NCBI GenBank assembly: GCA_036308645.1
Contig: JAXJVH010000007.1
Location: 1-64,000, forward strand
DNA from: Acutalibacteraceae bacterium
GTDB lineage: Bacteria > Bacillota > Clostridia > Oscillospirales > Acutalibacteraceae
Length of the DNA stretch: 64,000 bases
Direction: 5' to 3'
Part shown: positions 1 to 64,000 of the stretch, in pieces
Layout of the letters: every line of letters begins with the position of its first letter
Position numbering within the stretch: position 1 is the stretch's first letter
Program-made: the position numbers and the translations under genes
Notes under the pieces: generated by a model
The model's database searches: none
The model's input: the letters and a program-made list of their open reading frames with translations, nothing else
What the model was told of the DNA's origin: nothing

Positions 1-127
1 GACGGAGGGAGAGAAAGAATAAAGATAGGTATATACTTTGGCTTTTCTCTCCCTCAGTCTCGCTTCGTTCGACAGCTCCCTCGTCAGAGGGAGCCAATCT
101 ATGTCCCAACTTTTGCAAAAGAACCTT
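1..127 (+). repeat. Copy 1 (3' part, cut by the window edge) of a GGAGGGAG-rich multi-hairpin intergenic repeat. Contains the 3' inverted-repeat arm CTCCCTCGTCAGAGGGAG at 76-93.
   Basis: 122/127 identical to 11679-11805. Internal 12-bp stem GAGGGAGAGAAA/TTTCTCTCCCTC and a CCCTC-GTCA-GAGGG hairpin. Abuts the stop codon of the minus-strand acyl-CoA synthetase. Confidence 0.7.
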
Positions 128-136
128 TAATTTAGT

Positions 137-1780
137 TTATTTTACATCTCCGCGAATTTCTGCCCGACGGATTTTACCGCTGATTGTTTTAGGCAATTCA
201 TGAACAAACTCAATAATTCTCGGATATTTATAAGGTGCGGTATGTGTTTTTACATACTCTTTAAGCTCGGTTTTTAACTCCTCGCTGCCCTCATAACCGC
301 TGACTAATACGATTGTAGCTTTTACAACAAATCCTCGTTCCTCATCGGGAACGCCCGTAATAGCACATTCCTGAACGCTTTCGTGTTTCATAAGTACATT
401 TTCAATCTCAAACGGTCCTATTCTGTACCCGCTTGATTTTATAACATCATCTTTACGGCTGACATACCAATAATAACCGTCTTTATCGGCATAAGCCAAA
501 TCGCCTGTATGATAAACATTATCAATAAATACTCTTGAATCATCATTACCGCTGTCACCTCGGGAAATGCAGATTCCGTCATCTCTGTCACCGTTTGTTA
601 TAACAACTATCTCGCCTGTTTCATCAGGCTCACATTCTTCGCCGTTATCTTTTACGATTTTCACATTATATAGCGGCGAAGGCTTTCCGATTGAGCCTAC
701 CTTAACATCACAACCGACCAGATTTCCTATCAAAAGTGTTGTTTCGGTCTGACCGAAGCCCTCTCTGATAAGCAGTCCTGTTACATTCTCAAACTGTTCA
801 ATAATGCTTGGGTTAAGCGATTCGCCTGCGGTTGTAACATAAGAAACATTTTTAAAGTCTTCCGCTTTAAATCCGTTTTTAACAATAAAACGGTAAACCG
901 TAGGCGGTGCACAAAAAGTAGTAACACCGTAATCTCTGATTACTCTTAAGATTTCATCACTGTTAAAGCGTTCATAATCATAAACCATTACAGCAGTACC
1001 GCAAAGCCACTGACCGTAAATTTTACCCCAGGAAGCCTTGCCCCAGCCTGTATCCGAAACAGTTAAATGCAATCCGCCGTCCTTTACATTCTGCCAATAT
1101 TTCGCTGTGATAATATGAGCAAGCGGATAGGTAAAGTTGTGAGTAACAGGCTTTGGATAACCTGTTGTACCCGAAGTAAAATACAGTATAAACGGCTCGT
1201 CAATTTTTGTATCTACTCTTTCAAAATCAGCCGATTCCGTTTTAATTGCTTCATCAAGGCGGATAAATCCGTCAACATCTTTTCTGACGCAAAATAGTTT
1301 CTGAAGATTTTCACATTCAGCCTTTGACTCATAAACGCAATGTGAAACTCTGTCCTCACCTGTGCAAATAACAGCTTTAACATCAATACAGTTTACTCGG
1401 TAAACAATATCCTCTGTTTTTAAAAGATGTGTAGCGGGAACTGCAACTGCGCCGATTTTATGAAGTGCGGTAATTGTGTACCAATATTCATAGTTACGCT
1501 TTAAAATAAGCATAACCTTATCGCCTTTTTTTATGCCCTGTTTGGTAAGAAAATTAGCGGTTTTTGATGATAAATCCGACATTTCTTTAAATGTAAAGGT
1601 ACGCTCATAACCGTTTTCATCAAGGTAAATAAGTGCTTTTTTGTCCGGCTCTGCCGATGCAATTGCATCAACAACATCATAGCCGAAATTAAAGTTTTCA
1701 GGGCAGTCTATTTTAAAATCAATAAGTCTGCCGTTTTCATCAAATTTACTTTTACTGTATTTTTTATAAATAGGTTCCAT
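137..1780 (-). CDS. AMP-dependent acyl-CoA synthetase/ligase (ACS / medium-chain acyl-CoA ligase family)
   Basis: 547 aa with the AMP-binding signature FTSGTTGYPKPV and a C-terminal ISGKIRR-type lysine motif. Confidence 0.8.
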   Translation of the reverse strand: MEPIYKKYSKSKFDENGRLIDFKIDCPENFNFGYDVVDAIASAEPDKKALIYLDENGYERTFTFKEMSDLSSKTANFLTKQGIKKGDKVMLILKRNYEYWYTITALHKIGAVAVPATHLLKTEDIVYRVNCIDVKAVICTGEDRVSHCVYESKAECENLQKLFCVRKDVDGFIRLDEAIKTESADFERVDTKIDEPFILYFTSGTTGYPKPVTHNFTYPLAHIITAKYWQNVKDGGLHLTVSDTGWGKASWGKIYGQWLCGTAVMVYDYERFNSDEILRVIRDYGVTTFCAPPTVYRFIVKNGFKAEDFKNVSYVTTAGESLNPSIIEQFENVTGLLIREGFGQTETTLLIGNLVGCDVKVGSIGKPSPLYNVKIVKDNGEECEPDETGEIVVITNGDRDDGICISRGDSGNDDSRVFIDNVYHTGDLAYADKDGYYWYVSRKDDVIKSSGYRIGPFEIENVLMKHESVQECAITGVPDEERGFVVKATIVLVSGYEGSEELKTELKEYVKTHTAPYKYPRIIEFVHELPKTISGKIRRAEIRGDVK

Positions 1781-2571
1781 TATATTTCCTGCTCCTCAAA
1801 AATACCTATATTTCTAAATCTTTGATATCTCTTTTCGGTTAATCTTGCGTCGTTTCTTTTAAGCAGATGCTTAACGTCAGCGTAAAGAGATTCTTTCATA
1901 TTTTGGCACATTGCCTTAAAATTATCAAAATTCTCGCTAAAAATATCTTCGGCAACTCCGAGTTCTTTCATATCCTCTGCGGTAATATGCATACAATCCG
2001 CCGCTTCAGGCGCTTTGTTAGAATCTTTCCACAAAATGCTTGCACAGCCTTCAGGCGAAATTACCGAATAAACTGCGTTTTCAAGCATATAAACCTTATC
2101 CGCAGCGGCAAGAGCCAACGCACCGCCCGAACCGCCTTCGCCGATAACAACAGTAACAACAGGTGTTTTAAGTCCCATCATTTCCATAATATTTTCGGCA
2201 ATAGCCTGTCCCTGACCGCGTTCCTCTGCTTCTGCTCCGGGATATGCGCCTGATGTATCAACAAAACAAATAACAGGGCGGTGAAATTTTTCAGCCTGTT
2301 TCATAAGTCGTAGTGCTTTTCTGTAGCCCTCAGGTTTCGGGCAACCGAAATTATTTGTAATTCTTTCATTAATATCCTTACCCTTATCAATCGCAATAAA
2401 GGTAACAGGCTGATCCTTTAAAAATCCTATGCCTGCACAAATAGCAGGGTCTTCACCGTAACGCCTGTCACCGTGAAGCTCAACTCTGTCTGTAAAAATT
2501 CCCTCAATATATTCTCTGCCTGTAGGGCGTTTATTTTGTCTGATAGCCTTTATTTTTTCATAAGCAGTCAT
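1780..2571 (-). CDS. accA: Acetyl-CoA carboxylase carboxyltransferase alpha subunit
   Basis: 263 aa with a short N-terminus; conserved AccA core (VICFVDTSGAYPG, GEGGSGGALA). Confidence 0.85.
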   Translation of the reverse strand: MTAYEKIKAIRQNKRPTGREYIEGIFTDRVELHGDRRYGEDPAICAGIGFLKDQPVTFIAIDKGKDINERITNNFGCPKPEGYRKALRLMKQAEKFHRPVICFVDTSGAYPGAEAEERGQGQAIAENIMEMMGLKTPVVTVVIGEGGSGGALALAAADKVYMLENAVYSVISPEGCASILWKDSNKAPEAADCMHITAEDMKELGVAEDIFSENFDNFKAMCQNMKESLYADVKHLLKRNDARLTEKRYQRFRNIGIFEEQEI

Positions 2572-2582
2572 TTTAAGTTACC

Positions 2583-3410
2583 TCACTTTGTATGAGCTTT
2601 TAAAAGAGTCATAATCGTTTGTTTTAAATCCTTACGCTCAACAATATTATCAATAAAGCCATGTTCGAGCAAAAACTCTGCGCTCTGGAAGTTGTCAGGC
2701 AAAGCGGTTTTTGTTGTCTGCTCCACAACTCGTCTGCCAGCAAATCCTACAAGCGCTTTAGGCTCGGCAAGAATAATATCTCCCTGCATTGCAAATGAAG
2801 CGGTAACACCGCCTGTTGTGGGGTCGGTAAGTACGGTAATATAAAGATTGCCCGATTCGGAATGTCTTTTCACAGCGCCGCTTGTTTTTGCCATCTGCAT
2901 AAGCGATACAATTCCCTCCTGCATTCTTGCACCGCCCGAAGCGGTAAAGCCGATAACAGGCAAATTATTCTCGGTAGCATACTCGAAAAGTCTTGTTATC
3001 TTTTCGCCTACCGCCGAACCCATACTCGCCATAATAAAACGTGCGTCCATAACAAAAACCGCACATTCCATACCGTCGATTTTCACAGTACCTGTTAAAA
3101 CAGCTTCATTTTCGCCTGTAGTATTTTTAGCCTTTTCAAGTTTCTCCGAATAAGAAGGAAATTCAAAAAAGTCTTTACTTACAACGCCTTTATCAAGCTC
3201 TGTAAAACTGCCTTTATCAGCAATAAGCTTTATTCTGTCACGTGGGATAATTCTCATATATCTTCCGCAATGAGGACAAATATAGTAGTTTTTAATAAGT
3301 ACAGCCCTGTCGGTTTCGGTTTTACAAGCACCGCATTGGGCAGGCTTTTTAGCGGTTGTTTTAAGAAGCTCTTTAACACCGCCGTCTTTTTTCTTAATAA
3401 AATCAAACAT
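2583..3410 (-). CDS. accD: Acetyl-CoA carboxylase carboxyltransferase beta subunit
   Basis: N-terminal CxxC...CxxC zinc ribbon plus the carboxyltransferase domain; lies directly upstream of accA. Confidence 0.85.
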   Translation of the reverse strand: MFDFIKKKDGGVKELLKTTAKKPAQCGACKTETDRAVLIKNYYICPHCGRYMRIIPRDRIKLIADKGSFTELDKGVVSKDFFEFPSYSEKLEKAKNTTGENEAVLTGTVKIDGMECAVFVMDARFIMASMGSAVGEKITRLFEYATENNLPVIGFTASGGARMQEGIVSLMQMAKTSGAVKRHSESGNLYITVLTDPTTGGVTASFAMQGDIILAEPKALVGFAGRRVVEQTTKTALPDNFQSAEFLLEHGFIDNIVERKDLKQTIMTLLKAHTK

Positions 3411-3415
3411 AAAAA

Positions 3416-3847
3416 CTACACCTCTTTATCCTGCGGAATAACTGCAAAAGAAAATGAAGCGCTGACGCAAAGTTTTCCGTCAACAAAGCCTTTACCCTGC
3501 GCCCAGTAAAACACGCCTTTTGATTTAGTGATAGTTACTTCGGTGCAAAAAGTATCTCCGGGTTTTACCTGATTTTTAAATCTCACTTTGTCAAGTCCCG
3601 TAAAAAGTGTTGAAACATTTTTACCCTCTGCCTTTTCTGCAATTAAAACGCAAGCTGACTGCGCCAAAATTTCACAAAGAATAACACCCGGTACTATTGG
3701 ATTTCCGGGAAAATGACCGTCTAAAAAGAATTCATCACCGGTAATATATTTTTTTGCTTTTCCCACTCCGTTTTCAGCAACCGCTTCATCTAAAAGCAAC
3801 ATACTGTTACGGTGAGGTAAAATATTCATAAGTTCCTGTTTATTCAT
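3416..3847 (-). CDS. fabZ: 3-hydroxyacyl-ACP dehydratase
   Basis: 143 aa hot-dog fold with a FabZ-like N-terminus (LPHRNSMLLLDE). Confidence 0.85.
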   Translation of the reverse strand: MNKQELMNILPHRNSMLLLDEAVAENGVGKAKKYITGDEFFLDGHFPGNPIVPGVILCEILAQSACVLIAEKAEGKNVSTLFTGLDKVRFKNQVKPGDTFCTEVTITKSKGVFYWAQGKGFVDGKLCVSASFSFAVIPQDKEV

Positions 3848-3850
3848 AGT

Positions 3851-5080
3851 TTAATCCTCGTATTTTTTAAATGCCAGACAAGCATTATGACCGCCGAAGC
3901 CGAGTGAAGTTGAAATAGCATATTTAATTGCTTTTTCTTTTGCAACATTCGGAGTATAATCAAGATCTAATTCTTCATCAGGCTCTAAATAGTTGATTGT
4001 CGGCGGAATTATACCGTCCTCAAGTGCCTTTATGCAAGCGATTGCCTCTGCCGCACCTGCCGCACCGAGCATGTGGCCTGTCATTGACTTTGTCGAACTG
4101 ATAGAAAGCTCTTTTGCACCGTCGCCGAATGCTCTTTTAAAAGCTCTTGTTTCGGTAGCGTCATTAAGCGGAGTTGAAGTGCCGTGAGCATTAATATAAA
4201 GTTCCGAAGGATTTACTTCTTCATCTTTAAGCGCCATATTGATGGCTTTTGCAACATATTCAGCCTCAGGATTTGGGGCAGTAATATGGTGAGCGTCACA
4301 AGTAGCGCCGTAGCCTACAACCTCTGCGTAAATATGAGCGCCTCTTTTTACTGCGTTTTCATAATCTTCAAGAATAAGAGTTGCAGCACCCTCACCCATT
4401 ACAAAACCGCTTCTGCGTTTATCAAACGGAATAGAAGCCGCATTTATATCTTCGCTTTGAGTAAGAGCCATACAGTTAGAAAAGCCTGCTACGGTCAGCG
4501 GAGTAACTGCCGCCTCCGAGCCGCCGCAAACAGCCGCTTTAAGATAACCGTCTTTAATTGCTCTGTACGCCTCGCCGATAGCGGTTGTGCCTGTAGCGCA
4601 AGCGGTTGAGATTGACATTGTGCTTCCGTGTGCATTGTATCTGATAGCAATTTGACCTGCCGCAATATTAATAATCATTTTTGCAACAAACTGCGGATTT
4701 ACTCTTCTTGAACCTTTTTCAAGAAGATGAATATGCTCCTCGCAAAGCGTATTGATACCGCCTACGCCCGAGCCGAAATACACACCGAATTCATCAGGCT
4801 CAACCTTGCCTATAATTCCGCTGTCCTCAATCGCTTCATCGGTACTGTAAAGCGCATATTGAGTATAAAGGTCGGTTTTTCCGATAAAACCTTTTTCAAA
4901 TCTGTCAAGCGGATTAAAGTCCTTTACTTCACCTGCAACATGAGCCTTAAAGCCCTCTGTATCAAATTTAGAAATTCTGTCGATACCGTTTTTGCCGTTT
5001 TTAAGTCCCTGCCAATAGTCTTTTGCATTGTTTCCGAGCGGTGTTACCGCACCGATACCTGTTACAACTACTCTGTTCAT
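3851..5080 (-). CDS. fabF: Beta-ketoacyl-ACP synthase II
   Basis: 409 aa KAS I/II family (active-site Cys context ISTACATG, C-terminal GFGGHNA). Confidence 0.85.
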   Translation of the reverse strand: MNRVVVTGIGAVTPLGNNAKDYWQGLKNGKNGIDRISKFDTEGFKAHVAGEVKDFNPLDRFEKGFIGKTDLYTQYALYSTDEAIEDSGIIGKVEPDEFGVYFGSGVGGINTLCEEHIHLLEKGSRRVNPQFVAKMIINIAAGQIAIRYNAHGSTMSISTACATGTTAIGEAYRAIKDGYLKAAVCGGSEAAVTPLTVAGFSNCMALTQSEDINAASIPFDKRRSGFVMGEGAATLILEDYENAVKRGAHIYAEVVGYGATCDAHHITAPNPEAEYVAKAINMALKDEEVNPSELYINAHGTSTPLNDATETRAFKRAFGDGAKELSISSTKSMTGHMLGAAGAAEAIACIKALEDGIIPPTINYLEPDEELDLDYTPNVAKEKAIKYAISTSLGFGGHNACLAFKKYED

Positions 5081-5092
5081 TTGTTGTACCTC

Positions 5093-5827
5093 CTACATAG
5101 CAAGGCCGCCGTCAATGCGGATAACCTCGCCTGTTATATAGTTAGATTTATCGCTTGCTAAAAACAGAACAAGCTCTGCCACTTCTTCAGGCTCTCCCAT
5201 TCGTTTCATAGGGAGCGAATCAATAAGTTCTTCATTTTCGGCAAAAGATGTTGTCATTGGAGTTTTAATAAATCCGGGTGCTACTGCGTTACAGCAAATA
5301 CCTCTTGAAGCTAACTCCTTTGCAACTGATTTTGTAAGACCTACAATACCTGCTTTTGAAGCGGAATAATTAACCTGACCGGCATTTCCCATAAGTCCCG
5401 AAACAGAACTCATATTAATGATTTTACCGCTTTTCTGTTTTGCAAATAACGGGTAAACCTGTTTTATTGCATTAAATACGCCTTTAAGGTTTACATTGAT
5501 TACCGAGTCAAAATCAGCCTCTTTCATACTGAGAAGTAATTTATCTCTTGTAATTCCTGCATTATTTACAAGAATATCAATATGACCGAAATCATTTACT
5601 ATCTCTTTAAAAACTGCCTTTGCGGCATCAAAATCCGAAATATCGCAGGAATATGCTTTGCCCTTTACGCCCTTACTTTCAAAATAAGCAACCGCATCAG
5701 CGGCTTTCTCTGTTTCGCTGATATCAAGAATTGCTACATCAGCACCGTTATCTGCAAATTTTTTGGCAATCTGAAGACCTATTCCCTGATAGCCGCCTGT
5801 AACAACCGCAACCTTTCCTTTAAGCAT
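5093..5827 (-). CDS. fabG: 3-oxoacyl-ACP reductase (SDR)
   Basis: 244 aa short-chain dehydrogenase with TGGYQGIG and NNAG motifs, inside the fab cluster. Confidence 0.8.
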   Translation of the reverse strand: MLKGKVAVVTGGYQGIGLQIAKKFADNGADVAILDISETEKAADAVAYFESKGVKGKAYSCDISDFDAAKAVFKEIVNDFGHIDILVNNAGITRDKLLLSMKEADFDSVINVNLKGVFNAIKQVYPLFAKQKSGKIINMSSVSGLMGNAGQVNYSASKAGIVGLTKSVAKELASRGICCNAVAPGFIKTPMTTSFAENEELIDSLPMKRMGEPEEVAELVLFLASDKSNYITGEVIRIDGGLAM

Positions 5828-6737
5828 TTACTATAAGCTCCTTTACTACAATTTCGGCTTCTTCTTTAGTAGAAACCGCATAAGTTTTGCACTCCGGTGC
5901 AATTTTTTCAACAAGCTTTTTGAGTGTATTGCCACAGCCTGTTTCAATAAATGTATCAAAACCGTTATCCACCATATCAAGAATAATATCCGACCATTTT
6001 ACAGGGTGGTTAATCTGGTTTTTAAGTTTGTCCTTAACATCGCCCTCGTAAGGCTTTGCGGTATAGTTTGAATAAGACGTAATTGAAGGCTCTTTAATAT
6101 CGGCGGTTTTAAGCACCTCGCCGAATTCCTCTGCCGCCTCGTCCATAAAAGGCGAATGAAAACCGCCGCTTACTTTTAGCGGTAATGCTCTGCCCTTTTC
6201 TTCCTTTGCAAGTTCGGATATTTTTGCAATAGCCTCGGCAGTACCCGATACAACAAGTTGACCGGGTGAATTATAGTTAACGGGATAGGCGCCTGCTTTT
6301 TCGCAAAGTTCCTCAACCTTTTCATTTGAAAGTTTTATAATAGCCGCCATCATAGCAGGGTGTTTTTCAGCCGCTTTTCCCATAGCCTCGCCTCGCTTGC
6401 AGACAAGTGAAAAGCCTTCTTCATCGGAATAAGCACCGCTGTAAGCCAATGCCGCAATTTCACCTAAAGAGAAACCTGCAACTGCGTCGGGCTTTACTCC
6501 CATTGATTCGAGCGCTCTTGCCGCACCGAGATCTGCAAGATACATACAGGGTTGAGTGTTTACTGTCTGTTTAAGTTCTGCCTCGTCGCCCGAAAACATT
6601 AAATTAAGCGTACCTTTTCGCATTTCTTCCGCTTTATCAAACAAATCTTTAACGCAAGGCACATTATCATAAAGATCTTTACCCATACCGATAAACTGTG
6701 CGCCCTGTCCTGAAAACATAAATGCTATTTTACCCAT
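5820..6737 (-). CDS. fabD: Malonyl-CoA:ACP transacylase
   Basis: 305 aa with FMFSGQGAQ and the GFSLGE active-site motif. Confidence 0.85.
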   Translation of the reverse strand: MGKIAFMFSGQGAQFIGMGKDLYDNVPCVKDLFDKAEEMRKGTLNLMFSGDEAELKQTVNTQPCMYLADLGAARALESMGVKPDAVAGFSLGEIAALAYSGAYSDEEGFSLVCKRGEAMGKAAEKHPAMMAAIIKLSNEKVEELCEKAGAYPVNYNSPGQLVVSGTAEAIAKISELAKEEKGRALPLKVSGGFHSPFMDEAAEEFGEVLKTADIKEPSITSYSNYTAKPYEGDVKDKLKNQINHPVKWSDIILDMVDNGFDTFIETGCGNTLKKLVEKIAPECKTYAVSTKEEAEIVVKELIVNA

Positions 6738-7675
6738 GTTTCTGCTCCTTTTAAAACTTTCTCTGCACCGAATACTACGTCTTCGATAATCTCTTTAGCG
6801 GTCTGTTCCTCTTTAACAAGTCCCGAAATCTGACCTGCCAAGAAGCAACCTTCGGTTTTGTTGCCGTCAACCGCCGCTTTTCTTAATGAGCCTACGCCGA
6901 GTTCTGCAACATCTTCGGCAGTAGTTTCGGGTAAATATTCTTTTTTAAGAAAATCTCTTGCAAACTGATTCTTTATGCAACGGCAGGTGTTTCCGCCAAA
7001 TCGTCTGCCGGTTGTAACGGTTGAAATATCCGACGCTTTAAGCACCATTTCTTTATAAGTGCTGTGAACGTTGCATTCTTTAGCACAAAGAAATCTTGTT
7101 CCCATCTGAACACCGCAAGCGCCGAGCATTATAGACGCCGCCAAACCTCTGCCGTCTGCAATACCGCCTGCCGCAATAACCGGAATATCAACTGCGTCGC
7201 AAACCTGAGGCACAAGCGCCATAGTTGTAAGTTCGCCGATATGTCCACCCGACTCCTGACCTTCTGCAATAACTGCGTCTGCACCTGCTCGAGCGGCAGA
7301 TTTTGCCATAGCGGCAGAAGCGATTACCGGAATAACCTTAATTCCTGCCTCTTTCCACATAGGTATGTATTTTGAAGGGCTTCCTGCACCTGTTGTAACT
7401 ACCTTAACACCCTGCTCAACAACAATCTCTGCGGCTCTTGGTGCTAAAGGACTTTGAAGCATTAAATTTACGCCGAAAGGCTTACAGGTAAGTTTTTTTG
7501 CAATATTAATCTGTTCAATGAGATGTTCTTCACCCGCATTCATTGCGGTGATAATACCAAGACCGCCTGCATTTGAAACTGCGGCAGCCAACTCTCCGTC
7601 TGCAATCCAAGCCATACCGCCTTGAATTACGGGATATTCTATATTTAAAAGTTCACATAACGGTGAATTAATCAT
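6725..7675 (-). CDS. fabK: Enoyl-ACP reductase II (FMN-dependent, nitronate-monooxygenase fold)
   Basis: Conserved start MINSPLCELLNIEYPVIQGGMAW with a GAAAGGAAAA RBS upstream. The longer ORF on the track (to 7732) reads through an upstream hairpin and is probably not translated. Confidence 0.75.
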   Translation of the reverse strand: MINSPLCELLNIEYPVIQGGMAWIADGELAAAVSNAGGLGIITAMNAGEEHLIEQINIAKKLTCKPFGVNLMLQSPLAPRAAEIVVEQGVKVVTTGAGSPSKYIPMWKEAGIKVIPVIASAAMAKSAARAGADAVIAEGQESGGHIGELTTMALVPQVCDAVDIPVIAAGGIADGRGLAASIMLGACGVQMGTRFLCAKECNVHSTYKEMVLKASDISTVTTGRRFGGNTCRCIKNQFARDFLKKEYLPETTAEDVAELGVGSLRKAAVDGNKTEGCFLAGQISGLVKEEQTAKEIIEDVVFGAEKVLKGAETWVK

Positions 7676-7703
7676 TTTTATTTTCCTTTCAGGCTTCTTT
7701 TTA

Positions 7704-7730
7704 GCGATGCCTGAAATAAACAGGCATCGC
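7704..7730 (-). other. Perfect 10-bp-stem hairpin (GCGATGCCTG-AAATAAA-CAGGCATCGC) between acpP and fabK with no U-tract
   Basis: Seen directly in the sequence; no T-run on either side. Confidence 0.4.
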
Positions 7731-7758
7731 ACAAAAGAGAGAATTCTCGAAATAATAA

Positions 7759-7974
7759 TTAGCCTTTGATTTCGTTGATTTTGTCTACAACAGCGCCAAC
7801 GGTTGTAAGTGACTGATCCATTTCCATCTCGATGTCAAATTCATCTTCGATATTCATTACCAATTCAGCTACGTCGAGTGAATCAATACCGAGATCAGCG
7901 AATTTTGTATCGCGAGTAATGTCTTCTGCATCAACCTTTTCTTTTAAAAGCTCGATTACTTTTTCTTCTACCAT
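7759..7974 (-). CDS. acpP: Acyl carrier protein
   Basis: DLGIDSLD phosphopantetheine-attachment motif. Start MVEEK placed at 7974 with an AAGGAG RBS; the track ORF is N-terminally extended. Confidence 0.85.
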   Translation of the reverse strand: MVEEKVIELLKEKVDAEDITRDTKFADLGIDSLDVAELVMNIEDEFDIEMEMDQSLTTVGAVVDKINEIKG

Positions 7975-8027
7975 GGTTTGTATTCTCCTTAAAAATATAT
8001 TTTTAACCGATTGCTCGGATAAAGACT

Positions 8028-8981
8028 TTACCATCTGATAAGGCAAGCCGCATGAGCAAGTCCGCCGCCGAAAGCGGTCATTAACAACAAGTCGCCCTTT
8101 TCAAGTTTGCCTGCTTTTGCGTATTCGTCAAGCACCATAGGAATACTTGCGCTTGAAGTATTGCCGTAGCGTTCGATATTTACCATAAACTTATCCATAG
8201 GGATTTTAAGTTTTCTCGAAGCAAAATCAATTATTCTTGCGTTTGCCTGATGAGGTACAATATATTTAATATCTTCTGCGGTAAGGTTATTATCATCTAA
8301 CAACTTCTTAATATCGCCGCAGATAGCGTTTACTGCAAATTTAAAGGTTTCCTGACCTTTCATCATAATATAAGGCGCTTTCTCTTCCCCTTTATAAAAA
8401 GGTGATTTACCTATAAAATGAGGAATATCTATAACATCGTTACCGCCTTTAACGGTAAAGGTTGAATCAAGATAATTATCCCCCTCGGTAAGTACTGCCG
8501 CACCTGCGCCGTCGCCGAAAATAACACAGGTTGAACGGTCGTCCCAATCAACTATACCGCTCATACGCTCCGTACCCACTACAAGAACGTTTTTAACCTT
8601 TTTTCTTGCAAAATAGCCTGCGGCGGTTTCAAGCAAGAAGATAAAAGCCGAGCAAGCGGCGTTAATATCGTAAGCCATACAAGTAGCGCCGAGTCTGTTC
8701 TGAATCATACAGGACATTGACGGCGAAACGGTTTCACCGCTTACGGTAGCAACTAAAATAAGGTCAAGGTCATCAGCGGTGATATTGGCACTCTCAAGCG
8801 CTTTTACAGCCGCTTTATAACCCATTTCAGAGGTGGTTTCATTAGTGCTTACTCTACGCTCTGCAATACCAACGCGCTGACGAATCCACTCATCGTTTGT
8901 ATCGACGATTTTCGCCATATCATCGTTGGTTACTATCCTTTCGGGTGCATACATACCCGTACCGATTATTTTAAAACTCAT
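8028..8981 (-). CDS. fabH: Beta-ketoacyl-ACP synthase III
   Basis: 317 aa with an N-terminus typical of FabH (IGTGMYAPERIVTNDD) and a C-terminal GGGLAHAACLIRW. Confidence 0.85.
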   Translation of the reverse strand: MSFKIIGTGMYAPERIVTNDDMAKIVDTNDEWIRQRVGIAERRVSTNETTSEMGYKAAVKALESANITADDLDLILVATVSGETVSPSMSCMIQNRLGATCMAYDINAACSAFIFLLETAAGYFARKKVKNVLVVGTERMSGIVDWDDRSTCVIFGDGAGAAVLTEGDNYLDSTFTVKGGNDVIDIPHFIGKSPFYKGEEKAPYIMMKGQETFKFAVNAICGDIKKLLDDNNLTAEDIKYIVPHQANARIIDFASRKLKIPMDKFMVNIERYGNTSSASIPMVLDEYAKAGKLEKGDLLLMTAFGGGLAHAACLIRW

Positions 8982-9095
8982 ATTTTTTCCTCCGATATAG
9001 TTGACTTTTTTAGAAATTTTAATAAAATATTAATAAATACACTTCCGATTTATTGTAAAATATAAGTCGGATAAACCACTTACATATAGTTAGTG

Positions 9096-9109
9096 TCATA
9101 AATTTATGA
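9096..9109. promoter_or_regulatory. 14-bp perfect palindrome TCATAAATTTATGA in the fabH / ECF-sigma divergent intergenic region
   Basis: Seen directly; about 40 bp upstream of the sigma-factor TTG start. Confidence 0.25.
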
Positions 9110-9149
9110 TTTGGTTACAACTTTTTCAAAATTTTTTTGAGGTGAATCA

Positions 9150-9653
9150 TTGATTAATTTTGAAGACATCTATAACATCTATTTCAAAAGAGTTTTTGCC
9201 TTTTTATTTAAACTTTGTTCAGACTATTCTTTAGCGGAAGATTTAACTCAGGAAACCTTTTATCAGGCTTTCTCTTCGCTTAAAAATTTTAAAGGCAACA
9301 GCGATATTTTCACATGGCTTGCAACCATAGCGAAAAGATGTTATTATAAACATATTAAAAAAACAAAACATACGCTTGAATTTAACGGCGGATATATTTA
9401 TGAAATATGCGCCGATGAAGAAGAAATAGCGGATACACATGATGAAATACAGCGCAAAGAGTTAAGTTGTGTTATTAATAACCTGCTTGAAACCCTGCCT
9501 GAAAAGCAGCACGATGTTGTGATTTTGCGTATTTATGCCGATTTGTCATTTAAAGAAATTGCCAAAGCGCTTTCAATCAGCGAAAGTTCTGCTAAAGTAT
9601 TGTTTTTCAGAGCGAAAAACGCAATTGCAGATGAACTTGAAAAGGAGATATAA
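9150..9653 (+). CDS. ECF-type RNA polymerase sigma-70 factor
   Basis: 167 aa with sigma70 region 2 (DLTQETFYQAF) and region 4 (HTH, LSFKEIAKALSISESSAKV). TTG start with a GAGGTG RBS. Confidence 0.75.
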   Translation: MINFEDIYNIYFKRVFAFLFKLCSDYSLAEDLTQETFYQAFSSLKNFKGNSDIFTWLATIAKRCYYKHIKKTKHTLEFNGGYIYEICADEEEIADTHDEIQRKELSCVINNLLETLPEKQHDVVILRIYADLSFKEIAKALSISESSAKVLFFRAKNAIADELEKEI

Positions 9654-9656
9654 ATT

Positions 9657-9995
9657 ATGAGTTTGAATTGTGATATTGTAAAAGATATGGTTGTGCTTTA
9701 TAAAGATGATTGTGTTAACGAAAGTACCAAAGCACAGATTAATGAGCATTTGTGCGAATGTAAATCTTGCAGAAAATACTATAAAAGTTATGAAAATCTT
9801 CAATGTGATGAGCAAAGCGCTTTTGTAAGCGAGCCTGAAAAATTTGAAACCAATAAGGATTTCGGCAGTCTTGCAAAAAGACTTAAAATTAAAAGTCTTG
9901 TACGTGACATTCTGTTTTCTGCCGCAATTTTAGCGTCGGTATTTATAACTCTTGCCGTTGCAAAAAGCATTTGGAACGATAAAAGCGGCAAATAA
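9657..9995 (+). CDS. Anti-sigma factor, zf-HC2 zinc-finger type with a C-terminal transmembrane helix
   Basis: HxxxCxxC motif (EHLCECKSCRKYY), C-terminal hydrophobic helix, and translational coupling to the sigma factor (4-nt gap). Confidence 0.6.
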   Translation: MSLNCDIVKDMVVLYKDDCVNESTKAQINEHLCECKSCRKYYKSYENLQCDEQSAFVSEPEKFETNKDFGSLAKRLKIKSLVRDILFSAAILASVFITLAVAKSIWNDKSGK

Positions 9996-10013
9996 GAGTT
10001 TTAGGGGAAATTT

Positions 10014-10943
10014 ATGATTTATAACAATGTTTTAGAGGCTATCGGGCATACTCCGATAATAAAATTACAGCGTTTACCTGATAAAGACAGCGCTGATATT
10101 CTCGTAAAATTTGAAGGACTTAATGTTGGCGGTTCTATAAAAACAAGAACCGCTTATAATATGATTAATGACGCCGAGAAAAAGGGACTTATTAACAAAA
10201 ACACCATTATTGTTGAACCTACAAGCGGTAATCAAGGCATAGGTCTTGCACTTGTAGGCGCAGTTAAGGGCTACCGAACAATTATAATTATGCCTGATTC
10301 CGTAAGTGAGGAACGCAGAAAATTAGTCCGCCATTACGGTGCCGAGGTTATACTCGTTCACGATGCCGGAAATATAGGCGAATGTATTGATGAATGTGTA
10401 AAAACCGCTGAAAGAATGAAAGATGAAAACCCAAATGTTTTTGTTCCGCAACAATTTGAAAACCCTGCAAATCCGTTGGCTCATAAATACCACACAGGTC
10501 TTGAAATATTAGAGCAGGTTGCAGGTCCTATTCACGGATTTTGTTCGGGCATAGGCACAGGCGGAACTATTACAGGAATTTCCGAAGTTATCAAAGCGCA
10601 GTATCCCGACCTTACCGTTTGGGCGGTTGAGCCTGAAAACGCCGCAATTCTTGCAGGCGGTACGGTAGGCACTCATTTGCAGATGGGTATCGGCGACGGA
10701 GTTATTCCGAAAATTCTCGATACTTCGTGTTACGAGCATATCTGCATTATTTCCGATGAAGAGGCTATTTCGGTTTCAAAAGATTTAGCTCGGCTTGAGG
10801 GAATTATGTGCGGTATTTCAAGCGGTACAAACGTGGCCGCCGCTATGAAACTCGCGAAAATACTCGGCAAAGGCAAAACCGTTGTAACGGTACTGCCCGA
10901 CACCGCAGAAAGATATTTTTCAACCCCGCTTTTTGAGGAATAA
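10014..10943 (+). CDS. cysK: Cysteine synthase / O-acetylserine sulfhydrylase family PLP enzyme
   Basis: 309 aa with a PLP-lysine context (GGSIKTR) and EPTSGNQGIGLA. Confidence 0.75.
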   Translation: MIYNNVLEAIGHTPIIKLQRLPDKDSADILVKFEGLNVGGSIKTRTAYNMINDAEKKGLINKNTIIVEPTSGNQGIGLALVGAVKGYRTIIIMPDSVSEERRKLVRHYGAEVILVHDAGNIGECIDECVKTAERMKDENPNVFVPQQFENPANPLAHKYHTGLEILEQVAGPIHGFCSGIGTGGTITGISEVIKAQYPDLTVWAVEPENAAILAGGTVGTHLQMGIGDGVIPKILDTSCYEHICIISDEEAISVSKDLARLEGIMCGISSGTNVAAAMKLAKILGKGKTVVTVLPDTAERYFSTPLFEE

Positions 10944-11505
10944 AAAAATGAAAATTATTTTAGCGTCAAAATCTCCCCGACGTCAGGAGATTTTAACTGA
11001 TTTAGGATATGATTTTAAGGTTATAACCGCCGAAACCGACGAAAGTTCCGATATTTCAGAGCCTTCGGCATTGGTTACGGAATTGGCAAAGAGAAAAGCC
11101 TATGCGGTGGCAGATTTGTGCTGTGATAACAATTCCGTTATTATTGCCTGCGATACGGTGGTAGCAACTGAAAATGAAATTTTAGGCAAGCCGAAAAATA
11201 AGCAAGACGCAAGAAGAATGTTAGCAAAGTTATCGGGCAATGTTCATAGCGTTTACAGCGGACTATGCCTTATCAAAGGCGATAAAGTTTTGACCGACTA
11301 CTGCAAAACAGACGTTTATTTTGATAAACTTTCAAAAAGCGACATTGATTGGTACATCTTGCAAAACGAATGGTCCGACAAAGCGGGCGGTTACGGAATA
11401 CAGGGAAAAGCCTCTGTATTTATCCGCAAAATCAACGGCGATTACTTTAACGTGGTGGGTTTGCCTGTAAACACGCTTTACAAAATGCTTAAAGAATTTT
11501 CTTGA
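10933..11505 (+). CDS. maf: Maf-like nucleoside triphosphate pyrophosphatase
   Basis: 190 aa beginning MKIILASKSPRRQEIL, which is canonical for Maf. Confidence 0.8.
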   Translation: MRNKKMKIILASKSPRRQEILTDLGYDFKVITAETDESSDISEPSALVTELAKRKAYAVADLCCDNNSVIIACDTVVATENEILGKPKNKQDARRMLAKLSGNVHSVYSGLCLIKGDKVLTDYCKTDVYFDKLSKSDIDWYILQNEWSDKAGGYGIQGKASVFIRKINGDYFNVVGLPVNTLYKMLKEFS

Positions 11506-11559
11506 TTTGTGCAATTGATACACTTTGTTTATTGCCGATAATTTATAACACAAAAGTCA

Positions 11560-11600
11560 AAATGCGATAGAAGTTTTTGCACTTCTATCGCATTTATTTT
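11560..11600 (+). terminator. Rho-independent terminator of maf
   Basis: 15-bp perfect stem AAATGCGATAGAAGT / ACTTCTATCGCATTT followed by ATTTT. Confidence 0.7.
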
Positions 11601-11639
11601 AGGTTCTATTCCTAATGTTGGGTTTTCAACACTTATCGC

Positions 11640-11805
11640 CTCCCTCTGACGAGGGAGGTGGCACGGCGGCTTTGCCGTGACGGAGGGAGAGAAAGAATAA
11701 AGATAGGTATATACTTTGGCTTTTCTCTCCCTCAGTCTCGCTTCGCTCGACAGTTCCCTCGTCAGAGGGAGCCAATCTACACCCCAACTTTTGCAAAAGA
11801 ACCTT
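11640..11805 (+). repeat. Copy 2 of the GGAGGGAG-rich multi-hairpin repeat, about 166 bp. 5' inverted-repeat arm CTCCCTCTGACGAGGGAG at 11640-11657 and 3' arm TCCCTCGTCAGAGGGAG at 11755-11771.
   Basis: 11679-11805 is about 96% identical to 1-127. Four predicted hairpins including CACGGC-GGCTTT-GCCGTG. Lies between the convergent maf and phoR genes. Confidence 0.7.
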
Positions 11806-11854
11806 ATTTTATTACGGGTTAATTTGCCGTTTATTTTTTACAGTACATTTTTAA

Positions 11855-13510
11855 TTATTTATTAAATGTTAACGAAATAGTTGTTCCTTTTCCGATTTCG
11901 CTTTCTACACCCACTTGAGCATTATGATAAACCGCTCCGTGTTTTACAATTGAAAGACCGAGTCCCGTTCCGCCGATTTCTTTTGAATGAGATTTATCAA
12001 CTCGGTAAAAACGCTCAAAAATTTTATCAAAATCGGCTTTATTTATACCTATACCCGTATCGGAAACCGAAATTTTAATATGTTTTCCGGTATCCTCAAC
12101 CGATATTTTAACTTTTCCGCCTTTTTTATTATACTTTACGGCATTGTCAACAAGATTGAAAATCATTTCTTCAACTATTGTATAGTTTCCGTTTATAAAC
12201 GCTTTATTATCGTTGTACTCGATTGTAATATTATCTTTATCGGCAACGGGTTTAAGCCGTTCGGCAGTAAGCCTTACAATCTGCGTGATGTCCACAGGCT
12301 CATCATCAAAAGGAACAGAATTTTCATCAAGTTTTGAAATTTTGATAATATCGTTAACAAGCGAAATAAGTCGCTTTGCCTCGTCATAAATACTTGTTGA
12401 AAAATCAACTATATCCTTATTATCAACCGCTCCCGATTTCATCAACTCCGCAAATCCCGAAATTGATGTAAGCGGTGTTTTCAGTTCATGAGAAACATTT
12501 GCGGTGAATTCTCGGCGCAATTCCTCACGCTGTGCCTTTTCGGTTATATCCATAATAACTATAACCGCTCCGGCGGGTTTGCCGTCAAAAGCAACGGGAT
12601 TTGCAATAAGATTTAAAATTCTGCCGTTTGATTTTATCGAATGTTCACAGTGTTCGCCGCCGACCGCCTGTTCGACAGTATCCAAAAACTCGGCTGAACG
12701 GTTAATCTCAACAACGCTTTTTGCTTTTTGAGCGTCGGATGACGAAAGCAAATTCAAAGCCGCGGCATTAACCGAAAGCAAATTTGCATATTTATCAAGT
12801 ACCAAAATACCTTCGCTCATATTCTCGGTGATAAGTTCAAACTGCTCCCTGCTTCTGCTTGCATTTTTAAGCTGTCGCTTAATCGTTTTATTCTGTTTTG
12901 AAATTCTGTTGAGCAAAGGTGAGATTTCCTCATAAACATCATTTTCCAGCGGATTTTCGATGTCGATTTCATTAATCGGAGCTACAATTCTTTTAGCAGA
13001 ACGTGAAGCAAATACCGCCGAAAGAATTATCATAAGAATAATTATAAAGGCGAAAGGCTGTAACACCCCGATTACCATTAAAAGAACAGAATCTTCGGCC
13101 GCCGAAATTCTGATAACATCGCCGTTTGAAAGTCTTTGCGCATAATAATAATGCTGTTGCAAAAGAGTATCCGAATAACGCTTGCTCTCCCCTGATCCTG
13201 TTTCGAGTGCGTCTTTTACCTCTTTTCTGTTAAGGTGATTTTCCATTTTTGATACATCGGTGGAATTATCAAATCTAACCGTTCCGTCGGAAGAAATATA
13301 AGTAATTCGCTTTGATTTATCGCTTAAATTTTCAAGGTAAGGAATACCCTCTGTTTCGACTGCGGCTTTTATATAGGTAAGTTCGCTTCGAAGTTCAATC
13401 TGCTTTTGAGTGCCGAAATTATTATAAAGCACGCACATTATCAAAACTACGCCCGCAAACAAAATAACCGAAGAAACAAGCAAAATCGAACGAAATATTT
13501 TTTTACTCAA
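11855..13510 (-). CDS. phoR: Sensor histidine kinase (PhoR-like)
   Basis: 551 aa with two transmembrane segments flanking an extracytoplasmic domain, a PAS-like region, a HisKA H-box (SHELKTPLTSI) and HATPase_c. In an operon with phoP, phoU and pst. Confidence 0.7.
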   Translation of the reverse strand: MSKKIFRSILLVSSVILFAGVVLIMCVLYNNFGTQKQIELRSELTYIKAAVETEGIPYLENLSDKSKRITYISSDGTVRFDNSTDVSKMENHLNRKEVKDALETGSGESKRYSDTLLQQHYYYAQRLSNGDVIRISAAEDSVLLMVIGVLQPFAFIIILMIILSAVFASRSAKRIVAPINEIDIENPLENDVYEEISPLLNRISKQNKTIKRQLKNASRSREQFELITENMSEGILVLDKYANLLSVNAAALNLLSSSDAQKAKSVVEINRSAEFLDTVEQAVGGEHCEHSIKSNGRILNLIANPVAFDGKPAGAVIVIMDITEKAQREELRREFTANVSHELKTPLTSISGFAELMKSGAVDNKDIVDFSTSIYDEAKRLISLVNDIIKISKLDENSVPFDDEPVDITQIVRLTAERLKPVADKDNITIEYNDNKAFINGNYTIVEEMIFNLVDNAVKYNKKGGKVKISVEDTGKHIKISVSDTGIGINKADFDKIFERFYRVDKSHSKEIGGTGLGLSIVKHGAVYHNAQVGVESEIGKGTTISLTFNK

Positions 13511-14190
13511 AACTCCTCACCTCCGATTTTGTAACCGATACCTTTAACGGTTTCGATACAATCGCCTGCTTTGCCTAATTTTGAACGCAGTTTTCTTATA
13601 TGAACATCAACGGTTCTTGATTCGCCGTCGAAAGCATAGCCCCAAATTTCATTTAAAATAACATCTCTTGTAAGCACAGCGCCCTCGTTGCGAAGAAGCA
13701 TACACAAAAGTTCGTATTCTTTCAGCGCAAGAGTTACGGTTTCTTCGCCTACTTTTACAATATGTTTTTTCTCATTTACATAAAGTTCGCCCAAACGGTA
13801 AACTTTTTCATCCTGTTTTACATATCGGCGAAGCACCGCTTTAATTCTTGAAATAAGTTCCATCATACCGAAAGGCTTCGGAATATAATCATCAGCGCCG
13901 TTGTCAAGTCCGATAACCTTATCATACTCCGAGGTTTTAGCGGTAAGCATTATTACGGGAATATCCTTTGTAGAGGTTTTTGTCCTTAACTTTTTAAGAA
14001 TTTCAAGACCGTCTTCTTCAGGCAGCATAATATCGAGCAAAACAAGGCTCGGAAGTTCATCAGATACAGCTTTCCAAAAGTCGCTCGGCTTTGCAAAACT
14101 CTCGCTTAAAAAGCCGTTGCTTTTGAGCGCATAATCAACAAGCTTTCTGATATTATTATCATCTTCTACAAGATAAATTTTTTCGGGCAT
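13507..14190 (-). CDS. phoP: OmpR-family response regulator (PhoP/PhoB-like)
   Basis: 227 aa with a receiver domain (LLDIMLP) plus a winged-helix output domain; overlaps the phoR start. Confidence 0.75.
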   Translation of the reverse strand: MPEKIYLVEDDNNIRKLVDYALKSNGFLSESFAKPSDFWKAVSDELPSLVLLDIMLPEEDGLEILKKLRTKTSTKDIPVIMLTAKTSEYDKVIGLDNGADDYIPKPFGMMELISRIKAVLRRYVKQDEKVYRLGELYVNEKKHIVKVGEETVTLALKEYELLCMLLRNEGAVLTRDVILNEIWGYAFDGESRTVDVHIRKLRSKLGKAGDCIETVKGIGYKIGGEEF

Positions 14191-14234
14191 ACTTTTTACC
14201 CCCTTGCTTTCTTTCAGTCTTTTTATATTATACG

Positions 14235-14873
14235 TTATTTATGCTCTCCTGTCAAAGAGTAACATACCCAATCGGCAATATTTGTTGCATGATCGCCTAT
14301 GCGCTCAAAATATTTTGCAACCATAAGAAGGTCAAGACAAAATTCACCGTTCTGCTCACCTTTACGAATTAACTCGGTAAGTTCGTTTTTAACTTTAATA
14401 AAAAGATTGTCCACAATATCATCATACTGCATAACTTCTCTTGCCATTTCAATATCTTTTTTAACAAAAGAATCTACGCTGTCGGTAACCATTTTAATTG
14501 TGGCTCTCGCCATATCGCCTATATGAAGCTTGCTTTCAGCCTCGCCTACGCTGATAAATTTAATTATTTCCGCAATATCAGCCGCCTGGTCGCCTATTCT
14601 CTCCATATCCGAAATCATTTTTAAAGCAGAAGAAACGGTACGAAGGTCTTTTGCGACAGGCTGTTGCTGTAAAAGCAGACGCATACAAATACTTTCAATA
14701 TCTCTTTCCATATCGTCGATTTTAGCGTCGGTTTCAAAAACCTTTTCTATCATATTGCTGTCGCCGTCGCTTAAAGCTTTTGCCGCTGATGAAATTGCTT
14801 CTTCGCAAAGCGCTCCCATTTTAATTATTTCAACATTTAAGGTTTCAAGCTGTCTGTCGAATCTGTTTCTCAT
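14235..14873 (-). CDS. phoU: Phosphate signalling complex protein PhoU
   Basis: 212 aa with two PhoU repeats. Confidence 0.85.
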   Translation of the reverse strand: MRNRFDRQLETLNVEIIKMGALCEEAISSAAKALSDGDSNMIEKVFETDAKIDDMERDIESICMRLLLQQQPVAKDLRTVSSALKMISDMERIGDQAADIAEIIKFISVGEAESKLHIGDMARATIKMVTDSVDSFVKKDIEMAREVMQYDDIVDNLFIKVKNELTELIRKGEQNGEFCLDLLMVAKYFERIGDHATNIADWVCYSLTGEHK

Positions 14874-15622
14874 TATCCGAACCTCCCTGTTATATAATCC
14901 TCTGTTCTTTTATCTCTCGGCGAAGAAAACATCTTTTCGGTTTCATCATATTCAACAACCTCACCGAGCAGGAAAAATGCAGTTTTATCTGCAACTCTTA
15001 CTGCCTGCTGCATATTATGAGTAACCATTACAATCGTGTATTTTTTCTTAAGCTCAATAACCAAATCCTCAATTTTCGAGGTTGAAATAGGGTCAAGCGC
15101 CGAAGTAGGCTCATCCATTAAAAGCACTTCAGGCTGTACTGCAAGCGCACGGGCAATACAAAGACGTTGCTGCTGACCGCCCGAAAGACCGAGAGCGCTC
15201 TTTTTAAGCCTGTCTTTAACCTCGTCCCAGATAGCCGCATTTTTAAGCGAGGTTTCTACTATTTCATCAAGTTTTGACTTTGAATGTACCCCATGAGTTC
15301 TCGGTCCGTAGGCTATGTTATCATAAACGCTCATAGGAAAAGGATTTGGCTTTTGAAACACCATACCAACCCTTTTTCTCAGTTCGCTGACGTCCATATT
15401 ACCGTAAATATCTTCACCGTCAAGTGTTATACTGCCCTGAATTTTACAACCCTCAACTAAATCGTTCATTCGGTTTAAGGATTTCAACAGAGTAGATTTA
15501 CCGCAGCCCGAAGGTCCTATAAACGCGGTAATTTCATTTTTTTCTATATTAAGATTAACGCTTTTAAGCGCTTTAAAATCGCCGTAATACAAATCTAAAT
15601 TTTTTATTTCAAATTTACTCAC
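14873..15622 (-). CDS. pstB: Phosphate ABC transporter ATP-binding protein
   Basis: 249 aa with Walker A (GPSGCGKST) and ABC signature LSGGQQQR. Confidence 0.9.
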
Positions 15623-16502
15623 CTTTTGCTCCTCCTGTTAATTTTTTTGCCGCAAGATTTGACAATCCGTTTATAAGCAGAACAAGTACCAATAAAACAA
15701 CCGCAGTTGCATAAGCCTCATTAGTATAAAGTCCCTCCGAAAGCAGTGTGTACATGTGAACCGAAAGCGTTCTTCCCGAACTCATTATAGTTTTCGGAAT
15801 ACCTGCTACCGTACCTGAAGTATAAATCAGCGCAGCGGTTTCGCCTACTATTCTGCCTATTGCAAGAATTACGCCTGATAAAATACCGGGAATTGCCGAC
15901 GGCAAAACAACCCTGAAAACAGTACGAAGTCTGCCGGCACCCAGTCCGAAACTGCCCTCTCTGTATGAATCGGGAACAGCTATCAGCGCTTCTTCGGTAG
16001 TTCGCATAATAAGCGGCAGTACCATCATAGCAAGAGTGATTGCGCCTGCAAGCATAGAATAGCGCCAGCCGAAAGTTATATTGAAAAACAAATAGCCGAA
16101 AAGTCCGAATACAATTGAAGGAATACCCTGAAGCGTTTCTGTTGTAAGTCTTACCGCTTTTACAAGGCGGTTGCCTCTTTTTGCGTATTCAACCAAATAA
16201 ACCGCCGAAAAAACGCCTACGGGAACGGCGATTATAAGAGTCATAAATACCATTGTAAAGGTATTGATAATAGCCGGCATCATAGAAACATTTTCGCTTG
16301 TATATTTAAACTCAAAAAGCTCGGGCTTCAAATTCGGAATTCCTTTTGCAAGGATATATATAATGATGAAAAAAAGTATAAAAACCGTTATTACCGCAGA
16401 AAGTAAAACGAGAATGTAAGCAAGGAAAGAAAAAGGATGTTTTTTATAATTTTTCAGTTTTTGTGTAAATGTAAGTTTGTTAATATAATCCATCATTCTC
16501 AC
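15615..16502 (-). CDS. pstA: Phosphate ABC transporter permease PstA
   Basis: 295 aa polytopic permease in the pst operon. Confidence 0.85.
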
Positions 16503-16504
16503 CC

Positions 16505-17350
16505 CTAATCTTTCTTTTTAACCGCCGAAAAGCATAGATTGATTATAAGTATAAAAACGAACAACACTACTGCGGTTGCGATAAGTGCTTCACGGTGAAG
16601 TCCTGTAGCATATCCCATTTCCATAGCAATATTAGCAGTAAGCGTTCTTACACCGCTTGTAACACTTTTGGCTAAAATCGGCTGATTTCCCGCTACCATC
16701 ATAACCGCCATTGTTTCGCCTATAGCTCTGCCGATGCCGAGTATTATTCCTGCTGTAATGCCTGATTTTGCAGCAGGAAAAATTACTCTGAAAACACTTC
16801 TCTCATGAGTAGCGCCAAGCGCTAAAGAGCCTTCATAGTAGCTTTCCGGCACAGCATTTAAAGAGCTTTCGGTAACGCTTATTATCGTAGGCAAAATCAT
16901 TATACCGAGTAATATAGATGCGGTGAGTATTCCTTTTCCGCCACCGCCGAAAATATCCTGCATAATCGGAACTATAACAACAAGTCCGAAAAAGCCGTAA
17001 ACGATAGACGGAATACCTGCAAGCAGATTTACCGCAGGCTTAAGTAATTTATAAAGTTTTTCGGGACAAAATCTTGCTAAAAAGATTGCACATAAAAGTC
17101 CTATCGGAACTCCTACTATAATTGCACCGGCAGTAACATAGATACTGCCTAAAATCATAGGGAATATACCGTAAATATCGTTGCCCGGCTTCCATTTTGT
17201 ACCTGTTAAAAAGTCGATAAAACCGATTTTCGCCATTCCCGGAATACCGTTTGCAAATAAAAATATACAGATAAGCAAAACCGAAATTATTGACAAACAG
17301 GCGGTAAACAGAAAAACGTATTTCATTGCCGTTTCTTTAATTTTATTCAT
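16505..17350 (-). CDS. pstC: Phosphate ABC transporter permease PstC
   Basis: 281 aa permease. Confidence 0.85.
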   Translation of the reverse strand: MNKIKETAMKYVFLFTACLSIISVLLICIFLFANGIPGMAKIGFIDFLTGTKWKPGNDIYGIFPMILGSIYVTAGAIIVGVPIGLLCAIFLARFCPEKLYKLLKPAVNLLAGIPSIVYGFFGLVVIVPIMQDIFGGGGKGILTASILLGIMILPTIISVTESSLNAVPESYYEGSLALGATHERSVFRVIFPAAKSGITAGIILGIGRAIGETMAVMMVAGNQPILAKSVTSGVRTLTANIAMEMGYATGLHREALIATAVVLFVFILIINLCFSAVKKKD

Positions 17351-17471
17351 TTTGCACTCCTTTAAGAGTAGTTTTCAGCCGAATTTAATTTTTAAATTAC
17401 ACTTCTTTATTCGGATATAGGGTTTAAAGCCTTTTATGGCTTTAAACCCTTTTTAGCTGATAACTTATATT

Positions 17472-18377
17472 TTATTTAAGTTCTGACCAATCTGTTGTTT
17501 CGCCTGTAAATATTGCTTTAACCTGTTCGCTTGAAAGCTCATCAAAAGTATTATCGTTATTAACGATTACAGCGATACCGTCTTTTGCGATAACTGTTGC
17601 TTGAAGCTCTGCGGCTTCTTCATCTTTAAGCTCACGTGATGCCATACCGATATCCGAAACACCGTTCATTGCGTCTTTCATACCTGTTGAAGAATCTGAC
17701 TGCTGAAGCTCTATTGTTACATCTTTATTTAATGCACAGTAAGCTTCTTTGAGTTTTTCCATTACAGGAGTTACAGAAGAAGAACCGCTGATTGTGATTT
17801 TACCGCTTACGCCTGCTGCTTCGTATGCCGGTTTATCACCTACGCTGATGTATTTTTCCTGTTCAACAATCGCCTGACCTTCAGCACTCATAATGTAGTT
17901 GATAAAATCTTTTGCAGCGTCGCTTAAATCTTTTTTGGTTGCGATGTTAAACGGACGTGAGATTTTGTAGCTTTCATTTGAAACATTTTCAACAGAAGCT
18001 TCTACACCGTCGATTTTCAAAGCCTTTACTGTGTTGTTAAGTGAGCCGAGTGAAATATAACCGATTGCGCTTTCGTTACCTGCAACTGTTGTCATCATAA
18101 CTGATGTTGAGTTGGTAATTTCGGCAGCGTCTGTTGTATTATCGATTTTGTTTCCGTCTGCATCCTTTTCTTCAATACCGAAAAGTTCGATAAATGCGCC
18201 TCTTGTACCTGAACCGTCCTCACGTGAGATAACTGAGATTGCGCCTGTTGTTGCAGCGGCCTCATTGCCGCCTTTTGTCGTGCTGTCCTGATTGTCAGCG
18301 GCTTTGTTACCGCATCCGGTAAGAGCGCCCATAAGCACTACAATACCTAAAATTAATGCAAATATTCTTTTTTTCAT
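17472..18377 (-). CDS. pstS: Phosphate-binding lipoprotein PstS
   Basis: 301 aa with signal peptide and lipobox LTGCGN; periplasmic binding protein. Confidence 0.85.
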   Translation of the reverse strand: MKKRIFALILGIVVLMGALTGCGNKAADNQDSTTKGGNEAAATTGAISVISREDGSGTRGAFIELFGIEEKDADGNKIDNTTDAAEITNSTSVMMTTVAGNESAIGYISLGSLNNTVKALKIDGVEASVENVSNESYKISRPFNIATKKDLSDAAKDFINYIMSAEGQAIVEQEKYISVGDKPAYEAAGVSGKITISGSSSVTPVMEKLKEAYCALNKDVTIELQQSDSSTGMKDAMNGVSDIGMASRELKDEEAAELQATVIAKDGIAVIVNNDNTFDELSSEQVKAIFTGETTDWSELK

Positions 18378-18496
18378 AACTAAAGTTTCCTTTCTTGCTT
18401 TGAGATTTTTAATCTCATTTAATTAATTTTATTTCCCTCTTTTCAGGGTACGGGTTTATTCTAAATCGGCAAGGTTAAGTTTAAAACGTCACTTGT

Positions 18497-18513
18497 GTTA
18501 ACTGTATGTTAAC
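18497..18513 (-). promoter_or_regulatory. Candidate Pho box: two GTTAAC(A) direct repeats 11 bp apart upstream of pstS
   Basis: GTTAAC at 18497 and 18508; the minus strand reads TTAACA, which is the B. subtilis PhoP-box half-site consensus. An additional GTTAAG lies at 18473. Confidence 0.4.
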
Positions 18514-18671
18514 AATAATTGTTTTAAAAAAAACGGTATTTACATTAAAAAGTATATGTTAATTTAATTGAGATATTAATTTAACATAAATAAAGCAAAG
18601 CAAAATTTGTATAAAATATACAATCGGATTTATATATTTTTCACAAAGTTTAAAAATTGTCGAAAATTGTC

Positions 18672-18700
18672 TTGAAGTTCACGTGAACCTATGATATAAT
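18672..18700 (+). promoter_or_regulatory. Sigma-70 promoter (TTGAAG-17-TATAAT) with an embedded palindrome GTTCACGTGAAC
   Basis: -35 at 18672-18677, -10 at 18695-18700, exact 17-nt spacer. The 12-bp perfect palindrome at 18677-18688 spans the spacer. Confidence 0.55.
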
Positions 18701-18734
18701 TAGGTAAACTCAAACAAAAAGGAGGCAAAAGCTA

Positions 18735-19298
18735 ATGTATCAAAAACTTATTCCCGGAACAAATACGCCATACGGCGATTTAAAAGGCGGAGCTTTTGCA
18801 CTCTTTCAGCCTATGATAAAAGCGGCGGGCGGACTTACTTTGGCTCAAGTCTGCTCGATAACGGGACTTGAAGGCTCGACTATACAAAACTGGGTTAAAA
18901 GAGGATTTATTGCCCACCCTGTTAAAAAAAGATATTTTGAACGTCAGCTCTCAAGAATACTTATTTTAAGCGCTTTAAGGGACAGTATGCAGCTTGACAG
19001 CATAGTAGCATTGCTGAAATATATCAACGGCGATGTCGAAGATGACAGCGATGATAATATTTCAGAGCCGGAGCTTTTTGATTACTTTTGCAATATAGTA
19101 AGAAAGATTGATATAGAAAAAGGTATAAGTTTTAAGGAAATAGATTTATATATTAATGAGGAAATAAAAGATTTTAAAGGACCTTTTTCAGATTCAAAGC
19201 AACGTGTTTACAACACGCTCAAAACAATGATTTTAGGATATATTACGGGCAGATACAAACAGGAAACCGATTTCTTTTACAACAGCGTTTTAAACTGA
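18735..19298 (+). CDS. Hypothetical protein with a putative MerR-like HTH (LTLAQVCSITGLEGSTIQNWVKRGFI)
   Basis: 187 aa, no recognisable enzymatic motifs; HTH-like segment near the N-terminus. Confidence 0.4.
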   Translation: MYQKLIPGTNTPYGDLKGGAFALFQPMIKAAGGLTLAQVCSITGLEGSTIQNWVKRGFIAHPVKKRYFERQLSRILILSALRDSMQLDSIVALLKYINGDVEDDSDDNISEPELFDYFCNIVRKIDIEKGISFKEIDLYINEEIKDFKGPFSDSKQRVYNTLKTMILGYITGRYKQETDFFYNSVLN

Positions 19299-19358
19299 AA
19301 TCTCTTGTTTGTATGCGCGCATAATAAAAAACTATAGCTTTAATTAGGAGGAATATAT

Positions 19359-20021
19359 ATGGAATGGTTTGCTTCCTGGTACGAAAGTCTTAACACCGTT
19401 CAGCAGGTTTTAGCCGCAGGCGCAATTCCCGCAACAGTAATTTTAATTATCCAAACTGTGCTTTTGATGTTTGGCGTTGGCGGTCATGACGCAGACCACG
19501 GCGAGTTTGACCACGATTTTTCGTATTCTCACGATTTTGACGGTCATATCGACCATGATTTTGACCACAGCCACGACTTTGACGAGCATATCGACCACGA
19601 CGGCGCACATCATTCATCGGGTGTAAGAATTTTTACCGTTCGTGGATTAGTCGCAATGTTCTCGGTTGGCGGCTGGCTTGGAATTGCAATGATAGATTTA
19701 GGTGTTTCTAACGCAATTTCGGTAATAATAGCCTTTGTCGGCGGATTTTTGGCGCTTATACTTGTAGCGCTGGTTTTAAAACTGATGCTTTCACTTCAGC
19801 AGGGCGGAAATATAGACGTCCAAAACGCTATTACCAAAACAGCAAAGGTCTATCTTACAATTCCGGCTTCACGCAAAGGCACAGGCAAGGTAACATTTAC
19901 TTTGCAAGAGCGTTTTGTCGAAATGGACGCTGTTACCGATTTTACACAAGACATTAAAACTGATTCTATGGTGCAGATTGTTTCGGTTACGGACAATTGT
20001 TTGGTTGTTCGCCCGTTATAA
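19359..20021 (+). CDS. NfeD-like (YuaF-type) membrane protein with a His/Asp-rich repeat insertion
   Basis: 220 aa with transmembrane helices, a C-terminal beta-barrel-like tail, and a flotillin gene immediately downstream. Contains HDADHGEFDHDFSYSHDFDGHIDHDFDHSHDFDEHIDHDGAHH. Confidence 0.6.
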   Translation: MEWFASWYESLNTVQQVLAAGAIPATVILIIQTVLLMFGVGGHDADHGEFDHDFSYSHDFDGHIDHDFDHSHDFDEHIDHDGAHHSSGVRIFTVRGLVAMFSVGGWLGIAMIDLGVSNAISVIIAFVGGFLALILVALVLKLMLSLQQGGNIDVQNAITKTAKVYLTIPASRKGTGKVTFTLQERFVEMDAVTDFTQDIKTDSMVQIVSVTDNCLVVRPL

Positions 20022-20063
20022 CCCGCATTATAAAATACATAATAAATAAAAGGAGAAATATTT

Positions 20064-21467
20064 ATGAATCCAAGCTTAATTATCACAATTACGGTTATCG
20101 CAGTACTGCTTTTCACATTGTTGTTAGTAGCGCTGACAAGATACCGCCGCTGCCCTTCGGATAAGGTGCTGGTTGTTTACGGTAAGGTAGGAACAAATAA
20201 AGACGGCACAAACCGTTCTGCTAAATGCGTTCATGGCGGCGCCGCTTTTATCTGGCCTGTAATTCAGTCTTATGAATACCTTGATTTGACACCTATTTCA
20301 ATCAATGTAGACCTTACAAATGCGCTTTCGCATCAGAATATCCGAGTTGATGTTCCTTCACGTTTTACGGTAGGTATCTCAACCGAACAGGGTGTTATGC
20401 AGAATGCGGCTGAACGTTTGCTCGGCTTAAAACTCAATGAAATTCAGGAGCTTGCCAAGGATATTATTTTCGGTCAGCTTCGTCTTGTTATAGCAACAAT
20501 GGATATTGAAGAAATCAATACCGACCGAGATAAATTTCTTGAGGCTGTTTCACACAATGTTGAAACCGAGCTTAAAAAGATAGGTTTAAGACTTATCAAT
20601 GTAAATGTTACCGATATTACCGATGAATCGGGATATATTGAGGCGCTCGGTAAAGAGGCGGCCGCAAAGGCTATCAACGACGCTAAAAAGAGCGTTGCCG
20701 AGAAAAACCGTGACGGTAGCATTGGCGAAGCCGTTGCAGTTAAAGACCAGCGTATTTCGGTTGCAGAGTCAAATGCGACTGCTATCGCAGGCGAAAACGA
20801 GTCCAAAGCCGCCGTTGCGCTTTCTGACGCAATCCGCAGAGAAAAAGAAGCAGAGGCACAGCGCAGAGCGGTTGCCGCAGAGAAAATCGCACAGGCAAAA
20901 GCGCTTGAAGAGGCTTATGTAGCAGAGCAAAGTGCAGAGCGTGCAAGAGCCGAAAGAGAACTTGCAACAAAGCAGGCTGATATAATTACCGCCGCACAGG
21001 TTGAAAAAGAACGCAAAGAACTTGAAGCAGAGGCTATAGCCGAGCAGACACGCCGCAAGGCAAAGGGTGAGGCTGACGCTATCTTCGCCACAATGGAAGC
21101 ACAGGCACGAGGCGTTCAGGAAGTGCTTGAAAAACAGGCTGAAGGTTTTAAAAAGATTATTGAAGCCGCAAACGGCGATGCTTCTGCCGCTGTTCAGTTA
21201 ATGCTTGTTGATAAAATCGAAGAGCTTGTTAAAATTCAGGTTGAAGCTATTAAAAATCTTAATATTGACAAGATTACCGTTTGGGATTCAATGGGCGGTG
21301 AAAACGGTACTCCGACAACTGCAAACTTTCTGTCGGGTATTATGAAGTCCGTTCCTCCGCTTAATGAAACACTTAAAATGGCAGGAATACAAATTCCCGA
21401 ATATTTAGGCAAGCAGATTGAAGAAAAAGAAGAAAAAGAACCACAAGCAACAGAAGCACAAAAATAA
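20064..21467 (+). CDS. floT: Flotillin-like SPFH/band-7 protein
   Basis: 467 aa with an N-terminal transmembrane segment, SPFH domain and an Ala/Glu-rich coiled-coil flotillin repeat region. Confidence 0.8.
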   Translation: MNPSLIITITVIAVLLFTLLLVALTRYRRCPSDKVLVVYGKVGTNKDGTNRSAKCVHGGAAFIWPVIQSYEYLDLTPISINVDLTNALSHQNIRVDVPSRFTVGISTEQGVMQNAAERLLGLKLNEIQELAKDIIFGQLRLVIATMDIEEINTDRDKFLEAVSHNVETELKKIGLRLINVNVTDITDESGYIEALGKEAAAKAINDAKKSVAEKNRDGSIGEAVAVKDQRISVAESNATAIAGENESKAAVALSDAIRREKEAEAQRRAVAAEKIAQAKALEEAYVAEQSAERARAERELATKQADIITAAQVEKERKELEAEAIAEQTRRKAKGEADAIFATMEAQARGVQEVLEKQAEGFKKIIEAANGDASAAVQLMLVDKIEELVKIQVEAIKNLNIDKITVWDSMGGENGTPTTANFLSGIMKSVPPLNETLKMAGIQIPEYLGKQIEEKEEKEPQATEAQK

Positions 21468-21518
21468 TTTATGTGTTTTAATTATATCGACTTTGTTGCA
21501 GACTAATCTTATATACAA

Positions 21519-21556
21519 AAACAACCCTTTGGAAAATTCCAAAGGGTTGTTTTAAT
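21519..21556. terminator. Bidirectional intrinsic terminator between floT and the downstream convergent gene
   Basis: Stem ACAACCCTTTGG / CCAAAGGGTTGT with T-rich flanks on both strands. Confidence 0.6.
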
Positions 21557-21569
21557 CGTAAAAGTCTTA

Positions 21570-21860
21570 TTATTTTTCCGCCAACGCACGTTCGAGCCAA
21601 ATAGCGCCGATGTCCATAGCGTTGTAAAGACCTTCTTTTTCGCTCTTTTTGATTATTCTCTTTACAGGGTCAACCGATGTATCGGTATCAAGCAACTGAA
21701 CAAGAATTTTTTTAGCCGAGGTAATATCTCCGTCCGGCTCCTTATCTTTGATTGTGAGTTGGATTACAAATTTATCCTCCATATTTCCGTAATAAAGAGT
21801 ATCGCCGCAACGAACAAGCGGTCTGCCTTTATAATTTAAAAATTCTGCCAAAAGAATCAA
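21570..21860 (-). CDS. Hypothetical protein (96 aa)
   Basis: ORF only; I recognised no family. Confidence 0.35.
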   Translation of the reverse strand: MILLAEFLNYKGRPLVRCGDTLYYGNMEDKFVIQLTIKDKEPDGDITSAKKILVQLLDTDTSVDPVKRIIKKSEKEGLYNAMDIGAIWLERALAEK

Positions 21861-21924
21861 CTCCTAACGTAATCTGTTTTATTATTTTAACATACTTTAT
21901 GCCCTTTGTAAAGATGTTTTTTCT

Positions 21925-21962
21925 GCACAAAAAACTCCTGCCGAAAATAAAAGGCAGGAGTT
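21925..21962 (-). terminator. Intrinsic terminator of the rpsF-ssb-rpsR operon
   Basis: Stem AACTCCTGCC / GGCAGGAGTT followed on the minus strand by TTTTTT. Confidence 0.65.
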
Positions 21963-21983
21963 TTGTTTGTTCTAAATATTATA

Positions 21984-22244
21984 TTAGTCAGAAACGTAAG
22001 GCATTAATGCTAAATGTCTTGCTCTCTTAATAGCAACTGTCAATGCTCTCTGGTGGAAAGTGCAGGTGCCTGTTACACGGCGAGGGAGAATTTTTGCTCT
22101 CTCAGAGGTGTATTTAGAAAGTTTAGAAACATTTTTATAGTCAATAAAGCCGCCTGTCTGTCTGTCTACGCAGAAAGCGCAAACTTTTTTACGACCTTTT
22201 CTGATAGGTCTTGCAGGACGCTCAGGTCTTTTATTTTCTTCCAT
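21984..22244 (-). CDS. rpsR: 30S ribosomal protein S18
   Basis: 86 aa matching the canonical S18 sequence. Confidence 0.9.
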
Positions 22245-22303
22245 TTAAGGTTTACCTCCTTATAAAAATTTGTATTCGAAAAGAAATTTTTTCAAATAAT
22301 AAA

Positions 22304-22738
22304 TCAGAACGGAAGATCCTCGTCACCCATAGAAATTTCTTCAAAATCGCCTGTATCAACATTTGAGAATGAAGCGGGTGCGGATTCTGTTCTTGCCATC
22401 GGTGCGCTACCGCCCGACTCGGCTTTTGAACCGCAAAAATCAGCAGAATCAACAACAACATCATAAGTTGTACGTTTATTGCCGTCTTTATCGGTGTAAC
22501 TGCTCTGTTGTAAAGAGCCGCGAATAGCAATCATCTGACCTTTGCCAAAATATTTTGTGATAAATTCGGCATTATTACGCCAAGCGACGCAATTGATAAA
22601 ATCGGTCTGATTATTGCCGTCTTTTGAATAACTGCGGTTTACGGCAACAGAAAAAGAAGTAACCGAAATACCGCTGTTTGTTGTGCGAAGTTCAGGGGTT
22701 GCAGTAAGTCTGCCCATAATTACTACTACATTAAGCAT
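22304..22738 (-). CDS. ssb: Single-stranded DNA-binding protein
   Basis: 144 aa OB-fold with a C-terminal acidic DLPF tail. Confidence 0.9.
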   Translation of the reverse strand: MLNVVVIMGRLTATPELRTTNSGISVTSFSVAVNRSYSKDGNNQTDFINCVAWRNNAEFITKYFGKGQMIAIRGSLQQSSYTDKDGNKRTTYDVVVDSADFCGSKAESGGSAPMARTESAPASFSNVDTGDFEEISMGDEDLPF

Positions 22739-22760
22739 TTTTATTTACCTGCTTTCAAAA

Positions 22761-23048
22761 TTATGCTTCCTTTGCAACTGTTAAATATCTTAACACGTCG
22801 TCTGCAATGTTAAGTTTTCTTGCAAGTTCAGAAACAAATGTAGGCTCAGAAGTATGAGTAATAACTACATAGTAGCCGTCGTTTTCGTAGTTGATAGGGT
22901 ATGCAAGTCTGCGTTTGCCCCATTCATCTACATTATCAACAGTACCGTTAGCCTCGATAAGTCCTTTAAACTTCTCAACGCTTGCAGCTACAGCTTCTTC
23001 ACCGTTTTTCAAAGAGAAAACCAAAACTGTTTCATAAACATTAGCCAT
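22761..23048 (-). CDS. rpsF: 30S ribosomal protein S6
   Basis: 95 aa matching S6. Confidence 0.9.
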   Translation of the reverse strand: MANVYETVLVFSLKNGEEAVAASVEKFKGLIEANGTVDNVDEWGKRRLAYPINYENDGYYVVITHTSEPTFVSELARKLNIADDVLRYLTVAKEA

Positions 23049-23184
23049 TGATATTGTACCTCCTTTCGGTCATTCGGCTCGACCGCAATTCTCTCGGTCA
23101 AGCAAGGAATAAATTTTTTAAACCTTTACTTATACTGATTTTATACAAGCATAAGCAAAAGTAATTTTACAATAATTTTTAAAA

Positions 23185-24057
23185 TTAGTCAAGTGTTTTT
23201 GCTAAATTTTTTATATATTCTTTAAAATCATTACCAAAATCTTCATTTTTAAGTGCCATTTCAACATGTGCCTGCATAAACGAGAGTTTATTTCCCATAT
23301 CGTAACGTGTGCCTGAAAATTCAATGCCCATCATACCCTCGTTTCTTGCAAGAACACGCATAGCGTCGGTAAGTTGAAGTTCGTTGCCTGCGCCTTTTGG
23401 AATATTTTCAAGAATTTCAAAAATATTCGGCGGTAAAATAACTCTGCCCAAAATAGAATAAAGCGACATAATTTGATAAGGAGAGGGTTTTTCGATCATA
23501 TCGGTTACTTTCATAACGGTATCCGAAACCATTTCAACATCAAGCGAACAATATTTTACAATATCCTTTTTTGAAACCTTTTTAACGCCTGCAACACCGA
23601 GTCCGTACTGCTCGTAAACTTCTGCCAACTCGCCGATAGCAGGTTTTTCACCGATAATAACGTCGTCACCGTAAAGCACTGCAAAAGGCTCGTCGTCAAC
23701 CCATGCTTTTGCTTTTAAAATAGCGTGACCTAAACCGCCTGTAACGCCCTGACGTAAAAATGTAATATTTGCAAGATTTGCAAGGCGCTCAACCTGCTCC
23801 AATTGCTGAAACTTTTTAGAATCACGCAGAGCGTGTTCAAGTTCAACCGAATGGTCAAAATGATCCTCAATTACGCCTTTGCCTCGGTTTGTAATAATAA
23901 GAATTTCAGCAATTCCTGCCTCAACCGCTTCTTCAACTATGTATTGAATAGCCGGTTTGTCAACAATCGGAAGCATCTCTTTCGGCGTGGCTTTTGAAGC
24001 CGGTAAAATTCGTGTACCGAGCCCCGCCGCCGGTATAACCGCTTTTCTGATTTTCAT
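23185..24057 (-). CDS. galU: UTP--glucose-1-phosphate uridylyltransferase
   Basis: 290 aa with the N-terminal motif KAVIPAAGLGTRILPASKATPKEMLPIVDKP. Confidence 0.85.
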   Translation of the reverse strand: MKIRKAVIPAAGLGTRILPASKATPKEMLPIVDKPAIQYIVEEAVEAGIAEILIITNRGKGVIEDHFDHSVELEHALRDSKKFQQLEQVERLANLANITFLRQGVTGGLGHAILKAKAWVDDEPFAVLYGDDVIIGEKPAIGELAEVYEQYGLGVAGVKKVSKKDIVKYCSLDVEMVSDTVMKVTDMIEKPSPYQIMSLYSILGRVILPPNIFEILENIPKGAGNELQLTDAMRVLARNEGMMGIEFSGTRYDMGNKLSFMQAHVEMALKNEDFGNDFKEYIKNLAKTLD

Positions 24058-24101
24058 TACGCAATCCTCCTAAAAACAATATATTAAAATTAAATACGAT
24101 A

Positions 24102-25142
24102 TTAAATATTTAATACCATATTAACAACCGTTCCCAACATTGCAAATGCAAAAAAGATTAACGCTAACACGCAAACAACCAGACAAATTACCCATACTGT
24201 GCATTTTGTTCCGCCTGCTACTGCAATATCGTTGATACATGCAGGCGTTGGATTGTTTTTCTTTATAGCAAGAATACTGCCGGCGGCATAATTAAAATAC
24301 CAATACTTTGCAAAAAGTCCCAAAATTAATGCGAAAGCAAAATTCATAAGACTTATCAAGAACATAATCGGCAAATACTTTGCAGTGGTTTCAACAATTG
24401 CTCTAGCGTACTCCTCTTCACCGACAAGGTCATCACTGTTATAATCATAATCATCATAACCTTCATCGTAACCGTAATAATAATCATAATACTGATCGTC
24501 GTCATCGAAATAATCGTCAAAATAATCATCGGCGTCTGCTCCGTAGTCATATTTTGCATTCGGTGAAATCGAATATGACCCGCTCATATTTTCTCTGACA
24601 AATGTTTCGGTAGCGTCGGTGATGTCGCTTACCATAAATACAGCGGTTACGCCGCCTACTATATTTAAAGCAAGCGCAATGCTTAATACTATCGCACCGA
24701 TTTTATTCATTTTGCGGTGAAAAAACCAAAACGCTCCGGCTATAGGCGAAATTAACCAACTCAACAAGAACACAAGCGGGCTGAAAGAAACCTTTTTACT
24801 GCTGCAAAATTTTCTGAAAGCGGGAATAAAATCATTTTGATTTTTTCCTACAAAAACCGAAAATTCCGCTTCGTTTACGCTGTTTAAATCAATTTGTGAG
24901 TCAAATTGTGATTCAAACTGATAATCAGAACCGCCCTGTTCTTCTGTGCCGCCTTCTGCACAGCCTTTTTCTTCTGTTTGAGAATCTGTTTGCGCCGCCG
25001 TCAATTGTACTGTCTCATTCTCATCAGGCTGCGGCGCGGCTTGCTCTTTTATATTATCATTATCCTCAAAAGCAGCGCCGCATTGACAACAAAATTTTGC
25101 GTCATCGGTATTTTGAGCATTACATTTATTACAAGTTTTCAT
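24102..25142 (-). CDS. Zinc-ribbon membrane protein (DUF2628-like core) with an extreme Asp/Tyr-rich low-complexity segment
   Basis: N-terminal CxxC...CxxC motif, several transmembrane helices, and DYGADADDYFDDYFDDDDQYYDYYYGYDEGYDDYDYNSDD. Paralogous to the neighbouring gene. Confidence 0.5.
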   Translation of the reverse strand: MKTCNKCNAQNTDDAKFCCQCGAAFEDNDNIKEQAAPQPDENETVQLTAAQTDSQTEEKGCAEGGTEEQGGSDYQFESQFDSQIDLNSVNEAEFSVFVGKNQNDFIPAFRKFCSSKKVSFSPLVFLLSWLISPIAGAFWFFHRKMNKIGAIVLSIALALNIVGGVTAVFMVSDITDATETFVRENMSGSYSISPNAKYDYGADADDYFDDYFDDDDQYYDYYYGYDEGYDDYDYNSDDLVGEEEYARAIVETTAKYLPIMFLISLMNFAFALILGLFAKYWYFNYAAGSILAIKKNNPTPACINDIAVAGGTKCTVWVICLVVCVLALIFFAFAMLGTVVNMVLNI

Positions 25143-25159
25143 ATTAAATCACGTCCCCC

Positions 25160-26032
25160 TCAAATAAAACTCATGATAACTAACGAAACTAAATTAACTG
25201 CAAAAAACAAGAGCATTGGAAGCATAAGATTTACGCCGCCTTTTTGCATAAAATCAATTTCGGTGGTTTTTCCCTCTTTTTTCATTGCGTCAATCGAAGA
25301 ATAAACCTTTTTCTTATAAATATAGTCGCCGAACATTCCCATAAAAATTTTTATAACGAGCGACAATAAAGAGCCGATAAAAAGCACTCCTGAAATTTTT
25401 AAAACTTCATCGGTAACAATTCCCGTAGCCATAAAATTCTGAACTGCCGAATTTGCGGTTCCGAGCGAATAAAAAATGCTGTAAAGCACCGAATACAATG
25501 CAACCAATATCGACGGATAATAGCATTTTCTTGAAACAAGCCAATATTCAGGCACTAAAAAAGCTACCCAGTTCCAGTTAATCTTTTTTCTAAGCGCCGC
25601 CATTTTTCTGAAAATATTAATATATCGAAGAGCGTTGTATCCGACAAATTTTGCAATATTTTCAGCGCTTTCGCCGCCGATATCTTCATTTCTGTCAATT
25701 CCGTTAGAAGTAAAAAACGGGTTTTCCTGACTTGTTCTGCTGTTGTTAAACTCGCCTTGAAACTGCGTATTAAACGCATTATTCGGGTTCGGATTTTGGT
25801 TGTTTTCGTTCTGCTCAGCGGTTTGATTGTCAAAATCCGTAGTTCTCGGCGGTTCAATTTTCGGCGGTTGCCATTGCTCGGGAGTGCCGTGTTTATCGGC
25901 ATAAGCGCAATGTCCTAACTGCAAATAACATGATTTGTGATGCGGCGCACCGCAATCGGGGCAAAAAGCCACCTCATCTGTAAAAAGTTTTGCCTTGCAA
26001 ACGGGGCAAAGCATATTTTCATCAATTTTCAT
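25160..26032 (-). CDS. Double zinc-ribbon membrane protein (DUF2628-like), paralog of the upstream gene
   Basis: CPVCKAKL...CPDCGAPHHKSC, a Q/N-rich linker, then a transmembrane core sharing a FRK..K(I/V)NWNW..F-type motif with 24102-25142. Confidence 0.5.
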   Translation of the reverse strand: MKIDENMLCPVCKAKLFTDEVAFCPDCGAPHHKSCYLQLGHCAYADKHGTPEQWQPPKIEPPRTTDFDNQTAEQNENNQNPNPNNAFNTQFQGEFNNSRTSQENPFFTSNGIDRNEDIGGESAENIAKFVGYNALRYINIFRKMAALRKKINWNWVAFLVPEYWLVSRKCYYPSILVALYSVLYSIFYSLGTANSAVQNFMATGIVTDEVLKISGVLFIGSLLSLVIKIFMGMFGDYIYKKKVYSSIDAMKKEGKTTEIDFMQKGGVNLMLPMLLFFAVNLVSLVIMSFI

Positions 26033-26089
26033 TCAAACTTTCCTTTTGCAAAAATCTTTGTTTAATATTTATATTTTAAATTAAACAGT

Positions 26090-26611
26090 TTATCGTCTGT
26101 TGCGTTTTAAAAAACTGTCAATGGAATATATTACATCAAAATAGTTTTTTCCGTAATTATGATACTCGCCGTTTTCAACCATTCTTTGCAATTCCTCTTT
26201 GCTTACCCACTTAACCTCGGCAACCTCATCCTCTTGCAGGCGACAGCGGTTTGCGGGAATGTTACATCTTACCGCATAAATATCGTTAATCGAATATTTA
26301 CGCAACTGACGTTTCACAAGCACCATTCTTCGGCGGGTAACTCTGATTCCCAACTCTTCAAAAAGTTCTCTTATGGCGGCGTGGCGAGAACCTTCGCTTG
26401 AAAACGCCGAACCGCCCGTAGCCGCCCATTCGCCCGGCATAAGCGGTTTTTTATCAGAACGTCGCTGAATTAAAAACTCGCCCTTATCATTGACAACCCA
26501 TATATGAACAACTAAATGATACTCTCCTTTAGAAAGTCCTCTGCGACCTCGAACGACCGTTTTACCGGTTTTATTTCCGTCCTTATCAAGTATGTCCCAA
26601 TATTCTATCAT
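26090..26611 (-). CDS. NUDIX hydrolase
   Basis: 173 aa with Nudix box GEWAATGGSAFSSEGSRHAAIRELFEELGI. Confidence 0.75.
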   Translation of the reverse strand: MIEYWDILDKDGNKTGKTVVRGRRGLSKGEYHLVVHIWVVNDKGEFLIQRRSDKKPLMPGEWAATGGSAFSSEGSRHAAIRELFEELGIRVTRRRMVLVKRQLRKYSINDIYAVRCNIPANRCRLQEDEVAEVKWVSKEELQRMVENGEYHNYGKNYFDVIYSIDSFLKRNRR

Positions 26612-26809
26612 ACTTTATCTCCAAAATACAAAACTACTATCATAGATATTTTACTATATTTTCGTTTTATTTTCAAGCGGTATATTTGAATATTAAAATT
26701 TAATTCTTAATTTATTAAAATTTTGAAACTTTTTATTGCGTTTGTGATATAAATAATTGAATTTTTATTTATTATTTGATATAATGATTTTAATATTTTA
26801 ATTTCAGAG

Positions 26810-28696
26810 GTGAAAAAAGGCTTGGCATATTTTGCAGGAAATATTGACGTTGCAGTAATAGGCGCAGGTCATGCAGGCATTGAAGCGGCTTTGGCGGCTT
26901 CAAGATTGAATCTTAATACAATTATCTTTACCATAAATCTTGATTCGGTGGGAAATTTGCCTTGCAATCCCGCTATCGGCGGTACGGCAAAAGGACATTT
27001 GGTAAGAGAATTGGACGCTTTAGGCGGTGAAATGGGCAAAGCCGCCGACGAAACCTTTATTCAATCGAGAATGTTAAACAAAGGCAAAGGCCCTGCGGTA
27101 CACTCGCTACGCGCGCAGATTGACAGAAGGCATTATTCCGAGCGAATGAAACATTGCCTTGAAAAACAGGAAAATCTAACGCTGATACAAGCCGAGATTA
27201 CCGCTATCGAGCAAGACGGCGAAGTTTGGAAGATTTATACCAGAATGGACGCTTGCTATACCGCAAAGGCGGTAATTATCTGCACAGGTACATATCTCGG
27301 CGGAAAAGTATACATAGGCGAAGTTAATTACGAATCGGGTCCGGACGGACTTTTCCCCGCCGCTTTTTTAGGCGAATCTTTGAGAAAACTAGGCGTAAAA
27401 ACAAGACGCTTTAAAACAGGCACGCCGCCGAGAGTTCTGCGTTCTTCAATTGATTTTTCGGAACTTGAAGAACAGTACGGCGACAACCCGATTACGCCTT
27501 TTTCTTATGATACCGACCCTAAAACGCTTACCAACAAAGCGATATGCCACATCACCTGGACAAACGAAAAAACCAAAGAGATTATTTTAAATAATCTTCA
27601 CCGTTCGCCGCTTTACGCAGGTGAAATTGAAGGCGTAGGACCGAGATACTGTCCGAGTATTGAAGATAAAACGGTGCGTTTTAAAGACAAACAGCGCCAT
27701 CAGATTTTTATTGAGCCATGCGGTCTTAACACCGAAGAAATGTATTTGCAGGGCGTTTCTTCTTCGCTCCCTGAAGAAGTTCAGCAACAGATGTACCACA
27801 GCATTAAAGGTCTTGAAAACTGTAAAATTATGCGTACCGCTTACGCTATTGAATATGATTGCATTGACCCTACCGCACTTTATGCCACTTTGGAATTTAA
27901 AGATTTTTCGGGGCTTTACGGCGCAGGTCAATTTAACGGCTCTTCGGGTTATGAGGAGGCGGCGGTGCAAGGCTTTGTTGCAGGCGTCAACGCCGCAAGA
28001 AAGATAAAGGGCGAAAGTCCTCTTATTCTTTCAAGAGCCGACTCTTATATTGGCACTTTGATTGACGACCTTGTGACAAAAGGTTGCAACGAACCTTACA
28101 GAATGATGACATCTCGTTCGGAATACCGCCTTGTTTTAAGGCAGGATAATGCCGACGAGCGATTAATGGCAATCGGCAGAGAAATAGGACTTATCAACGA
28201 TAAAAAATGGGAGGACTTTGAGCAAAGGCAAACACTTAAACAAAAAGAAATCGAACGTGCAAACTCGGTTGTTTTTCCGCCGAATGATGAGCTTAATAAA
28301 ATTTTAGAATCAAATAATACCGCTCCTGCGACAACGGGAATTCGTCTTTGCGACCTTATAAAGCGCCCCCAGCTTGATTATGAAAAACTGACTGAAATTG
28401 ATAAAACCCGTCCCGATATTCCGAACGATGTTTTGCTTTCGGCACAAACCGAGATAAAGTATGACGGATACATAAAAAGACAAAACTCCGCTATAAAAGA
28501 GTTGAAAAGACTTGAAAACAAAAGTCTGCCCGAAAATATTGACTACAATTCAATATTAGGGCTGAGACTTGAAGCAAGAGAAAAATTAAGCAAAATAAGA
28601 CCGAAAAACATAGGTCAGGCATCACGAGTTTCGGGAGTATCCCCCGCTGATGTTTCGGTGCTATTGATTTGGCTCGAGAAAGGAAACTCAAAATGA
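26810..28696 (+). CDS. mnmG: tRNA uridine-5-carboxymethylaminomethyl synthesis enzyme MnmG (GidA)
   Basis: 628 aa with an FAD-binding N-terminus (VIGAGHAGIEAALAA) and a conserved MnmG core. Confidence 0.9.
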   Translation: MKKGLAYFAGNIDVAVIGAGHAGIEAALAASRLNLNTIIFTINLDSVGNLPCNPAIGGTAKGHLVRELDALGGEMGKAADETFIQSRMLNKGKGPAVHSLRAQIDRRHYSERMKHCLEKQENLTLIQAEITAIEQDGEVWKIYTRMDACYTAKAVIICTGTYLGGKVYIGEVNYESGPDGLFPAAFLGESLRKLGVKTRRFKTGTPPRVLRSSIDFSELEEQYGDNPITPFSYDTDPKTLTNKAICHITWTNEKTKEIILNNLHRSPLYAGEIEGVGPRYCPSIEDKTVRFKDKQRHQIFIEPCGLNTEEMYLQGVSSSLPEEVQQQMYHSIKGLENCKIMRTAYAIEYDCIDPTALYATLEFKDFSGLYGAGQFNGSSGYEEAAVQGFVAGVNAARKIKGESPLILSRADSYIGTLIDDLVTKGCNEPYRMMTSRSEYRLVLRQDNADERLMAIGREIGLINDKKWEDFEQRQTLKQKEIERANSVVFPPNDELNKILESNNTAPATTGIRLCDLIKRPQLDYEKLTEIDKTRPDIPNDVLLSAQTEIKYDGYIKRQNSAIKELKRLENKSLPENIDYNSILGLRLEAREKLSKIRPKNIGQASRVSGVSPADVSVLLIWLEKGNSK

Positions 28697-29880
28697 CGGA
28701 GTTTTTACTAAAAAGGTTTGTAAAAGATTATAAAAACACATCAAATCAAGAAGTTCGCGAGCGTTACGGTTCTTTTGCGGGAATCGTCGGTATTTTTGTA
28801 AATATTACGCTTTTTATTGCAAAATTCATCGCCGCATTGCTTTCGGGATTTTCTATTTCCGTTCTTGCCGACGCTTTAAACAACCTTTTTGACGCAGTTT
28901 CATCTGTAGTTACTTTTGCAGGCTTTAAAATTGCTAACAAAGCCGAGGACAAGGATCACCCTTTCGGTCATGGCAGAATGGAATACATTTCGGGACTGAT
29001 AGTTTCATTTATCATAATTTTAGTCGGTTTTGAACTTTTAAAAGAATCAATACCGAAGATTTTTAATCCCGAAGCCGCCGCTTACAGCCTTATTTCGATT
29101 ATTATTATGTTGGCGGCAATTCTAATTAAAATATGGCTCGGACTTTTTAACAAAAATTTAGGCAAACGCATAACTTCAGCCGCTTTAAACGCTACCGCAA
29201 TGGATTCATTTTGCGATGTTGCCGCAACTTCGGCAGTTTTAATAGGTCTTGTAGTAGGTCTTGCGTTTAACATTAATATTGAGGGCTACACAGGTTCTAT
29301 AGTAGCCGCATTTATTATCTACACAGGCATTATGGCGGCAAAAGATACTCTCTCTCCGCTTCTTGGCGAAGCGCCGGACGAGGATTTTGTAGAAAATATT
29401 GAAAAAACCGTTATGGCTCATGACGAGGTTATCGGTATTCACGATTTAATAGTGCACGATTACGGTCCGGGGAGAAAGATGATTTCTTTACACGCAGAGG
29501 TTTCATCAGACGGAGATATTTTAAAAATTCACGATGCAATCGACCTTATTGAAATGGAACTCGGCGCAAAATTTCACTGCGTTGCGACAATACACATGGA
29601 CCCGATTGATTTAAACTGTGAAACCACCAACACCTTGAAAAAACAAGTCGGCGAAATTCTTGAAAGCATTGACGGTTCGCTTTCGTTTCACGATTTCAGA
29701 ATAGTATCGGGACCTACCCATACAAACTTAATTTTCGATGTCGTTATGCCTTACAGTTTCCCTGTTTCCGCCGAAACGCTCAAAAGTGAAATCAAGGAAA
29801 AAGTGAGTAAAATAAACGAAAACTATTTCTGCGTTATAAATATTGATAAAAAATACGTAACCGAAAAAGAAACGGAGTAA
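28693..29880 (+). CDS. Cation diffusion facilitator (CDF) family metal efflux transporter
   Basis: Six transmembrane helices plus a C-terminal cytoplasmic domain. Start MTEFLL with an AAGGAAA RBS, overlapping the mnmG stop as ATGA. The track ORF starts at 28669. Confidence 0.8.
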   Translation: MTEFLLKRFVKDYKNTSNQEVRERYGSFAGIVGIFVNITLFIAKFIAALLSGFSISVLADALNNLFDAVSSVVTFAGFKIANKAEDKDHPFGHGRMEYISGLIVSFIIILVGFELLKESIPKIFNPEAAAYSLISIIIMLAAILIKIWLGLFNKNLGKRITSAALNATAMDSFCDVAATSAVLIGLVVGLAFNINIEGYTGSIVAAFIIYTGIMAAKDTLSPLLGEAPDEDFVENIEKTVMAHDEVIGIHDLIVHDYGPGRKMISLHAEVSSDGDILKIHDAIDLIEMELGAKFHCVATIHMDPIDLNCETTNTLKKQVGEILESIDGSLSFHDFRIVSGPTHTNLIFDVVMPYSFPVSAETLKSEIKEKVSKINENYFCVINIDKKYVTEKETE

Positions 29881-29882
29881 AA

Positions 29883-30668
29883 ATGAGAAAAGAGAGCAAA
29901 AAGATGAGCAAATCAAATTACAGCGATAGCGTAAAACGCCTTCGGGAATTTCTTAAAGAAAAGGAAAAAAGCAGACAAGACTGGGCGAAAGAAAGTTGGT
30001 CACATTCAGGCGGTAAACTTCATAAAATAGGCAGGGTTTTAGTTCCTGTTGTTTCATTTGCAGGTATGTTTTTAATGATAATGGTATGCTTGATAAGATT
30101 TATGAACATTCCGCAAATCGGCAGAGCGCTTGCAGGAAACGCAAGCGGTTTAAACGAAACCGCAAAGGAAGACCCTGCGATTTATCCGTTTTTTGTTCTC
30201 GTTTTTATTGCGTTGTGTCTGCTTGTTTATACCTCTATAAGATTTATTAAAGGTAAATTCAAAAACACGCCTTACCTATTGTTCGGCACTTCGCTGTTTT
30301 TATCGCTTTGCGCTTTATTGCGTTACGGCGCAGATCAGGGTACTTTTCCCGATAATTCGGGTTTTGACGGCGCACCTACCTTTACTTATTTTGAATATTG
30401 CCTGTTTACGCTCGGTGTTTTTGCGGCAGTAGCGGTTTTTGCTTTAATTCTTATGATTATAGAACTGCGCGACAAACGTGAATTCAACCGAAATGTCGAG
30501 CATACGCTGCTTAAAATTATTCCAAAAGAAAAGTCAGGCGATTTACTGACAGAAGAAGAGTATTCAAAACTTATAGATGAATATATAGAATCCGAAAAGC
30601 AAAAATCAGAACTTGAGTTTTTAAGTAAAAAAGAAGCAAAAAAACATAAAAAGCGCAAGCACAATTAA
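29883..30668 (+). CDS. Hypothetical membrane protein with a Lys/Glu-rich C-terminus
   Basis: 261 aa with about 4 hydrophobic helices; I recognised no family. Confidence 0.4.
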   Translation: MRKESKKMSKSNYSDSVKRLREFLKEKEKSRQDWAKESWSHSGGKLHKIGRVLVPVVSFAGMFLMIMVCLIRFMNIPQIGRALAGNASGLNETAKEDPAIYPFFVLVFIALCLLVYTSIRFIKGKFKNTPYLLFGTSLFLSLCALLRYGADQGTFPDNSGFDGAPTFTYFEYCLFTLGVFAAVAVFALILMIIELRDKREFNRNVEHTLLKIIPKEKSGDLLTEEEYSKLIDEYIESEKQKSELEFLSKKEAKKHKKRKHN

Positions 30669-30682
30669 AAAAACAGATTGCA

Positions 30683-30718
30683 AAACCGCAGTATTAAAAA
30701 ACATACTGCGGTTTTTTG
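30683..30718 (+). terminator. Intrinsic terminator
   Basis: Stem AACCGCAGTAT / ATACTGCGGTT followed by TTTTTG. Confidence 0.7.
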
Positions 30719-30850
30719 TCTGATAATATTGCAACACAATCGACATAAAAGCAAATAAATACAATATTTTGACCATTTTTTACATTGAAAAAACAATAAT
30801 CTTTTTAGTATTATAAAATTAATATAAATATTTATTAATAGGAGGCTTTT

Positions 30851-33800
30851 ATGAAAAAACAACTATCAATAATTCTGGCAATTGTAATGTTATTTACGGT
30901 TATCGGTTCGATGCAAATTGCAAATGCCGAGTCAGAACCTATCGAAATTCTTACAGTAAAAGATCAAATCCGTACTGTCGGCAGAACCGAAGAAGTCGAT
31001 AACGGTATTGCCTGCGACTGGACTGCAAGCGGTATTGAATTTAATGCCGTTTGCGAAGAAAATTCAAGTATTGCATTAACCATAAATTCAAACGCTGAAT
31101 GTTATTTTACTGTTTTTATTGATGATGTTCGTCAAGATTACAGAGTTCGCACTTTGAGCGGAGATTATACCCCTGTATTCGCATCTGCCGAAAACGGACT
31201 TGAATCCGGCAAACATAAAATAAAAATTATAAAACAAACAGAACGCTCGAATGTAAAAACCACCATTAAAGCAATTTCGCTCAATAATGTTGTTTTAAGC
31301 GACAAACCCGAAGAGCCTGAATATATTTTTGAAATGGTCGGCGACTCTATTACAAGCGGTTTCGGCTCGCTTGATACAAACAATCAAGAGGCAAAATACT
31401 CTGACGGTACCAGAACTTACGCTTATCTCACTGCTCAAAACTTCGGGGCGGAAGCAAGAGTGGTTTCTCAATCAGGCGGCTTTATAACTTCTCTTTATAA
31501 CCAGTATATCAAAAATTCCCGTGACGACAATGCTTTTGATTATTCAGCGTACAAAAAGCCAAATGTTGTTACACTTGCTTTCGGAACAAACGACGGCTCA
31601 AGAACCGTAGAATATTGGCAGACCGGTATTCAGAATTTCGCCGACGCAATTCGCACGGGATATAACGATAATTCAATTCCGATTGTGTTTATCCACAATC
31701 TCATATCTAACGATGACAAATTAAGAGCAAATGTTGCGACGGCTATTAAAAACCTTAAAGCAGAAGATGAAACAAAATACAGCAATATATATGTAACTTC
31801 AGGTAATAATCCTCAAGGTGGTCATCCGGGTCAACAAAGCCATTATAAAACCTCTAAAAAACTTACAAGAGATTTGGTGGAATTCGGTTTAATGCCTGCA
31901 AGCGCTTTAAAAGACGACGCTACTATTATTCTTAATGAATCAAGCCAAAAAGAAATAACGGTTAATAATTTTGACAGTAATATTACTGCTGTTGACGGCA
32001 TTACAAGCGAACTCGTTTCACCGCTTGACCCTGCAGATAACGGCGTAGACGGCAAATATGCCGTTAAATTTACCGCAGACGGCACTCAAACGGAAGTTGC
32101 CGATAAAAACACATTACATGCAACATTCGGTACTGTAGCCAATACAAATTATAAAACAAAGGGTATCTCGTTCTATCTTAAATATCATGATACGGATTAT
32201 GATTCAAGCGATGAAACCTCGGTTTATGATATTCCGAGACTGTATTTTGTGAACGGAAACGGAGATAGCACCGCTTACGACCTTTACAGCGTAAAACTCA
32301 GCGATGTTAAAGATAACGAATTAACCAAAGTTGAAATATACTGGAATGAAATGCCGTATTCAAATTATATTTTCTTGAGATCATTTATAAATTGTAATTC
32401 GGTTAAACTGTGCCTTGATATGCACGGAGAATGTGAATATACCATTGATAATATGCAGGCTATTCTATGCGATTATACTTATTCGGATAACAGCAATCAG
32501 GCTTATACATATACCAAAGGATACAGTTCATACGAAGTTATCGGTATTTTGGACGGTTATGAAGCGGCAACTACCGTAACATCTGCAACTTCTGCAACCA
32601 CAACAACTTCTACCGCAACAACCACAAAGGGAACCGAAACAAGTTCATCCGCTTCCTCTGCTACAGATTCCGAATATACAAAAGTATTGGATTTTGATAC
32701 TACGCTTACAGAACCTGTATTCGGTTGGCAGAACGGAACCGACAAGAGTTCGGTTATTGACTACACAACAGTAGATGAAACCTACGCCGACGGCAACGTT
32801 GCCATGCTTGCAAGTTCAAACAACTACAACAATGTAGGCTTTTTGTTGGGCGATGTATTCTCGGGCAAAAAGGTAAAATCAATTTCTTTTGAGATTTGGT
32901 CAACAACTGCATTTAATCTTGACAACAGATCGGGTTTGAGAAACGGTACAAATTATGCCGACCCTGAAATTGATATGAGAAATCTTGGGTACAATGACAG
33001 CAAGAAATTTTTAATTACTAAAGAAAAACAAAATCTTATTTTTGATTTTTCAAATATTTCTGTAGATGTAACCGCTTGGACAAATCCTCATGTTTCTTTC
33101 AATCTCAGCAAAACTACCACTCTGTATATTGATAATATTACTGTTACTTATGAAAGATATTATGCAGATTTAGACGTTGAGGGTAATGTAGAAAGAGTAT
33201 ACGCTGACGAAAACGGTTATATTACTTTACCTGACGTCGCTATTTCAACAGGTGATTTTGCAGGTTGGGCAACTGATGATGATGCAGATAATATAATCCC
33301 TGCAAACACTTCATTAAACATTAGCAAAGATACTGTTTTCTATGCGGTTTCAAGCAACAGACTCGACCAAGAAGCACCGGCTGCCCCTGTTGTTGAATCA
33401 GTAGGAGCAACAACAGTAACTCTTGTTGCAAATGATTCTTATCAGTACAGTATGGACGGCACAGTTTGGCAGAACAGCAATATATTTACCGGACTTGATT
33501 CTGCAACGGAGTATACGTTCTATCAAAGATATAAAGCTACTGCAACACATAAATCAAGTCCTGCTTCCGAAGGATTAAAAGTTACAACCGCTACCGTATA
33601 TAACTTTGAAGCAGAAAAAACAGTAGGTGCATATTCGGGTACATTAAATAGTAACAGTTCTAACTCTGATACATCAACAGGTTCTTTGATTTATGCAGTT
33701 CACGACGCTTCAAATCCTGCCGTAGGACACTATGTTGAATATAAATTTACAGGAATAACTACCGGCTACTACCAAGTTTCGCTCTTCTCGAGAAACGTAT

Positions 33801-34564
33801 CGGGTTCACGAAGCACTTATGAGGTAACTGCTTTTGATGAAACAAATTCACAACAATCTGCCGGTTCAATTAATTTTGCCGATTTAAGCACTAAAGTAGG
33901 CAACAACACTTATTATTGTAATCCTACTTTAACAGAAAATGTTTTGGTTTCATCCGGTTCTACTTTAAAACTTAGATTTACCATTACTGCTGCCGGAACA
34001 AGTTCAGGCTCATATATTGACAAGTTCGTTCTGACAAAAGTTGCTGATTATATACCTGAAGAAACAGGCGATACAACAGACGCTCTTTCAACATCGGCAA
34101 CTGCTTCAATCAGACTTGGTACTGTTTGCGGTATCAGATTCTACACAACCTTTGATACATCGAAAATTGAAGGCACAATAGTAGAAAAAGGCACTCTTAT
34201 AGGACCTAAAGATAAAATCGGCAACTATCTTACAATTGAAGATACAGTAACCGAAGACGGGGCTTCGCCAAAAGCAGTCACAGTTAAGTATAAACCTGAT
34301 ACACTTTGGAAAAACAATGAATTTGTCGGTTCTCTTGTTGGTATTAAAGAAACTAACTACAACAGAGAATTTGTAGCCCGCGGTTATGTTAAATTAGAAG
34401 ACGGCACATATCTTTATTCGGCAACATCTACTGCAAAAACCGTTGCAGATATAGCAGCCGCATTTATTGAAAACGCAACAAAAGATGACGCAACAGAAAA
34501 AGATAAAGCCTTATATAACACTTATAAAGAACTGGTTGACAAATGGGCAGCCACTAAATCCTAA
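30851..34564 (+). CDS. Secreted multidomain carbohydrate esterase: signal peptide, SGNH/GDSL hydrolase, beta-sandwich (CBM/Ig-like) modules, Thr/Ser-rich linker and an Fn3-like domain
   Basis: 1237 aa. Signal peptide MKKQLSIILAIVMLFTVIGSMQIANA, GDS motif MVGDSITSGFGS, FGTNDG block, linker TSATSATTTTSTATTTKGTETSSSASSATDS. No dockerin or LPXTG seen. Confidence 0.7.
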   Translation: MKKQLSIILAIVMLFTVIGSMQIANAESEPIEILTVKDQIRTVGRTEEVDNGIACDWTASGIEFNAVCEENSSIALTINSNAECYFTVFIDDVRQDYRVRTLSGDYTPVFASAENGLESGKHKIKIIKQTERSNVKTTIKAISLNNVVLSDKPEEPEYIFEMVGDSITSGFGSLDTNNQEAKYSDGTRTYAYLTAQNFGAEARVVSQSGGFITSLYNQYIKNSRDDNAFDYSAYKKPNVVTLAFGTNDGSRTVEYWQTGIQNFADAIRTGYNDNSIPIVFIHNLISNDDKLRANVATAIKNLKAEDETKYSNIYVTSGNNPQGGHPGQQSHYKTSKKLTRDLVEFGLMPASALKDDATIILNESSQKEITVNNFDSNITAVDGITSELVSPLDPADNGVDGKYAVKFTADGTQTEVADKNTLHATFGTVANTNYKTKGISFYLKYHDTDYDSSDETSVYDIPRLYFVNGNGDSTAYDLYSVKLSDVKDNELTKVEIYWNEMPYSNYIFLRSFINCNSVKLCLDMHGECEYTIDNMQAILCDYTYSDNSNQAYTYTKGYSSYEVIGILDGYEAATTVTSATSATTTTSTATTTKGTETSSSASSATDSEYTKVLDFDTTLTEPVFGWQNGTDKSSVIDYTTVDETYADGNVAMLASSNNYNNVGFLLGDVFSGKKVKSISFEIWSTTAFNLDNRSGLRNGTNYADPEIDMRNLGYNDSKKFLITKEKQNLIFDFSNISVDVTAWTNPHVSFNLSKTTTLYIDNITVTYERYYADLDVEGNVERVYADENGYITLPDVAISTGDFAGWATDDDADNIIPANTSLNISKDTVFYAVSSNRLDQEAPAAPVVESVGATTVTLVANDSYQYSMDGTVWQNSNIFTGLDSATEYTFYQRYKATATHKSSPASEGLKVTTATVYNFEAEKTVGAYSGTLNSNSSNSDTSTGSLIYAVHDASNPAVGHYVEYKFTGITTGYYQVSLFSRNVSGSRSTYEVTAFDETNSQQSAGSINFADLSTKVGNNTYYCNPTLTENVLVSSGSTLKLRFTITAAGTSSGSYIDKFVLTKVADYIPEETGDTTDALSTSATASIRLGTVCGIRFYTTFDTSKIEGTIVEKGTLIGPKDKIGNYLTIEDTVTEDGASPKAVTVKYKPDTLWKNNEFVGSLVGIKETNYNREFVARGYVKLEDGTYLYSATSTAKTVADIAAAFIENATKDDATEKDKALYNTYKELVDKWAATKS

Positions 34565-34601
34565 AATTTACGGATAAACTTCTTTCAAAAAATTCCTCAG
34601 A

Positions 34602-34636
34602 AAAACCGAAGTGATTTGTTTCACTTCGGTTTTTCA
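34602..34636 (+). terminator. Intrinsic terminator
   Basis: Stem AAACCGAAGTGA / TCACTTCGGTTT followed by TTC. Confidence 0.7.
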
Positions 34637-34698
34637 TTTATATAAAATGAAAATTTTATAATAAATCATTAATTTTTTGAATTTTTTCGCCAATACTG

Positions 34699-34742
34699 TT
34701 GACTTTTGCAATGTGTTGTGTTATTATGCTAAAGTGCTAAAG
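34699..34742 (+). promoter_or_regulatory. his operon promoter (TTGACT-17-TATTAT) followed immediately by the tandem direct repeat TGCTAAAG-TGCTAAAG
   Basis: -35 at 34699-34704, -10 at 34722-34727, direct repeats at 34727-34742. Confidence 0.5.
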
Positions 34743-34781
34743 TAAAATGATTTAAAAAATTTATAAAAAGGACGGTTTATA

Positions 34782-35066
34782 ATGAAAATTTTAGATAACG
34801 AAGGCGCCCATTTACTTATAGAAGCCATTAAAAATCTAAACGATGAAGAAGATATTAAGTGCTTTTTAACAGATCTGATGACTACAAAAGAACTGCTTGA
34901 TATGTCGCAGCGTATGCAGGTTGCTTCCCTGTTAAAACAAGGAATGGTTTACTCAAAAATTGCCGAAATCACAGGCGCTTCCACCGCTACAATCAGTAGA
35001 GTCAGCCGCTGTTATTCATACGGTGAGGACGGCTACAAAAAAGCATTCTTAAAAATCAAGCAATAA
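34782..35066 (+). CDS. TrpR/YerC-family small DNA-binding protein (HisR-like putative histidine-operon repressor)
   Basis: 94 aa with the YerC/YecD-type sequence (MSQRMQVASLL..GMVYSKIAEITGASTATISRV). Lies 22 bp upstream of the hisZG start. Confidence 0.6.
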   Translation: MKILDNEGAHLLIEAIKNLNDEEDIKCFLTDLMTTKELLDMSQRMQVASLLKQGMVYSKIAEITGASTATISRVSRCYSYGEDGYKKAFLKIKQ

Positions 35067-35088
35067 TACCAAAAGGAGAACTTATCAA

Positions 35089-36666
35089 ATGTCTTTTGAT
35101 GAAAAGATTTTAAACAACTGCGAAAAGGCGATTTTTTTACTTCGCAAGTTATTCAAAGATTACGGATATGAGCAGTACAAGGTCAGCAAATTTGAAGAAT
35201 ACGACCTTTATATGAAAAATAAAAGTTTTTTGGTTTCGGAAAATGTGCTGACTTTTACCGATACAAACGGTAAATTAATGGCATTAAAACCCGACGTAAC
35301 GCTTTCAATTATCAAAAACACCAAAGATGACGAATCGCTTAAAAAGGTGTATTATAACGAGGTTGTTTACCGACCGAACGACGAAAACGGTTTTCGTGAA
35401 ATCAACCAGACAGGTCTTGAATGTATCGGCGATATTGATACTTCCAACGTATGCGAAGTTATTACGCTTGCTATTAAAAGTTTGCAGCAGATAAGCGATA
35501 CATACCTGCTTAATATTTCGCATAACGGCTTTATTGCGGGACTTCTTTCGGAGGCAAACGCCGACGAGCAGACGAACGAGGCAATCTTAAAAGCGGTTTC
35601 ACAAAAAAACACAGCCGCAGTAACGGCAATCTGCAAAGATAAAAACATCAGCGAAAAGGTTGCAAATGCGCTTTGTGAACTCTGCCTTATTTATGAGCCA
35701 GTTTGCGAATGTCAGGAAAAATTAGAAAGCCTTATTATAAACGAGCAGATGCAGGCGGCTTTTTATGAAATATCAAAGATAAACTCTACATTGCAAAAGT
35801 CGGGTATGGCAGAGAGAGTAATGATGGATTTCTCTATTGAGAATGATATGAATTACTATAACGGCATTATTTTCAACGGTTTTGTTGGCGAATTGCCGCA
35901 AAGTGTTTTAGCCGGCGGAAGATATGATAATCTTGTTCATAAAATGGGCAAAAACAAAGGTGCAATCGGTTTTGCGGTTTATCTTGATTTGTTAGAGCGA
36001 ATTGATGAAAAAGCAAACGAAGAGGACGACGGCGAATTTATAAACGTTGCACTTCCGAAAGGCAGACTCGGTGAAAAAGCATACGATATTTTTGAAAAAT
36101 CAGGATATGAATGTCCTGCTATTTACGATAAGGGCAGAAAACTGATTTTTGAAAACTCGGATAAAAAAGTCCGCTACTTCTGGGTAAAGCCTTCCGATGT
36201 TGCAATTTATGTTGAAAAAGGTGCGGCAGATGTAGGCATTGTAGGCAAGGACATTTTACTTGAACAAAATTCCGATGTTTACGAAATGCTTGATTTAAAA
36301 CTCGGCAAATGCAGAATGGCGGTTGCCGCTAAAAAGGATTTTTGCGACAACCACGATAAAACGCTTGTTGTTGCAACCAAATTCCCGAATATTGCAAAGC
36401 AGTATTACAACTCAATAAGCCGACAAATTGATATAATCAAACTTAACGGCTCAATTGAGATTGCTCCCCTGCTCGGACTTTCAGATGTAATTGTCGATAT
36501 TGTTGAAACAGGTAAAACTCTGCTTGAAAACGACCTTGAACCGAAAGAAACAATTGTAAATATCAGCGCAAGGTTAATCTGCAACAAATCAAGCTACAAA
36601 TTTAAAAACCAAAGAATTAACGATCTTCGTAATAACATGGCACAAATTCTTGATAATGAGGAATAA
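35089..36666 (+). CDS. hisZG: Fused HisZ (regulatory subunit) and HisG (short-form ATP phosphoribosyltransferase)
   Basis: 525 aa. The N-terminal ~305 aa are a HisRS-like HisZ domain. The C-terminal ~210 aa are short HisG (ALPKGRL, GAADVGIVGKD, IKLNGSIEIAPLLGLSDVIVDIVETGKTL). There is no stop or Met at the junction (KANEEDDGEF-INVALPKGRL). Confidence 0.75.
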   Translation: MSFDEKILNNCEKAIFLLRKLFKDYGYEQYKVSKFEEYDLYMKNKSFLVSENVLTFTDTNGKLMALKPDVTLSIIKNTKDDESLKKVYYNEVVYRPNDENGFREINQTGLECIGDIDTSNVCEVITLAIKSLQQISDTYLLNISHNGFIAGLLSEANADEQTNEAILKAVSQKNTAAVTAICKDKNISEKVANALCELCLIYEPVCECQEKLESLIINEQMQAAFYEISKINSTLQKSGMAERVMMDFSIENDMNYYNGIIFNGFVGELPQSVLAGGRYDNLVHKMGKNKGAIGFAVYLDLLERIDEKANEEDDGEFINVALPKGRLGEKAYDIFEKSGYECPAIYDKGRKLIFENSDKKVRYFWVKPSDVAIYVEKGAADVGIVGKDILLEQNSDVYEMLDLKLGKCRMAVAAKKDFCDNHDKTLVVATKFPNIAKQYYNSISRQIDIIKLNGSIEIAPLLGLSDVIVDIVETGKTLLENDLEPKETIVNISARLICNKSSYKFKNQRINDLRNNMAQILDNEE

Positions 36667-36669
36667 AAA

Positions 36670-37950
36670 ATGATAAAGATTTTTAATTTTAACGAGGTTG
36701 ATAAAAACAGCCTTTTTATAAGAAGCGACAATAAAACAGGCGTTGCCGATACGGTTGAAGAAATTATTGAAAAAGTAAAAGCCGAGGGCGACGAGGCGCT
36801 TAAATTTTACTCTGAAAAATTCGACGGCGTAAAACTTGACAGTCTTGAAGTCAGTAAGCAAGAGTTTGACGAGGCTTTTTCGCTTGTTGATAATGAATTT
36901 ATTGAAGTAATAAAAAAAGCAAGCGAGAATATCTATGACTTTCACAAAAGACAGGTGCGTCAAAGTTTCATTTCTAACGAAAAAGACGGCGTTATCTGCG
37001 GTCAGAGAATTATTCCGATAGAAAAGGTAGGTCTTTATGTGCCCGGCGGTACGGCGGCTTATCCTTCGTCGGTGCTTATGAACTGTATTCCTGCTAAAAT
37101 TGCGGGTTGCAAAGAGATTTATATGGTGACTCCTCCTAAAAAAGACGGCAAGGTAAACCCCAATATTTTAGTTGCGGCTTCGCTTGCAGGCGTTGATAAG
37201 GTTTATAAAATCGGCGGAGCGCAGGCAGTTGCCGCGCTGGCTTACGGCACCGAAACCGTTCCTGCCGTTCATAAAATAGTAGGTCCGGGAAACGCATTTG
37301 TCGCAGAGGCTAAAAAGCAGGTTTTCGGCAGAGTTGCGATTGATATGATTGCAGGGCCGAGCGAAATTCTGGTTATTGCCGATAAAAGCAACAATCCGTC
37401 TTTTATTGCGGCTGACCTTTTATCACAGGCCGAACATGATAAAATGGCGACATCGGTTTTAATTACCGATGATAACGAGTTTGCAAAAAAAGTTTCAGAC
37501 GAACTTGAAAAACAAATTCCGCAATTACTTCGTGCCGAAATTGCAAGAGAATCTATTGATAACAACGGCAAAATTATTGTTGCAAAAGATTTAAAAGAGG
37601 CGGTTAAAATTTCAAACGAATTAGCCCCCGAACATCTTGAAATCTGCACCGATAACCCGTTTGACTATTTGAACTTGGTTACAAACGCAGGCTCGGTATT
37701 TTTAGGCAAAAACTGTCCCGAAGCGCTAGGCGACTACTTTGCAGGGCCTAACCACACATTGCCGACAAGCGGAACGGCTAAATTTTCAAGTCCTTTATCG
37801 GTTGATGATTTTGTTAAAAAATCTCAGTATACATATTTCACCGCAGACGCATTAAAGTCTGTTAAAGACGATGTAGCGCTCTTTGCTACCAAAGAAGGAC
37901 TTACTGCACACGCCAAAAGCGCAACAATTCGATTTGAGGACGGCGAATAA
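36670..37950 (+). CDS. hisD: Histidinol dehydrogenase
   Basis: 426 aa canonical HisD. Confidence 0.9.
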   Translation: MIKIFNFNEVDKNSLFIRSDNKTGVADTVEEIIEKVKAEGDEALKFYSEKFDGVKLDSLEVSKQEFDEAFSLVDNEFIEVIKKASENIYDFHKRQVRQSFISNEKDGVICGQRIIPIEKVGLYVPGGTAAYPSSVLMNCIPAKIAGCKEIYMVTPPKKDGKVNPNILVAASLAGVDKVYKIGGAQAVAALAYGTETVPAVHKIVGPGNAFVAEAKKQVFGRVAIDMIAGPSEILVIADKSNNPSFIAADLLSQAEHDKMATSVLITDDNEFAKKVSDELEKQIPQLLRAEIARESIDNNGKIIVAKDLKEAVKISNELAPEHLEICTDNPFDYLNLVTNAGSVFLGKNCPEALGDYFAGPNHTLPTSGTAKFSSPLSVDDFVKKSQYTYFTADALKSVKDDVALFATKEGLTAHAKSATIRFEDGE

Positions 37951-37954
37951 ATAA

Positions 37955-39019
37955 ATGAGCAGATTTTTAATTGATAAACTGCAAAGCCTTGAGGCTTATG
38001 TTCCGGGTGAACAGCCAAAGGACAAAAAGTATATAAAACTCAATACAAACGAGTCGCCTTATCCGCCGTCAATCGGCGTGTTAAAAGCGCTTGATACCGA
38101 TGTTGTAGGAGATTTAAAACTTTACTGCAACCCCGAATGTACCGTTCTTACAAATGAATTTTGTAAAGTTTATGACGTATCGCCCGAAAACGTAATTTTC
38201 GGCAACGGTTCGGATGAAATTTTAAACTATTGCTTTACTGCGTTTTTCAGCGACAGAAATCCCGTTGTTTTCCCTGATATAACTTACGGTTTTTACAAGG
38301 TTTTCGGCGACCTTTATCATATTGATTATAAAGAAATTCCGCTAATGAGTGATTTTTCAATCAATTTAAACGATTATATGGGAATAGGCAAAAATGTTGT
38401 AATTGCCAACCCGAATGCGCCTACGGGAATATGCCTTACGCCCGATGAAATCGAGCAGATTGTAAAAAGCAATCCCGACAATGTTGTAGTGATTGACGAG
38501 GCTTATATTGATTTCGGAGGGACGAGCTGTTACCCACTTACAAAAAAATATAAAAATTTGATTGTAACGGGAACATTTTCAAAATCACGCTCTTTGGCAG
38601 GCGCACGTTTAGGTTTTGCGATTGCCGATAAAGAACTGATTTCCGATTTAAACAAAATTAAATTTTCAACCAATCCTTACAACATAAACAGTATGACTCA
38701 AGCGGTAGGCGCGGCGGCGCTTCAAGATAACGATTATTATATGAACAACTGTCAAAGAATAATCGAAACAAGAGAGTTTACCGCCGATAAATTAAAGGCA
38801 CTCGGCTTTGAAATTTTACCGTCAAAAGCAAATTTTCTTTTTGCCCGTCACCCTGAATATGATGGCGAATATCTTTACAACTCGCTTTATGAAAAAGGCA
38901 TTTTGGTTCGCCATTTCAAAAAAGAACGTATAAAGAATTATTTAAGAATTACAATAGGCACACCTGCCGAAATGCAGGCGCTTGTGTTTGCTCTTGAAAA
39001 AATAACGGAAGGAAGGTAA
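37955..39019 (+). CDS. hisC: Histidinol-phosphate aminotransferase
   Basis: 354 aa class II aminotransferase with PLP lysine context (FSKSRSLAGARLG). Confidence 0.85.
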   Translation: MSRFLIDKLQSLEAYVPGEQPKDKKYIKLNTNESPYPPSIGVLKALDTDVVGDLKLYCNPECTVLTNEFCKVYDVSPENVIFGNGSDEILNYCFTAFFSDRNPVVFPDITYGFYKVFGDLYHIDYKEIPLMSDFSINLNDYMGIGKNVVIANPNAPTGICLTPDEIEQIVKSNPDNVVVIDEAYIDFGGTSCYPLTKKYKNLIVTGTFSKSRSLAGARLGFAIADKELISDLNKIKFSTNPYNINSMTQAVGAAALQDNDYYMNNCQRIIETREFTADKLKALGFEILPSKANFLFARHPEYDGEYLYNSLYEKGILVRHFKKERIKNYLRITIGTPAEMQALVFALEKITEGR

Positions 39020-39025
39020 AGCAAA

Positions 39026-39613
39026 ATGAGAGAAGCAACTTTAATAAGAAAAACCGCCGAAACCGATATTAATTTATATCTTAACCTTGACGGCAGCGGA
39101 AAATCCGAGATTAATTCGGGCAACGGCTTTTTTGACCACATGTTAACTCTGCTTGCAAAACACGCAAGATTTGATTTGAAAGTTGAATGTAAAGGCGATG
39201 TAAACGTTGATTTTCACCATAGCGCCGAGGACATCGGCATTGTGCTTGGCGACGCTTTTTCAAAAGCCATCGGCAATATGGCAGGCGTCACACGATATGC
39301 CGACACCGCCCTGCCTATGGACGAGTCGCTTATTTTAACCGCTGTTGATATTTCCGGCAGAGGCTATTTAAACTTTGACCTTTCAATTCCAACCGAAAAA
39401 ATCGGCGATTTTGACAGTGAACTTGTAGAAGAGTTTTTTATGGCGTTTGTCCGCCGGGCAAACGTTACATTGCACATTAAACAACTTTGCGGCAGAAATG
39501 CTCACCACATTGTAGAGGGTACGTTTAAATCCTTTGCAAGAACGCTTCGCAAAGCGGTAAAAATTGACGAAGATTTTAAAAATGAAATTCCTTCAACAAA
39601 AGGCGTTTTATAA
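39026..39613 (+). CDS. hisB: Imidazoleglycerol-phosphate dehydratase
   Basis: 195 aa IGPD with histidine-rich metal motifs. Confidence 0.9.
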   Translation: MREATLIRKTAETDINLYLNLDGSGKSEINSGNGFFDHMLTLLAKHARFDLKVECKGDVNVDFHHSAEDIGIVLGDAFSKAIGNMAGVTRYADTALPMDESLILTAVDISGRGYLNFDLSIPTEKIGDFDSELVEEFFMAFVRRANVTLHIKQLCGRNAHHIVEGTFKSFARTLRKAVKIDEDFKNEIPSTKGVL

Positions 39614-39630
39614 ATTTTAAGGAGTTTTCC

Positions 39631-40251
39631 ATGATAGCAATTATTGATTACGGCGTCGGCAACCTTTTTTCGCTGAAAAGTTCATTTCAATGTATCGGCG
39701 CCGATATTATTGTAACTAACGATAAAAACGAAATTGAAAAAGCTGATAAATTGGTTCTTCCGGGCGTCGGCGCTTTTGAAGACGCCGCCCAAAAACTACG
39801 TCAAAACGGGCTTGATGAACTGATTGTAAATCAGGCGAAAAACGGCAAAATAATGCTCGGTATATGCCTTGGTATGCAGATGTTGTTTGATAAAAGTTTT
39901 GAATACGGCGAGCATGAGGGACTGGGTTTGATAAAAGGCAAGGTGAAACCGATAATAGCGCCTAAAGAGTTTAAAATACCGCATATCGGCTGGAACTCTC
40001 TTGAATTTAAAAACGGCAAAAGTCCGCTTTTTAAATACATAAACGAGGGTGATTATGTTTATTTTGTTCACTCTTTTTTCGCTGATGAATGTGAAAAAAA
40101 TCAGATTGCGGTAACCGATTATTATAAACCGCTTACCGCGGCGGTTGCCGATAAAAATGTTTTCGGCACACAGTTTCACCCTGAAAAAAGCGGTGATGTC
40201 GGCTTAAATATTTTAAAAGCATTCGTTGAATTAAAGGAGAGCGATTTATGA
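39631..40251 (+). CDS. hisH: Imidazole glycerol phosphate synthase, glutamine amidotransferase subunit
   Basis: 206 aa class I GATase (GICLGMQ). Confidence 0.9.
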   Translation: MIAIIDYGVGNLFSLKSSFQCIGADIIVTNDKNEIEKADKLVLPGVGAFEDAAQKLRQNGLDELIVNQAKNGKIMLGICLGMQMLFDKSFEYGEHEGLGLIKGKVKPIIAPKEFKIPHIGWNSLEFKNGKSPLFKYINEGDYVYFVHSFFADECEKNQIAVTDYYKPLTAAVADKNVFGTQFHPEKSGDVGLNILKAFVELKESDL

Positions 40252-40964
40252 ATATCTTCCCTGCAATAGATTTAATCGGCGGTCAGGCGGTACGGCTTGA
40301 AAAGGGCGATTACAATAAAAAAACCGTATTTAATGCAGACCCTGTGGCAGTAGCGGTTGAATTTAAAAACGCAGGCGCAGAATACCTGCATTTAGTTGAC
40401 CTTGACGGCGCTAAAAGCGGTAAAACAGACAACTATGACGTTATTCGTGAAATTGTGAACAAAAGCGGTTTAAATGTTGAAATCGGCGGCGGTATTCGCA
40501 GTATCGAAACGGTTGAAAAATACCTTAAAACAGGAGTTATGCGTGTTATAATAGGCACTGCCGCAATAACCGACGAAGAATTTTTAGATGAGGCGCTTTC
40601 AAAATACGGTGAAAAAATTGCGGTCGGCGTTGATATTAAAGACGGTAAAGTCGCAATAAAAGGCTGGACCGAAACCGTTGATATTACCTGTGAAGAATTT
40701 ATCGAAAAAATGCAGAATAAAGATGTAAAAACCGTTATCTGCACCGATATTTCAAAAGACGGTATGATGTCGGGTACTAATCTCGAACTTTATAAAAGTT
40801 TATGTGAAAAATTCAATCTTAACATTACCGCCTCAGGCGGAGTTTCGACTTTAGAAGATGTTAAAACCTTAAATGATATGAATATTTACGGCGCAATTTT
40901 AGGAAAAGCGCTTTATGTAGGCGGTATTGATTTAAAAGAGGCAATCGCAATTACTAAGGAGTAA
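40248..40964 (+). CDS. hisA: ProFAR isomerase
   Basis: 238 aa TIM-barrel HisA. Confidence 0.9.
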   Translation: MNIFPAIDLIGGQAVRLEKGDYNKKTVFNADPVAVAVEFKNAGAEYLHLVDLDGAKSGKTDNYDVIREIVNKSGLNVEIGGGIRSIETVEKYLKTGVMRVIIGTAAITDEEFLDEALSKYGEKIAVGVDIKDGKVAIKGWTETVDITCEEFIEKMQNKDVKTVICTDISKDGMMSGTNLELYKSLCEKFNLNITASGGVSTLEDVKTLNDMNIYGAILGKALYVGGIDLKEAIAITKE

Positions 40965-40967
40965 AGC

Positions 40968-41726
40968 ATGATTACAAAAAGAATTATACCCTGCCTTGAC
41001 GTTAAAGACGGCAGAGTTGTAAAAGGTACAAATTTTAAAGGGCTGCAAGATGTATCAAGCCCTGTAAAATTAGCGGAATACTATTCATCGGCAGGTGCTG
41101 ACGAACTTGTTTTTTACGATATTACCGCGTCAAGCGAAGGGCGAAAACTTTTCACGGATATTCTGACCGAAACCGCAAGCAAGGTTTTCATTCCGCTGAC
41201 CGTTGGCGGAGGAATTAATACGCTCGACGATTTTGAACGTGTGCTTTCCTGCGGCGCAGATAAAGTAAGCGTAAATTCGGGCGCAATAAGAAATCCCGAT
41301 TTAGTAGGGGAAGCCGCTAAAAAATACGGCGACCAATGCGTTGTGCTTTCCGCAGATGTAAAAATAGTCGGCAATGAATACAGAGTTTTTGCCAAAGGCG
41401 GCAGAGAAGACACGGGAATGGAAGCAATCGAATGGATTAAACGTTGTGTAGATAACGGCGCAGGCGAGGTTGTTGTCAACAGTATTGACACCGACGGAGT
41501 AAAAGGCGGCTTTGATATTCCTATGTTAAAAGCAGTTCTCAATGCTGTAAATGTTCCCGTTATTGCCTCGGGCGGCGCAGGAAAAACAGAAGATTTTATT
41601 GATTTATTCAAACAATTGCCTACGATTGACGCAGGTCTTGCGGCGTCTGTTTTCCACTTCGGCGAAATTGATATTAAAGAACTTAAAAAGATTTTACGTG
41701 ATAACGATATACTATCAAGAATATAA
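40968..41726 (+). CDS. hisF: Imidazole glycerol phosphate synthase cyclase subunit
   Basis: 252 aa HisF. Confidence 0.9.
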   Translation: MITKRIIPCLDVKDGRVVKGTNFKGLQDVSSPVKLAEYYSSAGADELVFYDITASSEGRKLFTDILTETASKVFIPLTVGGGINTLDDFERVLSCGADKVSVNSGAIRNPDLVGEAAKKYGDQCVVLSADVKIVGNEYRVFAKGGREDTGMEAIEWIKRCVDNGAGEVVVNSIDTDGVKGGFDIPMLKAVLNAVNVPVIASGGAGKTEDFIDLFKQLPTIDAGLAASVFHFGEIDIKELKKILRDNDILSRI

Positions 41727-41739
41727 GGAGTAAAGAGAA

Positions 41740-42390
41740 ATGGTTACAATTGAAAATTTGAAATTTGATGAAAAAGGGCTTATTCCGGCAGTAGTTGTTG
41801 ACGCCGACACAAAAAAAGTGCTTACGGTTGCATATATGAACAAAGAAAGCCTTGAAATCAGCATTAAAGAAAAAAAGACCTGTTTCTGGTCACGTTCACG
41901 ACAGGAATTATGGAGAAAAGGCGAAACATCGGGTAATTATCAGCATATTGTCAGCATTACTTCCGACTGCGATAACGACGCCTTGACCGTTGTGGTTAAA
42001 AAAGACGGTCCTGCCTGCCATCTCGGCACAGATTCCTGTTTTAACAATCTTTTATTTAAAAACGATGAATTGGAAGCGTTTTCGATAGAAGGTCTTTATG
42101 AACTGCTTAAAGGAAGAAAAGAAAATCCTCAAGAAGGCTCTTATACAACCTATCTTTTTGAAAAAGGTATCGACAAAATCTTAAAAAAGGTCGGTGAAGA
42201 ATGTACCGAGGTTATCATCGCAGGCAAAGCCGATGATAAACCCGAAACTATTTATGAAATTGCCGACCTTGCATATCACGTAATGGTGCTTATGGTTGAA
42301 ATGGGCATTTCTGTAGAAGAAATCAAAAAGGAACTCGCTTCACGCCACGTTATCAATCACAAGGTAAAACAGGAGAAAATGACAAAGTGA
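41740..42390 (+). CDS. hisI: Bifunctional PR-AMP cyclohydrolase / PR-ATP pyrophosphatase
   Basis: 216 aa with an N-terminal HisI domain and a C-terminal HisE domain. Confidence 0.85.
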
Positions 42391-43202
42391 TTTATCCTTT
42401 TGATTTTCATACTCATACTTCTTATTGCGACGGTAAAAACTCACCCGAAGAAATGGTAAAATCAGCAATTGATAAAAATCTGAAGGCGATTGGATTTTCG
42501 GGACATTCTTTTACAGAGTTTGATAAAAGCTACTGTATGAGCGAAGAACAAACCGAAAAATACATAGCCGAAATTACTGCGCTTAAAGAAAAATACAAAG
42601 ATAAAATCTGTGTTTTTTGCGGAATCGAAAAGGATTATTATTCCAAGATTGACGATTCCTGTTTTGATTATGTTATCGGCTCGGTGCATTATGTAAAAAA
42701 GGATGGTAAATATCTTGATATTGATTTAAGCACCGAAAATTTTTGCGATAATGTTACCCGTTTTTTCGACGGTGATTTTTATGCTTTCTGCGAAGCCTAC
42801 TACAAAAATGTTGCCGATGTTTATAATAAAACCAAGTGTGATATTATAGGGCATATTGACCTTATCACAAAATTTAACGAGGGCAACGCCCTTTTTGACG
42901 AATCGGATAAAAGATATACCGATTCGGCGATTTTTGCGGTTGACGAACTGCTGAAAAACGACGTTATCTTTGAAATAAACACAGGCGCAATTTCACGAGG
43001 ATATAGATTGAAACCCTACCCTGCAATGTTTATTTTAAAGCGTATTTTTGAAAAGAAAGGCAACATTATTCTTTCAGGCGATACCCACAGCAAAGAAAAT
43101 TTGTGTTTTCAATTTGATAATGCGACAGATTATATAAAGTCGGCAGGATTTAAAACGATAAAAGTATTAACCGATAAAGGGTTTATTGATTATAAAATTT
43201 AA
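42387..43202 (+). CDS. hisK: Histidinol-phosphatase, PHP family
   Basis: 271 aa with PHP metal motif [12 protein letters not shown]; last gene of the his operon. Confidence 0.75.
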
Positions 43203-43248
43203 TTTTTTAATTAAACCGTAACCGACTACAAAAATAACACACTAAAAA

Positions 43249-43278
43249 AGCCTCACAAAAATGTGAGACTTTTTTTGA
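43249..43278. terminator. Bidirectional intrinsic terminator between the convergent his and car/arg operons
   Basis: Stem CCTCACA / TGTGAGA with A-run upstream and TTTTTTT downstream. Confidence 0.6.
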
Positions 43279-43282
43279 TTTA

Positions 43283-46200
43283 TCAATATTTAAACGTACC
43301 CTCGTAAACCATAACGGCATTGCCTGTTAGCGTGATACCGTCGTCGGTATAATTTACGGTAAGGTCGCCGCCTTTCACCTTTACGGTGATGTCTTCGCCT
43401 TTGTTGCAAAATCCGTTTTCCACCGCTGCAACAACCGCTGCACAAGCACCTGTACCGCAAGCGAGCGTTTCGCCGTTTCCACGCTCATAAACACGCATTT
43501 TAATGGTGTTTTTATTAACCACCCTAATAAATTCGGTGTTGATTCTTTCGGGGAAAATCTCCGCATTTTCAAACTGAGGCCCTACAGCTTCAATATCAAT
43601 TCCGTCTACCCTGTCACAAAAGACTACGCAATGCGGATTGCCTACAGACAAACAGGTAATATTATAATCATTACCGCCGATTTTAACAGGATAATCAATT
43701 ACCTTGTCAATATCAAGCGTGCAAGGCAACGACTTTGCATAAAGGTCTGCCTTGCCCATTGAAACGCTGACGGTTGTAACCATACCGTCACGTGTATAAA
43801 CATCTAAATTCTTAATGTTTCCCGCCGCTTCTATTGTCATACGTTCTTTTTTGACAATTTCCTTATCATACAAAAACTTTGCAACGCAGCGAATGGCGTT
43901 TCCCGCCATTTTACCCTCCGAGCCGTCGATATTAAAAATTCTCATTTTAGCGTCGGCGATTTCGGATTTTTCAATAAGCACTATTCCGTCGCCGCCGATT
44001 CCGTAATGGCGGTCGCAAAGGCTTACGCACAGCGATTCTGGACAGGTGATACTGCCGTCAAAGTTATCAATAAAGATATAGTCGTCGCCCGTACCCTGCA
44101 TTTTAGAGAATTTATACTCACGCTTTTTATCACGCATTTTGTTAATATCGACAAGTTCGGTGTTCTGTCGGTTAAAACGGCTTGCAATAATATCAGCGAG
44201 CGCATTCGCCGTATCAAGCGAAGTAAAGCAGGCGACCCCGTGAATAAGCGCTTTTCTGTGAAGCGCAATATAATCGTCTAATGTTTCATCAAAAAGTGCG
44301 CCTGTGTAAACAATATAACTGATTTTTTCGCTCTCGATAAGCGGGAAAAAGTCATTTTTAGTTACTCGTGTAACGCTTATTCCAAGTTGTTCCACCGCGT
44401 CGGCGGTATCGCTTGTAGCGTATATTTTCATTTTAAGGTCGTCGAGTTTTTTAGCAAGCGACACGATTTCAAGCAAATCATGATTTTCAACGCTGATAAG
44501 CACGCCTACATCATCTGTAACCGACGGTGATTTTATCTTAAATCCTGCGGAAGTAAGACCTTTGAAAAGTCCTTCCGTCAATGTTTTACCTATGCCCAAA
44601 ACCTCGCCTGTTGATTTCATTTCAGGTCCGAGATACGAGTTGACGTCGGTTAATTTTTCAAATGAGAATACCGGCACTTTTACTGCGAAATACGGCGGAT
44701 GACGGTAAAGACCGCTGCCGTAACCCAAATCGCATAATTTTGCGCCTGTCATAACCTTTGTCGCAAGGTCGACCATAGGCACGCCCGTAACCTTGCTGAT
44801 ATAAGGAATTGTACGGGAAGCACGAGGATTTACCTCGATAATATAAAGTTCATTTTGATAAATAAGATACTGAATATTGACAAGTCCTTTAGTGCCTAAG
44901 GAAAGAGCTAATTTTTCAGAACTTTCTACGATTTTCTTTATCATTCTGTCGTCAATATTGTACGGCGGATAAACCGCAATAGAGTCGCCCGAATGAACGC
45001 CTGCACGTTCAATATGCTGCATTATTCCCGGGATTAAAACTTCTTCGCCGTCGGAAATAACGTCAACCTCAAGTTCCGAACCGCTCATATATTTATCAAC
45101 CAGCACAGGATTTTCAATGCCTGTAGATAAAATCCTTTCCATATAGCGGATTACCTGACGCTCATCATAAACAATGCACATATTCTGACCGCCGATAACG
45201 TAAGACGGGCGCAGAAGAACGGGATAACCCAAAGTTTCGGCGGCTTTTAAAGCCTCGGCGGTTGTCATAACGCCCATACCGCGCGGTCTTTTAAAACCGA
45301 ATGTTTCAAGCAGTTCGTCAAACTGCTCTCTGTCCTCTGCCTTATCAATACCCTCGGCAGATGTGCCGAGAATTTTTATTCCGTTTTCGTGCAAATATTT
45401 TGTGAGTTTAATAGCGGTCTGACCGCCGAAAGCAACCACAACGCCGACAGGCTTTTCAACCTTTATGATGTTCATAACGTCTTCTTTGCAAAGCGGTTCA
45501 AAATAAAGTCGATCCGCCGTATCATAGTCGGTTGAAACAGTTTCGGGATTGTTGTTCACAATAACAACGTCATAGCCTAACTCTTTTAAAGTCCAAACGC
45601 AGTGTACCGATGAATAGTCGAACTCAATACCCTGCCCTATGCGGATAGGTCCTGAACCCAAAACCATAATTACGGGTTTACCGCTTCGTTTAAATGAACG
45701 AGCCTCGCAAATTTCATCATAACTTGAATAAAAATACGGCGTTTTGGCGTCAAATTCAGCCGCGCAGGTATCAACGATTTTATAAACTGCGTCACGATGA
45801 AAATTAAATTTAAAGCCGCAAAGTTTTTTGAGCGATTCATCGGTATAACCGTATTTTTTGCCTTTAAGATAATTTTCTTCGGTTAAAGGTTTGTTCTCGA
45901 TTTCCTTTTCAAAATCGGCAAGATTTTTTAGTTTATACAAGAAGAAACGGTCGATTTTTGTAATTTCAAAAATCTCATCAACCGAAACGCCGTTTTTAAG
46001 TGCCTCAAAAACAGTAAAAATTCTACGGTCGTTTACATCCTGCAAACGCTCTTTCACGCTTCTGTCGTCAAGCGGCGGAGCATTAAGCGTATCGAAAGAG
46101 ATTTCAGCACCTCTTACCGCTTTCATAACGGCGGTTTCAAAATTATGCCCTATCGACATAACCTCGCCCGTAGCCTTCATTGCAGTACCGATTTTTCTCG

Positions 46201-47305
46201 TAGAGCCCGCAAACTTGTCAAACGGCCATTTTGGGAATTTTACTACAACATAATCGAGCGCAGGCTCAAAGCAAGCGCAGGTTTTACCTGTAATATCATT
46301 CTCGATTTCATCAAGAGTATATCCCAATGCAATCTTTGTAGTGATTTTTGCAATCGGGTATCCGGTTGCTTTTGAAGCGAGTGCAGAAGAACGTGAAACA
46401 CGCGGATTTACTTCGATTACCGCATACTCAAAACTATCGGGATTTAATGCAAACTGGCAGTTGCAACCGCCCTTAATATCAAGCGCCTGAATAATGTTGA
46501 TAGAGGCGCTTCGCAACATCTGATATTCTTTGTCGGCAAGCGTTAATGCAGGAGCGGTTACGATAGAATCGCCCGTATGCACGCCTACGGGGTCAAAGTT
46601 TTCCATTGAACAAATCGCAATGGTATTGCCGACGCCGTCACGCATTGTTTCAAACTCGATTTCTTTCCAGCCTGCAATATATTTTTCAACTAAAATCTGC
46701 GTAATCGGTGAAGAATCAAGTCCCGTTTTTGCAACGGTTTTCATTTCCTCTTCGTTATAAGCGACGCCGCCACCGCCACCGCCTAATGTAAAAGCAGGAC
46801 GTATAATTACAGGGTATCCTATCTTATTTGCCACTTCTAACGCAGTTTCAATATCATTAGCAATATCCGACGGAATACAAGGCTCTCCGATAGAATCCAT
46901 TGTCTGCTTAAATAAAAGCCTATCCTCCGCCTTGTCAATCGCCTCGGCGTTTGTACCGATTAAACGAACATTGTGTTTTTCCAAAAAGCCTTCCTTGTCA
47001 AGTTCCATAGCAATGGTAAGGCCTGTCTGTCCGCCAAGCCCTGCAAGAAGCGAATCAGGCTTTTCTTTTTCAATAATTCTTTTAATAGTTTCGCTTTCAA
47101 GCGGTTCAAGATAAATTTCATCGGCAAGTGCTTTATCGGTCATAATTGTCGCAGGATTTGAATTTACAAGCACAACATTTATACCTGCCTGTTTTAAAAC
47201 TCGGCAGGCTTGTGCGCCTGCATAGTCAAACTCCGCCGCCTGACCGATAACAATAGGGCCTGAACCGATAACCATTACTTTTTTAATCGACTTATCAAGC
47301 GGCAT
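43283..47305 (-). CDS. carB: Carbamoyl-phosphate synthase large subunit fused in frame to diaminopimelate epimerase (CarB-DapF)
   Basis: 1340 aa. Residues 1-1056 are full CarB (two ATP-grasp halves, oligomerisation and MGS-like domains). Residues ~1057-1340 are a complete DapF (KFSKMQGTGDDYIFID, GNPHCVVF, ACGTGACA). The junction Met codon at 44135-44137 has no upstream Shine-Dalgarno sequence. Confidence 0.8.
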   Translation of the reverse strand: MPLDKSIKKVMVIGSGPIVIGQAAEFDYAGAQACRVLKQAGINVVLVNSNPATIMTDKALADEIYLEPLESETIKRIIEKEKPDSLLAGLGGQTGLTIAMELDKEGFLEKHNVRLIGTNAEAIDKAEDRLLFKQTMDSIGEPCIPSDIANDIETALEVANKIGYPVIIRPAFTLGGGGGGVAYNEEEMKTVAKTGLDSSPITQILVEKYIAGWKEIEFETMRDGVGNTIAICSMENFDPVGVHTGDSIVTAPALTLADKEYQMLRSASINIIQALDIKGGCNCQFALNPDSFEYAVIEVNPRVSRSSALASKATGYPIAKITTKIALGYTLDEIENDITGKTCACFEPALDYVVVKFPKWPFDKFAGSTRKIGTAMKATGEVMSIGHNFETAVMKAVRGAEISFDTLNAPPLDDRSVKERLQDVNDRRIFTVFEALKNGVSVDEIFEITKIDRFFLYKLKNLADFEKEIENKPLTEENYLKGKKYGYTDESLKKLCGFKFNFHRDAVYKIVDTCAAEFDAKTPYFYSSYDEICEARSFKRSGKPVIMVLGSGPIRIGQGIEFDYSSVHCVWTLKELGYDVVIVNNNPETVSTDYDTADRLYFEPLCKEDVMNIIKVEKPVGVVVAFGGQTAIKLTKYLHENGIKILGTSAEGIDKAEDREQFDELLETFGFKRPRGMGVMTTAEALKAAETLGYPVLLRPSYVIGGQNMCIVYDERQVIRYMERILSTGIENPVLVDKYMSGSELEVDVISDGEEVLIPGIMQHIERAGVHSGDSIAVYPPYNIDDRMIKKIVESSEKLALSLGTKGLVNIQYLIYQNELYIIEVNPRASRTIPYISKVTGVPMVDLATKVMTGAKLCDLGYGSGLYRHPPYFAVKVPVFSFEKLTDVNSYLGPEMKSTGEVLGIGKTLTEGLFKGLTSAGFKIKSPSVTDDVGVLISVENHDLLEIVSLAKKLDDLKMKIYATSDTADAVEQLGISVTRVTKNDFFPLIESEKISYIVYTGALFDETLDDYIALHRKALIHGVACFTSLDTANALADIIASRFNRQNTELVDINKMRDKKREYKFSKMQGTGDDYIFIDNFDGSITCPESLCVSLCDRHYGIGGDGIVLIEKSEIADAKMRIFNIDGSEGKMAGNAIRCVAKFLYDKEIVKKERMTIEAAGNIKNLDVYTRDGMVTTVSVSMGKADLYAKSLPCTLDIDKVIDYPVKIGGNDYNITCLSVGNPHCVVFCDRVDGIDIEAVGPQFENAEIFPERINTEFIRVVNKNTIKMRVYERGNGETLACGTGACAAVVAAVENGFCNKGEDITVKVKGGDLTVNYTDDGITLTGNAVMVYEGTFKY

Positions 47306-48363
47306 TATCGGTCACCTCCCATTAAATCAATGAATCTGTCAAATAAAAATGCGCTGTCGTGCGGTCCTGAACAAGCCTCGGGGTGGAACTGCACCGAAAA
47401 AGCATTAAATTCGGGATAATCAACACCCTCAACGGTGTTGTCGTTTGCATTAACAAAACTAACCTTGCCGTTTTTAAGATTATCACCGACTACTGCATAT
47501 CCGTGATTTTGACTGGTAATAAAAGTTCTCTTTCCGAATACTTCCTTTACAGGCTGATTAGCTCCCCTGTGACCGTATTTAAGTTTAACGGTTTTAGCGC
47601 CGTTGGCAAGCGCCAAAAGTTGATGACCGAGACAAATACCGAAAAGCGGAACTTTGCCGAAAAGTTTTTTAATCACATTAATTTGTTCTGTATTCTCGGC
47701 AGGGTCGCCCGGTCCGTTTGAAAGCATTACGCCGTCGGGATTTTCCGCTAAAATCTGCTCGGCAGTATAAGTGCAAGGTACAACTTTAACCGTACAACCA
47801 CGCTTGTTAAGTTCACGAATAATATTACGTTTTGCGCCGTAATCAATCAATGTAACCTTATATTTTTCATCATCCGCCGATACGGTATACTCCTTTTCGG
47901 TGGAAACGCTTTTTACCGCGGCGCATATCTTATAATCTATAATATCGTTAAGGTCGCTCGGTATTTCGCTGCATATAGCGGCATTCATTACGCCGTATTC
48001 ACGAATTGTTTTTGTTATCTCTCTTGTATCAACGCCGTAAATACCCGGAATACCGTGGCTTTTTAAAAACTCGTCAACGCTCTGTTCACATCTGAAATTA
48101 GACGGATTTTCGCACCATTCTCTTACAACGTAGCCTTTAACAGAGGGATTGCCCTCAAAATCATCACTGCATACGCCGTAGTTTCCTATCATCGGGAATG
48201 TCTGCAATACAATCTGACCGTAGTAACTTTCGTCGGTAAGCGTTTCAACATAACCGCAAACGCCTGTTGTGAAACAAAGTTCACCTATAGCGCCGTTTTC
48301 AGCGCCGAAACCGTACCCTGAAAAAACCTGACCGTTTTGTAAAACTAAATATGCTTTTCTCAT
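47305..48363 (-). CDS. carA: Carbamoyl-phosphate synthase small subunit
   Basis: 352 aa with a GATase domain (GICLGHQ); overlaps the carB start as ATGA. Confidence 0.9.
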   Translation of the reverse strand: MRKAYLVLQNGQVFSGYGFGAENGAIGELCFTTGVCGYVETLTDESYYGQIVLQTFPMIGNYGVCSDDFEGNPSVKGYVVREWCENPSNFRCEQSVDEFLKSHGIPGIYGVDTREITKTIREYGVMNAAICSEIPSDLNDIIDYKICAAVKSVSTEKEYTVSADDEKYKVTLIDYGAKRNIIRELNKRGCTVKVVPCTYTAEQILAENPDGVMLSNGPGDPAENTEQINVIKKLFGKVPLFGICLGHQLLALANGAKTVKLKYGHRGANQPVKEVFGKRTFITSQNHGYAVVGDNLKNGKVSFVNANDNTVEGVDYPEFNAFSVQFHPEACSGPHDSAFLFDRFIDLMGGDR

Positions 48364-48367
48364 AAAA

Positions 48368-49363
48368 TTAGTCCTTGTATCCTAAAGTTGCCGCCATTAC
48401 GGCTTTTATAGTGTGCATTCTGTTTTCTGCCTCTTGGAAAACGATTGACTGCTCCGACTCAAACACTTCGTCGGTAACTTCCATACACTCACGACCGAAA
48501 CGCTCGCCCATTTCTTTGCCTACCTCGGTTTTAAGGTCGTGATAAGCAGGAAGGCAGTGCATAAACACGGCTTTATCGCCTGCGTTATCCATTAACGCTT
48601 TATTAACCTGATATGGGGAAAGTTCATTTATTCTTTCTTCCCAAACCTCTACAGGCTCGCCCATTGAAACCCAAACGTCGGTATAAATTACATCCGCGTT
48701 TTTTGTGGCTTTCATCGGGTCTGTTTCAAATTTAATCACAGCGCCTGTTTCTTTTGCTATGCTTTCACATTCGGCAATTAAAACCTTATTTGGAAAATAT
48801 TTTTCAGGAGCGCAAGCGGTAAAATTAAGACCCATTTTAGCGCAACCAACCATAAGCGAATTGCCCATATTGTATCTTGCGTCGCCCATATAAACAAAAT
48901 TTATGCCTTTTAAATAACCGAAATGCTCTTTTATAGTTAAAAAGTCGGCAAGAATTTGAGTTGGGTGAAATTCATTTGTAAGACCGTTCCAAACGGGTAC
49001 GCCGGCAAAAGCCGCCAACTCCTCAACAATTTCCTGACCGAAACCTCTGTATTCTATTCCGTCAAACATTCTGCCCAATACCCTTGCGGTATCGGCAATA
49101 GATTCTTTTTTTCCAATTTGTGAGCCCTGCGGGTCAAGATAAGTAACGCCCATACCAAGGTCACGAGCCGCCACCTCAAAAGCACAGCGAGTTCTCGTAG
49201 AAGTTTTTTCAAAAATAAGCGCAATATTTTTACCTTTTAATTTGTCGTGAGCAATACCGTTTTTCTTTTTAGCCTTAAAATCTGCCGCAAGGTCAATAAG
49301 ATGTTCTGTTTCTTCGCTTGTAAAATCAAGCAATTTTAAAAAGTTTCTGTTTTTTAAGTCCAT
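48368..49363 (-). CDS. argF: Ornithine carbamoyltransferase
   Basis: 331 aa with STRTR carbamoyl-phosphate motif and HCLP. Confidence 0.8.
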
Positions 49364-49375
49364 TATTCTTTCTCC

Positions 49376-50536
49376 TTATTCGCAAGCCTTTTTAATAACT
49401 TCAACCGCTTTTTTCAATGTTTCAAACGGAATATTAAGCGCAGGCAAAAGTCTGATTTTAGTCTTTGCTTTAAGCACGCTGACGCCGTTTTCAAGGCAGA
49501 TTTTAAGTATATCGCCTGCGTCTTTTTCGGTTTCAATGCCAATCATAAGTCCCATACCGCTGACAGACTTTATTCCATTTGCGCCGTTTAATTCATTAAA
49601 TATATAGTCGGATTTTTCCTTAACCTCGCCTAAAAGTTTATCGTCAATTCTTGATAAAACATTTACAGCCGCCGCACAGCATATCGGATTTCCGCCGAAA
49701 GTTGAGCCGTGCGAACCCGGAGTAAACACATCTTTACATTTATCAAAAAGCATTGTCGCACCTATCGGCAAGCCGCCTGCAAGACCTTTTGCGGTTGATA
49801 CTATATCGGGGCGGACGCCGTAATTCATATAACCGTAAAGTTTTCCTGTTCTGCCGTTGCCTGTCTGTACCTCGTCAACTATCATCAAAATATCGTTTTT
49901 CTCGGCGATTTCGTTAATTTTATCAACAAATTCTTGATTAAGCGGTAAAACACCGCCCTCGCCCTGCACGGTTTCAAACATTATCGCAATAACATTGTTC
50001 TCTTTTACGGCTCGCTCCAAATCAGCGCAGTCGTTGGCCTTTGCGTGAACAAATCCGCCTGTAAGCGGTAAAAAGTCATTATGAAAAACGTCCTGACCGG
50101 TTGCCGCTAAAGTTGTGATTGTTCTGCCGTGGAACGAATTTTCGAGCGTTAAGATAACGCCGTCCTTTATTCCTTTATTTTCAGCGTATTTTCTTGCAGC
50201 TTTTATCGCACATTCGTTAGCCTCTGCTCCCGAATTGCCGAAAAAGACCTTTTTAGCGCCTGTTTTTTCACAAAGCATTTTTGCAAGCGTTACGCAAGGC
50301 TCTGCGTAGTAAAGATTTGAAGTATGCTGAAATGCGTCTAACTGCTTAATTACGGCGTCTTTCCAACTTTCATCACAAAAGCCGAAAGTATTTACGGCAA
50401 TTCCCGTACCCATATCTATATACTCTTTGCCGTTTTCATCATAGAAAATACTGCCTTTTCCGCTGACAATATTAATATCAAAACGGGCATAAGTATCGGC
50501 AATATATTTTTTGTCGTCCGATTTAACGCTCATCAA
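49376..50536 (-). CDS. argD: Acetylornithine aminotransferase
   Basis: 386 aa class III aminotransferase. Confidence 0.8.
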   Translation of the reverse strand: MMSVKSDDKKYIADTYARFDINIVSGKGSIFYDENGKEYIDMGTGIAVNTFGFCDESWKDAVIKQLDAFQHTSNLYYAEPCVTLAKMLCEKTGAKKVFFGNSGAEANECAIKAARKYAENKGIKDGVILTLENSFHGRTITTLAATGQDVFHNDFLPLTGGFVHAKANDCADLERAVKENNVIAIMFETVQGEGGVLPLNQEFVDKINEIAEKNDILMIVDEVQTGNGRTGKLYGYMNYGVRPDIVSTAKGLAGGLPIGATMLFDKCKDVFTPGSHGSTFGGNPICCAAAVNVLSRIDDKLLGEVKEKSDYIFNELNGANGIKSVSGMGLMIGIETEKDAGDILKICLENGVSVLKAKTKIRLLPALNIPFETLKKAVEVIKKACE

Positions 50537-51396
50537 TATTTCTCCTTAACTACCATTGTGCCTACGCCCTCGTCGGTAAGCATATCAAGTAAAACCGCAT
50601 GCGGTACTCTGCCGTCCATAATAGTAACTTTGTCAACGCCTCTGTCGATTGCGTCGATACAACATTCAACCTTTGGAATCATACCGCCTGAAATGATTTC
50701 CTGATTAAACAGTTCCTTTGCCTGTTTTATATCAACAAGCGGAATCAATGAATCGGGATTATCCTTATCGTGTAAAATTCCCGCAATATCGGTCATTAAA
50801 ATAAATTTATCCGCACTCATTGCACCTGCAATATATGCCGCCGCAGTATCTGCATTGATATTGTAAACATTGCCCTCGTTATCGCAACCGAGCGTTGAAA
50901 CAACGGGGATATATCCTTTTTCAAGCAAATCAATAATCGGGTTGACATTAACCTCGGTAATTCTTCCGACATATCCTAAGCGTTCGTCTTTTATTTCAGC
51001 CTTTATCATCTGACCGTCGATACCGCAGATACCCATAGCCTTTCCGCCTTTGGTTTCAAGCAGATTAACAAGACCTTTGTTAATTTTTCCTGCCAGTACC
51101 ATCTGCACAATTTCGGTCGATTCCTTATCGGTAACACGAAGTCCGTCTACAAACTCTGATTTTTTACCTACCCTATTAAGCATATCGGTAATTTCAGGGC
51201 CGCCGCCGTGAACTAAAACAACCTTTACACCGATTAATGAAAGAAGAACAATATCCTCCATTACCCGTTGTTTTAAATCATCGTTAATCATAGCGTTTCC
51301 GCCGTATTTTATTACAACGATTTTTCCGTTGTATTTTTTTATGTAAGGCAAAGCCTCAACAAGTATATGCGCCCTTTGCGCATTAGATATGTCCAT
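50533..51396 (-). CDS. argB: Acetylglutamate kinase
   Basis: 287 aa amino-acid kinase family (VIKYGGNAM). Confidence 0.9.
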   Translation of the reverse strand: MDISNAQRAHILVEALPYIKKYNGKIVVIKYGGNAMINDDLKQRVMEDIVLLSLIGVKVVLVHGGGPEITDMLNRVGKKSEFVDGLRVTDKESTEIVQMVLAGKINKGLVNLLETKGGKAMGICGIDGQMIKAEIKDERLGYVGRITEVNVNPIIDLLEKGYIPVVSTLGCDNEGNVYNINADTAAAYIAGAMSADKFILMTDIAGILHDKDNPDSLIPLVDIKQAKELFNQEIISGGMIPKVECCIDAIDRGVDKVTIMDGRVPHAVLLDMLTDEGVGTMVVKEKY

Positions 51397-51413
51397 AGTA
51401 CTTATCCTCCGCT

Positions 51414-51872
51414 TTAAAATAACTTTATACTGTAATCGTTATTTTCGTAATTTTTTTCATAAGCCATTTCGCTTAAACTATCATCATCGAAAACTTTAAA
51501 AAGTTCATCAAAATCTTTTGCTAAATTATATTTTTTTAAATCGAATTTATTAATCCACTTCATTCTACCCTCATCAGAAGAATGAAGATTTCCTCTAAAT
51601 TCATTAGTTTTATATAACAAAACAATATATCGGCTAAAATCTTGATTTTCAAATTGCTTTATTCCACATAGTTTAGGATTTTTGATATAAAGTCCTGTTT
51701 CTTCGTAAATCTCACGAACAACAGCATCGTTAAATGATTCGCCTTTTTCAACATGTCCACCGGGAAAAGCAACCCCCGGCCAATCAGCATCATTTCTATC
51801 CTGTACTAAAATCATATTGCCATCATAAATCATACACATAGTTGTAAATTCAGCAAGTATTTTTCTATTCAT
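51414..51872 (-). CDS. NUDIX hydrolase embedded in the arg operon
   Basis: 152 aa with Nudix box GGHVEKGESFNDAVVREIYEETGL. Confidence 0.7.
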   Translation of the reverse strand: MNRKILAEFTTMCMIYDGNMILVQDRNDADWPGVAFPGGHVEKGESFNDAVVREIYEETGLYIKNPKLCGIKQFENQDFSRYIVLLYKTNEFRGNLHSSDEGRMKWINKFDLKKYNLAKDFDELFKVFDDDSLSEMAYEKNYENNDYSIKLF

Positions 51873-51907
51873 TATACATTTACTCCTAAAAGCTTCAATG
51901 AATACCA

Positions 51908-51935
51908 GCCTCCCTTGCCTAAAGGGAGGCTTTTT
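51908..51935 (+). other. Hairpin GCCTCCCTT-GCCTA-AAGGGAGGC with a U-tract only on the plus strand (antisense to the operon)
   Basis: Seen directly in the sequence; lies between argJ and the NUDIX gene. Confidence 0.4.
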
Positions 51936-51951
51936 AGGATTTTAGCCTGAT

Positions 51952-53163
51952 TTAAGTTCTGTAATCGCCGTTGATTTTTACATAATCATAAGTTAAATCA
52001 CAGCCCCAAGCGGTCGCTCTTGTTTCGCCGTCGTTAAGGTTAATTAAAATTCCGATTTCTTTTTGGAGTAAAATCTCTTTCGCCTTTTCCTCGGAAAAAT
52101 CAACGCCTGCGCCGTTTTTGCAAACCTCGATTTCGCCTTTTGACGAGCAGAAAGAAACATCAATTTTTTCTACGTCCACATCAGCGCCCGAGTAACCGAT
52201 AGCGCAAAGTACTCTGCCCCAGTTAGCGTCTGCGCCGAACATCGCCGCTTTAAGCAGCGACGAACAAATAACGGATTTTGCAACTTTTTTGGCGGTTATT
52301 TCATCTTTTGCGCCCGAAACATCACATTCAAGCAACTTTGTAGCGCCCTCGCCGTCGCCCGCAATCATTCTGCAAAGCGCAACGGTAACGGTATTAAGCG
52401 CTTTCATAAACTCATTAAAATCAGCGCCCTCGCAGTCAATCATATCGTTTCCCGCCATACCGTTTGCAAGCACCGAAACCATATCGTTTGTCGAGGTATC
52501 GCCGTCGATAGAAACCATATTAAAAGTTGATTTTACATCGGTAGAAAGCGCCTTTTGAAGCATTTTTGAAGATATAGCGCAGTCGGTTGTAATAAACACA
52601 AGCATAGTAGCCATATTCGGGTGAATCATACCGCTGCCCTTTGCAATTCCGCCCATTCTGCATACTTTTTTGCCGATTGTAAATTCAACCGCCACTTCTT
52701 TTTTAACGGTATCGGTGGTCATAATAGCTTCGGCGGCGTCCGCACTTTTTTCGCCGAGTCCGTTTACCAATTCGTCCATACCGTTTTTAATAGGCTCTAT
52801 ACACAGCGGTTGACCGATAACGCCGGTAGACGCAACTATTACATCCATAGAAGAAATATTTAATTTTTCCTCTACCAATTCGCTCATCTGCTCTGCAATA
52901 TCAATTCCGTTTGCATTACAGGTATTTGCGTTTCCGCTGTTGCAGATAATAGCCGAAGCCATACCGTCCTTTATATGAGTTTTTGTAACCGCAATCGGAG
53001 CGCCTTTTACTAAATTTGTAGTATAAACGCAAGCCGCCGCCGCCCGACAATCCGAAACAATAAGCGCTAAATCTTTTTTTGTTTTGTTTTTTCTGATTCC
53101 GCAATGTACGCCGTTTGCCCGAAAGCCTTTTGCCGCAACTACACCGCCGTTAATAAAATTCAT
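51952..53163 (-). CDS. argJ: Bifunctional ornithine acetyltransferase / N-acetylglutamate synthase
   Basis: 403 aa with the autoproteolytic ATML/T site (MATMLVFITTD). Confidence 0.9.
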   Translation of the reverse strand: MNFINGGVVAAKGFRANGVHCGIRKNKTKKDLALIVSDCRAAAACVYTTNLVKGAPIAVTKTHIKDGMASAIICNSGNANTCNANGIDIAEQMSELVEEKLNISSMDVIVASTGVIGQPLCIEPIKNGMDELVNGLGEKSADAAEAIMTTDTVKKEVAVEFTIGKKVCRMGGIAKGSGMIHPNMATMLVFITTDCAISSKMLQKALSTDVKSTFNMVSIDGDTSTNDMVSVLANGMAGNDMIDCEGADFNEFMKALNTVTVALCRMIAGDGEGATKLLECDVSGAKDEITAKKVAKSVICSSLLKAAMFGADANWGRVLCAIGYSGADVDVEKIDVSFCSSKGEIEVCKNGAGVDFSEEKAKEILLQKEIGILINLNDGETRATAWGCDLTYDYVKINGDYRT

Positions 53164-53189
53164 AAAATTATAGTCCTTTCAAAATCTTT

Positions 53190-54122
53190 TTATAAATCAA
53201 GTCCTGTTTCTTTTTCTACGCCGAGTTTTATATTCATACATTCGACCGCCGCTCCCGAAGCGCCTTTTCCGAGATTGTTAAATCTTGAGAGTAACAGTAT
53301 TCTTTCATCGTTACCCGCTACGGTAATTTCCATATTATCTTTATCGTCAATGGCGCTTGCGCTGATAAAACCGTCTTCATCAATGCTGTCAAAATATTTT
53401 ACTATTTTGCCGTTGTAAAGCGAGCGGTAAACCTCTTTAATATCCTTTACGGAAAATCCGCTTTTAATTTGTGAAGCAAAAAGCGGAACGGTAACTGTCA
53501 TACCGCTGTAAAAATTGCAAACATAAGGGCAAAAAATCGGCTCATTTTTAAGTCCCGAAATAATTTTCATTTCAGGAATATGCTTATGATTTTGAGTAAG
53601 CGCATACTCACGAGGACCTGTAAGCAACGGGTCAAGTTCCATATCCTCATACTGTGCAATCCCCTTTTTTCCTGCGCCCGAATAACCCGAAACCGCATGG
53701 CAGGTTATCTGTGCATTGCCGTCAATTATACCGTTTTTTACAAGAGGTTCAACAAGTGAAATAAATCCGCTTGCATAACAACCGGGGTTTGCTATTCGGT
53801 TGGAGTTTTTGATTTTCAATTCAAATTCCTCGCCTAGTTCAGGAAAACCATAAGCCCAATCGGGATTTGTTCTGTGAGCGGTAGACGCGTCAATTACCGT
53901 AACATTCGGATTTTCGATAAACGAAACCGCCTCGACTGCCGCCGCGTCAGGCAAACACAAAAAAGCAATATCGCAACTGTTCAGCGCTTCTTTTCTGTAT
54001 TCGGGAATTTTACGCTTATCATCGGAAAGAGTCATAACCTCAATATCTTTCCTGTTTTTTAAGCGTTCAATTATGCGAAGTCCTGTTGTTCCGGCGCTGC
54101 CGTCAATAAAAATCTTTTTCAT
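53190..54122 (-). CDS. argC: N-acetyl-gamma-glutamyl-phosphate reductase
   Basis: 310 aa with active-site Cys context NPGCYASG. Confidence 0.8.
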   Translation of the reverse strand: MKKIFIDGSAGTTGLRIIERLKNRKDIEVMTLSDDKRKIPEYRKEALNSCDIAFLCLPDAAAVEAVSFIENPNVTVIDASTAHRTNPDWAYGFPELGEEFELKIKNSNRIANPGCYASGFISLVEPLVKNGIIDGNAQITCHAVSGYSGAGKKGIAQYEDMELDPLLTGPREYALTQNHKHIPEMKIISGLKNEPIFCPYVCNFYSGMTVTVPLFASQIKSGFSVKDIKEVYRSLYNGKIVKYFDSIDEDGFISASAIDDKDNMEITVAGNDERILLLSRFNNLGKGASGAAVECMNIKLGVEKETGLDL

Positions 54123-54124
54123 AA

Positions 54125-55498
54125 TTATCCAATAAAGTCCTTAATAAATTTAATTTGAGTTTCAACCGACTTCGGTCCTGTGCCGCCTGCGGAAGTACGC
54201 TTGTTTACACAGGTTTCAAGGCTGATTTCATCATATAAATCATCTTCAAAAACATCTGAAAACTGCTTGTATTCTTCCATAGAAACGGCGTCAAGCACCT
54301 TGTTATTCTGAATACAGTAGGCTACAATCTGACCGACGATTTTATAGGCGCTTCTGAAAGGTAAACCTTTTTTTGCAAGATAATCCGCAAGGTCGGTTGC
54401 ATTGATAAATCCGCCCTGCGCCGCACTATACATTTTATCGGTTTTTACATTCATTGTAGCAATCATCGGAGCAAAATTTTTAAGGCATTTTTTAACCGTT
54501 TCAATACTGTCAAAAATAGCCTCTTTATCCTCTTGCATATCCTTGTTATAAGCAAGCGGAAGTCCTTTAAGAGTTGTAAGCAAAGCCATCAAATCGCCGT
54601 AAACTCTGCCTGTTTTACCTCTGACAAGTTCGGCAATATCGCTGTTTTTCTTCTGTGGCATTATGCTAGAACCCGTTGTGTAAGCGTCGTCAAGTTCAAC
54701 AAATGAAAACTCTAAAGACGACCAAAGAATTATCTCTTCGGAAAAACGGGATAAGTGCATCATAACAACTGCGAAAGCCGACATAAGTTCAACGCAGAAA
54801 TCTCTGTCCGAAACGCCGTCAAGCGAGTTTAAAGTAATACCGTCAAAGCCTAATTTTTCCGCTTCAAAATATCGGTCGGTATTAAAAGTTGTTCCTGCCA
54901 ACGCACAACAACCTATAGGCGATAAATTCATTCGTTTTACGGCGTCCTTAATACGGGTAATATCCCTTGTAAACATCATAGCGTACGCCAAAAGATGATG
55001 CGCAAAAGTAATAGGCTGCGCTCTTTGTAAGTGAGTATAGCCCGGCATAATTACCAACTTGTTAGCCTCGGCTTTTTCAACTATTGCCGTAAGCAGATTT
55101 TTAATTAAATCAATAATTTCTCCCGACTCGTCACGCAGATACATTCTTATATCGAGAGCCACCTGGTCATTTCTGCTTCTTGCGGTGTGAAGTTTTTTTC
55201 CTACATCGCCGACGCGCTTTGTAAGTTCCGCCTCAACGAACATGTGAATATCTTCGGCGTCCATATCAAACTGCAATTTTCCGTTGTTAAGATCGTCAAG
55301 AATACCGCCGAGTCCCTCGACAAGAGTTTCCATTTCCTCAACCGAAATAATGCCCTGCTTTGCTAACATCTGCGCATGAGCAATAGAGCCTGTAATATCC
55401 TGTTTATACATTTTGCAATCAAAATGTATTGAAGAGTTAAAGTCGTCTGCTTCTTTATCGAGCGCTTTTTGAAAACGCCCTGCCCACATTTTATCCAT
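54125..55498 (-). CDS. argH: Argininosuccinate lyase
   Basis: 457 aa fumarase/ASL family. Confidence 0.9.
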   Translation of the reverse strand: MDKMWAGRFQKALDKEADDFNSSIHFDCKMYKQDITGSIAHAQMLAKQGIISVEEMETLVEGLGGILDDLNNGKLQFDMDAEDIHMFVEAELTKRVGDVGKKLHTARSRNDQVALDIRMYLRDESGEIIDLIKNLLTAIVEKAEANKLVIMPGYTHLQRAQPITFAHHLLAYAMMFTRDITRIKDAVKRMNLSPIGCCALAGTTFNTDRYFEAEKLGFDGITLNSLDGVSDRDFCVELMSAFAVVMMHLSRFSEEIILWSSLEFSFVELDDAYTTGSSIMPQKKNSDIAELVRGKTGRVYGDLMALLTTLKGLPLAYNKDMQEDKEAIFDSIETVKKCLKNFAPMIATMNVKTDKMYSAAQGGFINATDLADYLAKKGLPFRSAYKIVGQIVAYCIQNNKVLDAVSMEEYKQFSDVFEDDLYDEISLETCVNKRTSAGGTGPKSVETQIKFIKDFIG

Positions 55499-55557
55499 AA
55501 TACAAGTTTAGTCTGTAGGCAAAAATGCCCACAGACTTTTACCTTTCATTTTAAATT

Positions 55558-56787
55558 TTATTTAAGATTGTTCTTTGCTTTCATTTTAGCAATAACCTTT
55601 GTCGGCAAGCCGTAAAGATTAATAAAGCCTGCTGAATCTTTTTGGTCGTAAACTTCATCTTCATCAAAAGTTGCGATTTCAGGGTCATAAAGTGAATAAG
55701 GTGAAGTAACGCCCGCATTAATCATATTGCCTTTATAAAGTTTAAGTTTAACATCGCCTGTAACGGTTTCCTGTGTTTTCTTAACAAATGCTAAAATTGC
55801 TTCGGTTAAAGGAGTGTACCATTGAGCGTTATAAACGAGTTCGCCGAGTTTTTGAGCAACGAGCGCTTTATAATGTGAAGTTTCTTTATCAAGAGTGATT
55901 GTTTCAAGAATTTGATGCGCCTGATAAAGAATAGCGCCGCCGGGAGTTTCGTAAACGCCGCGGCATTTCATACCTACAAGACGGTTTTCAACAATATCAA
56001 GAAGTCCGATACCGTTTGCGCCGCCTAATTTGTTAAGAGTATCAACAACCTCTACAGCGCCCATCTCTTTACCGTCGATAGCGGTACAAATACCTTTTTC
56101 AAAGTGCAATGTAACATAAGTAGGTTTATCGGGAGCCTGCTCGGGAGAAACGCCCATTTCAAGGAATCCCTCTTTATCATACATAGGCTCGTTAGCCGGA
56201 TCTTCAAGGTCAAGACCTTCGTGCGATAAGTGCCAAATATTTTTATCTTTAGAATAATTTGTTTCTCTTGTGATTTTAAGCGGAACATTATGAGCCTCGG
56301 CATAATCAATTTCCTCATCACGGGATTTAATATCCCATTCACGCCAAGGAGCAATAATCGGCATATCAGGTGCAAATGCTTTAATTGCAAGTTCAAAACG
56401 AACCTGGTCGTTACCCTTACCTGTGCAACCGTGACAGATAGCGTCGGCGCCCTCTGCAATTGCGATTTCGGCAATTCTCTTACCGATTGCAGGACGTGCA
56501 AAAGCAGTACCTAAAAGATAGTCCTCATATTTAGCGCCTGCCTGAACACAAGGGAAAACGCAATCTGTTAAAAATTCCTCGGTTAAATCTTCAACATAAA
56601 GTTTAGAAGCGCCTGTTTTCAAAGCCTTTTCTTCAAGACCTTCAAGTTCGGAAGCCTGACCTACATTTCCCGAAACTGCGATAACCTCGCAGTTGTTGTA
56701 ATTTTCTTTAAGCCAGGGAATGATGATTGAAGTATCAAGACCGCCCGAATAAGCAAGCACTACTTTTTTAATATTCTTTTTATCCAT
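55558..56787 (-). CDS. argG: Argininosuccinate synthase
   Basis: Start [20 protein letters not shown] at 56787 with a GGAGG RBS; the track ORF is N-terminally extended to 56832. Confidence 0.9.
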
Positions 56788-56840
56788 TTTTATTTCCTCC
56801 GAAATTCTAAATAATTTAATATTCACTTTCAATGTGTATA

Positions 56841-56869
56841 ATTATACACACATATACATACTTTGTCAA
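56841..56869 (-). promoter_or_regulatory. Perfect-consensus sigma-70 promoter for the arg operon (TTGACA-17-TATAAT); the -10 lies inside an 18-bp perfect palindrome TGTGTATAATTATACACA
   Basis: On the minus strand, -35 is at 56864-56869 and -10 at 56841-56846. The palindrome spans 56835-56852. Confidence 0.55.
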
Positions 56870-56981
56870 CATATTTTTGAATATTTTTTGACTGAATTTT
56901 CATTATTTTATATTTTTAATAAAAGAATAGCGGCATTTTTACTTTTATTTATCACTTTCAACCTATTTTATGCATAAAATT

Positions 56982-57007
56982 ATGAATATTTATGCATAAA
57001 TATTCAT
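56982..57007. promoter_or_regulatory. 26-bp perfect palindrome ATGAATATTTATGCATAAATATTCAT containing two overlapping ARG-box-like sites (TGAATATTTATGCA)
   Basis: Close match to the AhrC/ArgR consensus TGAATwwwwATGCA/ATTCA. Lies between argG and the divergent LysR gene; a third TGCATAAAATTATGAATA lies just upstream. Confidence 0.45.
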
Positions 57008-57119
57008 TTTATTCTGAAATATTTAAGCAAAACTCTTAATTTTACTGTTGTTTTTTGATTGTAATTATATATGTTTTGTGATATACTGCTATATATACTA
57101 AAAAAGGCAGGAGAATAAA

Positions 57120-58049
57120 ATGAATCTGCTTCATTTAAAATATGCAGTTGAGATAGCAAAAACCAAGTCAATCAGCAAAGCGGCGGAAAATCTTTATACA
57201 GCGCAGCCTAATTTAAGCCGTGCAATAAAAGAATTGGAAGAATCTTTAGGCATTACAATTTTTAACCGCACCACCAAGGGAATAACGCTTACTCCCGAGG
57301 GCGAAGAATTTTTACAGTATGCAAGAAAAATCATCACACAGGTTGAGCAGGTTGAGGACCTTTATAAAAACGGAAAACGAAATAAGCAGAATTTTTCAAT
57401 ATGCGTTCCTCGCGCCACATATATTTCAAACGCTTTTTCGGAATTTTCAAAAAATATCGACACCAAAAAGCCGGCGGAAATTTTTTATAAAGAAACAAAT
57501 TCCTGGAGAACTATCAACAATGTTGTAAGCGAGGAATACAACCTCGGTATAATCAGGTATCAAACGGCTTTTGATAAATATTTCAAAAGTATGTTTTCGG
57601 ATAAAAAATTAGTCAGCGAAACAATAACCGAATTTTCCTACCAACTTGTAATGTCCGAGCGTCACCCTCTTGCAAAAAAGCAGGATGTAACGCTTAAAGA
57701 TTTATCGGAATATATTGAAATCAATCATGCCGATCCTTATGTTCCGTCAATGCCTTTGGTTGACGTTAAAAAAGCCGAACTTTCGGAACACGTTGACAAG
57801 CGTATTTTTATTTTTGAACGGGCAACACAGTTTACGCTTTTGTCGGAAGTGGAAAACACATTTATGTGGGTTTCGCCTATTTCGGATAAAATTTTAAAAA
57901 AATTCGGGCTTATCTCTAAAAATGTTAAAGAAAACAACAAGGTTTATAAAGATGTGCTTATTTACAGAAAGAATTATAAATTAACCGAACTTGACAGTCT
58001 TTTTATCACCGCATTATGCAACGAAAAAAGAAAATTTGAAAACAAATAA
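57120..58049 (+). CDS. LysR-family transcriptional regulator
   Basis: 309 aa with an N-terminal wHTH (AAENLYTAQPNLSRAIKELEESLG) and a LysR substrate-binding domain. Confidence 0.8.
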   Translation: MNLLHLKYAVEIAKTKSISKAAENLYTAQPNLSRAIKELEESLGITIFNRTTKGITLTPEGEEFLQYARKIITQVEQVEDLYKNGKRNKQNFSICVPRATYISNAFSEFSKNIDTKKPAEIFYKETNSWRTINNVVSEEYNLGIIRYQTAFDKYFKSMFSDKKLVSETITEFSYQLVMSERHPLAKKQDVTLKDLSEYIEINHADPYVPSMPLVDVKKAELSEHVDKRIFIFERATQFTLLSEVENTFMWVSPISDKILKKFGLISKNVKENNKVYKDVLIYRKNYKLTELDSLFITALCNEKRKFENK

Positions 58050-58071
58050 ACATATAAAAACGATTGAACCA

Positions 58072-58112
58072 AAAAAGGGTTGAAGTTTCAAAACAAACTT
58101 CAACCCTTTTAA
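58072..58112. terminator. Bidirectional intrinsic terminator
   Basis: Stem AAGGGTTGAAGTTT / AAACTTCAACCCTT followed by TTAAT; A-run on the other side. Confidence 0.65.
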
Positions 58113-58123
58113 TATTACCTTAA

Positions 58124-59941
58124 TTATTCGGCGTCTTTTTTGCCTACCGTTAATTTAAGTATAGTCAATACAACGATTGTTACGGCAATCATAACAGGAA
58201 GTACAATCCAAGCATTCTGAATTAATCCTGCGAGGATATAACCTACAAATGAAATGCCTGCAACTGTTAAAGCATAAGGCAACTGTGTGGAAACGTGGTT
58301 AATGTGGTCGCACTGCGCACCTGCCGAAGCCATAATGGTTGTATCGGAAATCGGTGAGCAATGGTCGCCGCAAACCGCACCCGCCATACAAGCAGAAACT
58401 GCGATAATCGTGATTGTGCCGTCTGTTCCGCTGAATACGCTGAGTACGATAGGAATAAGAATGCCGAAAGTACCCCAAGAAGTACCTGTTGCAAACGAAA
58501 GACCGACTGCGATAAGGAATATAATAGCCGGCAAGAAGTTTTTGAATGCGCCTGCCGAACCTTCGATAAGTTGTGAAATAAAGATTTTTGCACCAATGCT
58601 GTCAGTCATAGTCTTTAATGTCCAAGCGCAAACCAAAATCATAATCGCAGGAACCATTGCTTTAAATCCTTCGGGAATTGCACCCATACAATCTTTAAAT
58701 GAAATTACTCTGCGGCAGATAAAGTAGATGATTGCAAAAATTATTGTTATAAACGAACCGTAAACCAAACCTACCGAGGCATCACTGTTTGAAAAAGCAG
58801 TGACAAAACTTCTGTAAGCTTCTTCATCACCTTCGTTAAAGAATCCGCCCGAATAAATCATACCGATAATGCAAGCGATAATTAAGAACAATACAGGAAT
58901 AATAAGGTCGCAAACCTTGCCTTTCGGATTAACCTCTTCTTCACTCTCTTTGCTTACAATACCCTTTGTTGTAAAGATATCGCCGTTTTTGAGAGCGTTT
59001 ATCTCGTGTTTTTTCATCGGGCCGTAATCAAACTTTGTTACAGCCAAGAAAATCATCATTACAATTGTAAGCAATGCGTAGAAGTTAAACGGAATAGCCT
59101 GAATAAACAACGACATACCGCTTTCACTTCCTGCGCCTTTTGCAAAACCCGCAACGGCAGCCGCCCACGAAGAAATCGGCGCAATAATGCAAACAGGCGC
59201 TGCGGTAGCGTCAATCAAATAAGCAAGTTTTGCACGTGAAACCTTTTTCTTATCGGTTACGGGACGCATTACAGAGCCTACTGTTAAGCAGTTAAAGTAA
59301 TCGTCAATAAAAATAAGTACGCCGAGAGCGATAGACGCTAATTGAGCGCCGACTCTTGATTTAATATGAGTTGAAGCCCAGTGTCCGAAAGCGGCGGAGG
59401 CTCCGGTTTTGTTCATCATAGCAACCAAAGCACCGAGCAAAACCAAGAATATAATAATACCTATATAATAAGCGTCGGCAACGGTGTTGATGAAACCGTC
59501 CTGGAAAACATGAACTATTGTTGTTTCAAACATATTTGCGCTGCCGAATGAATAAATGATACCGCCGGCAAGAATACCCAAGAACAACGATGAGTAAACC
59601 TCTTTTGTAATAAGCGCAAGCACAATAGCAAGCAGCGGCGGAATAAGCGACCAGAAAGTTGCATAATTGCTGATTGAATTTCTTACCGTAGCAAGAGCGC
59701 TGTCGATATGCTCCTCAAAGCCCTCGTCGTTAGTAAGATTATCAGCGTAAGAGTCAACATAAGCGCCTGCCGATTCGCTGTCTGTTAAATCATATTCGGT
59801 TGCTTCGCCGTCGATTTCAACAGAAAAAGTTTCGGGTGCTTTTACACTTTCCGCACCTTCTGCACTTACGGTAACGCAACACATTAAGCAAGCGATTAAT
59901 GAAATTACCGCAACCGCAAAAAGTCTTTTAAACTTTGTCAT
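58124..59941 (-). CDS. nhaC: NhaC-family Na+/H+ antiporter with an N-terminal signal peptide and a ~80-aa acidic extracytoplasmic domain
   Basis: Polytopic NhaC core. Start MTKFKRLF at 59941 with a GGGAGAG RBS; the track ORF extends to 60142. Confidence 0.7.
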   Translation of the reverse strand: MTKFKRLFAVAVISLIACLMCCVTVSAEGAESVKAPETFSVEIDGEATEYDLTDSESAGAYVDSYADNLTNDEGFEEHIDSALATVRNSISNYATFWSLIPPLLAIVLALITKEVYSSLFLGILAGGIIYSFGSANMFETTIVHVFQDGFINTVADAYYIGIIIFLVLLGALVAMMNKTGASAAFGHWASTHIKSRVGAQLASIALGVLIFIDDYFNCLTVGSVMRPVTDKKKVSRAKLAYLIDATAAPVCIIAPISSWAAAVAGFAKGAGSESGMSLFIQAIPFNFYALLTIVMMIFLAVTKFDYGPMKKHEINALKNGDIFTTKGIVSKESEEEVNPKGKVCDLIIPVLFLIIACIIGMIYSGGFFNEGDEEAYRSFVTAFSNSDASVGLVYGSFITIIFAIIYFICRRVISFKDCMGAIPEGFKAMVPAIMILVCAWTLKTMTDSIGAKIFISQLIEGSAGAFKNFLPAIIFLIAVGLSFATGTSWGTFGILIPIVLSVFSGTDGTITIIAVSACMAGAVCGDHCSPISDTTIMASAGAQCDHINHVSTQLPYALTVAGISFVGYILAGLIQNAWIVLPVMIAVTIVVLTILKLTVGKKDAE

Positions 59942-60275
59942 TTTGTTCTCTCCCTTTTTTAAAAATAAAAAAATCCGTAATATGCAAAACGCTACTACAG
60001 ATTTCAAAAAAGTTCTTAATGAAAAAAGATAGCGCTCCACATTAATTAAATAATGTGACAGTGCGTTACATATTCTGCAATGCACCAACCAAGACTGTAC
60101 GGCAAAGAAAAAAGCCTTGATTTCGGCGATACTTCCTTTCACCCGATGTTATTTTTAAAACATGCCTTTTTTCATCGGAATACTGATAAGCACCGCACCT
60201 CTATCAAATATTTAATTTTACAAGGTAATAATAAACCTATATAGGTGTTTTGTCAAGAACTTTGTTAACAAAATA

Positions 60276-60932
60276 TTAATTTTTTGTGGATTTTTTATGT
60301 TTTTGTTTATACTCTTTGCAGATTTCCTGCATTTCACACTCTTCGCATTTCGGCGTAGGCGCTTTGCAAACATCTCTGCCGAAATGAACTATTCTATGGC
60401 AAAAATCAGAACTTTTTTCAGGCGGAAGAATTTTTTTAAGCGCCATTTCAACTTTATAAGGGTCTTTTGTATCAACAAGTCCCAATCGGTTTGAAATTCT
60501 TATCAAATGAGTATCCGTAACAACCGCAGGTTGTTTGTAAACGTCGCCCATAATAAGATTAGCGGTTTTTCTGCCTATTCCGGGCAGTTTTGTCAGTTTT
60601 TCAATGCTGTCGGGAACTACTCCGCCGAATTCATCACGCAGCATTTGACACATTGCGACAATATCTCGTGCTTTAGTCTTATATAATCCGCAAGAGTGAA
60701 TTATATTTTCAACGTCTTTTACATCAGCCTCGGCAAATGCTTCAATGCTTTGGTATTTTTCAAATAACGGCCCTGTCACAATATTAACTCGAGCGTCGGT
60801 GCATTGAGCCGAAAGCCTTGTGGCAATAAGCAGTTCGTGCGGCGCTTTTGCAACCAACGAGCAAAAGGCCTCGGGATACCTTTTTTCTAATTTTTCTATA
60901 GCAGCAAGCGCCTTTTCTTTTTTCGTCATCAC
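60276..60932 (-). CDS. nth: Endonuclease III
   Basis: 218 aa with HhH-GPD (LPGIGRKTA) and a C-terminal Cx6Cx2Cx5C 4Fe-4S cluster. Confidence 0.9.
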   Translation of the reverse strand: MMTKKEKALAAIEKLEKRYPEAFCSLVAKAPHELLIATRLSAQCTDARVNIVTGPLFEKYQSIEAFAEADVKDVENIIHSCGLYKTKARDIVAMCQMLRDEFGGVVPDSIEKLTKLPGIGRKTANLIMGDVYKQPAVVTDTHLIRISNRLGLVDTKDPYKVEMALKKILPPEKSSDFCHRIVHFGRDVCKAPTPKCEECEMQEICKEYKQKHKKSTKN

Positions 60933-61251
60933 TTTTCTCCGTTTAAATCTTTTTTCTTTATTTTACTCTTTTTTTATCCTCTTTTCAACCGCAAAATAAA
61001 TAATACTATCAGTATAATTTATCACAATTTTATCAATTTTTAAACTTATGTAACCTTAATCTTTAACACGCAGATTTACATAAAATTATGCTTGTTTTTT
61101 TAAAAATGCCTTGATTTTCACGTTTTTTGTGTTGAAAACTATGTTAAAAATGTTAATACTCAATGTATTTATAAAAAATTACGGTAAACAAATTGTTATC
61201 TTTCAAACCGAAAAATTTACAGATTGTAGATAAAATTAGTAATTTTTTATA

Positions 61252-61280
61252 TTTACAAGCGGAATATTTTGTGATAGAAT
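61252..61280 (+). promoter_or_regulatory. Candidate promoter TTTACA-17-(TG)ATAGAAT for the polysaccharide locus
   Basis: -35 at 61252-61257, extended -10 TGATAGAAT at 61272-61280. Confidence 0.45.
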
Positions 61281-61348
61281 AAAAATAACATAAATTTATC
61301 GTGAAATATTATGCTTTTTTAAATATATTGATTTAGGAGTGAATATTT

Positions 61349-63250
61349 TTGCTTCAGAAAACTAAAAAGATTTTAAGCCTTTTAGCGCTTATGCTATGGG
61401 ATGTTTTTTCAATGGTTGCAAGTATATTTTTAAGCAACCTTTTAACTGCTTATGAATATTGGTACAGAGGGGCGGGTGTTTGGTATAATCCGCTTTCATG
61501 GATCTCTCCTACCGATATGCCCGCAGGCGGCGACCATCTGCTTTTGTTTATTTTGGCGTCGGCAGGCGTGTTGTTACTGTTTAATATAATTTTCGGTAAT
61601 TATAACAGCGTTTTAAAACATTTTGGTTTAGGCGAAGTTTTAAAATGTATTCTTACCTGCATTACCTACGGTATTACTTTTTACATTTGCGATATTTATT
61701 TTTTAAAGGTTTACGAGGGCAGCGAAGTTCGCTTTACAATGACTCTCACCGCAATTGTGCTTATTTTACAACTTGCAGGCAGAAGTTCCGTAAGAATATT
61801 TAATGAACTTCATGCAAAAATACACACCGTATCGGTTCAAAAATCAGGCGAACTTGTCAGAACGCTTATTTTCGGTGCGGGTGAAGCAGGCGCATATTTC
61901 TGTGCAAAGCATAAAAAAGACCTTTATACAAAAGTATACCCCGTAGTATTTATTGATGACGACCCTGCCCTTTATCACACAAAGGTGCATGGAATTAAGG
62001 TTTACGGCGGCTCTGAAAAATTAGAAGAGGCGATAAACAAATTCCAAATTGAAGAGGTTATCGTCGCTATTCCGACCGCTTCAAAACAGGTATTAAAATT
62101 CGTCGTTGATATTTGTCGCAGAAACAACTGCAAAATTCAGCGTTTCGGTAATATTGACGATGTGGATTTGTCAAACGTTAAACTTACAAATATCGACCTT
62201 GTAGAACTTTTACGCCGTGACAAGGTTACGCTTAATATGAAAGCGGTTGAAGATTTTATTAAAGATAAAACCGTTTTAGTTACAGGCGGCGCAGGCTCTA
62301 TCGGCTCTGAAATTTGCCGTCAGGTGCTTTCATTCGGCTGTAAGCATTTGGTGGTATTTGATATCCACGAAAACGGTCTTTTTGATATTGAAAACGAACT
62401 TAAAGTAAAATATGAAGGCAAATTCAGTCTGCGGCTCGGCTCTATTCGAGATACCGTAAGACTTGAAGAAGTTTTTAAAGAGTTTAAACCGCAGGTTGTA
62501 TTCCATGCGGCGGCTCACAAGCACGTTCCTATGATGGAGTATTCGCCTAAAGAGGCTATTAAAAACAATGTTCGCGGCACTATTAACGTGGCTATGCAGT
62601 CGATTATTAATAAGGTTGAAAAATTCATTCTTATTTCTACAGACAAAGCGGTTAACCCGACTAATATTATGGGTGCTTCAAAGCGAATTGCCGAGCAGGC
62701 TATACAGTTGCTTAACACCATGTCGGATACCGATTTGTCCGCAGTACGTTTCGGAAATGTTTTGGGTTCTAACGGCTCGGTTGTACCCGTTTTCAGAAAG
62801 CAGATTGAAGAGGGCGGTCCGGTCACCGTTACTCACCCCGAAATGAGAAGATATTTCATGACTATTCCCGAAGCCGTTCAACTTGTGCTTGAAGCAGGCG
62901 CAATGGCTGACGGCGGCGAGATTTTTGTACTTAATATGGGCGACCCGGTTAAGATTTACGACCTCGCTTGCGACCTTATCAGACTTTCGGGACTTGAACC
63001 TGAGGTTGATATTGATATTGTTTTTACAGGACTTCGTCCCGGCGAAAAGTTGTTTGAAGAAATAAGTATGCGTGATGAAGATGTTACCAAAACCGATAAT
63101 GATAAAATCTTTATTATGAAACCTATGGAGTTCGACTCCGATACGCTTTCAAGAAATATTAAAGATCTTGAACGTTCGGCAATAGAAGATACGCCGCAGG
63201 AAATGTTTAAAATTGTTAAAAAACTTGTTCCTACTTTTAAGCATAAATAA
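61349..63250 (+). CDS. capD: Membrane-anchored UDP-sugar 4,6-dehydratase (CapD/PglF/WbpM family)
   Basis: 633 aa with N-terminal transmembrane helices, a Rossmann motif (TGGAGSIGSEI) and an SDR extended-family core. Confidence 0.85.
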   Translation: MLQKTKKILSLLALMLWDVFSMVASIFLSNLLTAYEYWYRGAGVWYNPLSWISPTDMPAGGDHLLLFILASAGVLLLFNIIFGNYNSVLKHFGLGEVLKCILTCITYGITFYICDIYFLKVYEGSEVRFTMTLTAIVLILQLAGRSSVRIFNELHAKIHTVSVQKSGELVRTLIFGAGEAGAYFCAKHKKDLYTKVYPVVFIDDDPALYHTKVHGIKVYGGSEKLEEAINKFQIEEVIVAIPTASKQVLKFVVDICRRNNCKIQRFGNIDDVDLSNVKLTNIDLVELLRRDKVTLNMKAVEDFIKDKTVLVTGGAGSIGSEICRQVLSFGCKHLVVFDIHENGLFDIENELKVKYEGKFSLRLGSIRDTVRLEEVFKEFKPQVVFHAAAHKHVPMMEYSPKEAIKNNVRGTINVAMQSIINKVEKFILISTDKAVNPTNIMGASKRIAEQAIQLLNTMSDTDLSAVRFGNVLGSNGSVVPVFRKQIEEGGPVTVTHPEMRRYFMTIPEAVQLVLEAGAMADGGEIFVLNMGDPVKIYDLACDLIRLSGLEPEVDIDIVFTGLRPGEKLFEEISMRDEDVTKTDNDKIFIMKPMEFDSDTLSRNIKDLERSAIEDTPQEMFKIVKKLVPTFKHK

Positions 63251-63266
63251 TTAGTGAGGTTTTCTT

Positions 63267-63953
63267 TTGAAACGATTTGAAGATTTACCCGAGCGGTTTC
63301 AAAACGAAGCGGTACGGGAGTATTATGACATTTTGGCTCATAAAAAGGTCACGTTGTTTTTCAAAAAACTGCTTGACACTTTGTTTGCTTTGATATTATT
63401 TATATTGCTTTTACCTATTTTTATTATTTTGGCGGTTGCGGTAAAAGTAACCTCAAAAGGCAAAATAATTTTCAAACAAAAACGCGTCGGTAAATACGGA
63501 AAGGAATTTTATGTGTTAAAATTCCGTACCATGGTTACAGACGCAGAAAAACAAGGCAAACAGATTACCGTAGGCGAGCGTGACCCAAGAATTACAAATA
63601 TAGGTCACTTTTTGCGTAAATTCCGCCTTGATGAATTTCCGCAACTTATCAATGTGATAAAAGGCGAAATGAGTTTTGTAGGCGCAAGACCCGAAGTACC
63701 GTATTATGTTGATTGCTATACCGATGAAATGATGGCTACTTTGTTGCTTGAACCGGGAATTACGGGAACTGCCTCAATCTTTTTCAAAGACGAGGCAAAA
63801 ATGCTTGAAATTGAGCCTGATGCGGAAAAGTGCTATATAAACCATATACTCCCCGAAAAAATGCGACTTAACCTTGATTATTTAAAAGATTTATCAATAT
63901 GGTATGATATAAAACTGATTTTTAAAACTGTATTCGCAGTATCACAAGGATAA
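63267..63953 (+). CDS. Undecaprenyl-phosphate sugar phosphotransferase (bacterial sugar transferase, PglC/WbaP C-terminal type)
   Basis: 228 aa with one transmembrane segment plus the conserved KFRTM...DE(F/L)PQL...GxMSxVGxRP block. Confidence 0.85.
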   Translation: MKRFEDLPERFQNEAVREYYDILAHKKVTLFFKKLLDTLFALILFILLLPIFIILAVAVKVTSKGKIIFKQKRVGKYGKEFYVLKFRTMVTDAEKQGKQITVGERDPRITNIGHFLRKFRLDEFPQLINVIKGEMSFVGARPEVPYYVDCYTDEMMATLLLEPGITGTASIFFKDEAKMLEIEPDAEKCYINHILPEKMRLNLDYLKDLSIWYDIKLIFKTVFAVSQG

Positions 63954-63954
63954 A

Positions 63955-63993
63955 AGAACAGAGAGCAATCATCTTGATTACTCTCTGTTTTTC
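63955..63993 (+). terminator. Intrinsic terminator
   Basis: Stem AACAGAGAG / CTCTCTGTT followed by TTTC. Confidence 0.6.
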
Positions 63994-64000
63994 TACAAAT

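Follow-up and report, generated by a model that had tools for sequence, protein, structure and literature searches.

The repeated element at positions 11602-11803 of the window (the whole stretch of 64,000 nucleotides of Acutalibacteraceae DNA analyzed here) and its truncated counterpart at 1-125 are probably copies of a non-autonomous miniature inverted-repeat element (MITE) carrying a heterotypic pair of repeat units, which would most likely be a gene-less relative of a cassette in which the same units bracket a DUF559 nuclease gene. The element is 202 bp long and is bounded by the imperfect terminal inverted repeats GGTTCT...AGAACC. The left repeat, GGTTCTATTCCTAATGTTGGG (11602-11622, plus strand), forms the same end in two of the loci fetched for comparison (L184 and L186; fetched loci are cited here by their L numbers), and about 17 of its 21 positions are paired when it is set against the reverse complement of 11783-11803 (GGTTCTTTTGCAAAAGTTGGG). 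The right repeat (11783-11803, minus strand) reads CCCAACTTTTGCAAAAGAACC on the plus strand. The 8-bp sequence TTATTTTA directly precedes the element (11594-11601) and is found again, unchanged, directly after it (11804-11811), an equality shown by only 0.06% of the offset control pairs.

The interior consists of an inverted pair of units of about 50 nt, arranged box facing box. The inverted type C unit (11638-11691, minus strand; nhmmer unit profile, E = 8e-11) comprises the constant hairpin H2 at 11640-11657 (CTCCCTC TGAC GAGGGAG), a variable hairpin at 11660-11681 and the box GGAGGGAGAG at 11682-11691. It is separated by an AT-rich central spacer of about 32-33 nt (11692-11723), the ends of which lengthen the box-to-box stem, from a type A unit (11724-11773, plus strand; E = 4e-10) with the box TCTCTCCCTC at 11724-11733, a variable hairpin at 11735-11751 and H2 at 11754-11771 (TTCCCTC GTCA GAGGGAG). 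The initial annotation had placed a complete copy of about 166 bp at 11640-11805 and had taken inverted repeats of 17-18 bp to be its termini; these repeats turn out to be internal hairpins, and the true ends lie at 11602 and 11803.

Direct alignment of 1-127 with 11679-11805 gave 122 identities out of 127, which bears out the approximately 96% identity first reported. The second copy (1-125, plus strand) is cut by the start of the window and is identical at 120 of 125 positions to the matching part of the copy at 11602-11803. Of the type C unit it keeps the final bases, after which come the spacer, a type A unit at 47-94 (nhmmer E = 2.7e-11) and the right repeat at 105-125. It is followed by TTTAATTT, a right flank unlike that of the other copy. 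The unit profile matches the window at these three places only. The 18-mer CTCCCTCGTCAGAGGGAG occurs on the plus strand at 76-93 and its exact reverse complement at 11640-11657, and it is found with one mismatch at 11754-11771 (TTCCCTC...), no match being obtained in 100 shuffles. Every one of these 18-mers is itself a 7-bp hairpin, and direct and inverted repeats can be told apart only by the 4-nt loop, so that most of their inverted-repeat signal is palindromy. The four hairpins named in the initial annotation were all found where it had put them: H2-left (11640-11657), CACGGC/GCCGTG (within 11660-11681), a 12-bp stem (11683-11694/11722-11733) and H2-right (11754-11771). The region 11630-11815 folds far more stably than its shuffled versions on the two strands (z = -6.2 and -6.9; equaled by none of 200 shuffles). 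Its GC-rich character in AT-rich surroundings was likewise confirmed (52% in 11640-11805, as compared with 39% across the window), as was the location of both copies directly past the stops of minus-strand genes (137 and 11855).

Further copies were sought by comparing the six-frame translation of the element with predicted proteins reading into copies. Two more complete copies were obtained from the same sample series, one flanked by genes for an AP-endonuclease and an ABC transporter (L186) and the other by lexA and an ABC transporter gene (L184), and a more diverged copy was found after rpmA (L225). The flanking 8-mers are identical at all eight positions in the window copy (TTATTTTA on both sides) and in L186 (TTTAAGTT on both sides), and at seven of the eight in L184 (TAATAATT and TAATGATT) and L225 (TTTTTTAG and ATTTTTAG); no more than 0.06% of the offset pairs used as controls match as well as these duplications. 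The copies of the window, L186 and L184 lie at unlinked sites and share 94-96% identity. Six different right flanks (those of the two window copies, L001, L008, L184 and L186) part at or just after ...CAAAAGAACC, that is, immediately past AGAACC in L184 and one base later in the window copies, L001, L008 and L186. At least six insertion contexts were identified in the sample series: the maf-phoR spacer, the region downstream of an acyl-CoA synthetase gene, the AP-endonuclease/ABC transporter and ABC transporter/lexA spacers, and sites adjoining a VanZ-like gene and ispH. The terminal repeats and the 8-bp duplications at four complete copies identify the element as a MITE, which upholds the first guess that it was a multicopy miniature inverted-repeat element; the check on boundaries and target-site duplications proposed along with that guess yielded the ends and the four duplications given above.

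The metagenome contigs carrying the cysK-maf locus of the window either break within the element or run on into differing genes. In L001 (11540-11760) and L008 (3412-3625), the maf-side half of the element is joined to other right flanks, with a VanZ-like gene and ispH-S1, respectively, and the flanking 8-mers differ; these two are recombinants between copies or assembly chimeras. In L224 (1590-1700), the MITE copy is interrupted in its central spacer and followed by unrelated coding-like DNA, which suggests that another element has been inserted there. No empty site was recovered via the Maf homologues, among which relatives showing 89% and 78% identity were examined: the contigs of the former stop 43-59 nt after maf, and the latter has another gene downstream of maf. 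The closest named relative of this Maf protein belongs to an Acutalibacteraceae genome and is 67% identical. A metagenome scan with the 21-mer of the right end returned a single, unrelated contig.

Target duplications of 8 bp are a trait of the IS6 family (IS26), and are also made by ISL3-family elements. The right end of the element, GGTTCTTTTGCAAAAGTT, matches the IS257 end GGTTCTGTTGCAAAGTT at 16 of 17 positions, with one mismatch and one inserted base, while the left end matches it at 14 of 17; the same values (16/17 with the inserted base and 14/17) were obtained upon scoring the ends against the IS6 type GG(C/T)(A/T)CTGTTGCAAA. The IS6/IS1216 end was confirmed on pTEF3, where it adjoins an annotated IS6-family transposase. 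The likeness to the IS6 family (IS26, IS257/IS431, IS1216) lies in the right end and the 8-bp duplication, and the difference in the 14/17 left end. No IS6 transposase homologue was detected in the window or the fetched loci, no element with paired matching ends in the plasmids or viral contigs searched, and no autonomous partner encoding a transposase with the same ends in the window, the fetched loci or the viral contigs. Judging from their sequence, the ends resemble those of the IS6 family (IS257/IS1216), and the ISL3 family is also a candidate for the transposase; given the weaker left end and the failure of these searches to reveal a transposase with matching ends, we can only infer which enzyme is involved. 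An attribution of the ends themselves to ISL3/IS1251 was set aside, the documented match being that with IS257/IS1216.

The units forming the interior of the MITE belong to a much wider family. Each of them consists of CTCTCCCTC, A/C, the variable hairpin, GC/CC, TCCCTC GTCA GAGGGAG and CC/GC, and the constant hairpin H2 can be written CTCCCTC-GTCA-GAGGGAG. A 17-mer taken from this hairpin matches 26 viral contigs and at least 119 stretches of GTDB genomes; among the matches listed, the hosts are nearly all Oscillospirales MAGs recovered from the guts of animals and humans, together with several species of Bifidobacterium. The profile gave 268 matches in the 1.2 Mb of fetched loci, mainly in Oscillospirales. 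Two types of units can be distinguished (51 of type A and 58 of type C) by a compensatory switch from G-C to C-G in the closing pair of H2. As regards covariation, positions 4-7 of the variable hairpin are paired in 77-97% of cases, all four types of Watson-Crick pairs being represented, versus 34-42% when the partners were permuted. Box-to-box pairs with a 10-51-nt spacer account for 41 of the 49 inverted pairs and are nearly always heterotypic, and the spacer of the window pair (about 32-33 nt) is typical in this respect. Single units are mostly intergenic (90 out of 109) and show no orientation bias. Most of the doublets in other lineages lack the ends of the MITE and showed no duplication, and the MITE shell leaves the overall spread of the unit family unexplained. 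No duplications were evident around the doublets having other outer repeats, and a literature search with the sequence string of the unit yielded nothing.

Several other occurrences of the units were noted. Typical units, one doublet among them, were also seen in a phylum other than that of the Oscillospirales, namely in Bifidobacterium stellenboschense, B. catulorum, B. miconisargentati and B. pluvialisilvae (L071, L075, L083, L112, L136 and L148), and no DUF559 gene was found within these 8-kb stretches. Five GC-rich viral or genomic contigs (L011, L025, L029, L041 and L043) carry arrays of three to six units, which, unlike the doublets, all have the same orientation and are regularly spaced at intervals of about 150 nt to 2 kb. 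An integron attC-like reading of the same-orientation units in viral contigs was rejected because they have no R'/R'' core sites. The Klebsiella pneumoniae plasmid pKP13f (NZ_CP004000.1; L182, 1385-1560) carries two units, one of each type, in the vicinity of sul2, with rsmH on one side and a hypothetical gene on the other, and the same 58-bp match occurs in seven other Klebsiella and Enterobacter plasmids, which suggests that DNA derived from Clostridia is present on these resistance plasmids.

The strong folding and the covarying variable hairpin might also be expected if the element acted as RNA, either by stabilizing or terminating the transcript of the upstream minus-strand gene in its 3' UTR or as a small structured RNA, and the four right flanks ascribed to the species of the window do all face the 3' end of a minus-strand gene. 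In the DUF559 cassettes, moreover, the box GGAGGGAGAG lies at the position of a ribosome-binding site, and RNA is bound by the Vsr-like RAP/FASTK domains. That the two window copies have the same orientation is not general, however: in co-directional contexts, 13 single units have the same orientation and 18 the opposite one, the unit of the doublet facing the gene 3' end is of type A in 20 cases and of type C in 16, and units are also found between divergent genes. The hairpins are not followed by a T-run. On the strand opposite to the unit as written, most of their loops are C-GNA-G triloops or GNRA tetraloops, which favors DNA hairpins over RNA, the GNA triloops opposite the type A unit being suited to the former. 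The Rfam search showed nothing reaching the gathering score, and even with E values of up to 10, it brought up only weak chance matches with microRNAs and sRNAs and no relevant family. As the target duplications indicate that the copies arrive by insertion, an RNA function seems very unlikely, and the suggestion of a 3' mRNA-stabilizing structure or a structured RNA made in the initial annotation finds no support in the absence of both an Rfam family and an orientation bias. A hammerhead-like reading of CUGACGA was discarded upon inspection because the stem II partner is missing. At another place in the window, 60022-60211 on the minus strand, Rfam identified a lysine riboswitch aptamer (RF00168) matching the full model (116.8 bits, E = 1.6e-30).

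The units might, on the other hand, be a triplex or cruciform motif selected by the host for a chromosomal role, such as replication pausing or protein binding, and retained in place without being transposed. Their blocks would fit a purine-motif intrastrand triplex such as that of TMECO, a structure observed in vitro and a marker of unstable loci in E. coli, and both H2 and the box are invariant in spite of the saturation of synonymous sites in the neighboring gene. The terminal repeats and target duplications nevertheless denote insertion, the insertion contexts are unrelated, and the copies of the sample series are 94-96% identical even in the hairpin that varies between genomes. We therefore give this explanation hardly any weight as compared with that of a MITE.

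The link between the MITE and a gene comes from three loci in which the same inverted pair of units is 349 nt apart instead of about 30 nt, and in which the interval codes for a DUF559 protein of about 120 residues (Pfam PF04480, E = 4.5e-28; Vsr-like PD-(D/E)XK). The reading frame begins 3-4 nt past the box GGAGGGAGAG of the type C unit and ends within the type A unit. The C-terminus of 77 of the 120 closest of 4931 DUF559 homologues (82-98% identical) reads ...SLPQS...APSSEGA, and that of most of the other close homologues listed reads ...LSLSQLR, both tails being translated units; nearly all of these 120 thus terminate within a unit. Among eight independent loci, six show the order type C unit, gene, type A unit, and two have only the 3' unit. 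Alignment matches the arms of the window element to those of the L157 cassette, the type C unit being near-identical and the sequence past the type A unit common to both, and the cassettes of L157 and L181 are followed by degenerate versions of the right end. The fact that the same two units bracket DUF559 in related Oscillospirales and that degenerate outer sequences follow the cassettes makes the MITE a likely gene-less relative of the cassette, whether it descended from the latter or gave rise to it. L184, L186 and the DUF559 cassettes may belong to the species of the window or to other species.

The window itself contains no DUF559 gene. The idea that its spacer might be a remnant of the DUF559 frame was rejected, since 205 of 500 shuffles scored equally. 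BLAST searches with all the doublet spacers revealed one clear DUF559 remnant, in L101 (5290-5340): this 51-nt spacer includes about 25-38 nt of the 3' end of DUF559 in the antisense orientation (34 bits, versus a maximum of 26 with shuffled sequences), and the L101 doublet is the one clear deletion derivative of the cassette. Two other kinds of repeats were observed in the same material. A 47-nt tandem repeat, GCCTTGCCTCCCTCTGACGAGGGATGCGGAGTGTATCGATTAACTTAAC, consisting of the constant hairpin only, flanks the DUF559 gene in L157-L166, at about 100-200 nt on the upstream side and 100-300 nt on the downstream side, and its number varies between samples from one to at least three copies at the same locus. 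A second, unrelated repeat family (TGTAGGGGCGACCCTGTGTGGTCGCCC...), which is absent from the window, breaks contigs in the same sample series (L184 3400-3760 as compared with L185; L186 2510-2700; the ends of L167-L169) and shows a 179-bp difference in copy number between two samples.

Each exact DUF559 protein keeps to one genomic context in all the samples in which it occurs, this being a site after glyS, before a PAP2 gene or before an LMWPc gene. The dN/dS ratios range from 0.05 to 0.13 and synonymous sites are saturated, which shows that the gene is old and constrained and is not a recently spreading transposase; for the same reason, the high identity between the proteins was not taken to reflect a recent horizontal spread. 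The signature D...ELDG..H is invariant. The sole solved relative in terms of sequence is 3HRL, an uncharacterised gonococcal protein, and the AlphaFold model, whose confidence is moderate (pLDDT 66), has matches in 3HRL, in the catalytic domain of the homing endonuclease I-Bth0305I and in RAP-domain proteins. Tails encoded by palindromes were found in 23 of 111 diverse DUF559 representatives (from a library clustered at 50%) versus one after shuffling. No link between DUF559 and repeats was found in the literature searched.

These features raise the question as to whether DUF559 itself disperses the element, by nicking folded units, the repair or copying of which would seed doublets elsewhere, as has been proposed for RAYT in the case of REPINs, the terminal repeats then being incidental. 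Like the RAYTs, DUF559 lies between two units, keeps to one context and is strongly constrained by purifying selection; both units and heterotypic doublets are also widely found outside the MITE shell; the nearest characterized fold to the predicted structure is that of the I-Bth0305I catalytic domain; and the frequency of palindrome-encoded tails points in the same direction. In the subfamily to which the window copies belong, however, exact 8-bp duplications lie beside conserved terminal repeats, which is the signature of a DDE transposase, DUF559 has no known biochemical activity, and the window is devoid of the gene. Dispersal of this element by DUF559 is therefore improbable, though it has a better claim to attention than the RNA and host-motif explanations.

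The MITE is inserted into AT-rich intergenic DNA, generating the 8-bp target duplication, which implies that a DDE-type transposase acting in trans made staggered cuts. The cargo between its ends is the inverted heterotypic pair of units of about 50 nt, each made up of a C-rich box, a hairpin that changes in sequence but retains its pairing, and the constant hairpin. Any action of DUF559 on the units would be a separate matter. It is conceivable, and we suggest it tentatively, that DUF559 proteins (YcjD-type, Vsr-like) are partner enzymes of BoxC/PIT-type repeats across phyla, in a REPIN-RAYT-like relationship. The enzyme might then recognize the constant hairpin, triplex or cruciform and drive the copying, homogenization and local instability of the repeats, and its gene might survive through its position between two of them.

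In E. coli K-12 (NC_000913.3 1351040-1351830; L175), the stop codon of the DUF559 gene ycjD lies in a CCCTCTCCC block and its start codon is overlapped by a perfect 16-bp hairpin; a TMECO/BoxC repeat lies in the fabI-ycjD spacer, 190 nt downstream, and between the two stands a remnant duplicated from the ycjD 3' end. The site at 164520-164640 in L183 is an E. coli comparison site listed with this observation.

As a MITE, the element is ordinary, and its interest lies in its cargo, a BoxC/PIT variant associated with a conserved nuclease, which provides a testable lead. BoxC/PIT/TMECO repeats have been known since the 1990s, and their origin, partner protein and function are not known; DUF559 is a very widespread domain having a solved structure and no known role. 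What is new here is a Firmicutes counterpart of the BoxC-type repeats, nearly always tied to a strongly conserved DUF559 gene, and a lineage in which a MITE with clean target duplications encloses the repeat pair. Concrete substrates and enzymes are thus available for addressing both questions, and the recurrent assembly breaks and spurious SLPQS...APSSEGA tails in MAGs of gut Clostridia are explained. If DUF559 were the partner enzyme, this would also explain why BoxC was first found beside ycjD in E. coli and why no transposases have been found near TMECO sites.

The closest kind of repeat described so far is that of BoxC/PIT/TMECO, the likeness including a block pattern that is compatible with a triplex. 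Holder et al. (2015; PMC4666352) described these repeats as three-block intrastrand-triplex sequences of types A and B, the inverted doublets of which are always A + B; they are strictly intergenic, show no strand bias, form a triplex in vitro and are associated with local genomic instability in E. coli, and a mobility gene was explicitly stated to be absent. Likewise, the opposite strand of the present unit shows a C-block, a loop, a G-block, a linker and a second G-block (CTCCCTC / GAGGGAG / GAGGGAGAG at 11640-11691, with the mirror arrangement on the other strand at 11724-11771). There are also two types of units, close inverted doublets mix both with their third blocks facing each other, the locations are intergenic with no strand bias, and the order of the blocks is the same as in the E. 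coli hrpB-mrcB doublet. The differences are that the blocks are 7 nt long (CTCCCTC/GAGGGAG) instead of 9 nt (CCCTCNCCC/GGGNGAGGG), that a covarying hairpin of 15-30 nt replaces the 3-nt second loop, that the hosts are Firmicutes and Actinobacteria, namely Oscillospirales and some Bifidobacterium, rather than Proteobacteria, and that the window doublet is enclosed by a MITE shell. The window units do not conform to the published pattern, CCCTCNCCC N3-6 GGGNGAGGG N3 GGGNGAGGG, and since the loops in the published search were limited to 1-6 nt, the present family was out of its reach.

With the MITEs and mobile insertion cassettes bounded by IS ends, the window element shares its size of about 200 bp, its terminal inverted repeats, its intergenic location, its multiple copies, a fixed 8-bp target duplication, the lack of a transposase gene and the existence of a gene-carrying relative with the same inner arms; but this relative encodes a nuclease and not a transposase, and the interior belongs to a separate and far wider repeat family. 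The resemblance to Correia elements (Neisseria) and to RUP and BOX (pneumococcus), mentioned in the initial annotation, is limited to their being small, structured, multicopy intergenic repeats: they differ in their sequence, termini, duplication length and internal modules, and neither a sequence relation nor an Rfam match indicates any kinship. Like REP/BIME and REPIN-RAYT, the present family consists of imperfect palindromes occurring singly or as inverted doublets, the copies within a genome are alike, and the repeats flank a single-context, constrained nuclease-type gene. The gene flanked by the units is DUF559 (PF04480; PD-(D/E)XK), however, and not a Y1 (HUH) transposase gene, which was noticed in none of the fetched loci; and the units are about 50 nt long with two hairpins, those of the window subfamily being accompanied by target duplications, which REPINs do not have.

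Follow-up and report, generated by a model that had tools for sequence, protein, structure and literature searches.

The window analysed here, a 64-kb stretch of DNA from an Acutalibacteraceae bacterium, carries a tight argG-argH-argC-argJ-nudix-argB-argD-argF-carA-carB::dapF operon whose last gene is a single ORF that starts with ATG and, according to the ORF listing and its translation, contains no internal stops (Table 1). An earlier note, made from the DNA letters alone, had described this gene as an in-frame CarB-DapF fusion of 1340 residues, and both the single ORF and its domain matches bear this out. Pfam recognizes CPSase_L_D1 and CPSase_L_D2 twice each, CPSase_L_D3, MGS (946-1028) and DAP_epimerase twice. 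The CarB portion, made up of two ATP-grasp halves, an oligomerisation domain and an MGS-like allosteric domain, scores 1430 bits against the NCBIfam CarB equivalog NF003671 (cut-off 599; residues 1-1043) and 1397.6 bits against TIGR01369 (cut-off 1027). E. coli CarB (1bxr, 1jdb; 1073 residues), which has the same full domain set, can be aligned with the fusion up to its residue 1050 (aligned stretch 716-1050). The remaining portion scores 276.4 bits against the DapF profile TIGR00652 (cut-off 114.65; residues 1065-1338) and finds its closest PDB matches in the DapF structures 2otn (2e-65) and 9mro; the bifunctional DapF/glutamate racemase profile NF038284 gives 107.4 bits on the fusion ORF, below its cut-off of 350. 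In the AF2 model, the MGS-like domain appears as alternating strands and helices with high confidence, and the DapF part adopts the two-lobed DapF fold with a pLDDT of about 90. The CarB-DapF fusion is genuine: one ORF encodes a full CarB and a DapF-type domain with no intervening stop.

The position of dapF at the end of the arg operon, also proposed in the earlier note, is confirmed. A promoter-like site and a cluster of ARG-box-like palindromes lie upstream of the operon, and a terminator-like hairpin follows it. The promoter-like site is a perfect sigma-70-like match, and 5 of the 17 ARG-box-like matches of the window fall inside the 200 bp around it. The NUDIX gene in the operon resembles MutT/NudG, and relatives do not conserve it. 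Neither dapL or any other DAP gene nor a second dapF was found within the 64-kb window.

Table 1. Features of the carB::dapF locus, in window coordinates
Feature	Position	Strand	Evidence or remark
carB::dapF fusion ORF, 1340 codons	43283..47305	-	stop codon 43283-43285; identical to NCBI MEE1002393.1
CarB portion, residues 1 to about 1056-1058	44138..47305	-	NF003671, TIGR01369
MGS-like allosteric domain, residues 946-1028	44222..44470	-	Pfam PF02142
Junction, residues 1044-1064, FNRQNTELVDINKMRDKKREY	44114..44176	-	native CarB tail '...NTELVDINxMR', then a linker of about six residues
DapF-derived domain, residues 1065-1340	43286..44113	-	TIGR00652; PDB matches; AF2 fold
Asp1074 codon, position of substrate-contacting Asn11	44084..44086	-	GTGDDY in place of GxGNDF
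Conserved patch N1081...S1091 (NFDGSITCPES, including Cys1088), adjoining junction	44033..44065	-	clade-specific conservation
Ala1134 codon GCG, position of catalytic Cys73 (H. influenzae numbering)	43904..43906	-	alignments to solved DapFs
Cys1283 codon TGC, second catalytic Cys (Cys217), in ACGTGACA	43457..43459	-	retained
Terminator-like hairpin (intrinsic) plus T-run	43244..43275	-	directly 3' of fusion stop codon
carA, CPSase small subunit	47305..48363	-	442.9 bits vs cut-off 221; stop overlaps carB start
Upstream operon genes argF, argD, argB, NUDIX, argJ, argC, argH, argG	48368..56787	-	profile matches; true argG start ATG 56787
Promoter-like site TTGACA-17-TATAAT (56869-56841) plus ARG-box-like matches	56812..57006	-	includes palindrome TGAATATTTATGCATAAATATTCA

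Junction and distribution of the fusion

At the junction, the CarB tail motif 'NTELVDINxMR' is kept in all 71 intact fusions, and the CarB of unfused relatives terminates with the same tail, at '...INxMR[RHK]'. Unfused CarBs end 1-3 residues past 'MR', whereas the window protein continues for 284 residues. An unfused clostridial counterpart (locus L088; L-numbers label the related loci compared), located in an argC-argJ-argB-argD-carA-carB operon, shares with the window the CarB domain set, the tail and the arg-operon position. The earlier note had taken Met1057 (44135-44137) for a would-be DapF initiator lacking a Shine-Dalgarno sequence. Its position and the missing signal stand: no match was found 5' of Met1057 or Met1069, whereas 48 of 56 window genes show one of 4 nt or more. 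Its status as a relic initiator was rejected, since this Met belongs to the conserved C-terminal tail at which unfused CarBs end.

The fusion is widespread. An in-frame MGS+DapF match was present in 78 of 80 species-representative loci, and intact full-length single-ORF fusions were found in 71 species-level genomes, carried by Oscillospiraceae, Ruminococcus, Christensenellaceae, cultured isolates and some Treponema. Clustering at 90% identity places MEE1002393.1, a protein of an Acutalibacteraceae MAG, among 20 members of 1340-1341 aa from separate assemblies. Of 70 related loci, 62 have carA 5' of the fusion. The fusion is neither an assembly error nor a strain-specific mutation: independent assemblies give the same protein of 1340 aa, and fused relatives are many. 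The combination had also been called unfamiliar. Databases do hold it, as full-length members deposited under the plain name 'carbamoyl-phosphate synthase large subunit', which omits the extra domain; it has nonetheless gone unremarked, and no paper describing a CarB-DapF fusion was found.

Loss of a catalytic cysteine under purifying selection

The claim that the fusion contains a complete diaminopimelate epimerase does not hold at the level of the active site. A residue-by-residue alignment of window SEGKMAGNAIRC with SEGKSCGNGLRC and SEPEMCGNGIRC of solved DapFs places Ala1134 opposite the first catalytic cysteine, Cys73, in all three structures compared (2otn, 9mro and 3ejx), at the N-terminus of the lobe 1 central helix. 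The 'GNG' of DapF reads 'GNA'. Asn11, in turn, is replaced by Asp1074; this position is Asn in 21 of 21 Cys-type fusions, and 9 close relatives share the Asp of the window. All other substrate-contacting residues of canonical stand-alone DapFs (H. influenzae 2gke/1bwz, B. anthracis 2otn, Anabaena 9mro) are shared by the window, namely N64, G74, N75, N157, N190, E208, R209, G218 and S/T219, together with Cys217, the two-lobed fold and the TIGR00652 match. Unlike these enzymes, the window domain is covalently joined to CarB and has neither its own start codon and Shine-Dalgarno sequence nor a DAP-pathway neighbour. Residues N64, G74, N75, N157, N190, E208, R209, C217, G218 and T219 are nearly invariant across fusions, and residue 1334, equivalent to the E. 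coli dimerisation residue Tyr268, is Tyr in the window; the family as a whole has Tyr or Phe there. In DapF, Cys217 is probably assisted by a His/Glu pair. DapF is described as working by a two-cysteine thiol/thiolate mechanism in which domain closure drives water out of the active site (PMC12039745), and the E. coli C73A/C217A double mutant shows no detectable activity (PMC6061791). Without the Cys73 thiol, the window domain would be unable to run this established proton relay and is probably no ordinary epimerase.

Cys73 is missing in 50 of the 71 fusions, spread over 9 maximal non-Cys clades, and is replaced mostly by small residues (Ala 35, Gly 10, Ser 3), with the second catalytic cysteine present in 49 of these 50. 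Among stand-alone-length DapF representatives, 119 of 125 retain Cys73, and the 'stand-alone' proteins with Ala at this position are fusion fragments. The cysteine-less domain is under strong purifying selection. Between the window and locus L086, dN/dS amounts to 0.073 for the DapF part and 0.043 for CarB; further non-Cys pairs give 0.07-0.21 for the DapF part, and pocket and junction are invariant in clade I, a cysteine-less clade of 37 species with only 55-70% identity. Repeated loss of the catalytic cysteine, nested lineages devoid of the whole domain, and stops or frameshifts in the fusion gene of some assemblies (L001, L002, L003, L005, L036, L081) might suggest a decaying remnant slow to be deleted, or a stop codon lost in assembly, but dN/dS values far from 1, the invariance within clade I, the 71 ORFs found intact across different species and the 20 near-identical copies assembled independently have largely refuted this reading, which is left with a negligible probability.

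Cys-retaining fusions such as those of Ruminococcus sp. FC2018 (WP_081777235.1), Neglectibacter caecimuris (WP_322181277.1) and Ruminococcaceae bacterium AM07-15 (RHO51991.1) resemble the window in architecture, junction motif and upstream carA; identity amounts to 60-66% for CarB and 50-60% for the DapF part. In contrast to the window, they display 'KMCGNGIRC' with Cys73 as well as Asn11, lack the Cys1088 patch and lie mostly outside arg operons, and many have dapL directly 3' or a second dapF and dapL close by. This dapL, which encodes LL-DAP aminotransferase (TIGR03542, 491-551 bits, cut-off 364.7), is located 20-180 nt downstream of Cys-type fusions. Relatives with both DapF cysteines and a dapL that follows immediately are probably true bifunctional CPSase / DAP epimerases. 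A lysine or peptidoglycan role under arginine control, as envisaged in the earlier note, is plausible only for them and, with the Cys73 thiol missing, doubtful in this organism.

Proposed origin and function of the fused module

A single origin of the fusion, in a carA-carB-dapF-dapL cluster, is most likely according to NJ trees and quartet bootstraps. The carB stop codon would have been lost, leaving a link of about six residues between the unaltered end of CarB and the start of DapF. The dapL genes 3' of Cys-type fusions and a stand-alone dapF-dapL pair in L083 agree with this origin. In the window clade, Cys73 was replaced, and two-cysteine epimerisation would have been lost with it, judging from the established mechanism. 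The reading preferred here, with a probability of roughly 0.55, is that the fusion was inherited vertically and that the window module is a DapF-derived pseudoenzyme, a ligand-binding accessory of CPSase that is probably not the epimerase of the cell. As in other pseudoenzymes, an essential residue has been lost, and the fold and the binding-site residues are under purifying selection. The module would still bind DAP or a close analogue and would serve the CPSase allosteric domain through ligand-dependent regulation or DapF-type dimerisation. The more specific idea that the cysteine-less module acts as a diaminopimelate sensor on that domain is tentative and has a rather low probability. In several lineages whose unfused CarBs nest within the cysteine-less clade, the DapF module has been lost outright; it is therefore dispensable there, which lends less support to an important regulatory role. 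In favour of the pseudoenzyme reading, L062, L063 and L081 have a second, canonical stand-alone dapF alongside the fusion, so that the fused copy is not required as an epimerase in them.

A possible contact surface is suggested by clade-specific conserved positions (1081-1091 plus 1112), which appear to form a patch on the outer face of the DapF N-domain. That this patch faces the CarB interface is suggested by topology only, the AF2 run having come without coordinates or inter-domain error estimates. Protein binding through this face has a precedent in E. coli DapF, a non-catalytic activator of the NUDIX hydrolase RppH (PMC4227774, PMC6061791), which binds its partner through the outer face of the N-domain (19-22, 54-58, 89), the face on which the patch of the window would lie; residues 19-22 are homologous to the patch. 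Unlike the window module, E. coli DapF is a fully active epimerase and a separate polypeptide. In eukaryotic CAD, the CPSase large chain is also extended C-terminally by other enzymes, but its partners (ATCase, DHOase) belong to the same pathway, whereas the DapF of the window comes from an unrelated one and is catalytically impaired.

It is unlikely, although better supported than the other alternatives, that the fusion is a fully bifunctional enzyme whose C-terminal domain is the working DAP epimerase of the organism, co-expressed with the arginine genes, with water, or another residue such as the clade-specific Cys1088, in place of the missing thiol. The TIGR00652 score far over the cut-off, the intact Cys1283 and remaining pocket, the strong purifying selection and the small replacements, which would leave space for a water molecule, agree with this possibility, and with no second dapF in the 64 kb searched the host might depend on this domain as its epimerase. 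Nevertheless, the known mechanism depends on both thiols and domain closure expels water (PMC12039745), and stand-alone DapFs almost never accept a substitution of Cys73. Alanine mutants of either cysteine are reportedly epimerase-inactive. Cys1088 is confined to cysteine-less clade I, as a stand-in would be, but it probably caps the outer helix at the far end of strand 2, a surface site near the junction, and is absent from the other eight cysteine-less lineages. Furthermore, dapL is absent near all clade I fusions, and in the window Asn11 has changed too.

Still less probable is a neofunctionalised one-base enzyme, in which Cys1283 alone would remove or supply one proton on a DAP-like substrate, for instance in a beta-elimination, an isomerisation or a stereospecific protonation, as in single-cysteine relatives of two-base racemases. 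Two natural one-base enzymes, arylmalonate decarboxylase (Gly/Cys) and trans-3-hydroxy-L-proline dehydratase (Thr/Cys), derive from two-cysteine racemase folds: one catalytic cysteine became a small residue, and the fold and the other cysteine were kept. They belong to other superfamilies or branches, and their new substrates are known, whereas none is indicated for the window. Single-Cys DapF mutants are said to still eliminate HF from 3-fluoro-DAP. DapF also accepts lanthionine (PMC12039745). Cys1283, the His of GNPHC and Glu1274 are strictly kept across old cysteine-less lineages with low dN/dS, a retention that residual or altered chemistry would explain no less well than pure ligand binding. 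Against such an enzyme, the gene neighbourhood offers no candidate substrate or pathway partner, the genes 3' of fusions being variable and mutually unrelated; the unchanged pocket residues give no sign of a new substrate, and the module is gone from several nested lineages.

These observations carry a warning for annotation, as the 'CarB' label conceals a DapF domain. Cysteine-less fusions pass as DapF 'equivalogs' by score, and a DAP epimerase will therefore be assigned to gut Clostridia by tools for pathway reconstruction; many of those that carry the fusion probably have none in the fusion gene. Allostery in CPSase is textbook material, and DapF, whose two-cysteine mechanism has been studied in depth, is a target for antibiotics. 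Fusions with an active domain, fusions without Cys73 and CarBs that later became unfused constitute a widespread natural series, which illustrates how a fused domain can lose catalysis, be kept by selection for another purpose and sometimes be discarded. If the cysteine-less module does sense DAP, the supply of arginine and pyrimidine precursors would be coupled to the cell-wall and lysine precursor pools. This would represent a previously undescribed mode of CPSase regulation and a new metabolic cross-talk, and would document a route from bifunctional enzyme to pseudoenzyme regulator to domain loss.

An old and widespread fusion of CarB with DapF

The carB::dapF fusion is encoded by a single ORF of 1340 codons with no internal stop, in which Pfam and NCBIfam models identify a complete CarB at residues 1-1043 (equivalog scores of 1430 bits against a cut-off of 599 and 1397.6 bits against 1027) and a DapF match at residues 1065-1338 (TIGR00652, 276.4 bits against 114.65) made up of two DAP_epimerase lobes, so that the in-frame fusion described in the earlier note is borne out. 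AlphaFold2 folded the last 411 residues with a mean pLDDT of 88.6 and a pTM of 0.73 (linker pLDDT of about 70); a PDB search with a short query covering the MGS-like allosteric domain of CarB plus the junction gave no match, a longer query being required. The junction, '...NTELVDINxMR', is conserved in every fusion, and unfused CarBs of related Clostridia stop right there ('...NTELVDINHMRH', '...INRMRR'), which identifies it as the natural CarB tail. Met1057, correctly located by the earlier note but taken for the would-be DapF initiator, is therefore a residue of this conserved tail. As that note had also observed, no Shine-Dalgarno sequence precedes it; the same holds for Met1069, while 48 of the 56 genes in the window have a match of at least 4 nt, and an internal start for a separate DapF was rejected on these grounds. 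Only about six residues separate the CarB tail from the first DapF strand, whose 'LxFxKM' pattern matches the N-termini of stand-alone DapFs, and the fusion would most simply have arisen when a carB lying just upstream of dapF lost its stop codon.

The exact protein is deposited at NCBI as MEE1002393.1 (MAG, Acutalibacteraceae bacterium), and its 90% cluster comprises 20 proteins, each 1340-1341 aa long, drawn from separate ENA and Logan assemblies, which removes the earlier worry about an assembly error at the junction. When one genome per GTDB species was scanned with an alignment across the junction as query, 78 of the best 80 loci gave an in-frame match to both the MGS-like domain and DapF; the search for fused examples in related genomes advised in the earlier note thus returned 71 intact full-length single-frame ORFs (about 1340-1430 aa) among those 78. 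Carriers include Oscillospiraceae, Ruminococcus, Christensenellaceae, Acutalibacter, a Gracilibacteraceae MAG and six Treponema MAGs (L067, L070, L077, L079, L080, L082), as well as the cultured Ruminococcus sp. FC2018, Neglectibacter caecimuris, Ruminococcaceae bacterium AM07-15 and Oscillospiraceae bacterium CM74B_53B. A Selenomonadaceae locus (L031) also has the fusion. The fusion is shown to be genuine, old and widely distributed. It is already in the databases without comment: every full-length example looked up bears the name 'carbamoyl-phosphate synthase large subunit', and no description of a CarB-DapF fusion was found in the open-access papers searched.

The word-index protein search lists proteins of at most 870 aa, although the collection it searches includes members of 1340 aa, so its match lists for long proteins favour fragments. 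That all fusions might be fragmentary or disrupted genes is rejected by the genome scan and the exact look-up, both of which give intact full-length genes. Some broken copies do occur, and either sequencing error or genuine pseudogenisation could account for them: in L001 an in-frame TAG takes the place of a conserved Lys codon, L002 is frameshifted twice, L036 is interrupted by an internal stop, and L003 and L005 are frameshifted near residue 680, their downstream fragment (P0036) being the same in 17 contigs (two loci checked, both frameshifted). Within the 90% cluster of the window's fusion, the CarB part differs by 0-5 residues and the DapF part by 8-12, and at residues 1199-1240 there is a block of six conservative changes shared with the two members that are most distant, a pattern suggestive of a recombination mosaic within DapF.

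Coordinates of features in the window and in related loci
Feature	Sequence	Position	Strand	Remark
carB::dapF ORF	window	43283-47305	-	last gene of the arg operon
Met1057	window	44135-44137		CarB tail
Ala1134 codon, GCG	window	43904-43906		position of first catalytic cysteine
Residues 1199-1240	window	43586-43711		six conservative changes
Hairpin and T-run	window	43275-43244		directly 3' of fusion stop codon
Promoter-like TTGACA-17-TATAAT, perfect	window	56869-56841		upstream of argG
MutT/NudG-like NUDIX gene	window	51414-51872	-	between argJ and argB
Strong hairpin	window	51931-51907		ahead of NUDIX gene in arg operon
Second NUDIX gene	window	26090-26611		
HisZ-like-HisG ORF	window	35089-36666	+	525 aa
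CE2_N/GDSL esterase protein	window	30851-34564	+	1237 aa
Prok-RING_1 protein	window	25160-26032	-	290 aa
In-frame TAG	L001	7941-7943		fusion
Frameshifts	L002	~7450, ~7770		fusion
Frameshift	L003	~7920-7930		fusion
Frameshift	L005	~6634-6664		fusion
Downstream genes	L063	11267-12124, 12140-13753		
Fusion P0161 locus	L087	8620-14026		behind carA only

Loss of the first catalytic cysteine

DapF employs a thiol/thiolate pair acting on opposite faces of the alpha-carbon (PMC12039745). An E. coli dapF deletion mutant shows normal growth (GapMind 2026 preprint). Residue-by-residue alignment with solved DapFs ('SEGKMAGNAIRC' in the window against 'SEGKSCGNGLRC' in B. anthracis and 'SEPEMCGNGIRC' in cyanobacterial and plant enzymes) puts Ala1134 at the position of the first catalytic cysteine (H. 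influenzae Cys73) and Asp1074 at that of Asn11. The second catalytic cysteine is present (Cys1283 in ACGTGACA), and N64, G74, N75, N157, N190, E208, R209, G218 and T219 are all kept. The window's module lacks one catalytic cysteine and, because the mechanism uses two thiols, is catalytically incomplete, so that the 'complete DapF' of the earlier note does not hold for catalysis. Every membership test recognised the CarB part; the DapF part was recognised by HMM and fold, but it lacks the defining Cys73 and the genomic context and was for this reason classed as DapF-derived, not DapF. Cys1088 (ITCPES) is unlikely to be a relocated cysteine, as by topology it would occupy the outer surface, at the distal end of strand 2; its occurrence correlates with Cys73 loss through one shared ancestor only, and it is absent from the other eight cysteine-less lineages.

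Cys73 is kept in 21 of the 71 full-length fusions (hereafter Cys-type) and is otherwise replaced by Ala (35), Gly (10), Ser (3), Thr (1) or Phe (1). WP_081777235.1 is an example of a Cys-type fusion, and WP_022288784.1, from an isolate genome, of a cysteine-less one. In a neighbour-joining tree of the CarB part, the 37 species of clade I, the window included, all lack it, which points to one old loss; in the other clade most members are Cys-type, and additional losses are scattered among them. On the assumption that the cysteine cannot return once lost, the non-Cys fusions fall into nine maximal clades, and unconstrained parsimony gives 5-6 changes. The Treponema fusions, from gut and termite MAGs, form a tight cysteine-less clade, mostly with Ala, whose nesting among Clostridia suggests acquisition by horizontal transfer. 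In an exhaustive HMMER search of 1.84 billion cluster representatives, 119 of 125 stand-alone-length DapFs keep the cysteine; stand-alone DapFs with Ala proved to be fusion fragments (e.g. P0169, which begins 'MDINALR...'). Across these sequences, Cys73 loss recurs only in fusions (50 of 71), and absence of the catalytic thiol is thus tolerated specifically in the fused context.

Genomic setting of the fusions

The fusion closes a tightly packed minus-strand operon (argG, argH, argC, argJ, a NUDIX gene, argB, argD, argF, carA, carB::dapF). Of the 17 ARG-box-like matches in the window, five, among them the palindrome TGAATATTTATGCATAAATATTCA, are clustered in 200 bp upstream of argG, which supports the arginine-responsive control presumed earlier. 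Beyond the terminator-like hairpin starts a convergent histidine operon, headed by a second in-frame fusion of usually separate proteins, a HisZ-like domain (tRNA-synt_His) joined to HisG (ATP phosphoribosyltransferase). Elsewhere the window encodes a protein with an N-terminal CE2_N and GDSL esterase match only, leaving about 900 aa without a match, and another with a prokaryotic RING-finger (Prok-RING_1) domain. The position at the end of an arg operon is found in about one third of clade I loci, the window included, and not at Cys-type loci. In L087, fusion P0161, from the window's 90% cluster, has unrelated genes upstream of carA and a convergent his operon downstream, so that even between close relatives the linkage to an arg operon is either recent or variable. 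The genes downstream of the fusion, examined in L063, L051, L056 and L072 among others, depend on lineage: pyrG (CTP synthase) is found in several loci and a NifS/IscS-type cysteine desulfurase in L045, L060 and others. The NUDIX enzyme RppH is a binding partner of E. coli DapF. A functional link with the operon's NUDIX gene was set aside, since this gene is MutT/NudG-like and occurs in none of the relatives' arg operons, and its presence is probably a coincidence.

LL-diaminopimelate aminotransferase (DapL) makes the substrate of DapF. Ruminococcus-like Cys-type fusions have dapL 20-180 nt downstream on the same strand (TIGR03542, 491-551 bits against a cut-off of 364.7), and locus L083 contains a stand-alone dapF-dapL pair. 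On this evidence, these Cys-type fusions are probably genuinely bifunctional, and carA-carB-dapF-dapL was most likely the ancestral cluster. In Clostridium thermocellum, Cthe_3100 (diaminopimelate epimerase) has been reported to adjoin Cthe_3101 (class I/II aminotransferase), a pair that may correspond to dapF-dapL. No dapL lies within 10 kb at any cysteine-less clade I locus, and no other DAP or lysine gene, including a second dapF or dapL, was found in the 64-kb window. The Neglectibacter and Acutalibacter loci L062, L063 and L081 carry, beside the fusion, a canonical stand-alone dapF as a second copy, with dapL further on; the fused DapF of L081 has lost both cysteines.

Unfused CarBs ending at the junction are nested both in the cysteine-less clade and in the other clade, with quartet bootstraps of 498-500/500 for (P0324, L078 / window or L032, L049), (P0322, L010 / L032, L049) and (P0362, L022 / L023, L049). 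The unfused Spirochaetia CarBs P0322, P0337 and P0349 are nested in the other clade. In L088 an unfused carB occupies the equivalent place in the arg operon and is not followed by dapF. The DapF module is thus not indispensable and can be lost, the nested CarBs representing either several module deletions or paralogues.

Selection on the module and its possible role

On the favoured reading, the cysteine-less module would no longer epimerise DAP efficiently, would still bind DAP or a close analogue, and would serve CPSase as an accessory, either by regulating the neighbouring allosteric domain in a ligand-dependent way or by dimerising as DapF does. Non-Cys fusions show hardly any variation in the pocket residues and in Cys1283. 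Residual epimerase activity, in which water or another residue would stand in for the lost thiol, could draw on this preserved pocket, and is nevertheless doubtful; water is expelled from DapF on domain closure (PMC12039745), and E. coli DapF with both cysteines changed to Ala has no activity (PMC6061791). Somewhat less likely still is a new one-base chemistry using Cys1283, whose strict retention is the observation that fits an accessory module least well. That the module is a relic or an artefact is highly improbable. Decay is rejected by dN/dS: between the window and the 94%-identical L086, CarB has a value of 0.043 and the DapF part one of 0.073 (26 non-synonymous and 72 synonymous differences in the latter part), and DapF values are 0.07-0.21 in eight other non-Cys pairs (1.2-3.2 times their own CarB values) and 0.045-0.14 in Cys-type pairs (1.3-1.9 times). 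These comparisons indicate strong purifying selection on a module whose binding pocket appears intact.

Clade I has gained the conserved residues N1081, G1084, T1087, C1088, S1091 and E1112, which by homology would be exposed on the N-lobe's outer face near the DapF N-terminus and, consequently, near the fusion junction. The outer N-lobe face of E. coli DapF (residues 19-22, 54-58 and 89) binds RppH (PMC6061791), and the position of its dimerisation residue Tyr268 is Tyr or Phe throughout the family. The non-catalytic activation of RppH by E. coli DapF is a functional precedent. Among known proteins the nearest are the Cys-type fusions of isolates, annotated only as CarB, together with stand-alone DapF and unfused clostridial CarB. 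Natural one-cysteine derivatives of two-base racemases exist and provide a further functional precedent. The CarB-DapF finding is genuine, and it combines an enzyme fusion with a probable pseudoenzyme domain, both of known kinds.
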